Program-made: the position numbers and the translations under genes
DNA from: Ferroglobus placidus DSM 10642
GTDB taxonomy: Archaea; Halobacteriota; Archaeoglobi; Archaeoglobales; Archaeoglobaceae
Assembly (NCBI RefSeq): GCF_000025505.1
Contig: NC_013849.1
Coordinates: forward strand, 90,001 to 122,000
DNA: 32,000 nucleotides
Direction: 5' to 3'
In this document: one piece after another, positions 1 to 32,000 of the stretch
Layout: every line of letters starts with the position of its first letter
Numbering within the stretch: position 1 is the first letter of the stretch
Notes under the pieces: model-generated
What the model saw: the letters and a program-made list of their open reading frames with translations, nothing else
Database searches by the model: none
Told to the model about the DNA's origin: nothing

Positions 1-87
1 ATCTCCGAGAAAGGAGATCTTGCTCTTTGAAACTAAAGCCTCTCCCCTTGCAAAGCCTTTCGAAACGCCTCTTGCTTTAATCCTCAA
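1..87 (-). CDS. Aconitase-X small subunit (DUF126-type), N-terminal fragment running off the window; putative phosphomevalonate dehydratase small subunit
   Basis: Minus-strand translation from TTG at 85-87 gives MRIKARGVSKGFARGEALVSKSKISFLGD. The GEALVS...ISFLG pattern is typical of AcnX small subunits. The start overlaps the stop (77-79) of the large-subunit gene upstream. It is truncated, so it is absent from the ORF track. Confidence 0.45.
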   Translation of the reverse strand, partial: MRIKARGVSKGFARGEALVSKSKISFLGD

Positions 88-1210
88 GGGTAGCCCACCT
101 CACGCAATCCTCAAGCGAGGCAAAAGTTGCATTAACTTTTCTCAGCTTCGGCAAATACTCTAAAGCTTTTCCGCTGTTCACCATGACGCAGCTGAATTTT
201 TCACTTGCCGGGGAAACGACCATGCACGTGTCGGAAAAGACTTTTCCACCGAGCTCTTCTATCTTTCTCACGAGATCCGAGCACTGCTCTTTGATTTCCC
301 TTGAAGTAAATATCCAGAGATTTCTCTTAGCTTTCCCGTACTTTTTAAGCAGTTCGTAAATTTTTTCAAGTTCTTGTTTCGAAACGTGCGGACAGCCTAT
401 CGCTATTAAATCCGGAGAGCACTTCTCAAATTCAGCTTCATCTATCTCTATCTTTTCTTTCGGAGTTTCGAAGTCTCTCCATTCCGGAGTCAGCTTTGCT
501 GCGTGAAACATAGAGCAAGAAGAAGTCGACGCTAAAGCCGCTCCGAATAGCTTCAATTCCTCTTCAGATGGCTTTCTACTGAATTCCACGAGGGGGATTT
601 CTCCTTCCTTCAAAACTCTTCCAAGTTCTAATCCGGCTAAAGCGAAGTTTTCACCCTTAATTTTAACTAAAACCGTAGGAGCCCTGTTTTCTTTTACATG
701 CAGACCGTAATACGGAGTTTTTCCGATAACGGCTGCTGCCAAAGCAGTAATTCCGCTCTCCCTGTTTGTTCTCGCTCCTATTATCGAATTTGCGTAAACA
801 ACAGCTGAACTCTCAGCCCAAGCGAGGTGGTCGTCCTTTTTTACTTCTACCAAGTAGTATGGGGTGCACGTAAGTGTGAGCTTTACACCCATTCTCTCGA
901 AGGCTTTGATTATCCTCAACTGCTTTTCCCGGTAGCTTTCCTCTATTCCCATTTCCCTCCATCTCTCCAAATCAAATCCCGCCGGATTGAGAAAAGCGTC
1001 GACGGAAACTTTCACATCCAAGCTCTCGAGCCATTCCAACCCAGCTTCTCCAATGTTGCTGTAGGAAACTCCGGAAATCTGAGCGCTCTTTATTTCTATC
1101 AGTTTTTCAGCCCCGAATATTTCTCCAACAGCCACAAGTATTTCCATGCACTTTCTAATACCTTCGTTTGGGCTTTCGAGAAGCTTTTCCTCTTCCTTTG
1201 TTAGAAACAT
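77..1210 (-). CDS. Aconitase-X catalytic subunit (DUF521); putative phosphomevalonate dehydratase large subunit of the archaeal modified mevalonate pathway
   Basis: 377-aa ORF. The N-terminus (MFLTKEEEKLL...CMEILVAVGEIFGAEKLIEIKSAQISGVSYSNIGEAGLEWLE) and NPAGFDLERW / TCTPYY segments match my recollection of DUF521/AcnX large subunits. It is followed by a coupled DUF126-like gene. Confidence 0.7.
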   Translation of the reverse strand: MFLTKEEEKLLESPNEGIRKCMEILVAVGEIFGAEKLIEIKSAQISGVSYSNIGEAGLEWLESLDVKVSVDAFLNPAGFDLERWREMGIEESYREKQLRIIKAFERMGVKLTLTCTPYYLVEVKKDDHLAWAESSAVVYANSIIGARTNRESGITALAAAVIGKTPYYGLHVKENRAPTVLVKIKGENFALAGLELGRVLKEGEIPLVEFSRKPSEEELKLFGAALASTSSCSMFHAAKLTPEWRDFETPKEKIEIDEAEFEKCSPDLIAIGCPHVSKQELEKIYELLKKYGKAKRNLWIFTSREIKEQCSDLVRKIEELGGKVFSDTCMVVSPASEKFSCVMVNSGKALEYLPKLRKVNATFASLEDCVRWATLED

Positions 1211-1270
1211 TTACTCCCACTTTTCGGAGGAACTATTTAAGGTCTTCCGTCAAAAGAGATTTATTCTCAC

Positions 1271-3493
1271 ATGTGGATGATTCAATTCATGGAAAATCGG
1301 GTAAAAATTACGCTCAGCAGAGATTTGTCTCTTTTCGACATAACCATGATCGGTATTGCTGGGATGATCGGTGCTGGTATTTTCGCTTTAACTGGCATCG
1401 CCGCAGGAATTGCTGGTCCGGCAATTTTGATAGCTTTTCTCTTTAACGGGATTATCGCCACATTCACGGGTTTGGCTTACGCTGAACTCGGCTCAGCGAT
1501 CCCTCAGGCTGGAGGAGGTTACGTTTGGATAAAAGAAGCTCTCGGAAATTACGCCGGTTTTATGGCTGGCTGGGTAGATTGGGCAGCACATACAATTGCT
1601 TGCTCCCTTTATGCTGTGATTTTCGGAGCTTTCCTCTCCGAATTTTTGGTAAGATTTGTGGGATTGAACTTTCCTCAGAATGTTTTAGCTAAGGTCTCTT
1701 CACTTCTCATAGTTTCTTTTCTTGCTTACGTGAACTTTGTAGGAGTGAAAGAAAGTGGTAAACTTGGAGGAATTGTCACGCTATTAAAAATAATCATCCT
1801 GCTTGTTTTCGCCTTTTTCGGATTAAGCAGAACTTTCAGCTATCCTGACTGGGAGAGCGCATTTCAGCCTTTCATGCCCCACGGCTTTGTTGGAGTTCTC
1901 GCTGCCATGGGTTTGACTTTCATCGCTTTTGAAGGTTTCGAAATAATAGTTCAGAGTGGAGAGGAGGTAAAGAATCCGGAGAAAAACATCCCGAAAGCTA
2001 TAGTCGTCTCTCTTTGGGTTACCGTGGCAATATACATTTTAGTCGCATTTTCTTTGCTCGGAGCAGTAAGAGCTGAAGTACCGAGCTGGGAGTATCTCGG
2101 TCAGCTTGCAGAGTTCAGTCTTATTAGGGTGGCTGACGAAATAATGCCTCTTGGAGGAGTTTTGATAATCGCTGGTGGTTTGATATCAACTATAAGTGCG
2201 ATGAACGCAACAATTTACTCATCCTCGCGAGTGATTTTTGCTTTGAGCAGGTCGGGATACTTGCACAAAGCTTTGGCTGCGATAAACGAGAAAACGAAAA
2301 CTCCCCACCTTGCCATTCTTTTCAGCTACATAATCATAGCGACAGCCTCCTTAGCCCCTATTGAAGCTGTAGCATCCGCAGCAAGCCTGATGTTCATCCT
2401 ACTCTTCATGTTCGTAAACTCAGCCTTGGTCGTTCTCAGACTGAGAAGACCGGATTTGAAAAGAAGTTTTAAAGTTCCTCTCGTCCCATTTCTTCCCGTT
2501 TTAACGCTAACCCTACAGGTTGTCATAACGTACTTTTTAGTCACCCAGCTGGAGCACGGAGTTCTAATCGCTCTCCTCGTCCTCGCTTGGATATTTTTTG
2601 GCTCTCTCGTGTACTACGCTTATTCTGAGAAAGAGATGGAAAAGAGGATTGAAGAGGAGATTAAGACAGTCTATAAGGAGATACCGATAGAAGAAAAACC
2701 CTACAGAATCCTTGTTCCGATAGCCAATCCGGCAATTGCAAAGAAGCTCGTAAACTTCGCAAAAATCATTGCAAAGAAGAGGGACGGAGAGATTATAGTT
2801 GCGAACATAGTAAGATTGCCTTACCAGACACCTTTGACAGCAGCTCTTGGGGAGATTAGTAAGGCTAAAAAGATGGTTTCTGAGCTTTTAAATCAGGAAG
2901 TTCCGGTTGGAGGGGTTGTAGCAGTAGGACACTCAGTTCCGGAAGCGATTCTCAACCTCGTGGACGAATTAAAGCCGAATTTGATAGTCATGGGCTGGAG
3001 AGGTAGAACTTTCAGGAAAGACGTTGTTCTCGGAAGCACGATAGACCCGGTTCTCGTCAAAGCAAAGTGTGACGTTGTCGTCATAAAGTTCGGAGCTAAT
3101 TCGCTTTCCTTTGAGAGAATTCTCATCCCCACCGCCGGAGGACCTCACGCAATTCTGGCTTGCGAAATAGCAAGAGATCTGGCAAGGGAAAACTCGGAAA
3201 TAGATTTGATGTATGTCGGAAAAAGTGAAAAAGAGAGGAATTTGGCTGAGAAAGCTTTTAAAGAGGCTGAAGAGATTCTTGGAAAAGCAAGGGTTTCGAA
3301 AAAGTTCGAGATTCACAGCAACCCTGCTGAGAGGATTGCCGAAGAAGCTGAAAAGCACGATGTAACTATAATAGGCGCTTCTGAAAAACCGTTTCTTCAG
3401 AATTTCCTTTTTGGACTATTCCCTGAAAAGATAGTCAGAAAGACGAGTAAAACGGTAGCGATGACGAGGAAGTGGGTGAGGCTGATAGCTTGA
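1271..3493 (+). CDS. APC-superfamily amino acid/polyamine permease with C-terminal tandem universal stress protein (UspA) domains
   Basis: 740-aa ORF. It has the TM1 motif MIGIAGMIGAGIFALTG, about 12 hydrophobic segments, then two USP-like repeats (YRILVPIANP... and ERILIPTAGGPH...). An alternative start is ATG 1289 (MENRVK). A TATA-like ATTTAA lies about 30 nt upstream. Confidence 0.85.
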   Translation: MWMIQFMENRVKITLSRDLSLFDITMIGIAGMIGAGIFALTGIAAGIAGPAILIAFLFNGIIATFTGLAYAELGSAIPQAGGGYVWIKEALGNYAGFMAGWVDWAAHTIACSLYAVIFGAFLSEFLVRFVGLNFPQNVLAKVSSLLIVSFLAYVNFVGVKESGKLGGIVTLLKIIILLVFAFFGLSRTFSYPDWESAFQPFMPHGFVGVLAAMGLTFIAFEGFEIIVQSGEEVKNPEKNIPKAIVVSLWVTVAIYILVAFSLLGAVRAEVPSWEYLGQLAEFSLIRVADEIMPLGGVLIIAGGLISTISAMNATIYSSSRVIFALSRSGYLHKALAAINEKTKTPHLAILFSYIIIATASLAPIEAVASAASLMFILLFMFVNSALVVLRLRRPDLKRSFKVPLVPFLPVLTLTLQVVITYFLVTQLEHGVLIALLVLAWIFFGSLVYYAYSEKEMEKRIEEEIKTVYKEIPIEEKPYRILVPIANPAIAKKLVNFAKIIAKKRDGEIIVANIVRLPYQTPLTAALGEISKAKKMVSELLNQEVPVGGVVAVGHSVPEAILNLVDELKPNLIVMGWRGRTFRKDVVLGSTIDPVLVKAKCDVVVIKFGANSLSFERILIPTAGGPHAILACEIARDLARENSEIDLMYVGKSEKERNLAEKAFKEAEEILGKARVSKKFEIHSNPAERIAEEAEKHDVTIIGASEKPFLQNFLFGLFPEKIVRKTSKTVAMTRKWVRLIA

Positions 3494-5080
3494 GGGAAAA
3501 AAATCGGATTCTGGGAAGCGTTCAGCATAGGAGTAGGGGGAATGATTGGAGGAGGGATTTTCGCCGTTTTAGGCTTGAGCGTTCAGTATTCTAAAGGTCT
3601 TGCTCCGCTGGCATTTCTAATCTCTGGAGTTATCGCTCTCTTAACTTCCTATTCCTACGCTAAACTAACTGTCAGGTTTCCCAGCAGAGGAGGTACAATA
3701 GAATTCCTTGTGAAAGCTTACGGGACGGATGTTTTTTCGGGCACGCTCAACCTTTTGTTGCTCGCAAGCTACATAATAATGATTTCGCTCTACTCTTACG
3801 CTTTTGGGAGCTATGCAACGAATCTCTTTAATTTTCAATTTCCTTTCCTCAAACATCTTCTCATATCCTTTCCTATTATCGCTTTTACTCTCGTAAACGC
3901 TTACGGAGCTGTGGTGAGCGGAAGAGCTGAAGATGTCCTTGTTGCTTTCAAAGTTATTGTTTTGGTTGTTGTAGCCGTGGCTGGATTAGGATACATAAAC
4001 CCCAAAAGGTTCTCCGAAGTGGAAGCCGGATTTGCAGATGTGATTGTTGGTGGAATGATAATATTTCTCGCTTACGAGGGTTTTGAGCTTATCGCAAATG
4101 CTGGAAGTGATGTTGAAAAGCCCGAGGTTTTGAGGAAAGCTTTCTTCGCCTCGGTTTTGTTCGTTATCGTAATTTACGTTCTTGTGGCAGTGGTGGCGGT
4201 GGGCAATTTGAGTTATCAGGAAATAATTTCCTCAAGAGACTACGCTCTTGCTGAAGCTGCTAAACCCTCTCTTGGGGAGATGGGATTTCTCCTCGTAACT
4301 TTTGCAGCCGTCGTTTCAACAAGCTCAGCCATAAACGCAACTCTGTACGGTACAGCCGGAATCAGTTACATGGTGGCAAAATACTGACAGCTTCCAGAAT
4401 TTGTTGAAAAACCGGTATGGAGGAAGGCTTACGAAGGTTTGGTTTCTGTATCTCTTCTTTCCCTGATTCTGGCGAATACTGCAAGTTTGGAAGAAATATC
4501 AACAGCTGGAAGCAGTGCTTTTCTACTAATCTTTTTCTTCGTCAACGTCGCGGCGCTTAGACTGAAAAGGTATTTAAAAATGAGAGCCGGGCTACCTTTA
4601 GCTGGAGCCGCTATGAGTTTAATCTCGCTCGCAATTCTCCTTTTCAGAATGGCTGAGGAAAGTATAGGGAGTCTTTACATGCTCCTTTTTATCGTACTCG
4701 GATGTTTTTTGCTCGAGTTATCGTACAGAACGCTTACCGGAAGAAAGATGGGAGAGTTCATAGACTCTGGACTGAAGAAGAGGGAGAAAAACTTGGCTGA
4801 GTGGGAGAGCTGGGTTAAAAACTTTGCAAAAAATCTCAGCAAACTTGTTGAGGACGTGGAAATCTATCTGGTTGGGAGTCATGCGAGGGGGGAGAAAGAG
4901 AAGTCTCACGACGTCGATCTTCTCGTGTTTTCCGATAAACTCGATTACTCTCAGCTTGAGGAGGCTAAGAGAAATGCCAGATTGAGCAAGTACCATCCCC
5001 TTCATCTACACATCGAAAGTAGAAAAAAGAGAGATGAAGCTTTAAGAAGGGCTAAGCGTAGCATTAGAATTGAACCCTAA
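3494..5080 (+). pseudogene. Second APC-family permease paralogue, disrupted or recoded: no canonical start for its conserved N-terminus and one in-frame TGA at 4385-4387 (ORF-track pieces 3542-4387 and 4439-5080)
   Basis: It is in the same frame as the upstream permease. Codons 3494-3541 encode GKKIGFWEAFSIGVGG, which continues into MIGGGIFAVLG. This is homologous to TM1 of the upstream paralogue, but there is no ATG/GTG/TTG. TGA 4385-4387 interrupts ...YMVAKY*QLPEFVEKPVW..., and the frame stays open to 5080. Confidence 0.55.
4748..5080 (+). CDS. Minimal nucleotidyltransferase (MNT, Pol-beta superfamily) domain; either a nested stand-alone gene from ATG 4748 or the C-terminal domain of the permease frame
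   Basis: MGEFIDSGL...VEIYLVGSHARGEKEKSHDVDLLVFSD carries the G-S-x2-R-G-x(n)-D-x-D signature of MNT-type nucleotidyltransferases. It begins right after the last hydrophobic segment of the permease. No HEPN partner is visible. Confidence 0.45.
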   Translation: MGEFIDSGLKKREKNLAEWESWVKNFAKNLSKLVEDVEIYLVGSHARGEKEKSHDVDLLVFSDKLDYSQLEEAKRNARLSKYHPLHLHIESRKKRDEALRRAKRSIRIEP

Positions 5081-5110
5081 CTTTTTATTAACAACCTCTC
5101 TTCTCTCTTC

Positions 5111-5821
5111 GTGGAACCTCCAGAAGACAGAGAGATGGAACTCAGGGAGCATCTTGCCGAGCTCAGAACGAGAGTAATCCGTTCTCTCATCTCTTTACTC
5201 ATTTTCATGGGGTTATATTTCTACAAATCGGACGAGCTGATGTATTTGTATTGGAACAACATTCTTCCCGGACGGGAGATGGTAGCGTATTCCCCAACTG
5301 AGCCTATCGTGGCTAAAATAGTCTTTTCCTTCTTCCTCGCTTTTATAACCGCTTACCCCCACATAATGTACGAAGTCTACCTGTTTATGAAACCCGGGTT
5401 GTACGAGCACGAAAGAAAGTTCATGAAGACCTTTATTCCTCTCTCCTACGCTTTCTTCCTCGTTGGAGTGGGAATCGCTTATTTCATCATCCTTCCAAAA
5501 CTTTACGGAGCGGTAGCCGTGGAAATGCTTGGAGCAGAACCCTATCTTTCGATAAAAAAGACTCTCTACAATTCCCTGAAAATTTGCGCCGCCTTAGGCT
5601 TGTCGATGCAGCTTCCTGTAATTGCAGCTATTGCCGTGAGAATCGGGCTGGTAAGCTCCAAATGGTTGAGGGAGAAAAGGTTAATAATATATTTGGCAGT
5701 TCTTATTCTCGCAACTAACATGAGTCTGGACATAACCGGACTGAGCCAGATAATCGTGTTAGCGGTGTTCGTTGTGATGTACGAAGTAAGCATCTTTGTA
5801 TCATCCTTGGCTGAGAAGTGA
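5111..5821 (+). CDS. tatC: Twin-arginine translocase subunit TatC
   Basis: 236-aa ORF with six hydrophobic segments. The N-terminus MELREHLAELRTRVIRSLISLLIF is typical of TatC. The start is probably ATG 5135 rather than GTG 5111. Confidence 0.85.
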   Translation: MEPPEDREMELREHLAELRTRVIRSLISLLIFMGLYFYKSDELMYLYWNNILPGREMVAYSPTEPIVAKIVFSFFLAFITAYPHIMYEVYLFMKPGLYEHERKFMKTFIPLSYAFFLVGVGIAYFIILPKLYGAVAVEMLGAEPYLSIKKTLYNSLKICAALGLSMQLPVIAAIAVRIGLVSSKWLREKRLIIYLAVLILATNMSLDITGLSQIIVLAVFVVMYEVSIFVSSLAEK

Positions 5822-7132
5822 TTGAAAATGAGGATCGTTATCGCTGGGGCTGGAGAAGTAGGTTACAACATAGCGAAAGACGTCTCGGATGCCCATGAAG
5901 TTGTCGTAATCGAATCGGACGAGGAGAAGATTATAGATCTCGAAAGGCTCAATGTGGAAACGATAATCGGAAACGCTGCGAACGTTGAAATTTTAAAAAA
6001 GGCAGAGGTCAAGAAAGCAGATATATTTGTGGCAGTAACGGGAAATGACGAGGTAAACCTTCTTTCTGGTTTAGCAGCTAAAAAGCTCGGAGCTGAAAAG
6101 GTAATAGTTAGAGTTGGGAATCCGGAGTACGTGGACAGACCGGTGATAAAAAATCATCCCCTCGGCTACGACATACTTCTCTGCCCTCAGCTCGTTTTAG
6201 CCACTGAGATAGCGAAGCTCATAACGATTCCCGGTGCTGTTTACTTCGCCTCGATAGAGGACTTGGAAGTTGTTGAGCTGCAAGTCTCTGAAAATTCTCC
6301 GATAGCTGGAAAGAGGATAGCGGAAATAAACATACCGGAGGGAATAATTATTGGAGCGATCCACAGAGGGAACGAAATAATCGTCCCGAAAGGGGAGGAG
6401 AGAATTTTCCCCGGAGACAGACTGGCTGTTATAGGGTGGAGCGGGCAAACTGGTGTGGCGAGAAGAATCATGGGAATTCCGGTTGTTAAGAACGTCGTGA
6501 TTTTCGGAGGAGGCACAGTCGGCAGCTACCTTGCGAGAATGCTCGATAAAAGTAGTTTGAACATAAAGCTGATAGATTCAAACGAGAGGAGATGTGAAGA
6601 GCTTTGCTCAATGCTCAGGAGAACGAAGGTGATCTACGGAGACGCTACAGACATGGATCTGTTAATCGAAGAGGAAGTCGGTAAGAGTGACGTGGTCGTT
6701 GCAGCAACGGACAGCGACGAGAAAAACCTTCTATCATCGCTGTTAGCAAAAAACCTCGGAGCTAAGAAAGCTATTGCGAGGGTTGAAAAAGGAAAATACG
6801 TGGAGCTTTTCGAGAAAGTCGGTGTGGATGTGGCGTTGTCTCCGAGGAAAGTCACGTACCTCGAAGTTATGAGGCAGCTGAGGTTGATGAGGGTAGAAAC
6901 ACTCGGCGATTACGAAGCAAGCATAGCGGTGCTTGAGTACGTGGCGTCTAAGAAACTTGACGGGAAAAAGATAAGGGAGATAAAGTTTCCGGAGAACACG
7001 ATAGTTGGAGCGATAAAAAGGAACGGAGAGATAATCATACCGAGAGGAGATACGGAAATAAAGCTCGGAGACAGGCTATACATTCTCACCTCGTGGAGGA
7101 ACGTTGAAAAGGTAGACAAGATGCTATCATGA
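5822..7132 (+). CDS. trkA: Trk potassium uptake system NAD-binding subunit TrkA (two RCK N/C modules)
   Basis: 436 aa. It has two Rossmann motifs (IVIAGAGEVG and VVIFGGGTVG), each followed by a TrkA-C-like segment. The start is TTG 5822 or ATG 5828. The stop overlaps the trkH start (ATGA at 7129-7132). Confidence 0.9.
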   Translation: MKMRIVIAGAGEVGYNIAKDVSDAHEVVVIESDEEKIIDLERLNVETIIGNAANVEILKKAEVKKADIFVAVTGNDEVNLLSGLAAKKLGAEKVIVRVGNPEYVDRPVIKNHPLGYDILLCPQLVLATEIAKLITIPGAVYFASIEDLEVVELQVSENSPIAGKRIAEINIPEGIIIGAIHRGNEIIVPKGEERIFPGDRLAVIGWSGQTGVARRIMGIPVVKNVVIFGGGTVGSYLARMLDKSSLNIKLIDSNERRCEELCSMLRRTKVIYGDATDMDLLIEEEVGKSDVVVAATDSDEKNLLSSLLAKNLGAKKAIARVEKGKYVELFEKVGVDVALSPRKVTYLEVMRQLRLMRVETLGDYEASIAVLEYVASKKLDGKKIREIKFPENTIVGAIKRNGEIIIPRGDTEIKLGDRLYILTSWRNVEKVDKMLS

Positions 7133-8559
7133 ACAGAAAAGCCGTTCTAAACGTTCTCGGGAGAATTCTCCTTTACTTTTCCCTCGTGTTTATTATTCCG
7201 GTAGCCGTGGCTTTTTATTACGAAGAAAGCACGAAGCCGTTCTTAATTTCTATGGCAGCATCATTTTTCCTCGGATTTCTATTTTACTTCGTTTCGAGGA
7301 AAGCTGAAATCGAGATCAGATACAAGGAAGGGTACGCAATAGTCGGACTGGGATGGTTGCTCGTTTCGATGATAGGAGCAGTTCCGTATCTTTTTGTCGG
7401 GCTCGATTACTTTGATGCTTTCTTCGAAGCTATGTCTGGATTTACGACAACCGGAGCGACAGTTTTCGATTCCGTAGAAGACCTCCCGAAATCGATTTTG
7501 ATTTGGAGGAGCCTGACTCAATGGCTCGGAGGTATGGGAATAATAGTTTTATTTGTAGCGATCCTCCCCTCTTTAGCGAAAAGTGGCTACGCTTTGCTGC
7601 AGGCTGAAGTACCGGGAATAAAGCTAACGAGGCTGAAGCCGAGGCTTAGGGACACGGCTATTACCCTTTACCTAATTTATCTATTCTTCACCCTGCTCGA
7701 AGCGGCAATCTTGAAGTTTCTCGGAGTGAGTTTGTTCGATGCTATAAACCACGCTTTCACAACTCTATCCACCGGAGGTTTCTCAACGCACACAGAAAGC
7801 ATAGCTTATTATAACAATCCAGCCATAGAGGCGACGATTTTCGTTTTCATGATCATAGGTGGGACGAACTTCGCTCTTTTTTATTATATTTTTAATAGGA
7901 ACTTCAAAATACTCGAAGATGCGGAGTTCAAAGCCTATATACTGATTCTCTTAACAGCTTCAGCAATTCTAACGGTGATAAACTTTGAAGAGCTGAACCT
8001 CCAAGCTTTAAGGTACTCCTTCTTTCAGGCAGCGAGCGTAATGACCACCACCGGCTACACCACTGCCGATTTCGATCAGTGGAACGATGCGGCGAAAATT
8101 CTGCTTTTAATGCTCATGTTCGTGGGCGGCTCTTCCGGCTCCACTGGAGGTGGGATAAAAGTGATAAGAATCTATCTCCTCTCTACTTACTCCCTCCTTC
8201 AGATAATGAAGAGCGCCGAGCCGAGAACGGTTAGGGTCGTTAAGTATGGGGAAGAAATAGTTGAAAAAGAAGCTTTTTCAGCCATCACGTCTTTCTTTTC
8301 CTTATACATAATGATTTTCGCAATCTCCTCCTTCCTAATTTCTCTATTCGGTTACGACCTCCTCACGTCTATTTCTGCTGTTGCTGCTTGTATAAACAAC
8401 GTAGGACCGGGAATGGGGCTTGTCGGAGCGAGCGAAAGCTATTCAGCTTTGCACGACTTGGCTAAGCTGATTCTGTCTATTGACATGTGGGTCGGAAGGC
8501 TTGAGGTTTTCACGGTCTTAGCTTTATTTATCCCTTCCTTCTGGAGGGAGAAGTGGTAG
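7129..8559 (+). CDS. trkH: Trk/Ktr-type potassium transporter membrane subunit TrkH
   Basis: 476-aa polytopic membrane protein with repeated selectivity-filter-like motifs (SGFTTTGATV, LSTGGFST, MTTTGYTT, GGSSGSTGGGIK). It is translationally coupled to trkA. Confidence 0.9.
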   Translation: MNRKAVLNVLGRILLYFSLVFIIPVAVAFYYEESTKPFLISMAASFFLGFLFYFVSRKAEIEIRYKEGYAIVGLGWLLVSMIGAVPYLFVGLDYFDAFFEAMSGFTTTGATVFDSVEDLPKSILIWRSLTQWLGGMGIIVLFVAILPSLAKSGYALLQAEVPGIKLTRLKPRLRDTAITLYLIYLFFTLLEAAILKFLGVSLFDAINHAFTTLSTGGFSTHTESIAYYNNPAIEATIFVFMIIGGTNFALFYYIFNRNFKILEDAEFKAYILILLTASAILTVINFEELNLQALRYSFFQAASVMTTTGYTTADFDQWNDAAKILLLMLMFVGGSSGSTGGGIKVIRIYLLSTYSLLQIMKSAEPRTVRVVKYGEEIVEKEAFSAITSFFSLYIMIFAISSFLISLFGYDLLTSISAVAACINNVGPGMGLVGASESYSALHDLAKLILSIDMWVGRLEVFTVLALFIPSFWREKW

Positions 8560-9066
8560 TCAGCTGATCACTATCTTCTCCACGCCTTCTACTTTCAAAA
8601 ATTCATCCACAAGCTTTCCCGGGATTTTCGTCTCAGTCACTATCACAAGTTTGCTTTCGATGCTCAAGTCCGGATCTTCGGCAAGCATGTACCTTATGCT
8701 TATGTTTTCCCTTGCGAGAATTGAGGAAATAGCTGCCACTATCCCGACCTTTCTGCTGTCGGCGTAAACCTCAAGAACTCCGAAACCAAGAATTCTGGCT
8801 ACTTCCGCTATGTTAGCAACCGGCTTTAAAGAGGAGTAAACCCTCCTAAGTTCTTCGTCACTCTCTATATTTTGTATCGCCATAACTACAACTTTCCTGT
8901 CCACACCAAGGGCTTCGGCTATTTTTGTAGGCACAAGTTCTATATTTCCGCAGTAAGCCTTCCCGTTTTTCACGGATATACCCAACCTCAAAAATTCTTT
9001 GGCAACGACTATTTGCGAAGGATACTTCTCGAACTTCTCCACGAGCTTGCTCCACATGAGGATCAC
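8560..9066 (-). CDS. ACT-domain regulatory protein (predicted regulator of amino acid/nucleotide metabolism), co-transcribed with pyrBI
   Basis: 168 aa. The C-terminal half (LEVYADSRKVGIVAAISSILARENISIRYMLAEDP...KLVIVTE) looks like an ACT fold. There is a 4-nt overlap with pyrI (9063-9066). Confidence 0.65.
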   Translation of the reverse strand: MILMWSKLVEKFEKYPSQIVVAKEFLRLGISVKNGKAYCGNIELVPTKIAEALGVDRKVVVMAIQNIESDEELRRVYSSLKPVANIAEVARILGFGVLEVYADSRKVGIVAAISSILARENISIRYMLAEDPDLSIESKLVIVTETKIPGKLVDEFLKVEGVEKIVIS

Positions 9067-9521
9067 TCCAGATTGTCTTCGAAATTTGAAAACCTTCTTC
9101 CGCAGTATTCGCAGACTGCAAAAAGCGTACTCTTTTTAACTATTTTAAACTTGGGAGTTATCGGTTCTCTCTCAGCGTTGCTTATGCAGTTTCTGTTCGG
9201 ACATCTTAATATACCTTCCAATTTTTCTGGAGGAGTTACCTTGAATTTTTTCACAATTTTGTAATCCTTTATTATGTTTATAGTGGCTCCCGGAGCTATG
9301 AGCGCTATTTTGTTCAGCTCTTCCTCTCCGAGAAACTTTCCCTCAACTTTCACGATGTCTTTCTTCCCCATCTTCTTGCTCGGAACGTTCATTGCTAAGG
9401 AGACGGTCTCTTTGCTTCCCTTATCTATCCCGAGTATTTTCAAAACGAGGGGAGCTTTGCCAGCGTTAATGTGATCTATTACGGTTCCTTCCCTAATCTT
9501 GCTAATTGTCAGTTGCTCCAT
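9063..9521 (-). CDS. pyrI: Aspartate carbamoyltransferase regulatory chain PyrI
   Basis: 152 aa. It has the N-terminal ISKIREGTVIDHI motif and a C-terminal zinc domain with CPNRNCIS...CEYCGRRF (4 Cys). It overlaps the pyrB stop. Confidence 0.9.
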   Translation of the reverse strand: MEQLTISKIREGTVIDHINAGKAPLVLKILGIDKGSKETVSLAMNVPSKKMGKKDIVKVEGKFLGEEELNKIALIAPGATINIIKDYKIVKKFKVTPPEKLEGILRCPNRNCISNAEREPITPKFKIVKKSTLFAVCEYCGRRFSNFEDNLE

Positions 9522-10408
9522 TCTACCACCTCACACAGGATAGCCATCCTAACCGGAACTCCGTAAAAAGCCTGCTTATAATAAACAGCATGCTTCGTCT
9601 TATCAACATCGAAAGTTATCTCATCAACCCTCGGCAGAGGATGCATGATTATCAGATCTTCTTTGGCGTTCTCCAAAATTTTGGAAGTTATCACGTAGCT
9701 TCCCGCAACTTTTCTGTATTCTTCCTCGTCTGGAAATCTTTCCTTCTGAATTCTCGTAACGTAAATCGCGTCTACCTCAGAAATAATGTCCTCAAGGGCA
9801 ACTCTCTCTCCGCCAACTTCCTCAACAAGTTCTTCGGGAAGCATGAGAGTGTCTGGGCACACGTAGTAGATTTTCGCGTTGTAGAGCTTCAAAGCTTTCA
9901 CTAAGGAATGCACGGTCCTCGAGTACTTCAGATCTCCCACAAGGGCAATTTTCACGTTCTCGAGCTTCGCTTCTCTTCTAAGGGTGAAGAGATCGAGCAA
10001 TGTCTGTGTAGGATGCTGTCCGGCACCATCCCCGGCATTTATAACCGGAACGCTGCTGTTTTCGGCAGCAAACTTTGCAGCTCCTTCTAAGCTGTGCCTT
10101 ATAACTATGACATCCGCGTAACCGCTTATAACTCTTATAGTGTCAGCCAGATTCTCCCCTTTGGCTATGCTGCTCGCCTCTTGGGATGTTAGGTTCACCA
10201 CTTCTCCTCCGAGCCTTTTCATCGCAACCTCAAAGCTCATTCTCGTTCTCGTTGATGGCTCGAAAAAGAGATTCGCGAGAATTTTGCCTCTCATGATCTC
10301 CATTCTTTTTTTACCCTCTGCAACTGGGATAAGATACTCCGCGAGATTCAGAATTCGTTCAATATCGGATTTTGATAGGTCTTCGATCGAAATTAGATGC
10401 TTCATCAA
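9509..10408 (-). CDS. pyrB: Aspartate carbamoyltransferase catalytic chain PyrB
   Basis: 299 aa with the carbamoyl-phosphate motif FFEPSTRTR, plus HPTQ and HPLPRV motifs. Confidence 0.95.
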   Translation of the reverse strand: MMKHLISIEDLSKSDIERILNLAEYLIPVAEGKKRMEIMRGKILANLFFEPSTRTRMSFEVAMKRLGGEVVNLTSQEASSIAKGENLADTIRVISGYADVIVIRHSLEGAAKFAAENSSVPVINAGDGAGQHPTQTLLDLFTLRREAKLENVKIALVGDLKYSRTVHSLVKALKLYNAKIYYVCPDTLMLPEELVEEVGGERVALEDIISEVDAIYVTRIQKERFPDEEEYRKVAGSYVITSKILENAKEDLIIMHPLPRVDEITFDVDKTKHAVYYKQAFYGVPVRMAILCEVVEWSN

Positions 10409-10527
10409 AAGTAATTTTATTTCGGAATTAAAAACAGTTGCGACGCAGGTTTATCGCTCGAAGCATCGCGATCTCAATAAAGAAATTGTAATAAATTTTA
10501 GTAAATTTTGAAGATTTTTTATTTCTC

Positions 10528-10564
10528 AACGCAAAATTTTTAAAGATATTTCCGATTTTGCGTT
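10528..10564. promoter_or_regulatory. Perfect 10-bp inverted repeat (AACGCAAAAT-N17-ATTTTGCGTT) enclosing a TATA-like TTTTTAAAGATA and ending 1 nt before the ATG of the RHH gene; candidate auto-operator on a leaderless promoter
   Basis: Read directly: arms at 10528-10537 and 10555-10564, with ATG at 10566. The AT-rich loop is centred about 23 nt upstream of the ATG. Confidence 0.5.
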
Positions 10565-10565
10565 T

Positions 10566-11087
10566 ATGAAGGCTCCGGTTAGGGTGACGATCGCCCTCGA
10601 TAAAGATACGGTAGAAATGCTGAAAAATTTAAGAAAAAAGCTCGATCAGTCGCAAAGCGAGATAATTAGAAACGCTTTAAAATTCTACCACTCCCTTCAG
10701 GATTACGATCTTGAAAAGATCAAGATTTACGTTGAGATGTTGAGTGAAGGAGAACATGTTATTCTCGACATCGATCACTGGATAGCTTTCTTGAAATTCA
10801 TTGAATCGCATCCGAAAAAAGATGACTTCTGGGAATTTCACAGAAAAGTGGCGAAAAGTCATGCTGAACAGTTCAAAGATATGAGTTTCGAGGAAATTCT
10901 GAGAAGACTCGAAGCCTGCAACTTCTTTAGACTGAATAAAACTTCCGAAAAAGAGTACACTCTAATATTTGGAAATGAAGAAACAAAATTCTTTGTGAAA
11001 ACTTTTTTGGAGGAGATTTTCGGAGAAATTAATGTAAAAGTGAGAATTGGGGAAGATCTTGCGAAGCTCAGAATATCCATCGAATGA
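10566..11087 (+). CDS. Ribbon-helix-helix (CopG/Arc/MetJ-type) transcriptional regulator with a C-terminal domain of unknown function
   Basis: The N-terminus VRVTIALDKDTVEMLKNLRKKLDQSQSEIIRNALKFY fits the beta-strand/helix/helix pattern of RHH DNA-binding domains. Total length is 173 aa. Confidence 0.65.
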   Translation: MKAPVRVTIALDKDTVEMLKNLRKKLDQSQSEIIRNALKFYHSLQDYDLEKIKIYVEMLSEGEHVILDIDHWIAFLKFIESHPKKDDFWEFHRKVAKSHAEQFKDMSFEEILRRLEACNFFRLNKTSEKEYTLIFGNEETKFFVKTFLEEIFGEINVKVRIGEDLAKLRISIE

Positions 11088-11093
11088 AAAACA

Positions 11094-11099
11094 TTTATA
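11094..11099 (+). promoter_or_regulatory. TATA-box-like TTTATA about 27 nt upstream of the modB ATG (probable leaderless promoter)
   Basis: TTTATA at 11094-11099 and ATG at 11124. There is no Shine-Dalgarno-like purine run between them. Confidence 0.35.
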
Positions 11100-11123
11100 G
11101 CGTTCAGCCGATTACAACTTCCG

Positions 11124-11855
11124 ATGAGATCCCAGAGTTTACTGTATCTTTCCCTCGCGATACTTTTTCTCTTCTACGTACTTCCACTGTTATTTGCGCT
11201 TTTCAAACTCGATTTGAGTAAAATTTTCGTCGAGTTCGACGAAGTTGCGAGAGCAATATTCCTCAGCGTTACGACGGCAACTTTCTCCACTTTCATTTCT
11301 CTTTTCATTGGTGTTCCCTCCGCATACATCTTATCGAGAAGAGAGTTTCCCGGAAAAAGCTTTGTCGAAACTTTTTTGGACGTTCCGGTGGTAATTCCTC
11401 CTGTTGCCCTCGGTACGCTTTTTTTGGTACTGTTCTCGGAAACTCAGGCTTTTAGCGGAATTCTCTTCACGCCCTACGCAATTATCGTTGCCCAGCTTGC
11501 GGTTGTAACGGCTATAATTCTAAGGTTGATGAAAACCGTGTTCGATCAGATAGACGTTTCTTACGATTACGTAGCAAGATCCCTCGGCTACACTCCAGCT
11601 GAAGTTTTCCTTAAAGTTGATTTGCCTATGGCGAAAAACGGAATAATCTCTTCAGCAATTCTCGCATGGACGAGAGCTGCCGGAGAGTTTGGAGCGACGA
11701 TAGTTCTTGCCGGAGCATCTAAAAACGTTGAAACTTTACCGATATCCATATACCTCAAGCTTTCTGTAGCTGATATTAGCGGAGCTTTAATTTCGGTGTT
11801 CGTCCTCGTTGGGATAGGTATTGCTGCCGTAACTGCTATAAAGAGGCTGGGCTGA
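11124..11855 (+). CDS. modB: Molybdate/tungstate ABC transporter permease
   Basis: 243-aa protein with about 6 TM segments. It has an EAA-loop-like segment (ARSLGYTPAEVFLKVDLPMAKNG) typical of MetI-fold permeases. It is adjacent to a ModC-like ATPase and convergent with a ModA-like binding protein. Confidence 0.75.
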   Translation: MRSQSLLYLSLAILFLFYVLPLLFALFKLDLSKIFVEFDEVARAIFLSVTTATFSTFISLFIGVPSAYILSRREFPGKSFVETFLDVPVVIPPVALGTLFLVLFSETQAFSGILFTPYAIIVAQLAVVTAIILRLMKTVFDQIDVSYDYVARSLGYTPAEVFLKVDLPMAKNGIISSAILAWTRAAGEFGATIVLAGASKNVETLPISIYLKLSVADISGALISVFVLVGIGIAAVTAIKRLG

Positions 11856-12896
11856 ATGCTGAAGCTTGAGAAAATCTCGGCAAGGAAGGGAAAATTCGAG
11901 ATAAGAGATGTATCTTTTCAGGTAGAGGAGGGTGAAGTTCTCGCGGTTATAGGACCTTCCGGAAGCGGAAAAACGACGTTAATTGAAACGATAGTCGGTG
12001 TAGTTCGCCCCATCTCTGGTAGAATATTTTTAAAGGGAAAAGACGTCACTAATCTCCCTCCGGAAAAGAGGAAAATAGCTTACGTCCCTCAAAATCTCTG
12101 CGTTTATCCCTTCATGAGCGTTGAGGAAAACATAAGGTTTGGCGGAAGAAACATCAGCTTCGAAGAAGTGAGAAGAATTGCGAGAATGCTAAGAATTGAG
12201 CACTTGCTCGACAGAGAAGCTAAATCTTTGAGCGGTGGTGAGCAGCAAAGAGTTGCGATAGCAAGAGCTCTGGCAGCAAATCCGGAGGTTATTGCTTTAG
12301 ACGAGGCTTTTAGAGGTCTCGACATCTCAACTAAAGAAGGGGTGCTCTCCGAATTTAAGGAAGTCCAAGAGAATGAAAGGTTATCCGTTATCCTCGTAAC
12401 TCACGACTTCGAAGAGGCTTACGCTCTTGCCGACAAAATTTGTGTTATGAACGAGGGAAGAATTTTGCAGCTTGGAGACAAAGAGGATGTCTTTTTCAAT
12501 CCGAAAAACGAGTTCGTGGCTGAATTTTTAGGATATTCGAACGTTTTCGAAGGCTACGCTAACGGAAACGTCATCGAAACGGATCTCGGAATAATAAAAA
12601 CTTTTGAGCAACACACCGGAAAAGTGAAGGTTTACGTCCATCCGAGGGACGTGATGGTGGTAAGAGAAGGAAAACCCCTCAGGAGGGGAATTGAGGAGAA
12701 CATTTTCGAAGGAGTTTTGAAGGAGATTATTGAGAAGCCCAACAGCTCTTTAATACTTTTCGACGTTAATGGGGTGACGATTAAAGCTGAACTGCCAAAC
12801 TACGTTGTCGAAAGGTTAAGGCTGAAGGAGTTTTTGAATAAAAAGCCCGTCAGAATCTCTTTAAAAACGGGGAGGATTATCGTGATTTCTAAGTAA
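11856..12896 (+). CDS. modC: Molybdate/tungstate ABC transporter ATP-binding protein with C-terminal TOBE/Mop-like regulatory domain
   Basis: It has Walker A (GPSGSGKTT), the signature LSGGEQQRVAIARAL, and Walker B (IALDEA). About 110 extra C-terminal residues are consistent with a TOBE domain. The start directly follows the modB stop. Confidence 0.8.
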   Translation: MLKLEKISARKGKFEIRDVSFQVEEGEVLAVIGPSGSGKTTLIETIVGVVRPISGRIFLKGKDVTNLPPEKRKIAYVPQNLCVYPFMSVEENIRFGGRNISFEEVRRIARMLRIEHLLDREAKSLSGGEQQRVAIARALAANPEVIALDEAFRGLDISTKEGVLSEFKEVQENERLSVILVTHDFEEAYALADKICVMNEGRILQLGDKEDVFFNPKNEFVAEFLGYSNVFEGYANGNVIETDLGIIKTFEQHTGKVKVYVHPRDVMVVREGKPLRRGIEENIFEGVLKEIIEKPNSSLILFDVNGVTIKAELPNYVVERLRLKEFLNKKPVRISLKTGRIIVISK

Positions 12897-13715
12897 TTAG
12901 AGAGACTTCCATTCTTCCGGAAGCTCGAATTTTCCTCCGATTTTGGCTTTCGGGGCTATTTTCCTAACTTCCTCAATTTCAGTCAGATATCCCATTTCTT
13001 TGTAGATTCTTTTGTTTGAATAAACGAAGTTCAGGAAAGAAAGAGATTTCTCAAAATTTTTCGTGAATTTCATCACTGCTATGGGGATGTAAGCAACTCT
13101 CGGAATCTGTTCAGGTTTCGGGAATATCACTTTCAGATTTGGACTCCAGTCGTCAAAGACGTCCCAGCCGATTACCGCATCAACCGCTCCAGCTTCTATA
13201 ATAGAAGCGGTGTCGGAGCAGCTTTTTGTGAGAGTGACTACGTTCTTCTTAACGTCAAGCCCGTTGTACTCGAAAAGTTCTACAGCGTACAACCCAACGC
13301 AAACAGTGTTGGGATTTGCTATCGCAATTCTTATTCCGTCTTTCTCCAAATCTTCAAGCTTGGATATCTTCTTGGGGTTATCTTTTCTGACAACTATTAC
13401 TGGAATTAAGTAAGCGAGAATTTTTTCCGTTTCCTCGTAAACGGCTCCTTTCTCCTTTGCAAGCTCCATGAAATCGTTGGACCCTGGCAAATATACGTCT
13501 CCTTTTTTGGCTATTATAGCTTGAGTTAAAACATATCCAGACCCTCCGTAGATCGCTTTGACTTTTTTGCCGTATAACTCGATTATTTTCTCCAGCGGCG
13601 GGAGATTCGCTGATCCGGCGTAAACCAAAAGTTCGCTTTCCAAAGAAAAGGCTGAAACTCCGAGCAACGAAAAAGCTCCTACCGCCGACAGCTTTAAGAA
13701 ATCCCTCCTCCTCAT
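12897..13715 (-). CDS. modA: Molybdate/tungstate-binding solute receptor (ModA-like) with twin-arginine-type signal
   Basis: 272 aa. The N-terminus is MRRRDFLKLSAVGAFSLLG. The body resembles ModA-type periplasmic binding proteins (GGSGYVLTQAI...ANPNTVCVG...). Its start overlaps the chaperone stop (ATGA, 13712-13715). Confidence 0.75.
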   Translation of the reverse strand: MRRRDFLKLSAVGAFSLLGVSAFSLESELLVYAGSANLPPLEKIIELYGKKVKAIYGGSGYVLTQAIIAKKGDVYLPGSNDFMELAKEKGAVYEETEKILAYLIPVIVVRKDNPKKISKLEDLEKDGIRIAIANPNTVCVGLYAVELFEYNGLDVKKNVVTLTKSCSDTASIIEAGAVDAVIGWDVFDDWSPNLKVIFPKPEQIPRVAYIPIAVMKFTKNFEKSLSFLNFVYSNKRIYKEMGYLTEIEEVRKIAPKAKIGGKFELPEEWKSL

Positions 13716-14194
13716 TCTTTTCCCTCGAAAATTTTCTCAAGCTCTTCGGCAGCTAAATCGTATACTTTCGAGTGCTTTTTAACTCTTTCTGTAAACTTGA
13801 AAATCCACTCTTTCATTCTATTGAAAAATTCCTGATCGTCCGTTAAAGCTAAAAATTCGAGCTCAACGCTCACGTGATCTGGAGGTTCGCTTAAATAAGT
13901 ATATTTTAACCCCCTACTTTCGTAAATTTCCCTAACCTCGACTGTAGATTCTCCGTAAACGAGTCCCTCTCTGTAAAACGACTCGTAGGGATGACATTTG
14001 AGGGTTGGGTAGGAGCTTACGAAGAGTCTCGTATACTCCGTCTGGAGGTCTTTGAGACTCATCTTTGTTAATTCTTCGACGACATGGGAGTATTCGGGAA
14101 TTTCTTCCACAAGTTTTCTCATTTCATTTATAGTTTCTTCAGTTGGGAAGGAAAAAATGAGGGAAAAGAGTTTGAATATCTTTTGCCTCTTCAT
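13712..14194 (-). CDS. TorD/NarJ/DmsD-family molybdoenzyme maturation chaperone
   Basis: 160 aa with family hallmarks: EYTRLFV (E-x3-LF) and EPPDHVSVELEFL (EPxDH...L). Confidence 0.75.
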   Translation of the reverse strand: MKRQKIFKLFSLIFSFPTEETINEMRKLVEEIPEYSHVVEELTKMSLKDLQTEYTRLFVSSYPTLKCHPYESFYREGLVYGESTVEVREIYESRGLKYTYLSEPPDHVSVELEFLALTDDQEFFNRMKEWIFKFTERVKKHSKVYDLAAEELEKIFEGKE

Positions 14195-14195
14195 T

Positions 14196-15473
14196 TTATG
14201 CAGCCTCTGCTTTTTCGACCGGCAGCGCTTTTAGTAGGAAGAGAAGGATGAAGGAAATTACCGCAAAGACTCCGATCGTTATCGTTATCTCTACTGGAGA
14301 GGGCACGTAGTTCCAGTAGTCCACGAAAATTGGCTCTGGGTTCATCAGAGTTCCTCTCACCTCTCCTACCGCAATAGGATAAGCCCATTCGAAACTTTCG
14401 TAGCCGAGGATTACGGCAATTCTCGTCGGAATCAGGTTGTAGGCTGGAGGCATAAGCAAATATCTATGTGCCAATATTCCTAGATTTATTATCACGCTTC
14501 CGAAAACCAAGCCGGAGACCGAAGAATACCTCGTTGCCAAGATTATTATGCCAAGTATCAACAGGATCACTTCTGCTGCATGGATAGCCAAGTAGTCTCT
14601 GAAAACGAGCATCAGTGCATCGTACTCTTTCCCAGCCTCCCACCACCACCTCACGAGGAAGTCGTTGTAGTACATGAAAAGCAATCCAGCTGCTGATGCG
14701 GCTGAAACCTTGGCAAGCAATCTGTAAGTTTGTGCGAGTTCTTCTTTAAATCCGTAAACTATCAGCGAAGCCAAAATAACCACTGCAGGACCAGCTGTTA
14801 GCGCTGCAGCGATAAAAGTTGGAGCAAGTAATCCGCCGTACCACCAAGGTCTTGAAAGCTGAGTAGCTAAGACCCAAGCGGTGACCGTGTGGATGAGTAT
14901 GGCGAACGGCAAAGCTATTGGTGCGAGTATTTTTGCTTGTCTTTCCGAAGCTTCTCTTAGCCTTGCAAGCTCGTCAGCTTTCACGTCTCTTTTCATTATC
15001 GTTTTTCCGAATATCGTTATTCCTCTCTCAGCTATCCTCGGTCTGAGCTGGACGTAGGTGTAGATTGCTGAAAGGACAGCATAGGTTGAGAGAACGAGAA
15101 AGTCCCAAGGAAGCAGAGATTTGGGGTTGGGGTAGATAATGATGTTGAGGATTCTATCCGGTCTACCCAAGTCAGGCAAGACCATGAGCATTGCAGCGAC
15201 CGCAAATATAAATGCTGTTAGAGAAGCCACTGGCGCTATTGGTTTCAGCTGCTTGGCTCCGAAGATGTAGATTGCCGAAGATACGACAAGACCACCCGCT
15301 GCCGTACCGACGTAAAAAGCCCACATCGCTATGTAAAGACCCCAGCTGAACGGGTTTCTCATGTTTGTCACTATTAACCCCTTCTGGATCTGGTAGATCC
15401 AGGCGGCGAAGCCAATTATTGCAAGTATTCCGAGTATGAGCATCGCAAGATTATACTTCCTCATCAAACTCAC
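14196..15473 (-). CDS. NrfD/PsrC-type integral membrane quinol-interacting subunit of the molybdoenzyme
   Basis: 425-aa protein, highly hydrophobic with roughly 10 TM segments. Its position after the Fe-S subunit, with a 4-nt overlap, matches CISM NrfD-type anchors. Confidence 0.75.
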   Translation of the reverse strand: MSLMRKYNLAMLILGILAIIGFAAWIYQIQKGLIVTNMRNPFSWGLYIAMWAFYVGTAAGGLVVSSAIYIFGAKQLKPIAPVASLTAFIFAVAAMLMVLPDLGRPDRILNIIIYPNPKSLLPWDFLVLSTYAVLSAIYTYVQLRPRIAERGITIFGKTIMKRDVKADELARLREASERQAKILAPIALPFAILIHTVTAWVLATQLSRPWWYGGLLAPTFIAAALTAGPAVVILASLIVYGFKEELAQTYRLLAKVSAASAAGLLFMYYNDFLVRWWWEAGKEYDALMLVFRDYLAIHAAEVILLILGIIILATRYSSVSGLVFGSVIINLGILAHRYLLMPPAYNLIPTRIAVILGYESFEWAYPIAVGEVRGTLMNPEPIFVDYWNYVPSPVEITITIGVFAVISFILLFLLKALPVEKAEAA

Positions 15474-16225
15474 CCCTTAACCTCCTCCTTATAATCAACT
15501 TCTCCCCTCTTCGTTTTTCTGGCTGGAGGAATGTAGAAAACTTTAGGCTCAGTTCCGAGCTCCTCAAGCAATCTGAAAACTGATCTATCCCTCAAGATCT
15601 TCGAAATCTCGCTGTTCGGATCGTCTAAATCCCCGAAAACTCTCGCGTTGCCGGGACATCCCCTAACGCATGCGGGAGCAATTCCTTTGTCAACGAACTG
15701 AACGCAGAACGTGCACTTCTCCACCACTCCTCTCGGTCTCGTTTTGGTGTAAACAAGCCTGCCATCCTTGGTTCTGTGATCGAAAGGATATCCATGTTTG
15801 TAATCTTTGACAGCATACCAGTTCTCTTCAAACCCCGCTCTTTCGAAAGCTTGTTTGAAGTTCTCATCGGCATCCTGCCAGTTGAACTGCCTCACTCCGT
15901 AAGGGCAGGCTGTGATGCAGTATCTGCAACCTATGCACCTCTCGAAGTCCACCAAAACCAAGCCGTCCTCTCTCTTCCACGTCGCCCCTACTGGACAGAC
16001 TTTGACGCATGGAGCGTTTTCGCAGTGCATACACGGCACTGGAAGAAAAACTTCGGAAAGGTTTGGATATTCTCCCACTGGCACCATGTGCTCTTTCGAG
16101 CCTACTGTTTCAACTCTCTGCCACCATGTTCCCGGAGGGACGCTGTTCACCATTTTGCATATTACGGCACAGCTTCTGCAGCCTATACACCTGTTAAGGT
16201 CTATAACCATGCCGTACCTAACCAT
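15470..16225 (-). CDS. Four-cluster [4Fe-4S] electron-transfer subunit (PsrB/NrfC/DmsB-like)
   Basis: 251 aa with four Cys groups: CIGCRSCAVIC, CMHCENAPCVKVCP, CIGCRYCITACP and CTFCVQFVDKGIAPACVRGCP. A GGTGAG ribosome-binding site lies in the 10-nt gap after the catalytic-subunit gene. Confidence 0.9.
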   Translation of the reverse strand: MVRYGMVIDLNRCIGCRSCAVICKMVNSVPPGTWWQRVETVGSKEHMVPVGEYPNLSEVFLPVPCMHCENAPCVKVCPVGATWKREDGLVLVDFERCIGCRYCITACPYGVRQFNWQDADENFKQAFERAGFEENWYAVKDYKHGYPFDHRTKDGRLVYTKTRPRGVVEKCTFCVQFVDKGIAPACVRGCPGNARVFGDLDDPNSEISKILRDRSVFRLLEELGTEPKVFYIPPARKTKRGEVDYKEEVKG

Positions 16226-16235
16226 TTAACTCACC

Positions 16236-18932
16236 TCAAACCTTCCTGACATCGCAAGCTGTTTCGTTCCAGCACGTTGTCGGCTCCCATATTCCGGGAA
16301 CGAAGTAAGCTAAGTGAGTCGCTTTAACCCACGGGAACGTTAGCGTGTTATACGAAGCCCCTCTCAGATACCTGCTCCACCATCCCTGCTCGAAGATTAT
16401 GACTCGCGGATGGATTCCTGGATCGAGAACGGCATATCCGTAGACTTTTCCTCTGTCGTTGTAAACCTCCACGAGATCCCCCTCTTTGATGCCTTTCTCC
16501 TTCGCAGTTTCGGGATTCATCCATACTCTCGGTCTGAAGTCCTGTAACTCAAGCATCGTCAGGTTGTTGCTGTGGGTTGAGTGAACTCTGTAGAGAGCGT
16601 TTCTCGTCACGTAAGCGAATTTGTACTTGTTCTTAGCTTCTGGATTGACTTTGTACTCTGTGTCGACGAAGGGGTCTTTGTGAACTGGCAAAGTTTCTCC
16701 GAAGTCTATGAAAACGTCCTCTTCTTTGTAGAACTCAATTCTTCCACTCTTCACGAATCTGGCTGTCTTGGGGAGGGGCGCTGGATAAGATGGCGGAGGG
16801 AACGGCTTTTTCTCTTGAATCTGCTCCCAGAAGGGAATCTGTCTGTTGTTCGGGGCTGGAAGGTTTAGTCTAACTGCACCTTCTTTAAGAAGCCTTTCGA
16901 GGGTTATGTTCTTCGTGAACTCGTGCTTTCCGAGCATGAGCTCAGCAGCTTTCAGCGAAGCTTCGTTCGCTATTTCTCTAGCGAGCTTCAAGCTCCAGGT
17001 TCCGTTCTTTCTCGCTTCCTCTTCTCTTCTGAACAGCTCTGGATCTGGATAGAACTCTTCTATCTGTGCCTTAAGCTCTGGGTCGTCCCATCTTTCCACG
17101 AGTCTCTTCGCTATTTCTTTGAAAATCCATATCTCCGGCATGCACTCAAATAGCGGCTCTATGGCAGGTTGTTGAAGCTGCACGTAAGGGTGAAGTATCG
17201 TGGCGGTAAGTTCGTATTTCTCGTACCAAGCAACTCCTGGCAATACAACATCAGCCCACTTCGTTGATGTCGTCTGCTGGAAGTCTATGGCAACTATTAG
17301 TTCGAGCTCACCACTTTTAGCCATCTCTTTAAGCCTGTTAGCCATGTTATGCTGATCAAATGGGTTGTTCCATCCGAAAACGAAAGCTTTAACGTCGTTC
17401 TTCGGGTAAGGAGTTTCTCTGTTGTACTTCCTGAACTCTTCACTCTGCCTGTATTCTTTGTTTAACCAGAGCAAGAACGTAACCCAGTTTGGCTTTCTTC
17501 CCTTAAACGACCACCACATTCCAAGGGGCCATCTTATTTTGAACTGTCCGGCGTATGTGGAAATTCCAGCACCGGGCTTTCCTATGTTTCCGGTTAGAGC
17601 CACTATTAACGAGAGAGCTCTTCCCTTTAAGTCTCCGTGGAACCACTGGTAGTTGCTCGCTCCGTAGATAATGTGGAGGGGCTTTACCGTTCCCATCTCT
17701 CTGCCGAGTCTCTTAATTATCTCCACATACTCCTCCTTGCTTCTACCCGGTGGAGTTATGATCTCTGCAACTTTTTCCGGAGTGTAGTCTTTGTTCACGA
17801 GCTCTTTAACAAGCTGGAATACCGGTTTGACCTTAACTTTTCTCCCGTCAACGAGCTCTACTTCAAATTCACCCTCTAAAGCTGGTTCGAAATCTCTTTC
17901 GAGCGTCTCAGGATTCACTATTTTGAATCTCTTCTCCTTGACATCGTAAACAACGAAGAGATCTCTGTATTCCGGAATCTTCTCTTTCATTTTCTCAGCT
18001 TCGTCCTTAAGCTCTTTAATCTCGTAAGCTCTCAGTCTCTTCTGGTTATCAAGCCTCACAAGGAGCGGCAAATCCGTGTAGGTCTTTACGAAATCCTCGT
18101 CGTAGAGCTTCTCGTTTATTATGACGTTCACTATTCCGAGAGCTAAAGCAGCATCGGTAGATGGATTGATCTGAATCCACTCATCAGCTTTAGCGGCTGT
18201 TGGAGTGAAGTTCATATCTACCATGATTACTTTCGCTCCTCTCTCTTTGGCTATGCTCAGGAACTTTGCGTCTGGCAGCCTTGTAACGAGAATGTTTGAG
18301 CCGAAAATTGCTATGTACCTTGAATTCACCCACTCAAGCGACTCAAATTCTTCGGTTTGCACTCCGAAAGTTTGAGACCAGAAAGCCGGTAGATCTCCGT
18401 TCATCGTGTATCCGTGAAGAACGCTCCATCCAAACATCGAAGCAAGCCTTATTGCAGCTCCTTTGTGCACGTATCCGGTTCCTGGCACTTGTATCGATAA
18501 GGCAACGCTTTCCGGTCCGTATTTTTTCATAACTTCGGCAAGTTTGTCAGCCACGTAGTCCAAAGCTTCGTCCCAGCTAACGGCTTTAAACTTCCCTTCC
18601 CCTCTCTCCCCAACTCTTATGAGCGGTTTTTTGAGTCTGTCAGGTCCGTAGATGAGGTTGAGCATCGACTGCCCTTTCAAGCAACCTCTCGGATTGTATT
18701 CAGCCTCTGGATAATCCGCTGCCTGAATGAGCTGCACTATTCTCCCCTTGTAAACGTAGGCGTTGTAGGCACAAGCACCGGTGCAGTTCGGAGAACAAGT
18801 TGATCTGACGACTTTCAGCTCTTCGTCTCTTTTCTCCGCTGAAGTTGCAAGTTCGAAGTACTTGCTGCCGATTCCCGCTGATATCGCTGTTAAAGCGCAT
18901 ATTTTCACAAAATCCCTTCTCGTTACGTTCAT
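16236..18932 (-). CDS. Tat-exported bis-PGD molybdo/tungsto-enzyme catalytic subunit of the Nar-like (type II DMSO reductase) clade; candidate outward-facing nitrate/(per)chlorate reductase
   Basis: 898 aa with the Tat signal MNVTRRDFVKICALTA. The FS0 motif is C-SPN-C-TGA-C...PRGC (C-x3-C-x3-C-x(n)-C). Long stretches align by eye with E. coli NarG, including GDLPAFW...GSN (the NarG CDLPPAS Asp-ligand region) and VLPGVAWYEKYE (NarG ILPTATWYEKDD). Confidence 0.85.
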   Translation of the reverse strand: MNVTRRDFVKICALTAISAGIGSKYFELATSAEKRDEELKVVRSTCSPNCTGACAYNAYVYKGRIVQLIQAADYPEAEYNPRGCLKGQSMLNLIYGPDRLKKPLIRVGERGEGKFKAVSWDEALDYVADKLAEVMKKYGPESVALSIQVPGTGYVHKGAAIRLASMFGWSVLHGYTMNGDLPAFWSQTFGVQTEEFESLEWVNSRYIAIFGSNILVTRLPDAKFLSIAKERGAKVIMVDMNFTPTAAKADEWIQINPSTDAALALGIVNVIINEKLYDEDFVKTYTDLPLLVRLDNQKRLRAYEIKELKDEAEKMKEKIPEYRDLFVVYDVKEKRFKIVNPETLERDFEPALEGEFEVELVDGRKVKVKPVFQLVKELVNKDYTPEKVAEIITPPGRSKEEYVEIIKRLGREMGTVKPLHIIYGASNYQWFHGDLKGRALSLIVALTGNIGKPGAGISTYAGQFKIRWPLGMWWSFKGRKPNWVTFLLWLNKEYRQSEEFRKYNRETPYPKNDVKAFVFGWNNPFDQHNMANRLKEMAKSGELELIVAIDFQQTTSTKWADVVLPGVAWYEKYELTATILHPYVQLQQPAIEPLFECMPEIWIFKEIAKRLVERWDDPELKAQIEEFYPDPELFRREEEARKNGTWSLKLAREIANEASLKAAELMLGKHEFTKNITLERLLKEGAVRLNLPAPNNRQIPFWEQIQEKKPFPPPSYPAPLPKTARFVKSGRIEFYKEEDVFIDFGETLPVHKDPFVDTEYKVNPEAKNKYKFAYVTRNALYRVHSTHSNNLTMLELQDFRPRVWMNPETAKEKGIKEGDLVEVYNDRGKVYGYAVLDPGIHPRVIIFEQGWWSRYLRGASYNTLTFPWVKATHLAYFVPGIWEPTTCWNETACDVRKV

Positions 18933-18953
18933 TTGCGACCCCTCACCATTTAG

Positions 18954-18969
18954 CCCTAAACTTTTAGGG
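18954..18969. promoter_or_regulatory. Perfect palindrome CCCTAAA-CT-TTTAGGG, 21 nt upstream of the molybdoenzyme start codon; third copy of the CTAA-N4-TTAG box
   Basis: Read directly. The 12-nt core at 18956-18967 (CTAAACTTTTAG) matches the nos-region boxes (CTAAAATGTTAG) at 10 of 12 positions. Confidence 0.5.
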
Positions 18970-19171
18970 GTTTTTACGAAAAAAGTCGTATATCAGTATT
19001 TAAAATTTACGAAATTTCACGTATATTAAATAGCCAAGAACGTCCTCTGAAATGTTAATACGTGTGTAATCTTTAGTGTATAAAATATATTAAAATTAAT
19101 TTAAAATATGCTAAATAATCTGATAATAAGCTTAAATAAAATATTTTACAAAAAATAAAAATTTTAAATTT

Positions 19172-19564
19172 TTAGTCTGTTACGACTAAAACCCCTCTCA
19201 TTATCCAGTGTCCAAGTCCGGAGTTTGGATAAGGTTCTCCGCAGTAAATGTTACACCTTATTTCAAATGTACCGGTTTTGTTTGGAACAAACGTAACCTC
19301 TTTCCACTTCCCCGGCTCGACTATTTCGTTTATGCCGAAAGCAGCGATGTACAATCCGTGAGTGACATCGTCACTCGTGAATCTCAGCGTAACTTTTTCT
19401 CCTTTTTTCACTACAATTTTATTTGGCACGAACATCCACTGCTTTGCGTGCAGCTCTATTACGTTCTCTTCCTTAGCTTGGGATTTGTAGTACATTGGTC
19501 CTCCTATTATCGCCAGGACTCCGATTATTAGAAGGAGTAATGCTATGATGTCTCCGATCCTCAT
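19172..19564 (-). CDS. Membrane-anchored CuA-type cupredoxin (COX2-like domain) with expanded copper loop
   Basis: The true start is ATG 19562-19564 (MRIGDIIALLLLIIGVLAIIGG...). GGAGGTG lies 9 nt upstream, and there is an ATGA overlap with the upstream gene's stop. Ligand pattern: H69...C104-x3-C108-x10-H119-x2-M122. The longer ORF-track model (to 19888) overlaps the polyferredoxin gene. Confidence 0.75.
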   Translation of the reverse strand: MRIGDIIALLLLIIGVLAIIGGPMYYKSQAKEENVIELHAKQWMFVPNKIVVKKGEKVTLRFTSDDVTHGLYIAAFGINEIVEPGKWKEVTFVPNKTGTFEIRCNIYCGEPYPNSGLGHWIMRGVLVVTD

Positions 19565-21108
19565 AAGAACACACCTCCTCCGAGCCAGACGTGTATAACT
19601 ATCAAAGCGTAGCCCAATACCGCTGCCACTATTGGTATCGCTGCTCTTATCGCAGCTTTCTTGTCGTCGAACATTCTCAACGATATTTCGTGAGCTGCCC
19701 TCGTTGAGAAAACGACTCCAGCAACTATGAACGCCATCTGTATGTACGGAATTGCCCATGTGAAGTAGGGCTGCCATTTGAGATGAGCAGTCCCGAATAT
19801 GTCCCAGCCTAAGTTGAAGGGGTCTGAGAGAATTCTCAACACGTAGGAACCGTTGACGAGCAGGATGTAGATTGAGAAAGCTCCCCAAGCCATGAGGCTT
19901 ATTGGAACGAGGGCGTAGGAGAAGTTTATGAACACTCTCTTGAAGGACACATCCTTTCCGGAGAGCATCTTTGAGAGGTATGCGAAGGCTGCGAACAATG
20001 CTGGGGCTATGACGAGGGTTGAAACCAAGATTATCCCTAAGAATGTCAGGTAGTTCTGCAGCGAGAACGCTTCGATGAGTAGATTCGTCTTCTTGTCGAA
20101 GGGCACGTGAATTGCTTTACCGATTAACGGAGCAACTTTTCCGCCAAGAACGTTGGAGACTTCTCTCAACCATGGGTGTGCTCCTGCAAACACTATTGCA
20201 TAGAGGATAGCCAACGTAGCCATTATGAACGTCTTGTAAGCTTCGTCAAGCCCTCTCTTCTTTATTCCGTACCATGGATCCACGAATAGATCTTCTCCTC
20301 CTATTCTGAAGTTGACAGCTATGTTGTCGAAGGGACAAGTCTTGATACATTCGGTACACAAGCCGCAGTAGGCGTTTCTGTTTAAGTTCCCCGGATACTC
20401 GAACCACGGGCATCCATATCCTTTATCGTTTCCTCTTATACAATCCTTGTAGCCAACGTGCTTTATGCATGTCTCTCTGTTCTTCACTCTAAGCTCGAGG
20501 GTTGAAAACATCGAATACAGTCCGATGAATCCTGAAACCGGGCAGATGTACCTGCAGAACGCTCTTCCTCTGAATATCAGAAATACTATTATTGGTAGTA
20601 TTATGACAAGAATTATTAGCAAAATTCCTGAAACCCACGGTCTCGTGACGAGAATTCCTATGAAGCTTGAGACCATTAGGAATGAGGCGTTCTGTATCCA
20701 GATGTTGTCGAACTTCTTTGGCCATCTTTTTCCAAGTCCTATGGGTTTGTGTCTAACTCCGACAAACGTTCCTCGCTGAATCCACTCTCCCAACGCCGGA
20801 ATAGGGCAGACTTGACACCATATCCTTCCTCCGAAGGGGACGAGAACGAGCATCAGCGCTGCCCACCAAACAATCCACATTATCAGAATCGCCAAGTTGC
20901 TGTTACCCACTGGACTTCCGAAAAAGGCTGCATACATCAAAGCGACGAAGATTAAGAAGTTCGGGAATATCGCTATGAACTGATACGCTCGCAATTTGAA
21001 TAGCCATCGGATTATCGGAATTCTGAGCAGGTCGTATCTAAAGAAGTACTTCGCCTCTTCCTTAGCTGTTGCATCCTTAACCTCTTCACCAACTTCCGCC
21101 AACTTCAC
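19561..21108 (-). CDS. NosR/NapH-family integral membrane iron-sulfur protein (polyferredoxin) with extra C-terminal multi-TM domain
   Basis: 515 aa. CxxCP/Cx3CP motifs follow TM helices (WCQVCPIPALGEW, FCRYICPVSGF). It also has a ferredoxin motif (CGLCTECIKTCP) and a partial Cys group (C-x9-C-x9-CP). It lacks the N-terminal FMN-binding domain of NosR. The GTG start at 21108 comes immediately after AGGAGGTGA. Confidence 0.7.
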   Translation of the reverse strand: MKLAEVGEEVKDATAKEEAKYFFRYDLLRIPIIRWLFKLRAYQFIAIFPNFLIFVALMYAAFFGSPVGNSNLAILIMWIVWWAALMLVLVPFGGRIWCQVCPIPALGEWIQRGTFVGVRHKPIGLGKRWPKKFDNIWIQNASFLMVSSFIGILVTRPWVSGILLIILVIILPIIVFLIFRGRAFCRYICPVSGFIGLYSMFSTLELRVKNRETCIKHVGYKDCIRGNDKGYGCPWFEYPGNLNRNAYCGLCTECIKTCPFDNIAVNFRIGGEDLFVDPWYGIKKRGLDEAYKTFIMATLAILYAIVFAGAHPWLREVSNVLGGKVAPLIGKAIHVPFDKKTNLLIEAFSLQNYLTFLGIILVSTLVIAPALFAAFAYLSKMLSGKDVSFKRVFINFSYALVPISLMAWGAFSIYILLVNGSYVLRILSDPFNLGWDIFGTAHLKWQPYFTWAIPYIQMAFIVAGVVFSTRAAHEISLRMFDDKKAAIRAAIPIVAAVLGYALIVIHVWLGGGVFL

Positions 21109-21567
21109 TCACCTCCTTGCTATATAATATCCCGTCACAGCTATTCCGAGAATTATTGCAAAAAGAGAGACTCCTCTCTCTGGATTGTTCGGTTTCACTA
21201 TCAGCTTCCCTGTCATGAATGGATGGTAGGGTCCGCAGGTAACGTTGCACCTGTACGTGAAAACTCCCGGTTTATCTGCTACGAACTTTATCACTCTCTC
21301 CCTCGGCCAACCTTCTTTTGTTATTATCGCTGTACCTATGTCGTAACCTTCAATGAAAAGACCGTGGGATACATCAGCAGATTTCAATCGTATGATAACT
21401 GTGTCTCCTTGGTTTACCTCTATCACTGAAGGTTCGTACTCCCATTGTTTTGCAATTACCGTGAACTCCTTTGTCGTACCTTTTGGACTCGTGTTCTGAG
21501 CACTGGATATAGTCAGCACTGAAATTCCCAGCACCACCAGCGCAAGCAGAATTACTCCTGCTCTCAT
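21109..21567 (-). CDS. Exported, C-terminally membrane-anchored CuA-type cupredoxin (COX2-like domain)
   Basis: 152 aa with the signal MRAGVILLALVVLGISVLTISSA and the C-terminal TM segment GVSLFAIILGIAVTGYYIARR. It has a canonical CuA pattern: H68 (SHGLFIEG)...C107-x3-C111-x3-H115-x2-M118 (YRCNVTCGPYHPFM). By eye it aligns with ba3-oxidase subunit II. Confidence 0.8.
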   Translation of the reverse strand: MRAGVILLALVVLGISVLTISSAQNTSPKGTTKEFTVIAKQWEYEPSVIEVNQGDTVIIRLKSADVSHGLFIEGYDIGTAIITKEGWPRERVIKFVADKPGVFTYRCNVTCGPYHPFMTGKLIVKPNNPERGVSLFAIILGIAVTGYYIARR

Positions 21568-21626
21568 CTCAACACCACCGTTTATTTTCTTACAATTTTG
21601 CTCTAATATCTGTAAAAAACTAACAC

Positions 21627-21638
21627 CTAAAATGTTAG
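21627..21638. promoter_or_regulatory. CTAAAATGTTAG box, 7 nt from a TTTTTTA element oriented toward the cupredoxin operon
   Basis: The core is at 21627-21638. The A6 run at 21614-21619 is T6 on the minus strand. A GGTGGTG ribosome-binding site and ATG 21567 lie downstream on the minus strand. Confidence 0.5.
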
Positions 21639-21885
21639 GAGTCTTAGGCGATCTAAAATTTTTTGATATTATAATAATGTTATATCCTTTAGAGTATAGC
21701 TGAAGTCAATGTTGTTGATACTCTAATCTGAAAAATATTGGTGTCATCTTTTTTAATTCTTGTTAATCGATGCTACTAAGAATTTTTAGCTCTTTTTAGC
21801 ATAACAATCATTATGACGATTTTTGAAGTAGCGGGAATAGATTAATTTTTTAGGGAGCGCAACCAAAATTGCTGGTTTTCAACCA

Positions 21886-21897
21886 CTAAAATGTTAG
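21886..21897. promoter_or_regulatory. CTAAAATGTTAG box, 7 nt upstream of a TTTTTTAT element (probable TATA box) of the nosZ promoter
   Basis: The core is at 21886-21897 and T6A at 21905-21911. The GGTGA ribosome-binding site is at 21948-21952 and ATG at 21958. The 13-mer CTAAAATGTTAGG is identical to the copy at 21627-21639. Confidence 0.5.
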
Positions 21898-21945
21898 GGT
21901 ATCATTTTTTATTGTTACATTCGTTAATTCAATATATAACTGGTT

Positions 21946-24039
21946 TTGGTGATGGGAATGGCGGAGGAGAAGAATGCGAAAAAGAACAACAAGAGAAACA
22001 ATAAAAACGGGGAGACTAAATTAACAAGAAGAGAATTTCTTAGCTTCGGAGGAGGTTTTATCGCTGGATTTGCCGTTGGAGCTGGAATTTCGAGGCTTGG
22101 TGGAGGAGGAGCACCAGCAGCTCCAGCCTCTTTTGCTGAAATAATGGAGCAGAGAGGGTTGACGCAGCAGGATGCTATTGCCGCTTTAAAAACCTACACT
22201 CCCGGAGGAAAGTACGACGAGTTCATAATGTTTGCCTCTGGAGGACATTCTGGGCAGGTGCTCGTAATCGGAGTTCCGAGCATGAGATTGTACAAAGTAA
22301 TAGCCGTATTCACCCCAGAGCCTTGGCAGGGATACGGATATGGACTGAAGGAAACCCATGAAGTTCTTAAAGGAGGGTATAACGGAATTCGCCCATTGAG
22401 CTGGGGAGACACTCATCATCCTGAAATCAGCAGAACCAATGCTGAGTTTGACGGAGAATGGCTGTTTATTAACGATAAAGCAAACGGCAGAGCTGCTGTT
22501 ATAAGCCTCAAGGACTTCGAGACGAAACAAATAGTAAAAGTTCCGAACACTCAAACAGTCCACGGAGGGTGCTTTGCCACTCCAAATACTGAATACGTTG
22601 CAATTGTCAGCCAATATGCAACCCCATGGGATCCTGAAAAAGGAGGATACATCCCCGGAGAAACGTATGTTGAGTTGACTGAGGAGAACTACAAGAAGTA
22701 CTTCAGAGGAACTTACACGTTTTTGGCTTTCGACAGAAAGAGGGGAAGATTCGACCTATCAAAGAGCTTCCAGATAGAGCTTCCTCCGTACACGCAGGAT
22801 CTTGTAGCTGTAGGATGGGGTCCGAGCGATGGTTTGGCTTTCTGCAACTCTTTCAACACCGAGTTGGCTGTTGGAGGTGTCTTAAAAGGAAAACCTCCAC
22901 TTGAGATTGGAATGTCCCAGAACGATTTCGACTATCTTCACGTAATTCTGTGGAAGAAGGCTGAGCAGTACGTTAAGGAAGGAGGAGGAGAAGTGATAAA
23001 CGGGATAAGAGTAATAAGGTTGAAGGAGGCTGTTAAGGAGGGGCTGATTTACTTTGTTCCCGAACCAAAAAGCCCCCACGGATGTGATATAACGCCGAAC
23101 GGAGATTACGTTTGTGTCAGTGGAAAGCTCGATCCCGTTGTGACAGTCTATAGCGTGGAGAAGATAAAAAGGGCTATCGAAGAGAAGAAGTTCGAAAAGA
23201 AAGATCCCTACGGTGTTCCAGTTTTGAAGTTTGACGAAGTTGTTGAGGCTCAGATAGAGGTTGGTTTAGGTCCTCTCCACACAGAATTCGACGATAAAGG
23301 CTATGCTTACACAAGCCTCTTCATAGACAACGCTGTAGCAAGATGGAAGCTTGGTCCACCCTACAACGAAGATGGATGGAAAGTTGTTGAAAGAATTCCC
23401 ATAAACTACAACGTTGGACATCTGGCAACTCCGGAGAGTAACTCTCCGACGCCAAAAGGAAAGTATCTCGTTTCCCTAAACAAGTGGTCGATCGAAAGAT
23501 TCCCGCTTGTCGGTCCACTGCATCCGCAGAACTTCCAGTTAATTGACATAAGTGGGGAGAGAATGCAGCTCCTTTACGACATGCCCATAGGACTTGGTGA
23601 ACCTCACTATGCGAAGATAATCAGCATCGAGAAACTTAAGCCACTCGATGTTTACCCAGCTGGAACTGACCCGCTTACCTTCCAGCCACATCCGAAGGCA
23701 ATACAGCAGGGACAGGAGAGAATTGAGAGAAAGCAGGAGAACGGAAAGTGGGTTACTGAGATTTATGCTACATTAATCAGAAGTACCATAACTCCTGACA
23801 TAATGAAAGCCAAAGTGGGAGACATCGTGAGAATTTATCTGACGAACGTTGAATACACGAGAGATGCAACACATGGATTCTGTATCGCAGAGTACAACAT
23901 AAACGCGAGTCTTGAGCCGGGAGAGACTGGAACGATAGAGTTCGTTGCGGACAAGCCAGGAGTTTATGCGATCTACTGTACGGAGTTCTGTTCACCACTC
24001 CACCTGGAAATGGCCGGTTGGTTAGTAATTGAACCATAA
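21946..24039 (+). CDS. nosZ: Nitrous-oxide reductase NosZ (Tat-type signal)
   Basis: It has the twin-arginine motif LTRREFLSF (RR codons at 22027-22032) and the CuZ-region DTHHP (22408-22422). The C-terminal CuA site is HGFCIAEY...C-TEF-C-SPL-H-LE-M (23977-24012). The likely true start is ATG 21958, preceded by GGTGA; the ORF-track start is TTG 21946. Confidence 0.95.
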   Translation: MVMGMAEEKNAKKNNKRNNKNGETKLTRREFLSFGGGFIAGFAVGAGISRLGGGGAPAAPASFAEIMEQRGLTQQDAIAALKTYTPGGKYDEFIMFASGGHSGQVLVIGVPSMRLYKVIAVFTPEPWQGYGYGLKETHEVLKGGYNGIRPLSWGDTHHPEISRTNAEFDGEWLFINDKANGRAAVISLKDFETKQIVKVPNTQTVHGGCFATPNTEYVAIVSQYATPWDPEKGGYIPGETYVELTEENYKKYFRGTYTFLAFDRKRGRFDLSKSFQIELPPYTQDLVAVGWGPSDGLAFCNSFNTELAVGGVLKGKPPLEIGMSQNDFDYLHVILWKKAEQYVKEGGGEVINGIRVIRLKEAVKEGLIYFVPEPKSPHGCDITPNGDYVCVSGKLDPVVTVYSVEKIKRAIEEKKFEKKDPYGVPVLKFDEVVEAQIEVGLGPLHTEFDDKGYAYTSLFIDNAVARWKLGPPYNEDGWKVVERIPINYNVGHLATPESNSPTPKGKYLVSLNKWSIERFPLVGPLHPQNFQLIDISGERMQLLYDMPIGLGEPHYAKIISIEKLKPLDVYPAGTDPLTFQPHPKAIQQGQERIERKQENGKWVTEIYATLIRSTITPDIMKAKVGDIVRIYLTNVEYTRDATHGFCIAEYNINASLEPGETGTIEFVADKPGVYAIYCTEFCSPLHLEMAGWLVIEP

Positions 24040-24090
24040 AATCTTTAATTTTTTAATTTTTTATAATTTTATTTAAAGGGGTGAATATAG
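24040..24090 (+). terminator. T-tract-rich intercistronic spacer (two T6 runs) followed by a strong ribosome-binding site; possible partial terminator/attenuator between nosZ and the accessory genes
   Basis: T6 runs are at 24049-24054 and 24057-24062. GGGGTGA at 24078-24084 lies 6 nt before the nosL ATG. Oligo-T tracts are the known archaeal termination signal. Confidence 0.3.
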
Positions 24091-24594
24091 ATGAGATCTC
24101 TCATGGCACTTTCGTTTGCTCTCGTGCTAGTAGCACTGATAATTGCCGGATGCTCTGAGGAGAAACCTCCGGAAATTCAGCTCGGAGTTGACAAATGCGA
24201 CATGTGTGGGATGATAATAAGTGAGAAAAATTACGCTGGGCTTTACTACTCTACCAAAGAGAAAAGGTGGAAGAAGTTCGACGATATTGGATGTTTGGTA
24301 ATGGAAGCTAAAAAAGAGGGGGATGCGAAAGCTGGAACAATCTACGTTTTTGACTACGAAACTGGGGAATTGATAAAAGCTGAAAAAGCCTACTACGTCG
24401 TTTCTCGGGACATATGGACACCGATGAACACCGGAATAATTGCTTTCAAAAGCAAGGAAAAAGCTGAGGAAACAGCGAAAAAGCAAGGAGGAAAGGTTAT
24501 GAGCTTTGAGGAGCTAATGAAGATGGAGATGAAAATGGGTTGGATGGGCGGAAGGAGAAGTGAACGAACCTCTATGAGCCATACCGGGAAATGA
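24091..24594 (+). CDS. nosL: NosL copper-chaperone lipoprotein with Met-rich C-terminal tail
   Basis: 167 aa with a lipobox-like LIIAG-C21 and the NosL hallmark DKCDMCGM. The tail has 7 Met between residues 137 and 162. Confidence 0.8.
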   Translation: MRSLMALSFALVLVALIIAGCSEEKPPEIQLGVDKCDMCGMIISEKNYAGLYYSTKEKRWKKFDDIGCLVMEAKKEGDAKAGTIYVFDYETGELIKAEKAYYVVSRDIWTPMNTGIIAFKSKEKAEETAKKQGGKVMSFEELMKMEMKMGWMGGRRSERTSMSHTGK

Positions 24595-24603
24595 GGTGGT
24601 AAA

Positions 24604-25185
24604 ATGGATAAAAAAAGAGTGAAAAAAGCTGTGGCAGCTGCTTTAATAATCCTTGCAACGTTTTCCCCAATCTGGACGATGAAACTCAACGCACCGCTTT
24701 ACGGAAAAAAATGGCTTCACGTAACGCTGTATAGCTACAAGGTGGAGGGGGATATTAAAGAAGTAAATATCGTAAACCATTACGTAGGTTTGAGGGAGAT
24801 AAATCCGGAGGAGATGATAGAGTTAAAAGTTGCCCCAATAATCTTCGGAATTCTCGACGTTCTTTCGTTGATAGGAGTGGCGGTGAGCAGCGAGAGATTC
24901 GAAAAGTTCTTCTGGATTGTACTTGTGCTCACAGCTATAGGCATTCCAGCTTACTTGCAGTACTGGCTTTACAACTACGGACACGATTTGAATCCCAAAG
25001 CTGCAGTTGAAATAGAGCCGTTTACACCTCCGGTTATAACGATTACTCCAAACAAGGTTGGCAATTTCAGAACAATAAGCTACTTGGACATTGGCTACTG
25101 GATGATCGTAGCAGCTATGCTTCTTTATTTGCCGGATGGTGTGGTAAGAAAACTCAGAAAATCGAGGGCGACGGAGAATGCTTAA
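24604..25185 (+). CDS. Four-TM membrane protein of unknown function embedded in the nos cluster (NosB-like by position only)
   Basis: 193-aa ORF with a GAGGTGGT ribosome-binding site upstream and an 8-nt overlap with the nosD start. It has four hydrophobic segments. I recognise no catalytic motif. Confidence 0.6.
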   Translation: MDKKRVKKAVAAALIILATFSPIWTMKLNAPLYGKKWLHVTLYSYKVEGDIKEVNIVNHYVGLREINPEEMIELKVAPIIFGILDVLSLIGVAVSSERFEKFFWIVLVLTAIGIPAYLQYWLYNYGHDLNPKAAVEIEPFTPPVITITPNKVGNFRTISYLDIGYWMIVAAMLLYLPDGVVRKLRKSRATENA

Positions 25186-26548
25186 AATTACAAATATTTT
25201 ATTTTTAATTTTAATATTTTTAATTCTCATTGGAGTTGCTTCGGGAGAAATCTACTACGCTTCACCAGCCAATATAACTCAGGTGCTTGAAAAAGCTCGT
25301 GATGGAGATACGATATATTTGTTGGAAGGTTATTATAAAGGAGGAATTGTTCTCAACAAGAGTATTTCTCTCATCGGCGTAAACTACCCGGTTATAGATG
25401 CTATGGGTGGGGTTTACGGGATATTAATTGAGGCAAACAACTGCACGGTGGAGAAGGTAAAAATAATTAACACGTCAACATCGAGAAGTCTTCAGCCGGC
25501 TGGAATAGTACTTCGATCAGATTATAATATTATAAGAAACGTAGTTATGGAGAACGTTTACTACGGAATTCTGCCTCAAGAGGCTGATTATAATATAATA
25601 GAAGACTGCTACTTGGTTGGCTTGAGAGATGTGGACATTAATTATAGGGGGGACGGTATCTACCTCTGGAACTCCAGATACAACATAATAAGGAACGTTA
25701 CGATGCTTTACTTCCAAGATGGAATTTACAGCGAACATTCGTACTTCAACAAGTTGATTAACAACACCGTCGCTTATTCACGCTACGCTGTCCACAACAT
25801 GTACTGCACAGATTATTTAATCGACGGCATGGTTTCTTTGCAAAACATAGCTGGTTATGTGATAATGTATTCAGCAAATGTCACTGTTAGAAACAGCATA
25901 GCTGAGGTAAATTGGAGGAGTGCTGTCGGAGAGGGAATCTTTGTAATTGAAACTGACAACGTCCTAATTGAAAACAACACCGTCTATGCTGGTATATACG
26001 GAATGGAGATCAAGAGAACACCCTACAGACCGGGGCACTATGCTATAGTAAGGTGGAACACCATAGTCTACAATCAGGTCGGAATCTCAGTAGATGAGGA
26101 AAGTAGCGTGATTTTTTACGGAAACAATTTCATAGAAAATGTGGACAACATCGAGGCGATAGGAGATATAGGGAGAAAGATGAAGTGGTACAGCGAGGAG
26201 CTTAAAGTGGGGAATTTCTGGGATACATATGCTGGATTCGATAAAAATAAAGACGGAATTGGAGATATTCCCTATGTGGAGAGGAGTTTTGCCGAACATA
26301 TCATCGACAGCTACCCAACCCTTAGAATATTCATGTACACTCCCGCATATCAGGCTTTGGAGACTATGTCAAAGATATTCCCGATAAATCCGAAAATTAG
26401 TGTTTACGATCCTTATCCCTTAATGAAACCGAATGTCAATCTGAACTATAAAGAGAAAAACGTGAATGCTCAAATGTTATTTACTTCAGTCCTTCTCGTA
26501 TCGGCATCTGTGATAATTATTTGGAGGTATGGTTATGGCGGTTATTGA
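25178..26548 (+). CDS. nosD: NosD, right-handed beta-helix copper-site maturation protein, with N-terminal signal and C-terminal TM anchor
   Basis: 456 aa. The N-terminal region ANITQVLEKARDGDTIYLLEGYYKGGIVLNKSISLIG and repeated N-x-[IV] beta-helix turns (IIRNV, LINNT, IENNT, GNNFIEN) fit NosD. The C-terminal hydrophobic segment is LFTSVLLVSASVIIIW. Confidence 0.85.
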   Translation: MLKITNILFLILIFLILIGVASGEIYYASPANITQVLEKARDGDTIYLLEGYYKGGIVLNKSISLIGVNYPVIDAMGGVYGILIEANNCTVEKVKIINTSTSRSLQPAGIVLRSDYNIIRNVVMENVYYGILPQEADYNIIEDCYLVGLRDVDINYRGDGIYLWNSRYNIIRNVTMLYFQDGIYSEHSYFNKLINNTVAYSRYAVHNMYCTDYLIDGMVSLQNIAGYVIMYSANVTVRNSIAEVNWRSAVGEGIFVIETDNVLIENNTVYAGIYGMEIKRTPYRPGHYAIVRWNTIVYNQVGISVDEESSVIFYGNNFIENVDNIEAIGDIGRKMKWYSEELKVGNFWDTYAGFDKNKDGIGDIPYVERSFAEHIIDSYPTLRIFMYTPAYQALETMSKIFPINPKISVYDPYPLMKPNVNLNYKEKNVNAQMLFTSVLLVSASVIIIWRYGYGGY

Positions 26549-27353
26549 AATTGAGGAGGTTTACAAGGAGTATGAAGGATTCGTTGCGTTGAAAGGAATC
26601 ACTCTCTCAATAAAGAAGGGGTTAACGTTGCTGCTCGGACCCAACGGAGCTGGAAAGACCACGCTTTTGAAATGCATCGTCGGGCTGCTGAACTTCGAAG
26701 GAGAAATTCGGATCATGGGTTATGACGTTTTAAGAGAAGCGGTGAAAGCGAAAAATTTCCTCGGCTATCTCCCTCAAAAAGTTTCCATCTACGAAAATAT
26801 GAAATGCTATGAAATTGTGAAATTCTTTTCTGAGTTGAGAAAAATAGATCTGGATGTTGAAGAGGTTTTGAAATTAGCGGAGCTTGAAGAGGAGTATCAT
26901 TCTAAGTTCGGGGAGCTTTCTGGAGGAATGAGGCAGAGGTTTGCTCTTGCGTTACTCCTTGCTTCTGATCTTCCAGTTCTAATACTCGACGAGCCCATGA
27001 GTAACTTAGACCCAATGGGGAGAAGGAGGTTTGAGGGAATGCTGAGGGAGCTGAAATCTGATAAAACGATACTCGTTAGCTCTCACTCTCTTGGCAGTTT
27101 GTTACCTTACGCTGATAGAGTAGTGGTTATGAACGAGGGAGAAGTTGTTTTCGATGGAGAACTTGATCAATTCTTATCTATGCTTGATGAGAAATTCAAG
27201 GCTCACGTTAAAACGAGCGAAGGATGGTTTACGATAACCGCAAAAACGTTCGAGGAGTTCATGGACAGCATAGATGGTAGAATGGTAGAGGAGGTTATTT
27301 TTGAGGAGATACCGATTGATCAGCTTATAGCGAAGATAAGCGGAGGTGAGTGA
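26529..27353 (+). CDS. nosF: NosF ABC-transporter ATPase
   Basis: It has Walker A (GPNGAGKTT), the signature LSGGMRQRFALA, and Walker B (LILDEP). Spacing from GGAGGT (26523-26528) favours ATG 26535 as the start. Confidence 0.9.
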   Translation: MVMAVIEIEEVYKEYEGFVALKGITLSIKKGLTLLLGPNGAGKTTLLKCIVGLLNFEGEIRIMGYDVLREAVKAKNFLGYLPQKVSIYENMKCYEIVKFFSELRKIDLDVEEVLKLAELEEEYHSKFGELSGGMRQRFALALLLASDLPVLILDEPMSNLDPMGRRRFEGMLRELKSDKTILVSSHSLGSLLPYADRVVVMNEGEVVFDGELDQFLSMLDEKFKAHVKTSEGWFTITAKTFEEFMDSIDGRMVEEVIFEEIPIDQLIAKISGGE

Positions 27354-28164
27354 CTTGTTCATTTTAATTAAAAAGGAGCTTTCAGACTCTTTGAGAAACA
27401 AGTGGCTTACTTCTTATGCTGTGATGTACATGCTAATAGCTCTTGGTTTATCCTACTTCTCCCTCCTCGGCATAAGTGGTCTTGGATTGAAAGCTTTGGG
27501 AAGAATCACAGCAAGCTTGATTAATCTCACGATATTTTTGACGCCGCTCGCATCTCTGATGCTTGGGGCTACAAGCATAGTCAGTGAAAGAGAAGCGGGA
27601 TCGCTGGAGTGGCTACTCTCTCAGCCGGTGAGCAGAAGATCCGTAATACTTGGCAAGTTCTTGGGATTAACTTTGGCTATTTCCATTGCAACAGCTTTAG
27701 GATACGGATTTGCCGGACTATTTCTATCGATGCAGCTCCCTTCCGAAGATCTGCCGAAGTATCTGGGCTTAATACTCATATCCTCAGCTTTAGCGGCTGT
27801 CGGAGTTGCTATAGGAATCTTCGTCTCCATAACCTCCCGAGGTAGATTTGAGGCTCTGGCAACCTCACTTTTGCTTTGGCTGACTTGGGTCATAATCTAC
27901 GACCTCCTTGTCATGGGAGCGAGCATAGCTTTTGGATTGACATATCTAACGATTTTCCTTCTCCTCGTTTTAAATCCAGTAGAAAGCTCAAGGCTTTTAA
28001 TGGCGTACATAATAGACCCGACTCTGAGCTTTCTCGGCTTAACTGGGATGCTTGCTGCAAGAGAAATCGAAAACTTACCGCTGTTCTTGGCAAGCGTCGT
28101 CTTTGCGTGGTGTTTGCTGCCTTTAATAGCCTCGTTCAAACTCTTTGAGAAGAAAGACGTGTGA
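27346..28164 (+). CDS. nosY: NosY ABC-2-type permease
   Basis: 272-aa protein with 6 TM segments, overlapping the nosF stop. An alternative start is TTG 27355, downstream of GGAGGTGAG. Confidence 0.85.
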   Translation: MSDLFILIKKELSDSLRNKWLTSYAVMYMLIALGLSYFSLLGISGLGLKALGRITASLINLTIFLTPLASLMLGATSIVSEREAGSLEWLLSQPVSRRSVILGKFLGLTLAISIATALGYGFAGLFLSMQLPSEDLPKYLGLILISSALAAVGVAIGIFVSITSRGRFEALATSLLLWLTWVIIYDLLVMGASIAFGLTYLTIFLLLVLNPVESSRLLMAYIIDPTLSFLGLTGMLAAREIENLPLFLASVVFAWCLLPLIASFKLFEKKDV

Positions 28165-28170
28165 TCGAAT

Positions 28171-28842
28171 ATGCCGGGGATGAAGGAAGTTGTGATCAAG
28201 ATGAAAATGACCCCCCACACTTGGGTTAGAAAGATAATATCAGAGGATCCGCTTCAAGTGAGAATTCTCGACTGCAGATCTATTCAAGGAAAAGATGGTG
28301 TGATAGAGCTATTTGAAATTAGAACGGAAGGTAAGAATGTTGATAAGATAATCGAGAAGCTGAAGAAATGCAGCGAAATTTACGACTTGGAAATTCTCGA
28401 TAAAGATTACAGGAGAGGAGAAATCGTAGGGACGCTCAAAACAACTCATTGTGACGTTTGCAAGCATTTCACACACTTACCGGACTGCTTTCTCGGTTCT
28501 GCAGATTACGAGCTGAAAGATGGCTACGTTTACTGGAAACTACTTTTAACTAACGAAGATTTGAAGCTTTTACTCAAAAAGTTCGAAGAGATGGGAGTGG
28601 AGATAGAAATAGAGGAGATGTCAAGCTATGAACATCATGAAGACTCTCTGACGGTGAAGCAGGAGCAGATAGTCAAGCTCGCTTGGGAAATGGGATACTT
28701 CGACACTCCAAGGAAGATAAGTCTCAAGAAACTATCAGAAATTCTTGGCATATCCACACCAACCCTTTCGGAAATTCTGAGGAGGGGTTTGAGAAAAATT
28801 GTGAAGGACTATTTTGAGAAGGTAAGTAGGAGGAAGAGGTAA
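28171..28842 (+). CDS. HTH_10 (Bat/NarO/DmsR-type) transcriptional regulator with N-terminal Cys/His cluster
   Basis: The C-terminal LTVKQEQIVKLAWEMGYFDTPRKISLKKLSEILGISTPTLSEILRRGLRKIV is the HTH_10 pattern. The N-domain has H93-C94-x2-C97-x-H99-x2-H102-x3-C106 (28447-28488). It starts 6 nt after nosY. Confidence 0.8.
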   Translation: MPGMKEVVIKMKMTPHTWVRKIISEDPLQVRILDCRSIQGKDGVIELFEIRTEGKNVDKIIEKLKKCSEIYDLEILDKDYRRGEIVGTLKTTHCDVCKHFTHLPDCFLGSADYELKDGYVYWKLLLTNEDLKLLLKKFEEMGVEIEIEEMSSYEHHEDSLTVKQEQIVKLAWEMGYFDTPRKISLKKLSEILGISTPTLSEILRRGLRKIVKDYFEKVSRRKR

Positions 28843-28843
28843 G

Positions 28844-29503
28844 CTAAATTAAACCGAGAAACTCAAGAGCTTCAACAACTCCGTCTCCGTTTGGCTTGGA
28901 GGTGACGACATCTGCGACTCTCTTCAGTCTTACGTCAGCGTTAGCTACAGCAACTCCTATTCCAGCAACTTCGAACATGTCTATGTCGTTTTCCGAATCT
29001 CCTATGGCAACGATCTCTTCGAGCTTTATTCCTAATTTTTCCGCTATGAATTTCAACGCCTTTCCCTTACTCACTTCTCTGTCGGTGATGTGGTAGGCAA
29101 AGCCCGAATCGATTATTCTCACGTCTTCGGGAAGAAGCTTTTTAGCTTCGTCTATCGGAAAAGTTCTCCTCAAGCAGACTTCCGATTTTCTGTAATCGTC
29201 GTCGAGCAGCTCAACCCTATAGTGCTTTTTGAGAATTTCCACGGCTTTTAAGCACTTGCTCTTATCTCCGAGAATTATGTCCTCTCCATCGTAATCAAAT
29301 CTAACGACTCCTCCGTTTTCGCAGATAGCTATGTCCGAAACTCCTATGAGCTTGGCAGCCGTTCTTGCGAAGCAGGAGATGTTTCCAGTTGCTAAAATTA
29401 TCGTAGCGTCGACTTTTCTCAGAGCTTCGACGGCTTTGCAGTTCAGACTTCTGTCTTTGTAAGTGAGAGTTCCGTCGATGTCTACTGCTATCGCTTTTAT
29501 CAT
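28844..29503 (-). CDS. HAD-superfamily (Cof/IIB-type) phosphatase, archaeal phosphoglycolate phosphatase-like
   Basis: 219 aa with HAD motif I (VDIDGTLT), motif II (LATGN) and motif IV (GDSENDIDMF). Confidence 0.75.
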   Translation of the reverse strand: MIKAIAVDIDGTLTYKDRSLNCKAVEALRKVDATIILATGNISCFARTAAKLIGVSDIAICENGGVVRFDYDGEDIILGDKSKCLKAVEILKKHYRVELLDDDYRKSEVCLRRTFPIDEAKKLLPEDVRIIDSGFAYHITDREVSKGKALKFIAEKLGIKLEEIVAIGDSENDIDMFEVAGIGVAVANADVRLKRVADVVTSKPNGDGVVEALEFLGLI

Positions 29504-29554
29504 CGCTGTGAAGTTTTCGAAACGTATTAATAACTTTTAGCTTTCCCGAAAAAC

Positions 29555-30388
29555 ATGATTCCAGGATTGAACTTTGACAGAATCGTTCTAATCGGCAGCA
29601 TTTTCTATTCGAGGCATGCGATAGTTGAAGATCACAACAAAGGAATCTTCAACAGAGAAAAAGCGGAGGAGCTGATAAACAAGCAAGAGGAGCTGGCTGA
29701 TAAGTATCAGATTTCTTCAACTCTCGACGTTGTGGCTGAAACCGGAGAGGCTATGGTGAAGTACCTCGATTTCATCTTAGATCTTTACGACAAGCCGATA
29801 ATTCTTGATGGCTACGTTGAAGCGAGAGTTGCCGGATTGAAGTACGTTATCGAACACGGAGTTTCCGACAAAATAATTTACAACTCCATAAATCCGATTA
29901 ACACGAAAGAAGAGCTTGAGCTGATAAAGGAGGCTAAGATAAAGTACGCGGTCATTTTTGATTACGACCCCTCCTACACGACTCCGCCAAGAAGGCTTGC
30001 TTTGCTGACTGGAGATGGAAGAAAAGAGGGATTGATTCAGAAGGCAAAGAAATTGGGGATCAAAGAGATGCTAATCGACGTGGTTCCGACGGACATTAAA
30101 AGCTTGGGAGAAGTTATCGAAACTCTCCTCCTCGTTAAAGCAACTTATTCGTATCCTGCTGGCTGTGGACCGGCTAACGTCTCCTACTACATGGCGGAGT
30201 ACCTAAAAAAGGAGCTCGACACGAAAGTTCTCGTTAGCAGCGTTGACAGCGTTGCCCAGCTTTTCAGCGACTTCCTTTTCTACGGACCTATTGAGAGAAG
30301 TGAAATAGCTTTCGAAAGCGCATTTATAGTTGAGGAGGTTAAGGAAGGTTTGAGCACTCCTATATACAAAATGGTGGTGTCGAGATGA
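29555..30388 (+). CDS. mtrH: MtrH-family methyltransferase (tetrahydromethanopterin S-methyltransferase subunit H homologue), N-terminally short
   Basis: 277 aa. LIGSIFYSRHAIVEDHNKGIFNREKAEELINKQEE, YLDFI, IILDG and IYNSIN segments align by eye with methanogen MtrH. A TATA-like ATTAATAA lies about 26 nt upstream of the ATG, suggesting a leaderless transcript. Confidence 0.8.
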   Translation: MIPGLNFDRIVLIGSIFYSRHAIVEDHNKGIFNREKAEELINKQEELADKYQISSTLDVVAETGEAMVKYLDFILDLYDKPIILDGYVEARVAGLKYVIEHGVSDKIIYNSINPINTKEELELIKEAKIKYAVIFDYDPSYTTPPRRLALLTGDGRKEGLIQKAKKLGIKEMLIDVVPTDIKSLGEVIETLLLVKATYSYPAGCGPANVSYYMAEYLKKELDTKVLVSSVDSVAQLFSDFLFYGPIERSEIAFESAFIVEEVKEGLSTPIYKMVVSR

Positions 30389-31842
30389 TAGAAGAAGTTC
30401 TGAAAGAATCTCTGAAGTTGCAGGAAGAAGCAGTTAAGGCTATAGAAACCCACAGGTTTGAGGAGTTCAAGATCGTTCACGCGGAAAAGTTTGTAGAGGC
30501 TGTTAGGGAAATGAAGGTAAAAGATGGACAGAACGAAAACGCTCTCAACCTCTACAGAATGAGCCTGATAAACCACTACGAAATCTTGAAAAGCTTAACC
30601 GAAAGCGTGTCTCCGATGGAATCGGCTTTTCTCGAGTGGATGCAAACTCCGGTTGTGATGGAAATCCTTTACAGCCTGGACTCTTCTTTCAGAGAAGCCG
30701 CTGAAAGAGTTGCGAAGGTAATTGAGGAGAGCGACGATATCATTTCCCTCGAAGCTATGAGAATCGCCAACGGCTTTTACGGAGTGACTTCGGCAAAGGA
30801 CTTTGCCGCTATTCCCGGCTCAACTCTCTCGGTTTTGGCAAAAATTGTCGAGAGGGCAGATGTAGAGAGAGACTACGCAAAAGCGTTTTTATCAGCAAAG
30901 TCGTGGGGGTTGAACACTTCCTACATCTTCGGCAACGAGTTTTTGAAAGTTTTTAAGGAAACGAAGAGCTTTGAAAAAGCTGTAGAGGCTGAGAAAAAAG
31001 CTATGAAGAGAATGTTGCTCGAGCCGGTAAAGCTTCAGAGGGAAATAATGCTTTCCTACGGATTCAAATCCTTCGATCCGGCAGATTATATGAGAATTTA
31101 CAGAGAAAAGATGGAAAATGTCGTAAATGATTCTCTCGACGAAGTTCACGTAGCAAACATCGTCATGCTGCCAACCCATGTAGGAGATGTCGGACACCAC
31201 ATAGGCTGGCAGTACTACTACATCTGCAGAGATGAGATGTGCATGGAGCTTTTAAGAGTGCACTTGGCTTTCCTCAAAAGGAACCTCCGAAGAGCGTTTG
31301 AGGAAGGTTTGATGAAGAGCGTTTTCGACGTCTCTTACTTTGCCACCGGACTTTCCGCTTTACTAATATACAAACTTCTGTTCGACGAAGGATTTACAGC
31401 AGAGATGCTCACGAGACTATTCACGGAAAGGTTTTACAACTACGTGATGCTCAATCAGTTTGATAGAAACGTCGTTAACGAGCTTCACGTCAACGACCTT
31501 CTCGATTTCGCTTTTCGCGGGCAGAGATTGGCTGAAAAGGGGTGGAAGATTGGAAAACTCGAAGTGGATTTTTCAGACTACGAAAACTCCTTCCTGCAGA
31601 GGGGTGAATACTACGCTTATCCCTTCTGCGCAATAACGACAAAATTCGCAACTTTGATGAGGTTTGCAGACATGCCTTGTTTACTCGCTCCCGAGCCAAT
31701 AAGCATAGCAACTCTCGTAAATGCTGTGGCGTTATCTCCGGAAAAGCCCTTCGCTCCCGTAAGTTTATGCAAGAACTGCGCAACAGCCCACGTCCAGCCG
31801 GCTAAGTGCATGCACTGCTTAAGCAAAAACCTCAAAATTTAA
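30385..31842 (+). CDS. Conserved-looking hypothetical protein, translationally coupled to the MtrH-like gene; C-terminal CxxC-x9-CxxC knuckle
   Basis: 485-aa ORF with an ATGA overlap on the mtrH-like stop. The C-terminus is CKNCATAHVQPAKCMHC. I recognise no other family signature. Confidence 0.6.
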   Translation: MIEEVLKESLKLQEEAVKAIETHRFEEFKIVHAEKFVEAVREMKVKDGQNENALNLYRMSLINHYEILKSLTESVSPMESAFLEWMQTPVVMEILYSLDSSFREAAERVAKVIEESDDIISLEAMRIANGFYGVTSAKDFAAIPGSTLSVLAKIVERADVERDYAKAFLSAKSWGLNTSYIFGNEFLKVFKETKSFEKAVEAEKKAMKRMLLEPVKLQREIMLSYGFKSFDPADYMRIYREKMENVVNDSLDEVHVANIVMLPTHVGDVGHHIGWQYYYICRDEMCMELLRVHLAFLKRNLRRAFEEGLMKSVFDVSYFATGLSALLIYKLLFDEGFTAEMLTRLFTERFYNYVMLNQFDRNVVNELHVNDLLDFAFRGQRLAEKGWKIGKLEVDFSDYENSFLQRGEYYAYPFCAITTKFATLMRFADMPCLLAPEPISIATLVNAVALSPEKPFAPVSLCKNCATAHVQPAKCMHCLSKNLKI

Positions 31843-31850
31843 AAAATAAA

Positions 31851-31861
31851 TTTTTTTTTTT
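31851..31861. terminator. T11 run between convergent genes (A-rich on the flank); bidirectional archaeal oligo-T/oligo-A terminator candidate
   Basis: The sequence AAAAAATAAA followed by T11 lies immediately after the stop at 31842 and 7 nt before the convergent ferredoxin stop at 31868. Confidence 0.4.
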
Positions 31862-31867
31862 GGAGCG

Positions 31868-32000
31868 TCATTCTATCGTTATCGCTCCAGCGGGACAGCT
31901 TTCTGCAGCTTCCTGGCAGCAGTCGATATTAGCTTCGCAATCTCCAACGACTCTACTTATCCCGTTCTCGTCGAGCTTAAAAACTTCCGGACAGATCTCC
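31868..32000 (-). CDS. Small [4Fe-4S]/[3Fe-4S] ferredoxin, C-terminal part (runs off the window)
   Basis: Minus-strand translation gives ...EICPEVFKLDENGISRVVGDCEANIDCCQEAAESCPAGAITIE*. It resembles Pyrococcus/Thermococcus-type single-cluster ferredoxins. The stop is at 31868-31870. Confidence 0.65.
   Translation of the reverse strand, partial: EICPEVFKLDENGISRVVGDCEANIDCCQEAAESCPAGAITIE

Follow-up and report, generated by a model that had tools for sequence, protein, structure and literature searches.

Ferp_0121–0124 of Ferroglobus placidus: a probable outward-facing molybdenum or tungsten oxyanion reductase of the AF0173–AF0176 family

An operon beside the nos genes of Ferroglobus placidus DSM 10642 raises the question of which reaction its molybdo/tungsto-enzyme catalyses, and whether this enzyme is, as an initial annotation held, a chimera with nitrate as its inferred substrate. 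We analysed a 32,000-nucleotide stretch of DNA (hereafter, the window), in which all open reading frames were present as first described. Ferp_0121–0124 and a ModA-like gene formed a single tight operon on the minus strand (12897–18932; Table 1), the alpha sequence being exactly that of the deposited F. placidus protein. The first 4 nt of the ModA-like gene overlap the end of the chaperone gene, and the ModA-like gene therefore closes the operon; its product scored 50 bits on the NCBIfam modA model (cut-off 62.5). As had been noted, the operon contained no gene for NarI or a heme-b gamma subunit. Genes for chlorite dismutase, a nitrate transporter or another substrate-specific partner were likewise absent from the window, and none was conserved beside orthologues.

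Table 1. Features of the operon and its surroundings (window positions)
Feature	Locus or accession	Position	Strand	Evidence or remark
Catalytic alpha subunit, 898 aa	Ferp_0124, ADC64312.1	16236..18932	-	ORF; Pfam, NCBIfam and PDB scores
Beta subunit, 251 aa	Ferp_0123, ADC64311.1	15470..16225	-	ORF; Cys4 motifs; model scores
NrfD-family membrane anchor, heme-free	Ferp_0122	14196..15473	-	Pfam NrfD; AlphaFold; Foldseek
NarJ/TorD-family maturation chaperone, 160 aa	Ferp_0121	13712..14194	-	Pfam Nitrate_red_del, 79 bits
ModA-like periplasmic binding protein, RR-type signal		12897..13715	-	SBP_bac_11, 130 bits
Palindrome CCTAAACTTTTAGG		18955..18968		23–36 nt upstream of alpha ATG; candidate operator, common to two nos-region promoters
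Palindrome, second copy CCTAAAATGTTAGG		21626..21639		Upstream of cupredoxin/NapH-like/cupredoxin operon
Palindrome, third copy ACTAAAATGTTAGG		21885..21898		Upstream of nosZ
Cupredoxin/NapH-like/cupredoxin operon		19172-21567	-	
nosZ		21946-24039	+	
HTH_10 (Bat/NarO-type) regulator	Ferp_0134	28171..28842	+	Pfam HTH_10, 69 bits

The alpha subunit is predicted from its sequence to be a Tat-exported Mo/W-bisPGD subunit with an FS0 cluster and Asp180 as metal ligand. It carries a twin-arginine signal (TRRDFVK), which fits the outward-facing active site proposed initially, the Pfam domains Molybdop_Fe4S4, Molybdopterin and Molydop_binding, and the FS0 cysteines C46-x3-C50-x3-C54...C84. At the Mo/W ligand position, D180 aligned with PcrA D170 and with the corresponding Asp of EbdA and NarG. 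The NarG-like blocks and FS0 spacing first noticed by eye were each reproduced by BLASTP against P0223, a true NarG by TIGR01580 (1476 bits), with the paired blocks VVRSTCSPNCTGAC/VVRSTHGVNCTGSC, NGDLPAFWSQTFGVQTE/YADLPPASPQTFGDQTD, IIYGASNYQWFHGD/IIMGAGVNHYFHAD and LPGVAWYEKYEL/FPAATWYEKNDL. The best NCBIfam model was TIGR03479 (type II DMSO reductase), matched over a single full-length stretch at 536 bits, far under the curated cut-off of 985; scores were also under the cut-offs for narG (288 vs 1084), PhsA (229 vs 694), ArrA (90 vs 1600) and TtrA (64 vs 1750). The closest solved relative was the perchlorate reductase PcrA (391 bits), followed by EbdA (279), NarG (248) and PsrA (201). The twin-arginine signal, FS0 cysteines and an invariant NGDLP segment occurred in 119/119 members of the alpha family, in which gate position 464 was always Phe or Tyr, cf. 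Trp461 in PcrA and Glu in NarG. In a neighbour-joining tree the family was monophyletic (94% support) and lay outside the Psr/Dms-like clade (100% split from 89 Dms/Psr-like representatives), while its branching among the Asp-ligated lineages received 34% and 22% support.

The beta subunit contains, as first reported, four complete Cys4 groups (C13/16/19/23, C65/68/73/77, C97/100/103/107 and C171/174/186/190), implying four [4Fe-4S] clusters, and has no signal peptide of its own. Group III reads CIGCRYC, like ArrB and PsrB, cf. CKGHRHC in EbdB and CKGAQAC in PcrB at the equivalent site. NCBIfam scores were 212 bits for DsrO (above its cut-off of 200), 202 for ArrB, 181 for TtrB, 179 for NrfC, 144 for the type II beta model and 82 for NarH (cut-off 524), and PDB scores were 179 for ArrB, 177.5 for PsrB, 128 for EbdB, 120 for PcrB and 82 for NarH. 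Judged by motifs and scores, beta is a Fe-S subunit of the Psr/Arr/NrfC/DsrO type.

The anchor matched Pfam NrfD (214 bits); its top NCBIfam model was DsrP (154 bits, under the cut-off of 350) and its PDB sequence matches were to ActC only. An AlphaFold model (pLDDT 85, pTM 0.86) had about 10 transmembrane helices (10 long helices) and superposed better on ActC than on PsrC in Foldseek (TM 0.76 vs 0.40). By sequence and model, the anchor is much closer to the 10-helix ActC/DsrP proteins than to the 8-helix PsrC. The modular make-up put forward initially was borne out: alpha is NarG/Pcr-like with an Asp ligand, beta is a Psr/Arr/NrfC/DsrO-type subunit with motifs for four [4Fe-4S] clusters, and the anchor belongs to the NrfD family. 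The description 'as in polysulfide/tetrathionate reductases' was imprecise for the anchor. A heme-b anchor, part of the published description of the AF0173-0176-type enzyme, is contradicted by the Pfam NrfD match. The anchor start codon is ambiguous (GTG at 15473, or ATG three codons downstream, Met4, at 15464), and the 425-aa sequence had no exact match in the database.

Psr, Ttr and Arr typically possess anchors of the NrfD type, and in this group of enzymes the metal ligand is Cys. With ArrB and PsrB nearest to beta among solved structures, and DsrO, ArrB and TtrB among curated models, the operon could encode a reductase that uses a Psr/Arr-type electron-transfer module and acts on a different oxyanion or on a compound of sulfur (selenate, arsenate, tetrathionate or polysulfide). 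We consider this very improbable, given the Asp ligand of alpha, its low scores on the PhsA, ArrA and TtrA models, and the 100% split between it and the Dms/Psr-like representatives.

The combination of subunits is not a new chimera: the operon has been published, and its family is long known and widespread. The alpha-beta-NrfD order was kept in 20/20 related loci long enough to show the module, spanning Archaeoglobi, Nitrospirota, Proteobacteria and Firmicutes, and a chaperone gene was found in 12 related loci. F. placidus oxidises aromatic compounds, and EbdA ranks second among the solved relatives of alpha. An oxidative enzyme resembling ethylbenzene dehydrogenase, hydroxylating alkenes or alkyl-aromatics and passing electrons to the quinone pool, could be envisaged on these grounds. 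One paper proposed that AF0173-0176 of Archaeoglobus fulgidus activates alkenes, citing its homology with the Aromatoleum enzyme. There is little chance that this applies here: PcrA is closer than EbdA, beta lacks both the EbdB-type 3Fe-4S motif and the long insertion, and the place of a heme-b gamma subunit is taken by an NrfD-type anchor. Ferp_0121-0124 and Ferp_0124 have been named in papers as homologues of AF0173-0176 and AF0176, and alpha shares 79% identity with its A. fulgidus counterpart (P0018), which bears out the (per)chlorate link made in the initial annotation. AF0176 itself has been annotated successively as nitrate reductase, perchlorate reductase and alkene hydroxylase; papers that relay genomic and proteomic evidence at second hand describe the AF0173-0176 enzyme as a putative periplasmic perchlorate-to-chlorite reductase of A. 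fulgidus.

The shared operator proposed initially was found as a palindrome, CTAA-N4-TTAG, in the promoters of the alpha operon, nosZ and the cupredoxin operon (4 matches vs 0.77 expected; 0/100 shuffles attained 4). All three copies were kept in a second Ferroglobus genome; the alpha-promoter copy was kept in loci L001 and L023, and the nosZ and cupredoxin-operon copies were identical in L023, the latter although the mid-intergenic DNA had diverged. The palindrome is built like the motif CGAAYATDKTYG of haloarchaeal denitrification genes. Ferp_0134, which ends the nos cluster, occupies the same position in L023 and has a Cys/His-rich N-terminal segment (THCDVCKHFTHLPDC), is, by analogy with haloarchaea, a candidate binder of the palindrome. 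Such an operator signals an anaerobic-respiration regulon rather than any one substrate, and it probably links expression of the operon in F. placidus with the anaerobic/denitrification regulon.

Since F. placidus respires nitrate, these promoters, together with the NarG-like Asp ligand and Asn49 of alpha, could mark a dedicated pNar, a second respiratory nitrate reductase that faces outward, serves the denitrification pathway and is co-induced with nitrous oxide reductase, as the initial annotation supposed. We regard this as possible but doubtful, and the inference of nitrate as substrate as weak, because the canonical Nar (Ferp_0311-0314) and its adjacent nitrate transporter suffice for nitrate respiration, the orthologue carriers A. 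fulgidus, G. ahangari and A. neptunius do not respire nitrate, nos genes adjoin the operon only within Ferroglobus, and the operator is not substrate-specific. The gate residue is also aromatic, as opposed to the Glu of NarG. Moreover, whereas the copy of the palindrome at the alpha operon lies 23–36 nt from the ATG, the copies at both nos promoters immediately precede T-rich boxes, so regulation could be of opposite sign.

Some molybdoenzymes, including NarG, have a side activity that converts nitrite to NO, and hcp (the hybrid-cluster protein gene) is a nitrosative-stress gene. In 4/5 Desulfosporosinus loci, hcp lay upstream of the module and within ~0.3 kb of it; the fifth locus does not extend that far. 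The module was followed by a superoxide dismutase gene in 5/5. F. placidus converts nitrate to NO and N2O although it lacks both NirS and NirK, and the operon shares its operator with nos; the enzyme might then be the missing NO-forming nitrite reductase, acting at the outer face and feeding NorBC and NosZ. Such a role seems quite unlikely, as its support is purely circumstantial and orthologues are common among non-denitrifiers. We know of no precedent for a dedicated respiratory nitrite reductase within the DMSO-reductase family.

Enzymes of the clade to which alpha belongs typically reduce chlorate, perchlorate and nitrate alike. Overall, we favour, at a probability of about 60%, a membrane-bound Mo or W oxyanion reductase of the AF0173-AF0176 family with its active site outside the cytoplasmic membrane, for which chlorate/perchlorate and nitrate are the most likely candidate substrates. 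Under this oxyanion-reductase reading, the NarJ/TorD-type chaperone would retain alpha during cofactor insertion, the Tat pathway would export alpha together with the signal-less beta, and the pair would dock onto the 10-helix anchor. The anchor would oxidise menaquinol, and electrons would pass through the four [4Fe-4S] clusters of beta and FS0 to the Asp180-ligated Mo/W-bisPGD centre, which would take an oxygen atom off the oxyanion. Against this reading stand the lack of a substrate-specific partner, the alpha score far below the type II cut-off, the low support for the branching of alpha among the Asp-ligated lineages, and A. neptunius, in which the cluster is present yet growth on nitrate, chlorate or perchlorate was not obtained.

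Among known systems, A. fulgidus AF0173-AF0176 (Af_0174-0176), described as a putative periplasmic (per)chlorate reductase or 'pNar-like' DMSO-reductase type II enzyme, shares the gene order alpha, beta, NrfD, chaperone, a Tat signal, matching NCBIfam profiles and a similar TIGR03479 score (525 bits), in addition to its high alpha identity. The ModA-like gene, nos adjacency and the palindrome shared with nos are absent from the Archaeoglobus and Geoglobus loci.

The soluble Pcr enzyme works with cytochromes and a chlorite dismutase, all of which are absent from the F. placidus operon. In Azospira PcrAB (PDB 4YDD), also periplasmic, PcrA residues D170, Asn35, Lys76 and Tyr165 correspond to alpha D180, Asn49, Lys86 and Tyr175, and the Trp461 gate position is likewise aromatic (F464). 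However, PcrA gate residue Phe164 is Gly/Ala in the alpha family, His426 is Gln429 in alpha, and PcrB differs from beta in its 3Fe-4S motif and long insertion. NarGHI and archaeal pNarGH align with the F. placidus enzyme in FS0, around the Asp ligand and in several cofactor-binding blocks, the chaperone is of the NarJ family, and archaeal pNar also shares the outward orientation. The F. placidus enzyme differs in its narG and NarH scores far under the cut-offs, in having no NarI, in the aromatic residue at the gate Glu position, and in Cys rather than His as first FS0 ligand.

PsrABC and ArrAB(C) have the same four [4Fe-4S] motifs in the small subunit and a heme-free NrfD-family anchor, whereas the F. 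placidus alpha belongs with Asp-ligated lineages and its 10-helix anchor superposes on ActC, not PsrC. DsrOP and ActBC, of the 10-helix NrfD group, resemble the electron-transfer module, in that beta passes the DsrO model and the anchor best matches DsrP (curated models) and ActC (structure), but the anchor falls under the DsrP cut-off, beta has no signal peptide of its own, and neither dsrMKJ nor act genes surround the operon. In the published view, 10-helix NrfD members are not paired with standard Mo/W-bisPGD subunits; in the AF0173-AF0176 family, by contrast, a 10-helix NrfD anchor is paired with exactly such a subunit.

The five genes of the Mo/W-enzyme operon, contained within 12897–18932 on the minus strand, were separated by intergenic distances of -4 to +10 nt and thus constituted one operon, and the 239-bp spacer between the alpha gene and the upstream cupredoxin gene, AT-rich and containing oligo-T runs, indicated that this operon has its own promoter. 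The sequences of alpha, beta and the HTH_10 regulator of the neighbouring nos cluster matched ADC64312.1, ADC64311.1 and ADC64322.1 of F. placidus DSM 10642 exactly, which identified the operon as Ferp_0121–0124. Alpha was 79% identical to its A. fulgidus counterpart and the gene order alpha-beta-NrfD-chaperone was common to both organisms; the operon is a member of the AF0173–AF0176 orthologous group. The locus and its enzyme family are already in the literature and do not represent a new kind of system: the F. placidus homologue of AF0173–AF0176 has been described, with its specificity left open, as a "hypothetical nitrate reductase", Ferp_0124 has been named as a relative of Af_0176, to which a putative role in A. 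fulgidus as periplasmic reductase of perchlorate to chlorite is ascribed, and a role as alkene hydroxylase has been proposed for this type of cluster. The initial annotation was accurate in its description of the architecture (a NarG-type alpha, a four-cluster beta and an NrfD anchor), and the link to (per)chlorate in Archaeoglobus that it mentioned was correct. A literature search retrieved no F. placidus transcriptome covering Ferp_0124.

Features of the window and of related loci. Positions are those of the window unless a locus is named.
Feature	Position	Strand	Remarks
Amino-acid permease (740 aa), then 281-aa ORF	1271-4387	+	
Half-palindrome CCCTAACTTTTTAT, one mismatch	5076-5088		23-35 nt upstream of tatC start
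tatC	5111-5821		
RHH (CopG) regulator, permease, WtpC-like ATPase	within 10566-13715	+	
Fourth CTAA-N4-TTAG match	12889-12900		rejected
ModA-like solute-binding protein with RR signal	12897-13715	-	272 aa; last gene of enzyme operon
Chaperone	13712-14194	-	160 aa
Membrane subunit	14196-15473	-	425 aa from GTG start
Beta	15470-16225	-	251 aa
Alpha	16236-18932	-	898 aa
Palindrome CTAA-N4-TTAG	18955-18968		Mo/W-enzyme operon promoter
Membrane-anchored cupredoxin, NapH-like polyferredoxin membrane protein (515 aa), second cupredoxin	19172-21567	-	operon
Palindrome CTAA-N4-TTAG	21626-21639		cupredoxin operon promoter
Palindrome CTAA-N4-TTAG	21885-21898		nosZ promoter
nosZ, nosL, unknown 193-aa gene, nosD, nosF, nosY	21946-28164	+	complete clade II nos cluster
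HTH_10 (Bat/NarO/DmsR-type) regulator Ferp_0134	28171-28842	+	223 aa; last gene of nos cluster
MtrH-family methyltransferase, then DUF2193 gene	29555-31842	+	
Palindrome copies in second Ferroglobus contig	L023: 7025-7036, 7293-7304, 9966-9977		
Desulfosporosinus neighbours, examples	L012: 6133-7776; L011: 5419-6123		
FmdE-family genes	L006: 7352-7930; L018: 13215-13910, 6170-7561 (including the multi-haem cytochrome c gene)		
Geoglobus winged-helix + PAS regulator	L003: 4411-5049; L009: 7180-7818		212 aa, divergent

The alpha subunit carried a twin-arginine signal and three Pfam domains of Mo/W-bisPGD enzymes. Its top curated model was the type II DMSO reductase alpha subunit (TIGR03479), matched in one full-length stretch at 536 bits, short of the cut-off of 984.75 (~985), followed by EbdA (306 bits), DmsA/YnfE (304), NarG (288) and PhsA (229). 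Among solved structures, scores decreased from PcrA (391 bits) through EbdA (279), NarG (248) and NxrA (208) to PsrA (201). In a BLASTP alignment to the NarG representative P0223 (1476 bits on the narG model), we recovered all of the NarG blocks that the initial annotation had quoted, and D180 of alpha aligned with the Asp of this NarG as well as with the PcrA ligand D170. The Asp ligand was invariant in 119/119 members of the family of AF0176-type alpha relatives (56–96% identity), and the RR pair, the FS0 cysteines, N49, Y175, NGDLP, Q429 and D434 were invariant or nearly so. At the positions of the PcrA gate residues Phe164/Tyr165/Trp461, the query had G174/Y175/F464; across the family, Y175 was invariant, position 174 was Ala, Gly or Pro, and position 464 was Tyr or Phe in all 119 members. 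According to published work, the PcrA Trp equivalent to position 464 belongs to an aromatic gate to which the high affinity for perchlorate is attributed, and the NarG proteins of bacteria and haloarchaea have Glu there; this Glu was also seen directly in the P0223 alignment. Since an aromatic residue at position 464 is combined with Gly, Ala or Pro at the Phe164 equivalent, the predicted active site is neither NarG-like nor fully PcrA-like, although its gate residue leans towards PcrA.

A tree was constructed by neighbour-joining only (691 columns, 50 bootstraps) from 143 aligned sequences, namely the query, members of its family and those representatives that were full-length within the top 150 matches from 1.84 billion proteins. 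The family was monophyletic (94%) with one sister lineage (P0122/P0220, 100%), and 89 Dms/Psr-like representatives formed a separate clade, split from the family at 100%. For the five of these 89 that were scanned, the DmsA/YnfE model and the type II model gave about equal scores, and the ligand column of the whole-family MAFFT alignment could not be relied on for such distant sequences. An affiliation of alpha with the Psr/Phs/Ttr clade, which would have contradicted the initial annotation, was thus not observed, alpha lying in a separate clade with Asp at the ligand position. NarG-like and other type II sequences clustered at 80%, and the branching among the Asp-ligated lineages (the family, NarG and other type II sequences) received supports of only 34% and 22%. 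In this tree, the family appears to be a deep lineage of its own that does not branch from inside NarG or Pcr.

Beta contained four complete Cys4 groups, and its group III (CIGCRYC) resembled those of ArrB (CIGCKKC) and PsrB (CIACGAC). In contrast, EbdB (CKGHRHC) and PcrB (CKGAQAC) lack the second Cys of group III, hence their 3Fe-4S cluster, and contain a long insertion that is absent from the F. placidus beta. Scores against PDB sequences were highest for ArrB (179 bits) and PsrB (177.5), followed by EbdB (128), PcrB (120) and NarH (82); on curated models, beta scored 212 for DsrO (above the cut-off of 200), 202 for ArrB, 181 for TtrB, 179 for NrfC and 144 for type II beta. The anchor matched Pfam NrfD (214 bits), and its top curated match was DsrP (154 bits), then QrcD, HybB and HmcC, with TtrC at just 19; the only PDB sequences that it matched were ActC subunits of alternative complex III. 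An AlphaFold model of the anchor (51 homologues, pLDDT 85, pTM 0.86) predicted ten long helices and superposed over its full length on ActC (TM 0.76, E = 2e-12), but on PsrC over the 8-helix core only (TM 0.40, E = 8e-4). Thus, the likeness to Psr and Ttr enzymes proposed in the initial annotation extends to the four-cluster beta and the NrfD family of the anchor, but not to the form of the anchor, which is predicted to be 10-helix and ActC-like. In a published NrfD survey, ten-helix members (QrcD, HybB, HmcC, DsrP as well as ActC) paired with non-standard "catalytic" subunits, and a 10-helix ActC/DsrP-like anchor together with a true Mo/W-bisPGD subunit was not found; the AF0176-type family pairs a ten-helix NrfD anchor with a Mo/W-bisPGD subunit of the standard kind, which refines, modestly but genuinely, the likeness to Psr and Ttr enzymes given in the initial annotation.

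All proteins of the window were compared by tblastn with 22 genome loci found with alpha, which originated from Geoglobus, Archaeoglobus, Nitrospirota, Beta- and Deltaproteobacteria, Desulfosporosinus and Peptococcaceae (identity down to 49%). The order alpha-beta-NrfD was present in all 19 loci that extended far enough, usually with the chaperone gene next, and addition of the second Ferroglobus contig raised this to 20/20. A search around the module for conserved neighbours indicative of the substrate gave none with broad conservation apart from the four core genes; the module forms a self-contained unit in archaea and bacteria.

A gene for Fe/Mn superoxide dismutase directly followed the alpha-beta-NrfD module in 5/5 Desulfosporosinus loci (L011, L012, L017, L020 and L021), and hcp, encoding a hybrid-cluster protein (Prismane), was found within ~0.3 kb upstream in 4/5, L011 being without upstream DNA; these neighbours hint that the enzyme product is a reactive N- or Cl-oxide. 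FmdE-family genes adjoined the module in one Archaeoglobus and one Nitrospirota locus, the latter with a multi-haem cytochrome c gene upstream. In Geoglobus, a divergent gene for a regulator with winged-helix and PAS domains lay directly upstream of alpha, in the place occupied by the palindrome in Ferroglobus.

Within the window, nosZ was of clade II (Sec-type; 786 bits, cut-off 625) and was accompanied by nosL, nosD, nosF and nosY. F. placidus has been described as ending denitrification at N2O, and the nos cluster is already recorded in its genome paper. The cupredoxin/NapH-like/cupredoxin operon was homologous to AF0142–0144 of A. fulgidus and probably serves as the electron route to NosZ; a 238-aa ORF at 19172–19888 was rejected as over-extended, the real cupredoxin start being the ATG at 19564 (130 aa). 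The Mo/W ABC transporter genes (10566–13715) were divided between both strands: the binding protein of the enzyme operon was weakly ModA-like, and the convergent ATPase was closest to the tungstate transporter WtpC at 300 bits, below the cut-off of 440. Elsewhere, the 281-aa ORF matched only the first two thirds of the family of the adjacent amino-acid permease and may be a truncated duplicate of it, and the MtrH-family and DUF2193 (685 bits) genes were unrelated to the enzyme operon.

The palindrome CTAA-N4-TTAG occurred four times in the window, compared to 0.77 expected, and 0/100 shuffles reached four. One match was an artefact built from the stop codons of two convergent genes. The second Ferroglobus contig, from a Ferroglobus sp. 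metagenome assembly (alpha 96% identical), had the same synteny as the window, and the three promoter palindromes were intact there, each surrounded by conserved sequence close to the promoter; the nosZ/cupredoxin spacer, by contrast, had diverged at its centre. The shared candidate operator suggested by the initial annotation is therefore real, with three copies, all conserved in the second contig; none of the Geoglobus, Archaeoglobus or bacterial loci searched had the motif. Its architecture of 4-nt half-sites and a 4-nt spacer is that of the motif CGAAYATDKTYG of haloarchaeal denitrification genes, for which the literature reports an association with Bat/NarO-type HTH regulators. Ferp_0134, which carries a Cys/His-rich segment THCDVCKHFTHLPDC and had no match among NCBIfam models, is a candidate for a redox-sensing protein that binds the palindrome, and the palindrome would place the operon in a putative, lineage-specific anaerobic-respiration regulon. 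The operator is located 23–36 nt from the ATG of alpha, but at the other two promoters it immediately precedes T-rich boxes, and the direction of control at the alpha and nos-region promoters may differ. The half-palindrome upstream of tatC stands at the same distance as the operator does from alpha; it has one good half-site only and may be due to chance.

The best-supported model for the complex is that of an AF0176-family oxyanion reductase which faces outward and depends on menaquinol; the 10-helix anchor would deliver electrons via four [4Fe-4S] clusters, then FS0, to a Mo/W centre with an Asp ligand. Across the family, in vivo support exists for (per)chlorate alone, its reduction by the A. 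fulgidus enzyme being reported at second hand. Nitrate, favoured by the initial annotation, is only partly supported: the putative regulon shared with nos makes it plausible in F. placidus, but F. placidus also has a canonical Nar (Ferp_0311–0314) with a nitrate transporter, besides NorBC and NosZ (Ferp_0128, inside the window), so that a nitrate role for Ferp_0121–0124 is not required. Moreover, regulons of the NarO/Bat type are reported also to control DMSO-type reductases, and the operator therefore does not identify the substrate. F. placidus has neither NirS nor NirK, and this lack of a known nitrite reductase leaves room for a quite improbable alternative: that the complex is the missing NO-forming nitrite reductase and neither a redundant nitrate reductase nor a (per)chlorate reductase, belonging to a NarO-like regulon with nos and conserving energy via its ActC-like 10-helix anchor. 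In that case, the DMSO reductase family would have its first member that acts as a respiratory nitrite reductase.

The family to which this putative oxyanion reductase is assigned occurs widely among thermophilic archaea, Nitrospirota, Deltaproteobacteria and Firmicutes, and for 25 years its annotations have conflicted, nitrate reductase, perchlorate reductase and alkene hydroxylase being the three in use. It is relevant to (per)chlorate reduction without chlorite dismutase and to energy conservation by outward-facing Nar-type enzymes. Testable handles are provided by the conserved candidate operator, which would tie the enzyme to nos in a cultured denitrifying archaeon without a known nitrite reductase, by the partly PcrA-like aromatic gate signature of the family, and by the pairing of a 10-helix ActC/DsrP-like anchor with a Mo/W-bisPGD subunit.

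Compared to known enzyme classes, alpha had the Asp ligand of type II enzymes (TIGR03479/TIGR03478), but the type II beta, with three 4Fe-4S clusters and one 3Fe-4S cluster (TIGR03478), was not matched by the F. placidus beta (144 bits, cut-off 481). NarGHI differed in both subunits (narG 288 bits against a cut-off of 1084, narH 82 against 524) and has a NarI cytochrome b anchor and a cytoplasmic active site, whereas the F. placidus operon encodes an NrfD anchor and a Tat signal. The PcrB-type beta of PcrABCD, which has a 3Fe-4S motif, was not present (PcrB 120 bits), and the window contained neither a cytochrome c gene nor a chlorite dismutase gene (cld). Alpha remained well below the cut-offs for the Psr/Phs/Ttr catalytic lineage (PhsA 229 bits, cut-off 694; TtrA 64, cut-off 1750), and what the operon shares with these systems is the four-cluster beta (PsrB 177.5 bits) and the NrfD-family anchor (214 bits).

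Follow-up and report, generated by a model that had tools for sequence, protein, structure and literature searches.

N2O reduction is, to our knowledge, the only biological sink for the greenhouse gas N2O, and the way in which clade II and archaeal N2O reductases receive their electrons is, as far as we know, poorly understood outside a few bacteria. In NosR and PceC, an external redox domain at the N-terminus is followed by a helix and a polyferredoxin; CcoG belongs to the Fer4_5 superfamily. A binuclear CuA centre contains two copper ions per site and is recognized by its mixed-valence purple chromophore and a seven-line EPR signal.

The closest described counterpart of the genes reported here is found in the Methanoperedens nar operon, in which a trio is listed as HCO II-NapH-HCO II (PMC4683180, Table 1; PMC13079737). 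The genes are MPEBLZ_02039-02041, and the BLZ2 naming is "NarGH, NapH, HCOIIa/b, Orf7" (PMC4683180, PMC13079737). The operon is highly transcribed in an organism without NarI/NarM (PMC4683180), and the nitrate reductase that carries the trio is, as published, non-canonical. Hence, the module, which the initial annotation of our locus had called undescribed, was already in the literature, albeit from genomics and transcript levels only. In the literature searched, subscription reviews lying outside its scope, no description of a nos-linked trio was found; papers on anammox nxr clusters mention blue-copper proteins and do not describe the trio. Ferroglobus placidus itself reportedly reduces no further than N2O, and its nosZ was described as surprising (PMC3236036).

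The trio and its genomic surroundings

The window, i.e., the whole 32,000-nucleotide stretch of F. placidus DNA that was analysed, contains three minus-strand genes that are very probably Ferp_0125-0127, adjoining nosZ (Ferp_0128):

cupA, 21567-21109, minus strand, CuA-type cupredoxin, 152 aa
polyFd, 21108-19561, minus strand, NapH-like membrane polyferredoxin, 515 aa from a GTG start
cupC, 19564-19172, minus strand, CuA-type cupredoxin, 130 aa

In public gene calls, polyFd starts at a TTG two codons later; the resulting 513-aa version was matched in an exact database look-up, which gave no match for the 515-aa GTG-start product. The stop codon TGA of cupA directly abuts the GTG of polyFd, with AGGAGGTGA embedded at the junction, and polyFd and cupC overlap by ATGA (19561-19564) with GGAGGAGGTG upstream. 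The three genes are translationally coupled, and all coordinates and junctions given in the initial annotation hold. Their transcription is divergent from that of a clade II nosZ-L-(193 aa)-D-F-Y cluster:

divergent control region, 21568-21945, between cupA and nosZ, 378 bp with the nosZ TTG start at 21946
nosZ, 21946-24039, plus strand, clade II N2O reductase (TIGR04246, 786 bits, cut-off 625) with nos_propeller domain
nosL, 24091-24594, plus strand, assigned by Pfam/NCBIfam
conserved four-helix membrane protein of 193 aa, 24604-25185, plus strand
nosD, 25178-26548, plus strand, assigned by Pfam/NCBIfam
nosF, 26529-27353, plus strand, assigned by Pfam/NCBIfam
nosY, 27346-28164, plus strand, assigned by Pfam/NCBIfam
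HTH_10 regulator of the bacterio-opsin-activator type, 28171-28842, plus strand (Pfam HTH_10, 69 bits)
third copy of the palindrome described below, CCTAAACTTTTAGG, 18955-18968, 23 nt upstream of where the neighbouring molybdoenzyme operon begins

The length of 378 bp claimed for the control region is correct given the TTG start of nosZ; the public call begins four codons later and yields 693 aa. The nosZ product has the twin-arginine motif TRREFL, and the order of the nos accessory genes is identical in related archaeal loci. Two copies of an 18-nt element (21622-21639 and 21881-21898), which contain the palindrome (C)CTAAAATGTTAGG, are present in the control region. In a second Ferroglobus (L097), both promoter-proximal blocks are near-identical and the centre of the spacer has diverged; the third palindrome is conserved there as well. 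In the window, the core CTAA-N4-TTAG precedes nosZ, the trio, and the molybdoenzyme operon. The HTH_10 protein, a homologue of which flanks the nos/trio island in L005-L008, L016, L017, L021, and L097, is a candidate binder of the shared palindrome and may have a regulatory role. The neighbouring molybdoenzyme is a Ferp_0124-like member of the type II DMSO-reductase/pNar group and a relative of the (per)chlorate/nitrate reductase Af_0176 of A. fulgidus.

No CxxCH motif was detected in any window ORF of at least 100 aa. Of those window proteins that had been scanned or had precomputed Pfam annotation, none could be assigned to a COX1, Rieske, or cytochrome b family; a 485-aa ORF (30385-31842) was scanned against NCBIfam only, with no match. 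NosR/X and NosGH/C1C2 are absent from the window according to Pfam/NCBIfam scans. These results agree with the earlier statements that the window holds neither an oxidase subunit I, a cytochrome c, or a Rieske protein nor the canonical modules NosR/NosX and NosGH/C1C2.

Properties of the three proteins

Both outer genes had been suggested to encode CuA ligand patterns, and motifs as well as structural relatives bear this out. The residues H68, C107, C111, H115, and M118 of cupA form the exact pattern (C-x3-C-x3-H-x2-M), and cupC has all five ligands (H69, C104, C108, H119, and M122) with a 10-residue Cys-His spacer (C-x3-C-x10-H-x2-M), the result of a 7-residue insertion between the second Cys and the His. 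This spacer is common to the nos-linked archaeal clade. The CuA ligands of NosZ are H643, C678, C682, H686, and M689. In the related loci, 46 of 47 upstream cupredoxins and 39 of 47 downstream ones carry C-x3-C-x3-H-x2-M, and the occurrence of the CuA ligand pattern in these proteins is far beyond chance. cupA passes Cupredoxin_1 (PF13473; 33.7 bits, cut-off 27) and stays under the Pfam gathering score of COX2 (PF00116; 16.4 bits, score 22), and cupC passes both (47.7 bits and, for COX2, 33.9 bits with the cut-off of 22). The top PDB matches are CuA domains of Thermus ba3 oxidase subunit II, 6ptt for cupA (E = 3.8e-15) and 6pty for cupC (E = 4.5e-11). Judged from the ligands, the metal bound by both proteins is probably CuA. 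In cupA, hydropathy points to a signal or anchor at the N-terminus (residues 3-21) and to an anchor helix at the C-terminus (132-150); cupC has an N-terminal anchor helix (3-21).

The motifs C98-x2-C101-P, C185-x3-C189-P, and C248-x2-C251-x2-C254-x3-C258-P of polyFd are invariant in 24 homologues; the third is the one canonical 4Fe-4S motif, and an additional motif is C214-x2-H217-x5-C223-x9-C233-P. Nine helices are predicted, including a C-terminal five-helix extension with a conserved, predicted external SDPFxxGWD loop. The protein passes Fer4_5 (PF12801; 37.5 bits over two stretches, gathering score 22) and stays far from the cut-offs of NapH/MauN TIGR02163 (24.7 bits, cut-off 213) and NapH PRK09477 (17.7 bits, cut-off 234). 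TIGR02163 matches 24 of 24 family members, all far under its cut-off. At the sequence level, polyFd is thus homologous to NapH/MauN and not a member of that family, and its architecture is not the NapH/MauN plan of four helices, two CX3CP, and two CxxCxxCxxxCP motifs. There was no match of polyFd to FMN_bind, to the NosR model (NF046105, cut-off 1000), or, at E ≤ 0.01, to CcoG (TIGR02745); within the family, the NosR model has weak matches to 6 of 24 members and the CcoG model, likewise weakly (~3e-3), to 2 of 24. The earlier placement in the NapH/NosR superfamily without the FMN domain was therefore right. The AF2 model of polyFd has a pLDDT of 80.5 and a pTM of 0.84, and neither sequence nor Foldseek searches revealed a PDB relative. 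By prediction, the Fe-S motifs lie on the cytoplasmic side and the cupredoxins outside, and the membrane and outer loops of polyFd have no conserved His, Cys, or Met able to relay electrons. No conserved cofactor ligands span the membrane to account for an electron route across it, and the path from quinol via the polyferredoxin to CuA that the initial annotation had envisaged is not evident from the anatomy.

Distribution and genomic linkage

Species genomes hold 522 relatives, mostly in Chloroflexota; the module family covers ~520 species genomes and, at E ≤ 1e-30, ~250 clusters at 50% identity. A metagenome scan with a single protein gave 7 loci only, and the plasmid hits from tblastn were all distant "4Fe-4S binding protein" genes whose contexts were uninformative, with no annotated NosR, NapH, or FixG. 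For GC-rich loci, gene content was scored from tblastn results. Of 80 related loci, nearly all preserve the order cupredoxin-polyFd-cupredoxin. In many lineages, cupA homologues, including the anchor helix, are fused N-terminally to polyFd, and in an alignment of 38 such fusions the CuA ligands are at least 90% conserved.

The nosZ-linked trio occurs in five other thermophilic archaeal lineages. The divergent trio/nosZ layout recurs in Caldarchaeum, Geothermarchaeum, a Nitrososphaerota MAG, and the second Ferroglobus, and in Pyrohabitans (L018) the trio is linked to a clade I nosZ, in a nos cluster that also holds a full-length NosR-like gene (474 bits). Two Chloroflexota encode the trio and nosZ on one strand, with the trio immediately upstream, and in one of them (L065) cupC even overlaps nosZ. 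In a neighbour-joining tree, the window falls inside an archaeal clade that is mostly nos-linked. The link to nosZ thus recurs in independent lineages. The idea of an archaeal, nos-specific module could not be maintained: apart from the many Chloroflexota, the 42 loci with at least 5 kb of flank on both sides have nosZ in 5 cases and NarGH in 8, and in 37 no nosZ lies within 10 kb. The order NarG-NarH-(NarJ)-Orf7/EB_dh-cup-polyFd-cup is found in Methanoperedens and Acidobacteriota. The Methanoperedens loci (L054, L070), retrieved with the polyFd profile, have the same gene order as the window trio and homologues of all three proteins, with a polyFd that is 41-42% identical. Other clades link the module to GltD-like flavoproteins or copper-related genes; the linked cytoplasmic redox enzymes are GltD-like, Hdr/OFOR, and FAD-oxidase/CCG proteins, and many Chloroflexota loci have a CopB-like ATPase, PCYCGC proteins, and two-component systems as neighbours. 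In 3 of the 80 loci, COX1-family genes are found at a distance of up to 10 kb, never next to the trio; the cupredoxins are orphans here, as had been supposed, and in the relatives.

Possible function and comparison with known systems

Our data point, with slightly better than even probability, toward one membrane complex that acts as a reductase of its own cupredoxins and supplies outward-facing reductases, here NosZ. In our model, which is built on sequence, polyFd would be membrane-embedded, its Fe-S domain and CxxCP/Cx3CP motifs facing the cytoplasm, and the two cupredoxins, each carrying a binuclear CuA-type site, would be tethered to the membrane on its outer side. Menaquinol would be the electron donor, and in some lineages cytoplasmic Fe-S or flavin enzymes may dock on the ferredoxin domain instead. 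From the CuA domains, electrons would pass to terminal reductases that face outward and lack their own membrane anchor, at this locus to the clade II NosZ, by CuA-to-CuA transfer, and the module would replace NosGH/NosC1C2 or bc1 with cytochrome c or pseudoazurin. A role as electron donor is suggested by the physical unity of the trio (stop/start junction, ATGA overlap, cupA-polyFd fusions, and kept gene order), by copper sites of the redox type with full ligand sets and ba3 CuA as closest structures, by the conserved linkage to nosZ, by the occurrence of the module alongside NarGH, another outward-facing N-oxide reductase, in Methanoperedens and Acidobacteriota, by the lack of another electron module in the window, and by the palindrome common to the conserved nosZ and trio promoter blocks; the architectural parallel to NosR and PceC, taken from established knowledge of those families, may be added. 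Against it stand the predicted separation of cytoplasmic Fe-S motifs and external cupredoxins without relay residues, the 37 of 42 loci without nosZ, the reported arrest of F. placidus at N2O (PMC3236036), the 7-residue insertion in the ligand loop of cupC, and the copper-related neighbours in many Chloroflexota loci. More speculatively, and rather improbably, the family as a whole could be a general haem-free and flavin-free "cupredoxin reductase," in which quinol or cytoplasmic donors (ferredoxin, Hdr-type, or GltD-type enzymes) would feed the polyferredoxin and, via unusual CxxCP/Cx3CP and Cys/His-ligated clusters, stand-alone CuA proteins tethered to the outside of the membrane; NosZ, outward-facing NarGH, and possibly extracellular acceptors might then be supplied by these proteins interchangeably.

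It is imaginable, although unlikely, that the module serves, or also serves, the neighbouring molybdoenzyme instead of NosZ, by analogy with the role assumed for the trio with NarGH in Methanoperedens. The molybdoenzyme operon (top score DMSO_red_II_alpha, 536 bits) has its start 239 bp downstream of cupC, shares its strand, and is preceded by the palindrome CCTAA-N4-TTAGG as well; in one locus (L019) a partial molybdoenzyme gene adjoins the trio, and linkage to Nar-type enzymes (8 of the 42 well-flanked loci) is at least as frequent as linkage to nos (5). However, the enzyme has its own Fe-S subunit and an NrfD/DsrP-type quinol-interacting anchor, which makes an extra module unneeded; an AT-rich spacer with a T-run sets the two units apart, and the loci of Caldarchaeum, Geothermarchaeum, and Nitrososphaerota have the trio with nosZ and without such a molybdoenzyme. 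The common superfamily of polyFd and NosR, with the weak NosR matches in the family, the NosR domain order of the fused forms, and the absence of NosR from the window could also indicate a NosR-like maintenance function, in which the copper centres of NosZ would be kept redox-active or repaired rather than supplied with bulk respiratory flux. This is quite unlikely, since the module is found with NarGH too, an enzyme without any copper centre that could be maintained, and since NosR-like gene and trio coexist in the Pyrohabitans nos cluster, which argues against redundancy. The same cluster weakens the notion of the trio as a plain substitute for NosR.

Copper handling is a very unlikely function, with polyFd as a CcoG-like cupric reductase and the cupredoxins as external copper-binding or chaperone proteins for NosZ metallation or copper protection. 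CcoG is in the superfamily of polyFd and has its two weak matches in the family, copper-maturation genes are plentiful in nos clusters, and in Chloroflexota the module is often found beside OmpR-type two-component systems, PCYCGC proteins, DUF2085, and His-rich CPH-type P-ATPases. Yet polyFd of the window has no CcoG match at the threshold used, whereas NapH/MauN matches the whole family; both cupredoxin positions carry a complete electron-transfer CuA set and not chaperone motifs, and linkage to copper-free NarGH and to the cytoplasmic redox enzymes does not fit. Finally, the closest relatives of the cupredoxins in sequence and structure are CuA domains of oxidase subunit II, and a Nor is present at another site of the F. 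placidus genome (PMC3236036), but it is highly improbable that they are the subunit II of some haem-copper oxidase or NO reductase that has escaped recognition and is encoded outside this region. COX1 is missing from the window, the three distant COX1 cases are apart from the trio, and the conserved, often fused partner is the polyferredoxin. With no adjacent subunit I in 80 loci, we rejected the trio as part of an oxidase or NOR.

The proposed supply of electrons to NosZ names a concrete, conserved candidate donor for an N2O reductase and ties it to the unexplained "NapH/HCO II" genes of the Methanoperedens nitrate reductase, the two being parts of one widespread family. Stand-alone CuA proteins as electron carriers would be unusual for copper biochemistry. 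If the broader role as cupredoxin reductase were true, the family would constitute a widespread site of respiratory coupling, so far unrecognised, in Archaea and Bacteria and would give free-standing CuA proteins their first physiological role. The cupredoxin domains are small, thermostable, and soluble without their anchor helices, and therefore, the central claims are directly testable.

The Methanoperedens module resembles the window trio in its cup-polyFd-cup order, in a 9-helix NapH-like protein with a five-helix C-terminal extension, and in the CuA motifs of both cupredoxins. It differs in its partner enzyme, NarGH-Orf7 instead of NosZ, in its position in a different clade of the family tree, and in the canonical 3-residue spacer of its downstream cupredoxin compared to 10 residues in cupC. 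The best solved relative of the cupredoxins is the subunit II CuA domain of the Thermus thermophilus ba3 oxidase, whose ligand pattern, like that of the CuA domain of NosZ, is identical to that of cupA, whereas cupA and cupC have no oxidase subunit I partner, cupA has a C-terminal anchor helix, and cupC has its ligand-loop insertion. CcoG/FixG/RdxA share the Fer4_5 superfamily with polyFd and are tied to cuproenzyme biogenesis, but polyFd lacks the FixG_C domain and has cupredoxins as conserved partners. Like NosR and PceC/RdhC, the fused forms of polyFd start with an extracytoplasmic redox domain, followed by a helix and a polyferredoxin, and NosR and the trio are both encoded in nos clusters; the external domain binds FMN in NosR and is a CuA cupredoxin in the fused forms. 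NapGH/NosGH, finally, are also built on a membrane polyferredoxin with CX3CP and cytoplasmic 4Fe-4S motifs that is encoded with a periplasmic N-oxide reductase, and NapH/MauN is the nearest named family for all 24 polyFd members tested. In contrast to the four helices of NapH/NosH, polyFd has nine; its first motif is CxxCP, C-x2-H...C...CP replaces one ferredoxin motif, and the external partner is a CuA cupredoxin in place of the Fe-S protein NapG/NosG or the cytochromes NosC1/C2.

Gene layout and the two cupredoxins

The three minus-strand genes divergent from nosZ are organized as the initial annotation had described them. Two genes for CuA-type cupredoxins, cupA and cupC, enclose a gene for a NapH-like membrane polyferredoxin, polyFd, and a 378-bp spacer separates this trio from a complete nos cluster.

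Features of the trio, the nos cluster and the neighboring operon (positions within the window)
21567-21109, minus strand: cupA, cupredoxin, 152 aa
21108-19561, minus strand: polyFd, polyferredoxin, 515 aa, GTG start
19564-19172, minus strand: cupC, cupredoxin, 130 aa, final gene of the trio
21946-24039: nosZ, matched by TIGR04246 (clade II model) with 786 bits
Beyond nosZ, in order: nosL, a gene for a 193-aa four-helix membrane protein, nosD, nosF, nosY
28171-28842: HTH_10 regulator, last of the nos-side genes
13712-18932, minus strand: molybdoenzyme operon, downstream of cupC
18955-18968, 21626-21639 and 21885-21898: palindrome CCTAA-N4-TTAGG (core CTAA-N4-TTAG), one site per promoter region (molybdoenzyme operon, trio and nosZ, respectively)

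At the cupA/polyFd junction, the TGA stop is directly followed by the GTG start, with AGGAGGTGA embedded there, and polyFd overlaps cupC by ATGA at 19561-19564. The best genome hit was a Ferroglobus MAG with 96% identity. The nosZ of F. placidus is Ferp_0128 in the genome paper (PMC3236036) and the neighboring molybdoenzyme is Ferp_0124 in a review (PMC6299022), a numbering that is consistent with the gene order in the window.

Both cupredoxins pass the Pfam model Cupredoxin_1, and CupC also passes COX2. Their nearest solved structures are those of the soluble CuA domain of subunit II of the Thermus ba3 oxidase (E = 3.8e-15 for CupA and 4.5e-11 for CupC). CupA has the exact CuA ligand set (H68, C107, C111, H115, M118); in CupC (H69, C104, C108, H119, M122), the stretch from the second Cys to the His is seven residues longer. 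The N-terminus of CupA is signal-like, and its anchor helix is at the C-terminus; that of CupC is N-terminal. Among related loci, 46 of 47 upstream partner cupredoxins and 39 of 47 downstream ones carry the CuA motif. The variant with a 10-residue Cys-His spacer was found only in the window's own archaeal clade, and in nearly all the rest of the family, the spacer of the downstream cupredoxin is the canonical one of three residues. The seven-residue insertion in the CuA loop (CxxYCGEPxxxSGxGHWxM) is common to the downstream cupredoxins of the nos-linked archaeal clade (window, 19172-19564; related loci L005, 10185-10601, L017, L018, and L019).

The polyferredoxin and the unity of the module

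PolyFd matches Fer4_5 and, weakly, NapH/MauN (24.7 bits versus a cut-off of 213). Among 24 aligned homologues, all matched NapH/MauN, whereas NosR and CcoG were matched by only 6 and 2, respectively, and weakly. Because of these matches, polyFd is, as judged from its sequence, a separate family inside the NapH/NosR/CcoG superfamily. Relatives numbered 776 in a homologue search and 522 in 185,579 scanned species genomes; 1.84 billion representatives, searched exhaustively, contained 248 at E ≤ 1e-30.

Invariant in the family are C98-x2-C101-P, C185-x3-C189-P, C214, C223, C233-P, and C248/251/254/258-P, and H217 is nearly so. The first NapH ferredoxin motif is replaced by C214-x2-H217-x5-C223-x9-C233-P (window 20347-20467, residues 214 to 254), a ligand pattern that suggests either a cluster with a His ligand or one of the 3Fe type. 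The AlphaFold model is confident (pLDDT 80.5, pTM 0.84) and has nine helices; neither sequence search nor Foldseek found a similar solved structure. From loop charges and natural fusions, the N-terminus, both CxxCP-type motifs and the ferredoxin domain would be cytoplasmic, and the conserved SDPFxxGWD loop would face outward. Many relatives carry the cupredoxin of the CupA type, anchor helix included, as an N-terminal fusion to the polyferredoxin; across 38 of these fusion proteins, the five CuA ligands show 90% conservation or more. Almost all of the best 80 genome loci keep the order cupredoxin-polyferredoxin-cupredoxin.

Linkage to nosZ and other genomic contexts

The divergent layout of nos cluster and trio recurs in Caldarchaeum (four contigs), Geothermarchaeum, a Nitrososphaerota MAG, and a second Ferroglobus. 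In two Chloroflexota, the trio lies on the same strand immediately upstream of nosZ, and in one locus (L065) cupC overlaps nosZ. Of 42 loci flanked by 5 kb or more on each side, 5 carry nosZ, a linkage far above chance expectation. A neighbor-joining tree places the window among thermophilic archaea, in a clade with mostly nos-linked members.

The NosZ of the window (21946-24039) scores 786 bits with the "Sec-dependent" clade II model versus 384 bits with the TAT model; it has a clear twin-arginine motif (TRREFLSF) at its N-terminus, and tatC is found at 5111-5821. The usual pairing of clade and export signal fails for this protein. The 193-aa four-helix protein between nosL and nosD (24604-25185) had no match in Pfam or NCBIfam and is conserved in this place across the archaeal and the two Chloroflexota nos clusters (27 to 41% identity); it may be a NosB analogue.

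Both cupA and nosZ are preceded by a single copy of an 18-nt element with the palindrome (C)CTAAAATGTTAGG, and a third palindrome, CCTAAACTTTTAGG, precedes the molybdoenzyme operon by 23 nt. Elsewhere in the window, the core occurs only at 12889. CCTAA-N4-TTAGG was not found in 100 shuffles, and for the core, 100 shuffles always gave fewer than the observed number of four sites. In the second Ferroglobus, the promoter-proximal blocks with the palindromes are almost identical to those of the window, and the middle of the spacer has diverged. The palindromes would fit a joint control of these units, and the regulator may be the HTH_10 protein, whose gene accompanies the nos cluster and the trio. 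The palindromes are a candidate operator of an N-oxide/oxyanion regulon, with that protein (28171-28842) as a possible binder.

The molybdoenzyme is a TAT-exported, type II DMSO-reductase-like protein of 898 aa (TIGR03479, 536 bits, below cut-off), encoded with a DsrO/ArrB-like Fe-S subunit, a DsrP/NrfD-like membrane anchor, and a TorD/NarJ-like chaperone. It is probably Ferp_0124, akin to the (per)chlorate/nitrate reductase Af_0176 of A. fulgidus (PMC6299022). Genes for a ModA-like binding protein, an ABC transporter, and an RHH regulator follow (10566-13715). The region is flanked by an MtrH-family methyltransferase homologue (29555-30388) and an aconitase X gene (77-1210), which appear unrelated to the trio.

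The module is not nos specific. NarG-NarH-(NarJ)-EB_dh/Orf7 lies directly upstream of the trio in 8 of the 42 well-flanked loci, including both Methanoperedens genomes, and a further group of loci has genes for a haem-c/porin-like protein and plastocyanin-like proteins. Cytoplasmic redox enzymes are recurrent immediate neighbors in other clades (L024, L025, L047, L048, L069; L020; L013): GltD-like Fe-S flavoproteins (Fer4_20 plus Pyr_redox_2) directly downstream in some clades, oxoacid:ferredoxin oxidoreductase and HdrABC-like genes upstream in L020 (234-7025), and FAD-oxidase/CCG genes nearby in Thorarchaeota. These neighbors hint at a cytoplasmic electron input.

Probable electron supply by the module

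Most likely, the trio is a reductase of its own CuA domains, which is the simplest reading that covers both the nos and the nar contexts. The membrane complex would reduce its external CuA domains, and these would pass electrons to outward-facing reductases that have no anchor; in F. placidus, the client would be NosZ, served by CuA-to-CuA transfer. The donor may be quinol, by analogy with NapH, or a cytoplasmic partner, as the GltD-like and Hdr-like neighbors would have it. The weakest point of the model is the gap between the Fe-S domain in the cytoplasm and the copper sites outside, which is not spanned by conserved cofactor ligands.

It is possible that the trio serves the adjacent molybdoenzyme, whose operon shares the palindrome, rather than the nosZ with which it is linked across genomes. 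A NosR-like maintenance role is likewise possible. In Pyrohabitans (L018, 4032-8088 and 10001-11916), one cluster encodes a clade I NosZ (892 bits with the TAT model), a NosR-like protein (696 aa, 474 bits), a response regulator, a fused cupredoxin-polyferredoxin, and a second cupredoxin. NosR and the module are thus not alternatives, and since a NosR-like gene coexists with the trio there, the trio's role is suggested to be bulk electron supply, the job of bc1/cytochrome c or NosGH/C1C2, and not the function of NosR.

A CcoG-like role in copper handling is possible as well: matches to CcoG are few, but Chloroflexota loci (L072, L086, L087, L094, and about 30 others) are often flanked by OmpR-type two-component systems, PCYCGC-motif lipoproteins (PF13798), DUF2085, and His-rich CPH-type P-ATPases, a copper-related context that our electron-donor model leaves unexplained. 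That the cupredoxins belong to a hidden oxidase is unlikely, CuA kinship with oxidase subunit II notwithstanding. The initial annotation had set against its own reading a trio placed beside an oxidase or NOR subunit I gene in relatives; among 80 related loci, just three have a haem-copper subunit I gene at a distance of 10 kb or less, and in none is it adjacent, which disposes of that objection.

The initial annotation had proposed a new electron-input module for archaeal N2O reduction. The linkage to nosZ holds, but the specificity for nos does not, nor does the novelty. Outside subscription reviews, our literature search found no account of the nos-linked trio and no biochemistry of the Methanoperedens NapH/HCO II complex. 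The arrangement itself had already been noticed in Methanoperedens, where MPEBLZ_02039-02041 of the nar operon are HCO II, NapH, and HCO II (Arshad et al., PMC4683180, Table 1). That NapH has nine helices, five of them in a C-terminal extension, all genes of the operon are highly transcribed, and the authors propose an unusual nitrate-reducing membrane complex (PMC4683180). A 2026 paper lists NarGH, NapH, HCOIIa/b, and Orf7 as a non-canonical nitrate reductase (PMC13079737). The module of F. placidus is the nos-linked variant of this widespread NapH-like/CuA-cupredoxin system, noticed before but uncharacterized.

Follow-up and report, generated by a model that had tools for sequence, protein, structure and literature searches.

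The spacer between nosZ and a divergently transcribed cupredoxin operon in Ferroglobus placidus DSM 10642 carries the same short sequence twice, in mirror-image arrangement. This raises the question of whether the two copies are the operators of a single dimeric regulator that controls both sets of genes, and, if so, which protein this would be. We addressed the question in a 32,000-nt stretch of the genome (contig NC_013849.1, positions 90,001 to 122,000), called the window here, with coordinates counted from its first letter. The genes concerned are:

13712-18932, minus strand: molybdopterin (Mo) oxidoreductase operon, comprising a type II DMSO reductase family alpha subunit with Tat signal, an Fe-S subunit, an NrfD-type membrane subunit and a NarJ/TorD-like chaperone
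19172-19564, minus strand: second cupredoxin/COX2-like gene, last in the divergent operon; start placed near 19564 by analogy with the 130-aa gene of the Ferroglobus relative L001 (longest ORF to 19888)
19561-21108, minus strand: polyferredoxin-type membrane protein (Fer4_5; NosR/NapH-like, without the FMN-binding domain)
21109-21567, minus strand: cupredoxin (CuA-like), first gene of the divergent operon; Pfam Cupredoxin_1, resembling the C-terminal domains of NosZ and COX2
21958-24039, plus strand: nosZ, nitrous-oxide reductase (TIGR04246, 786 bits against a cutoff of 625)
24091-28164, plus strand: nosL, a 193-aa ORF of unknown function, nosD, nosF and nosY, co-oriented with short gaps or overlaps
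28171-28842, plus strand: HTH_10 regulator, the candidate box-binding protein (PF04967, E = 2.8e-19), beginning 6 nt past nosY

The control elements upstream of these genes are:

18954-18969, no strand: third box, CCCTAAACTTTTAGGG, flanked on one side by an A/T-rich TATA region (18970-18984) and on the other by the Shine-Dalgarno sequence of the Mo-oxidoreductase gene
21573-21579, minus strand: GGTGGTG, Shine-Dalgarno sequence of the cupredoxin gene
21612-21619, minus strand: TTTTTTAC, presumed TATA box for the cupredoxin operon, separated by 7 nt from the left core and by 52 nt from ATG 21567; conserved in L001
21626-21639, no strand: left box, CCTAAAATGTTAGG, putative operator of the cupredoxin operon; identical in L001
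21886-21899, no strand: right box, CTAAAATGTTAGGG, putative operator of the nosZ promoter; identical in L001-L003
21905-21912, plus strand: TTTTTTAT, presumed TATA box for the nos operon, separated by 7 nt from the right core and by 53 nt from ATG 21958; conserved in L001
21948-21952, plus strand: GGTGA, Shine-Dalgarno sequence of nosZ

The sequence-only reading of this DNA had described an identical 13-mer, CTAAAATGTTAGG, on both sides of the spacer, with a core of CTAA-N4-TTAG. Re-reading of the letters located the 13-mer at 21627-21639 and 21886-21898, in both cases on the plus strand, and the cores at 21627-21638 and 21886-21897. The left copy extends to a 5-4-5 palindrome (CCTAA-AATG-TTAGG, from 21626) and the right copy reads ACTAAAATGTTAGGG. 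The mirrored spacing that had been claimed was also recovered, as 7 nt (21620-21626) lie between A6 at 21614-21619 and the left core, and 7 nt (21898-21904) between the right core and T6AT at 21905-21912. The order of elements downstream was as reported, with GGTGA followed by ATG 21958 for nosZ and, on the minus strand, TTTTTTAC, GGTGGTG (21579-21573) and ATG 21567 for the cupredoxin gene. From the start of the core to the ATG the distance is 72 nt for nosZ and 71 nt for the cupredoxin gene. An in-frame ATG at 21952 is absent from L001, in which the start is the equivalent of 21958. Searches of the spacers against Rfam found no RNA element at E <= 1, and an ORF check gave trivial ORFs only (23-37 aa).

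The T6A elements likely represent the TATA boxes of both promoters. Elements of the T5-6A type are the normal TATA-like type in the window, and TTTTTTAC matches the other TATA-like elements there. Among 18 promoters listed from this and other loci, an A/T-rich run begins 1-8 nt past the core in 14; the distance between core centre and start codon is 44-83 nt in 14 as well, three larger values being associated with uncertain start codons. The equivalent of box and T-run at the nosZ of locus L099, for example, is TTCGGG-TAAAGA-TTTTTAT. A different arrangement, which we consider unlikely, is that the T6A elements are A-tracts of an extended, bent binding site, that the real TATA box of nosZ is AATATATAA (21931-21939), and that the box is a distal activating site near -70. 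By its sequence this element would make a good TATA box, and it is conserved in L001; other genes of the window have TATA elements close to their start codons. However, its centre is ~22 nt from ATG 21958, with a Shine-Dalgarno sequence in between; at the window's leaderless promoters this distance is ~26-28 nt. Moreover, the cupredoxin side has no equivalent element, and unrelated lineages show the same succession of a box, a short spacer and an A/T run.

Several features of the spacer could suggest that the repeat is a chance match, the remnant of a duplication, or the inverted ends of a small mobile element, with no regulatory role. The two 26-nt arms (21613-21638 and 21886-21911) are inverted repeats of each other with 73% complementarity, 247 nt apart, and there is a partial copy of the nosZ promoter half at 21732-21755 (71% identity). 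Comparison with shuffled sequences argues against chance. With up to 2 mismatches allowed, the 13-mer was matched 6 times where 1.13 matches were expected, and a single shuffle in 100 reached 6; CTAA-N4-TTAG had 4 matches against 0.77 (none of 100 shuffles reached 4). An exact 13-nt repeat within the 378-nt spacer was reached by 6 of 1000 shuffles. When only the intergenic part of the window was shuffled (1335 bp, 67.5% A+T), preserving dinucleotides, 3 cores were observed versus 0.04 expected, and none of 2000 shuffles reached 3. The sequence-only reading would have been undermined by an equal frequency of the motif throughout AT-rich intergenic DNA, and inside the window no such frequency was found. 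Every match to CCTAA-N4-TTAGG with up to 1 mismatch was intergenic, and the 30.6 kb of coding sequence contained none. The fourth CTAA-N4-TTAG match, at 12889, straddles the abutting stop codons of a convergent gene pair and was regarded as chance.

Alignment with L001 provided the check on conservation that the earlier reading had proposed. Both promoter blocks, each starting a few bases outside its box and including its T6A partner, are ~97% identical, whereas the centre of the spacer has decayed to ~50% identity, which is the opposite of the pattern of a mobile element. In addition, boxes occur singly at equivalent promoters of other genomes, and the window has no other copy of the unit. 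The sites thus exist, are non-random and are conserved, and a repeat devoid of regulatory role seems extremely improbable to us.

The third intergenic site, CCCTAAACTTTTAGGG, was missed in the sequence-only reading. It is a perfect 7-2-7 palindrome, is conserved in L001, and differs from the other sites in position, its centre being 29.5 nt from the ATG versus 44-83 nt elsewhere. The possibility that this palindrome is a terminator was rejected because its T-run is on the plus strand only, where no gene ends.

The candidate regulator has an HTH_10 domain (residues 160-212) and a weak match to Sigma70_r4 in Pfam, which reported no cNMP-binding or Crp domain; an NCBIfam search reported no family. 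Four cysteines (C35, C94, C97 and C106) are invariant across the 11 family members aligned. The last three are spaced C-X2-C-X8-C (C-X2-C-X7/8-C in the family), and the remaining one is in an ILDC motif. The AlphaFold model is of moderate confidence (pLDDT 74, with the cysteine loop 102-109 below 50), and a Foldseek search of it against the PDB gave no informative match, with Thermoplasma acidophilum Ta1207 at a TM of 0.46 only.

To see how far box and regulator travel together, we examined 803 kb of DNA surrounding 80 homologues, in which the strict box, CC[TG]AA-N4-TT[AC]GG, occurred 44 times compared to 2.75 in shuffles. Twenty-five of the 44 were within 200 nt of a regulator gene, a 29-fold higher density, and were distributed over 23 of the 80 loci; in the other 57 no strict box was found at that distance. 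The box family, CC-K-AAC-NN-GTT-M-GG, was observed beside HTH_10 homologues in Bathyarchaeia, Nitrososphaerota, Pyrohabitans and others. It precedes NirK-cupredoxin fusions in L007, L012, L014, L015, L019 and L055 (L007 called by TIGR02376, 322 bits against a cutoff of 296, and the others by Pfam multicopper-oxidase and Copper-bind domains), nosZ in L004, L097, L098 and L099/L092, a nor-like COX1 operon in L099, a Tat-dependent Mo enzyme in L021, and tatA in L004. At other archaeal nosZ promoters, variant boxes are in the same place as the right box of Ferroglobus. In Ferroglobus, as in L001, L004 and L099, the nos operon ends with the regulator gene, and in six lineages the regulator gene adjoins nirK. 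A bacterial-looking nosZ locus (L095) had no box, and a search among the homologues of Thermoplasmatota and Methanomassiliicoccales that have no box found no shared variant 5-N4-5 palindrome. Overall, boxes of this family and regulators of this family are found together across phyla, with the boxes preceding genes of N-oxide respiration.

There is a precedent for such a box in haloarchaea, and for this reason the finding is less novel than the sequence-only reading supposed. The nir, nor and nos promoters of Haloferax mediterranei share CGAAYATDKTYG at 66-79 nt upstream of the ATG (PMC10062603), a range that includes the 71-72 nt observed here. Both motifs are 4-N4-4 inverted repeats and both precede nosZ. 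The Ferroglobus sequence CTAAAATGTTAG matches 9 of the 12 positions of the published motif, with positions 2, 5 and 11 outside its consensus, and is therefore a variant rather than a literal member. The symmetric positions 2 and 11 are T/A here versus G/C in the haloarchaeal motif. Haloarchaeal full-length homologues of the regulator are found in nirK-nor clusters rich in CCGAAC-NN-GTTCGG, with which the boxes here share the outer CC/GG flanks and the AAC-NN-GTT core. That the CTAA and CGAA boxes are one family and not two motifs is indicated by hybrid (CTAA..TTCG) and CGAA forms in low-GC non-halophiles. Unlike the haloarchaeal motif, the Ferroglobus box belongs to a non-halophile of a hyperthermophilic order, the Archaeoglobales, and is duplicated in mirror image for two divergent promoters.

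Haloarchaeal genomes with CGAA-N4-TTCG denitrification promoters also encode an HTH_10 regulator of the NarO type, and the annotated narO gene itself carries CGAATCCGTTCG, with its centre ~44 nt before the ATG and, a short distance further on, a TATA-like element as in Ferroglobus. NarO of Haloferax volcanii is similar to our candidate in length (211 versus 223 aa) and is also encoded beside N-oxide respiration genes. In both proteins HTH_10 is C-terminal (hhalign 97.7% over 58 columns; BLAST E = 8e-10 over 54 residues), and it is the only part detectably homologous, as the N-terminal domains gave no significant alignment by BLAST or hhalign. Hattori et al. 2016 reportedly described a four-cysteine motif, CXnCXCX7C, in the N-terminal part of NarO, and the annotated sequence, which reads RCACELIEGHGC, agrees with this. 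In a joint alignment the CX2CX8C cluster of the regulator falls on the CXCX7C of NarO, at the same position in the N-terminal domain, although the spacing differs and the N-terminal similarity is not significant. None of the cysteines is present in the closest full-length homologues from haloarchaea (~25% identity), which are encoded in nirK-nor clusters. NarO, together with DmsR and the Bat-like HTH_10 regulators lacking PAS/GAF domains, is among the nearest relatives in kind of the candidate.

We hypothesize that the boxes are operators of a homodimeric HTH_10 factor, most probably the 28171-28842 protein, that activates both nos promoters, and we place the probability of this reading at roughly 0.72. 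A dimeric regulator acting on nosZ and the cupredoxin operon together through a palindromic operator had been proposed from the letters alone. The proposal now gains support from the conservation of the promoter blocks, the presence of the box beside homologues in distant phyla and the haloarchaeal precedent; the choice of the 28171-28842 protein as the candidate is favored by the same box family beside its HTH_10 homologues. The promoter-proximal half-site would be 7 nt upstream of T6A acting as the TATA box, and the dimer, centred near -43/-44, would consequently cover the BRE or sit immediately upstream of it. The bound dimer may help to recruit TFB/TBP, and so promote transcription of nosZLDFY and the regulator gene to the right, and of the cupredoxin/polyferredoxin electron-delivery operon to the left. 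As the regulator gene is inside the nos operon, a positive feedback loop would result. The regulator probably uses its four invariant cysteines to bind a metal or Fe-S centre, which would serve to sense redox state or an N-oxide.

At the third box, which lies beyond the TATA region and abuts the Shine-Dalgarno sequence, the regulator would be predicted to act as a repressor; we infer that a NarO-like dimeric sensor probably represses the Mo-enzyme operon. Two box geometries are thus present at one locus. They match the reported dual role of NarO, an activator that is also reported to repress dms (PMC10062603).

Repression at the nos promoters is another, rather unlikely, explanation, in which the protein beside or over the BRE would block TFB/TBP at both nos promoters until an inducing signal arrives. 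With just 7 nt between the core and T6A, and even fewer between T6A and the GG flank, a bound protein would probably cover the BRE; the third site is in a classical repressor position, and the reported repression of dms by NarO would also be in keeping with such a role. Sites upstream of BRE/TATA are, as is generally known for SurR, TrmBL1/Tgr and Ptr2, typical of activators. Furthermore, mutations of the haloarchaeal motif lower, rather than raise, the activity of the H. mediterranei nos and nor promoters (PMC10062603), and NarO is described as required for activating denitrification genes (PMC10062603). These points favor activation by the dimer at the nos promoters.

It is also conceivable, at slightly lower odds than repression, that the boxes are bound by a different factor encoded elsewhere, either an HTH_10 paralogue or a member of an unrelated family, and that the adjacent regulator has other targets. 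Several HTH_10 paralogues are present in Ferroglobus and other Archaeoglobales (L049, L057, L061 and L063). Recognition helices (SEILRRG versus VEALRAS, SETLHRA and TEHLSAA) were compared with the T or G of the box in a table of 30 loci, and no general rule emerged, as helices of the SEILRRG type are also beside CGAA and hybrid boxes. Because of this failure, the assignment of the box to this particular paralogue rests on adjacency. Against an outside factor, the 29-fold higher density of boxes is beside this Cys4 subfamily, across phyla and with different target genes, and the regulator is embedded in the nos operons of three lineages. At L099, two paralogues are encoded side by side, and their helix/base pairing had looked promising.

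Activation by the adjacent HTH_10 protein would have parallels in unrelated systems. In bacteria, dimeric sensors of the FNR/CRP family (FNR, DNR, NNR and NnrR) bind TTGAT-N4-ATCAA centred at -41.5; 5-N4-5 palindromes of this type are ~40-45 bp upstream of the transcription starts of nir, nor and nos, and four cysteines in FNR hold an Fe-S cluster. The parallel is a functional analogy only, as the fold is unrelated and the machinery here is archaeal (TBP/TFB), not sigma-70. Membership of the regulator in the FNR/CRP family was considered and rejected, since it has neither a cNMP-binding-like sensor domain nor a Crp-type HTH. Among archaeal factors, SurR, TrmBL1/Tgr and Ptr2 activate from sites upstream of BRE/TATA and repress from sites downstream of TATA. 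Such a position rule would explain the nos and Mo-operon sites with a single protein, although these factors belong to different families and have different motifs.

To our knowledge, the regulation of archaeal denitrification has been known in outline and in haloarchaea only, from one genetically studied regulator (NarO) and one mutagenized promoter motif, and we know of no demonstration of a protein binding that motif. The pair of box and factor, previously known from haloarchaea only, appears here beside N-oxide respiration genes in many other archaeal groups. A wider reading, which we advance tentatively and hold at somewhat less than even odds, is that the haloarchaeal "NarO box" is one branch of an ancient pan-archaeal regulon of N-oxide respiration. 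It would pair a small Cys4-HTH_10 sensor with CC-K-AAC-NN-GTT-M-GG over nirK, nor, nosZ, Tat components and type II Mo-oxidoreductases in Archaeoglobi, Pyrohabitans, Bathyarchaeia, Nitrososphaerota and Halobacteria, with activation from boxes upstream of TATA and repression from boxes downstream. A dimer that acts by position in this way would, in Ferroglobus, switch N2O reduction on and a competing or upstream Mo-dependent reductase off.

With three sites, one adjacent candidate protein and two geometries, the locus is a compact test case, and a candidate natural case of one archaeal factor that activates and represses by the position of its site. The box may also serve as a search pattern to predict the N-oxide regulons of uncultured archaea, and the motif-regulator pair reaches lineages relevant to environmental N2O and nitrite turnover (NirK-bearing Bathyarchaeia and Nitrososphaerota). 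Two further observations concern the genes themselves. The order of genes around the polyferredoxin gene is the same in L001 and L099, and nosZ is of the clade II type by NCBIfam, yet has a twin-arginine motif (TRREFL).

The spacer between nosZ and the divergent cupredoxin operon carries the same 13-mer, CTAAAATGTTAGG, at both ends, each copy with the core CTAA-N4-TTAG. Reading of 21400–22100 reproduced all of the coordinates claimed in the sequence-only reading, and the claimed spacing of 7 nt between core and T-run was exact on both sides. The left box is a 5-4-5 palindrome (CCTAA-AATG-TTAGG). The features of the region are as follows.

Left of the spacer: genes for a CuA-like cupredoxin, a Fer4_5 polyferredoxin membrane protein and a second cupredoxin
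21567, minus strand: cupredoxin start codon (ATG), 52 nt from the T-run, with a GGTG-type Shine-Dalgarno sequence between
21614–21619: A6, the T-run on the cupredoxin side
21627–21639, plus strand: left box
21886–21898, plus strand: right box
21905–21912: T6AT, the T-run on the nosZ side
21958, plus strand: nosZ start codon (ATG), 53 nt from the T-run, with a GGTG-type Shine-Dalgarno sequence between
Right of the spacer: nosZ (21958–24039), nosL, a 193-aa ORF, nosD, nosF and nosY
28171–28842, plus strand: regulator gene, 6 bases after nosY, encoding 223 aa with a C-terminal HTH_10 domain

With up to two mismatches, the 13-mer was found six times in the window (1.13 expected), and the core four times (0.77 expected), a count reached in 0/100 shuffles. 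For intergenic DNA only, three cores were observed versus 0.04 expected, and 0/2000 dinucleotide-preserving shuffles reached three. Sites within one mismatch of CCTAA-N4-TTAGG were all intergenic, in a window whose intergenic share is ~4%. The possibility that the motif is simply common in AT-rich intergenic DNA was thus not borne out within the window, and the core and 13-mer matches are not explained by AT-richness. The fourth core match, CTAAGTAATTAG at 12889–12900, lies across the abutting stop codons of convergent ABC ATPase and solute-binding protein genes and was set aside as a chance occurrence.

In a Ferroglobus relative represented by three metagenomic contigs (L001–L003), the gene order is that of the window, and the regulator and NosZ are 97% and 94% identical, respectively. 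Among reference genomes, the closest is a Ferroglobus sp. MAG, with a regulator 97% identical to that of the window. Alignment of the divergent spacers showed that both promoter blocks are ~97% identical, whereas the central 150–180 nt are only ~50% identical, and the conserved block on the nosZ side starts just six bases outside the box. Box and spacing are therefore conserved in this relative, as the sequence-only reading had asked of genomes with nos clusters. We consider it about 90% probable that the boxes are transcription factor binding sites. Within the limits of sequence evidence, our results support the earlier interpretation of the pair as operators of a dimeric regulator co-controlling nosZ and the cupredoxin operon. 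The cupredoxins and the polyferredoxin plausibly deliver electrons to NosZ.

Other elements were noted in the spacer. The segment adjoining the left box (21640–21705) is ~80% conserved with L001 and contains TTTTTTGATATTATAATA and a half-site-like CTAAAAT (21653–21659); a second promoter or an auxiliary site could lie here. On the nosZ side, TTTTTTAGGG (21845–21854) is similar and also conserved, but the spacings on the two sides are not symmetric. At 21732–21755, AAAATATTGGTGTCATCTTTTTTA is 71% identical to T6A together with the adjoining half of the nosZ box and may be a decayed promoter duplicate; only its T5AATT part is conserved in L001. Rfam and small-ORF checks of the spacers were negative.

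Other promoters in the window have TTTTTAAT, TTTTTATT, TTTATAGC or TATTAATA centred 26–28 nt before a start codon that lacks a Shine-Dalgarno sequence, which suggests that their mRNAs are leaderless. By comparison with these elements, T6A is of the local TATA sequence type, and the larger T6A–ATG distance of the nos promoters, together with their Shine-Dalgarno sequences, fits a leader of ~22–25 nt. Alternatively, AATATATAA at 21931–21939 would be the TATA box of nosZ, but only ~22 nt separate its centre from the ATG, and no such element occurs on the cupredoxin side. That T6A is the TATA box is reasonably likely. With TATA centred at ~−27, the box centre would be at ~−43/−44 and the proximal half-site would abut the BRE, as had been proposed. 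Among 18 listed promoters, an A/T-rich run begins 1–8 nt past the core in 14, and the distance between core centre and start codon is 44–83 nt in 14 and 120–156 nt in three others, whose start codons are uncertain.

The regulator is a member of a small protein family in which four cysteines are invariant (C35, part of an ILDC motif, and C94-X2-C97-X8-C106). A predicted structure was of moderate quality, and a fold search with it gave no informative match. The genomic surroundings of 80 homologues, taken from GTDB species representatives (803 kb in all), contained the strict box CC[TG]AA-N4-TT[AC]GG 44 times, versus 2.75 in shuffles. Over half of these (25/44, at 23 loci) were no more than 200 nt from the regulator gene, where the box density was 29-fold higher. 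Box-bearing loci came from Bathyarchaeia, Nitrososphaerota and other phyla, with regulators just 25–43% identical to that of the window; no box was found at the Thermoplasmatota loci of the survey. Typically, the regulator gene is preceded by a hybrid CCCTAAC-NN-GTTCGGG and followed by a perfect CCTAAC-NN-GTTAGGG, the latter before the next gene, which in L007, L012, L014, L015, L019 and L055 encodes a copper nitrite reductase-cupredoxin fusion (TIGR02376, 322 bits versus a cutoff of 296 for the L007 protein). In L021, the gene behind the box encodes a Mo enzyme of 1122 aa that has a Tat signal. Boxes were also present at other archaeal nosZ promoters.

Boxes at nosZ loci of other archaea
L004 (Ca. 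Pyrohabitans), nosZ: CCCTAACATATTAAGGG, ttaat, TATATAAAAAAAA; nos operon ending in the gene for a 56% identical regulator
L004, tatA: CCTTAATATATTAAGG upstream
L097, nosZ: CCCTAACTCCTTAGGG; NosZ 71% identical
L098, nosZ: CCCTAACGAATGAGGG; NosZ 69% identical
L093, nosZ: ACCTTACATGTAAGGT; NosZ 66% identical
L099/L092, nosZ: NosZ 68% identical; divergent gene order same as in the window

In L092 (2425–2450, equivalent to L099 9930–9955) the cupredoxin and nosZ genes are again divergent, and between them is a single 11-4-11 palindrome, CTTTACCCGAATATATTCGGGTAAAG, followed by GA-TTTTTAT. The two promoters here seem to share one box, versus two boxes in Ferroglobus. The nosZ locus L095 (NosZ 51% identical; 69% GC and bacterial-looking) had no box. 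In L098 (~9935–9975), and also in L096, CCCTAACGAATGAGGG overlaps a second, unexplained inverted repeat, CGAATGAGGG-N12-CCCTCATTCG. In L099 (16313–17622 and 19854–19869), two HTH_10 paralogues with different recognition helices are encoded tail to tail: the one with STIVEALRAS ends a nos operon whose promoter has a CGAA-type box, and the one with STLTETLRRG is beside a nor-like (COX1) operon whose promoter has a CTAA-type box, CCCTAAAATTTTAGGG, with a 6-3-6 palindrome, CCTAATTTTATTAGG, 20 nt beyond. The two paralogues pointed to a helix-to-box recognition code, but no simple rule of this kind held across a wider set of loci. The co-occurrence of box and gene makes the adjacent regulator a likely binder of the boxes.

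The Ferroglobus box differs from the haloarchaeal CCGAAC-NN-GTTCGG only at symmetric positions 2 and 11. In H. mediterranei, the nar, nir, nor and nos promoters share the semi-palindrome CGAAYATDKTYG, whose distance to the start codon is 79 nt for nir, 66 nt for nor and 69 nt for nos; mutagenesis showed that the nos and nor promoters require it for full activity (Miralles-Robledillo et al., PMC10062603). NarO and DmsR are described as Bat-like HTH regulators that lack PAS and GAF domains, and the H. mediterranei nirK-nor cluster contains an HTH regulator (PMC11218638). The narO gene, on pHV3, has CGAATCCGTTCG centred ~44 nt upstream of its ATG, followed 6 nt on by AATATTT. Significant similarity between NarO and the window regulator is limited to the HTH_10 domain, and NarO has RCACELIEGHGC where the family of the latter has C-X2-C-X7/8-C. 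Haloarchaeal homologues that match the window regulator over its full length (~25% identical) are encoded on Halogeometricum and Halomarina plasmids (L088, L089), inside nirK-nor clusters; these clusters have 5–7 CCGAAC-NN-GTTCGG boxes each, yet their homologues lack the cysteines. Either NarO or the cysteine-less homologue is a candidate binder of the haloarchaeal motif. Hybrid and CGAA forms were also present in low-GC non-halophiles, and all variants are best seen as one putative box family, CC-K-AAC-NN-GTT-M-GG. In the literature searched, no paper linked NarO-type regulators to non-halophilic archaea; our data would extend across the Archaea a system thought to be haloarchaea-specific, and the Ferroglobus locus offers a compact experimental test.

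A pattern search of the window revealed a third box, its best copy, at a Mo-oxidoreductase operon.

18939–18947: Shine-Dalgarno sequence of the operon
18954–18969: third box, CCCTAAACTTTTAGGG, a perfect 7-2-7 palindrome
18971–18976 and 18979–18984: TAAAAA and T6 of an A/T-rich region
Behind the box, minus strand: four-gene operon for a molybdopterin oxidoreductase, an Fe-S subunit, an NrfD-type membrane subunit and a NarJ/TorD-like chaperone

The oxidoreductase carries a twin-arginine signal (MNVTRRDFVK) at its N-terminus and belongs to the type II DMSO reductase family. This promoter is the exception among the 18, with only 29.5 nt from core centre to start codon. Since the box is between the A/T-rich region and the Shine-Dalgarno sequence, it would be downstream of TATA or inside the 5′ leader. 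SurR, TrmBL1/Tgr and similar archaeal regulators repress from sites downstream of TATA, and by this rule the placement of the third box suggests repression rather than activation. The third box is conserved in the Ferroglobus relative, although this is less informative because its whole spacer is 90% identical. We propose that the operator pair and the third operator are bound by a NarO-like Cys4 HTH_10 regulator, which would most likely activate both nos promoters and probably repress the neighbouring Mo-enzyme operon. Judged singly, activation of the two divergent promoters is somewhat favoured, and repression of the Mo-enzyme operon is tentative.

Additional observations concern export and the window itself, in which MtrH and DUF2193 are archaeal markers. 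By its TIGR04246 score (786 bits), NosZ is of the “Sec-dependent” clade II type, yet a twin-arginine motif, KLTRREFLSFGGG, is present at its N-terminus, and tatC is in the same window (5111–5821). At 5076–5090, a CCTAAC half-site sits directly against TTTTTATT, which is probably the tatC TATA box (GTG 5111). This may tie Tat export to the regulon or be due to chance; in L004 the box before tatA is complete. A 281-aa ORF (3542–4387), directly 3′ of a full-length permease-Usp fusion gene (1271–3493), matches only positions 14–303 of a 427-position amino-acid permease model and may be a truncated paralogue or pseudogene.
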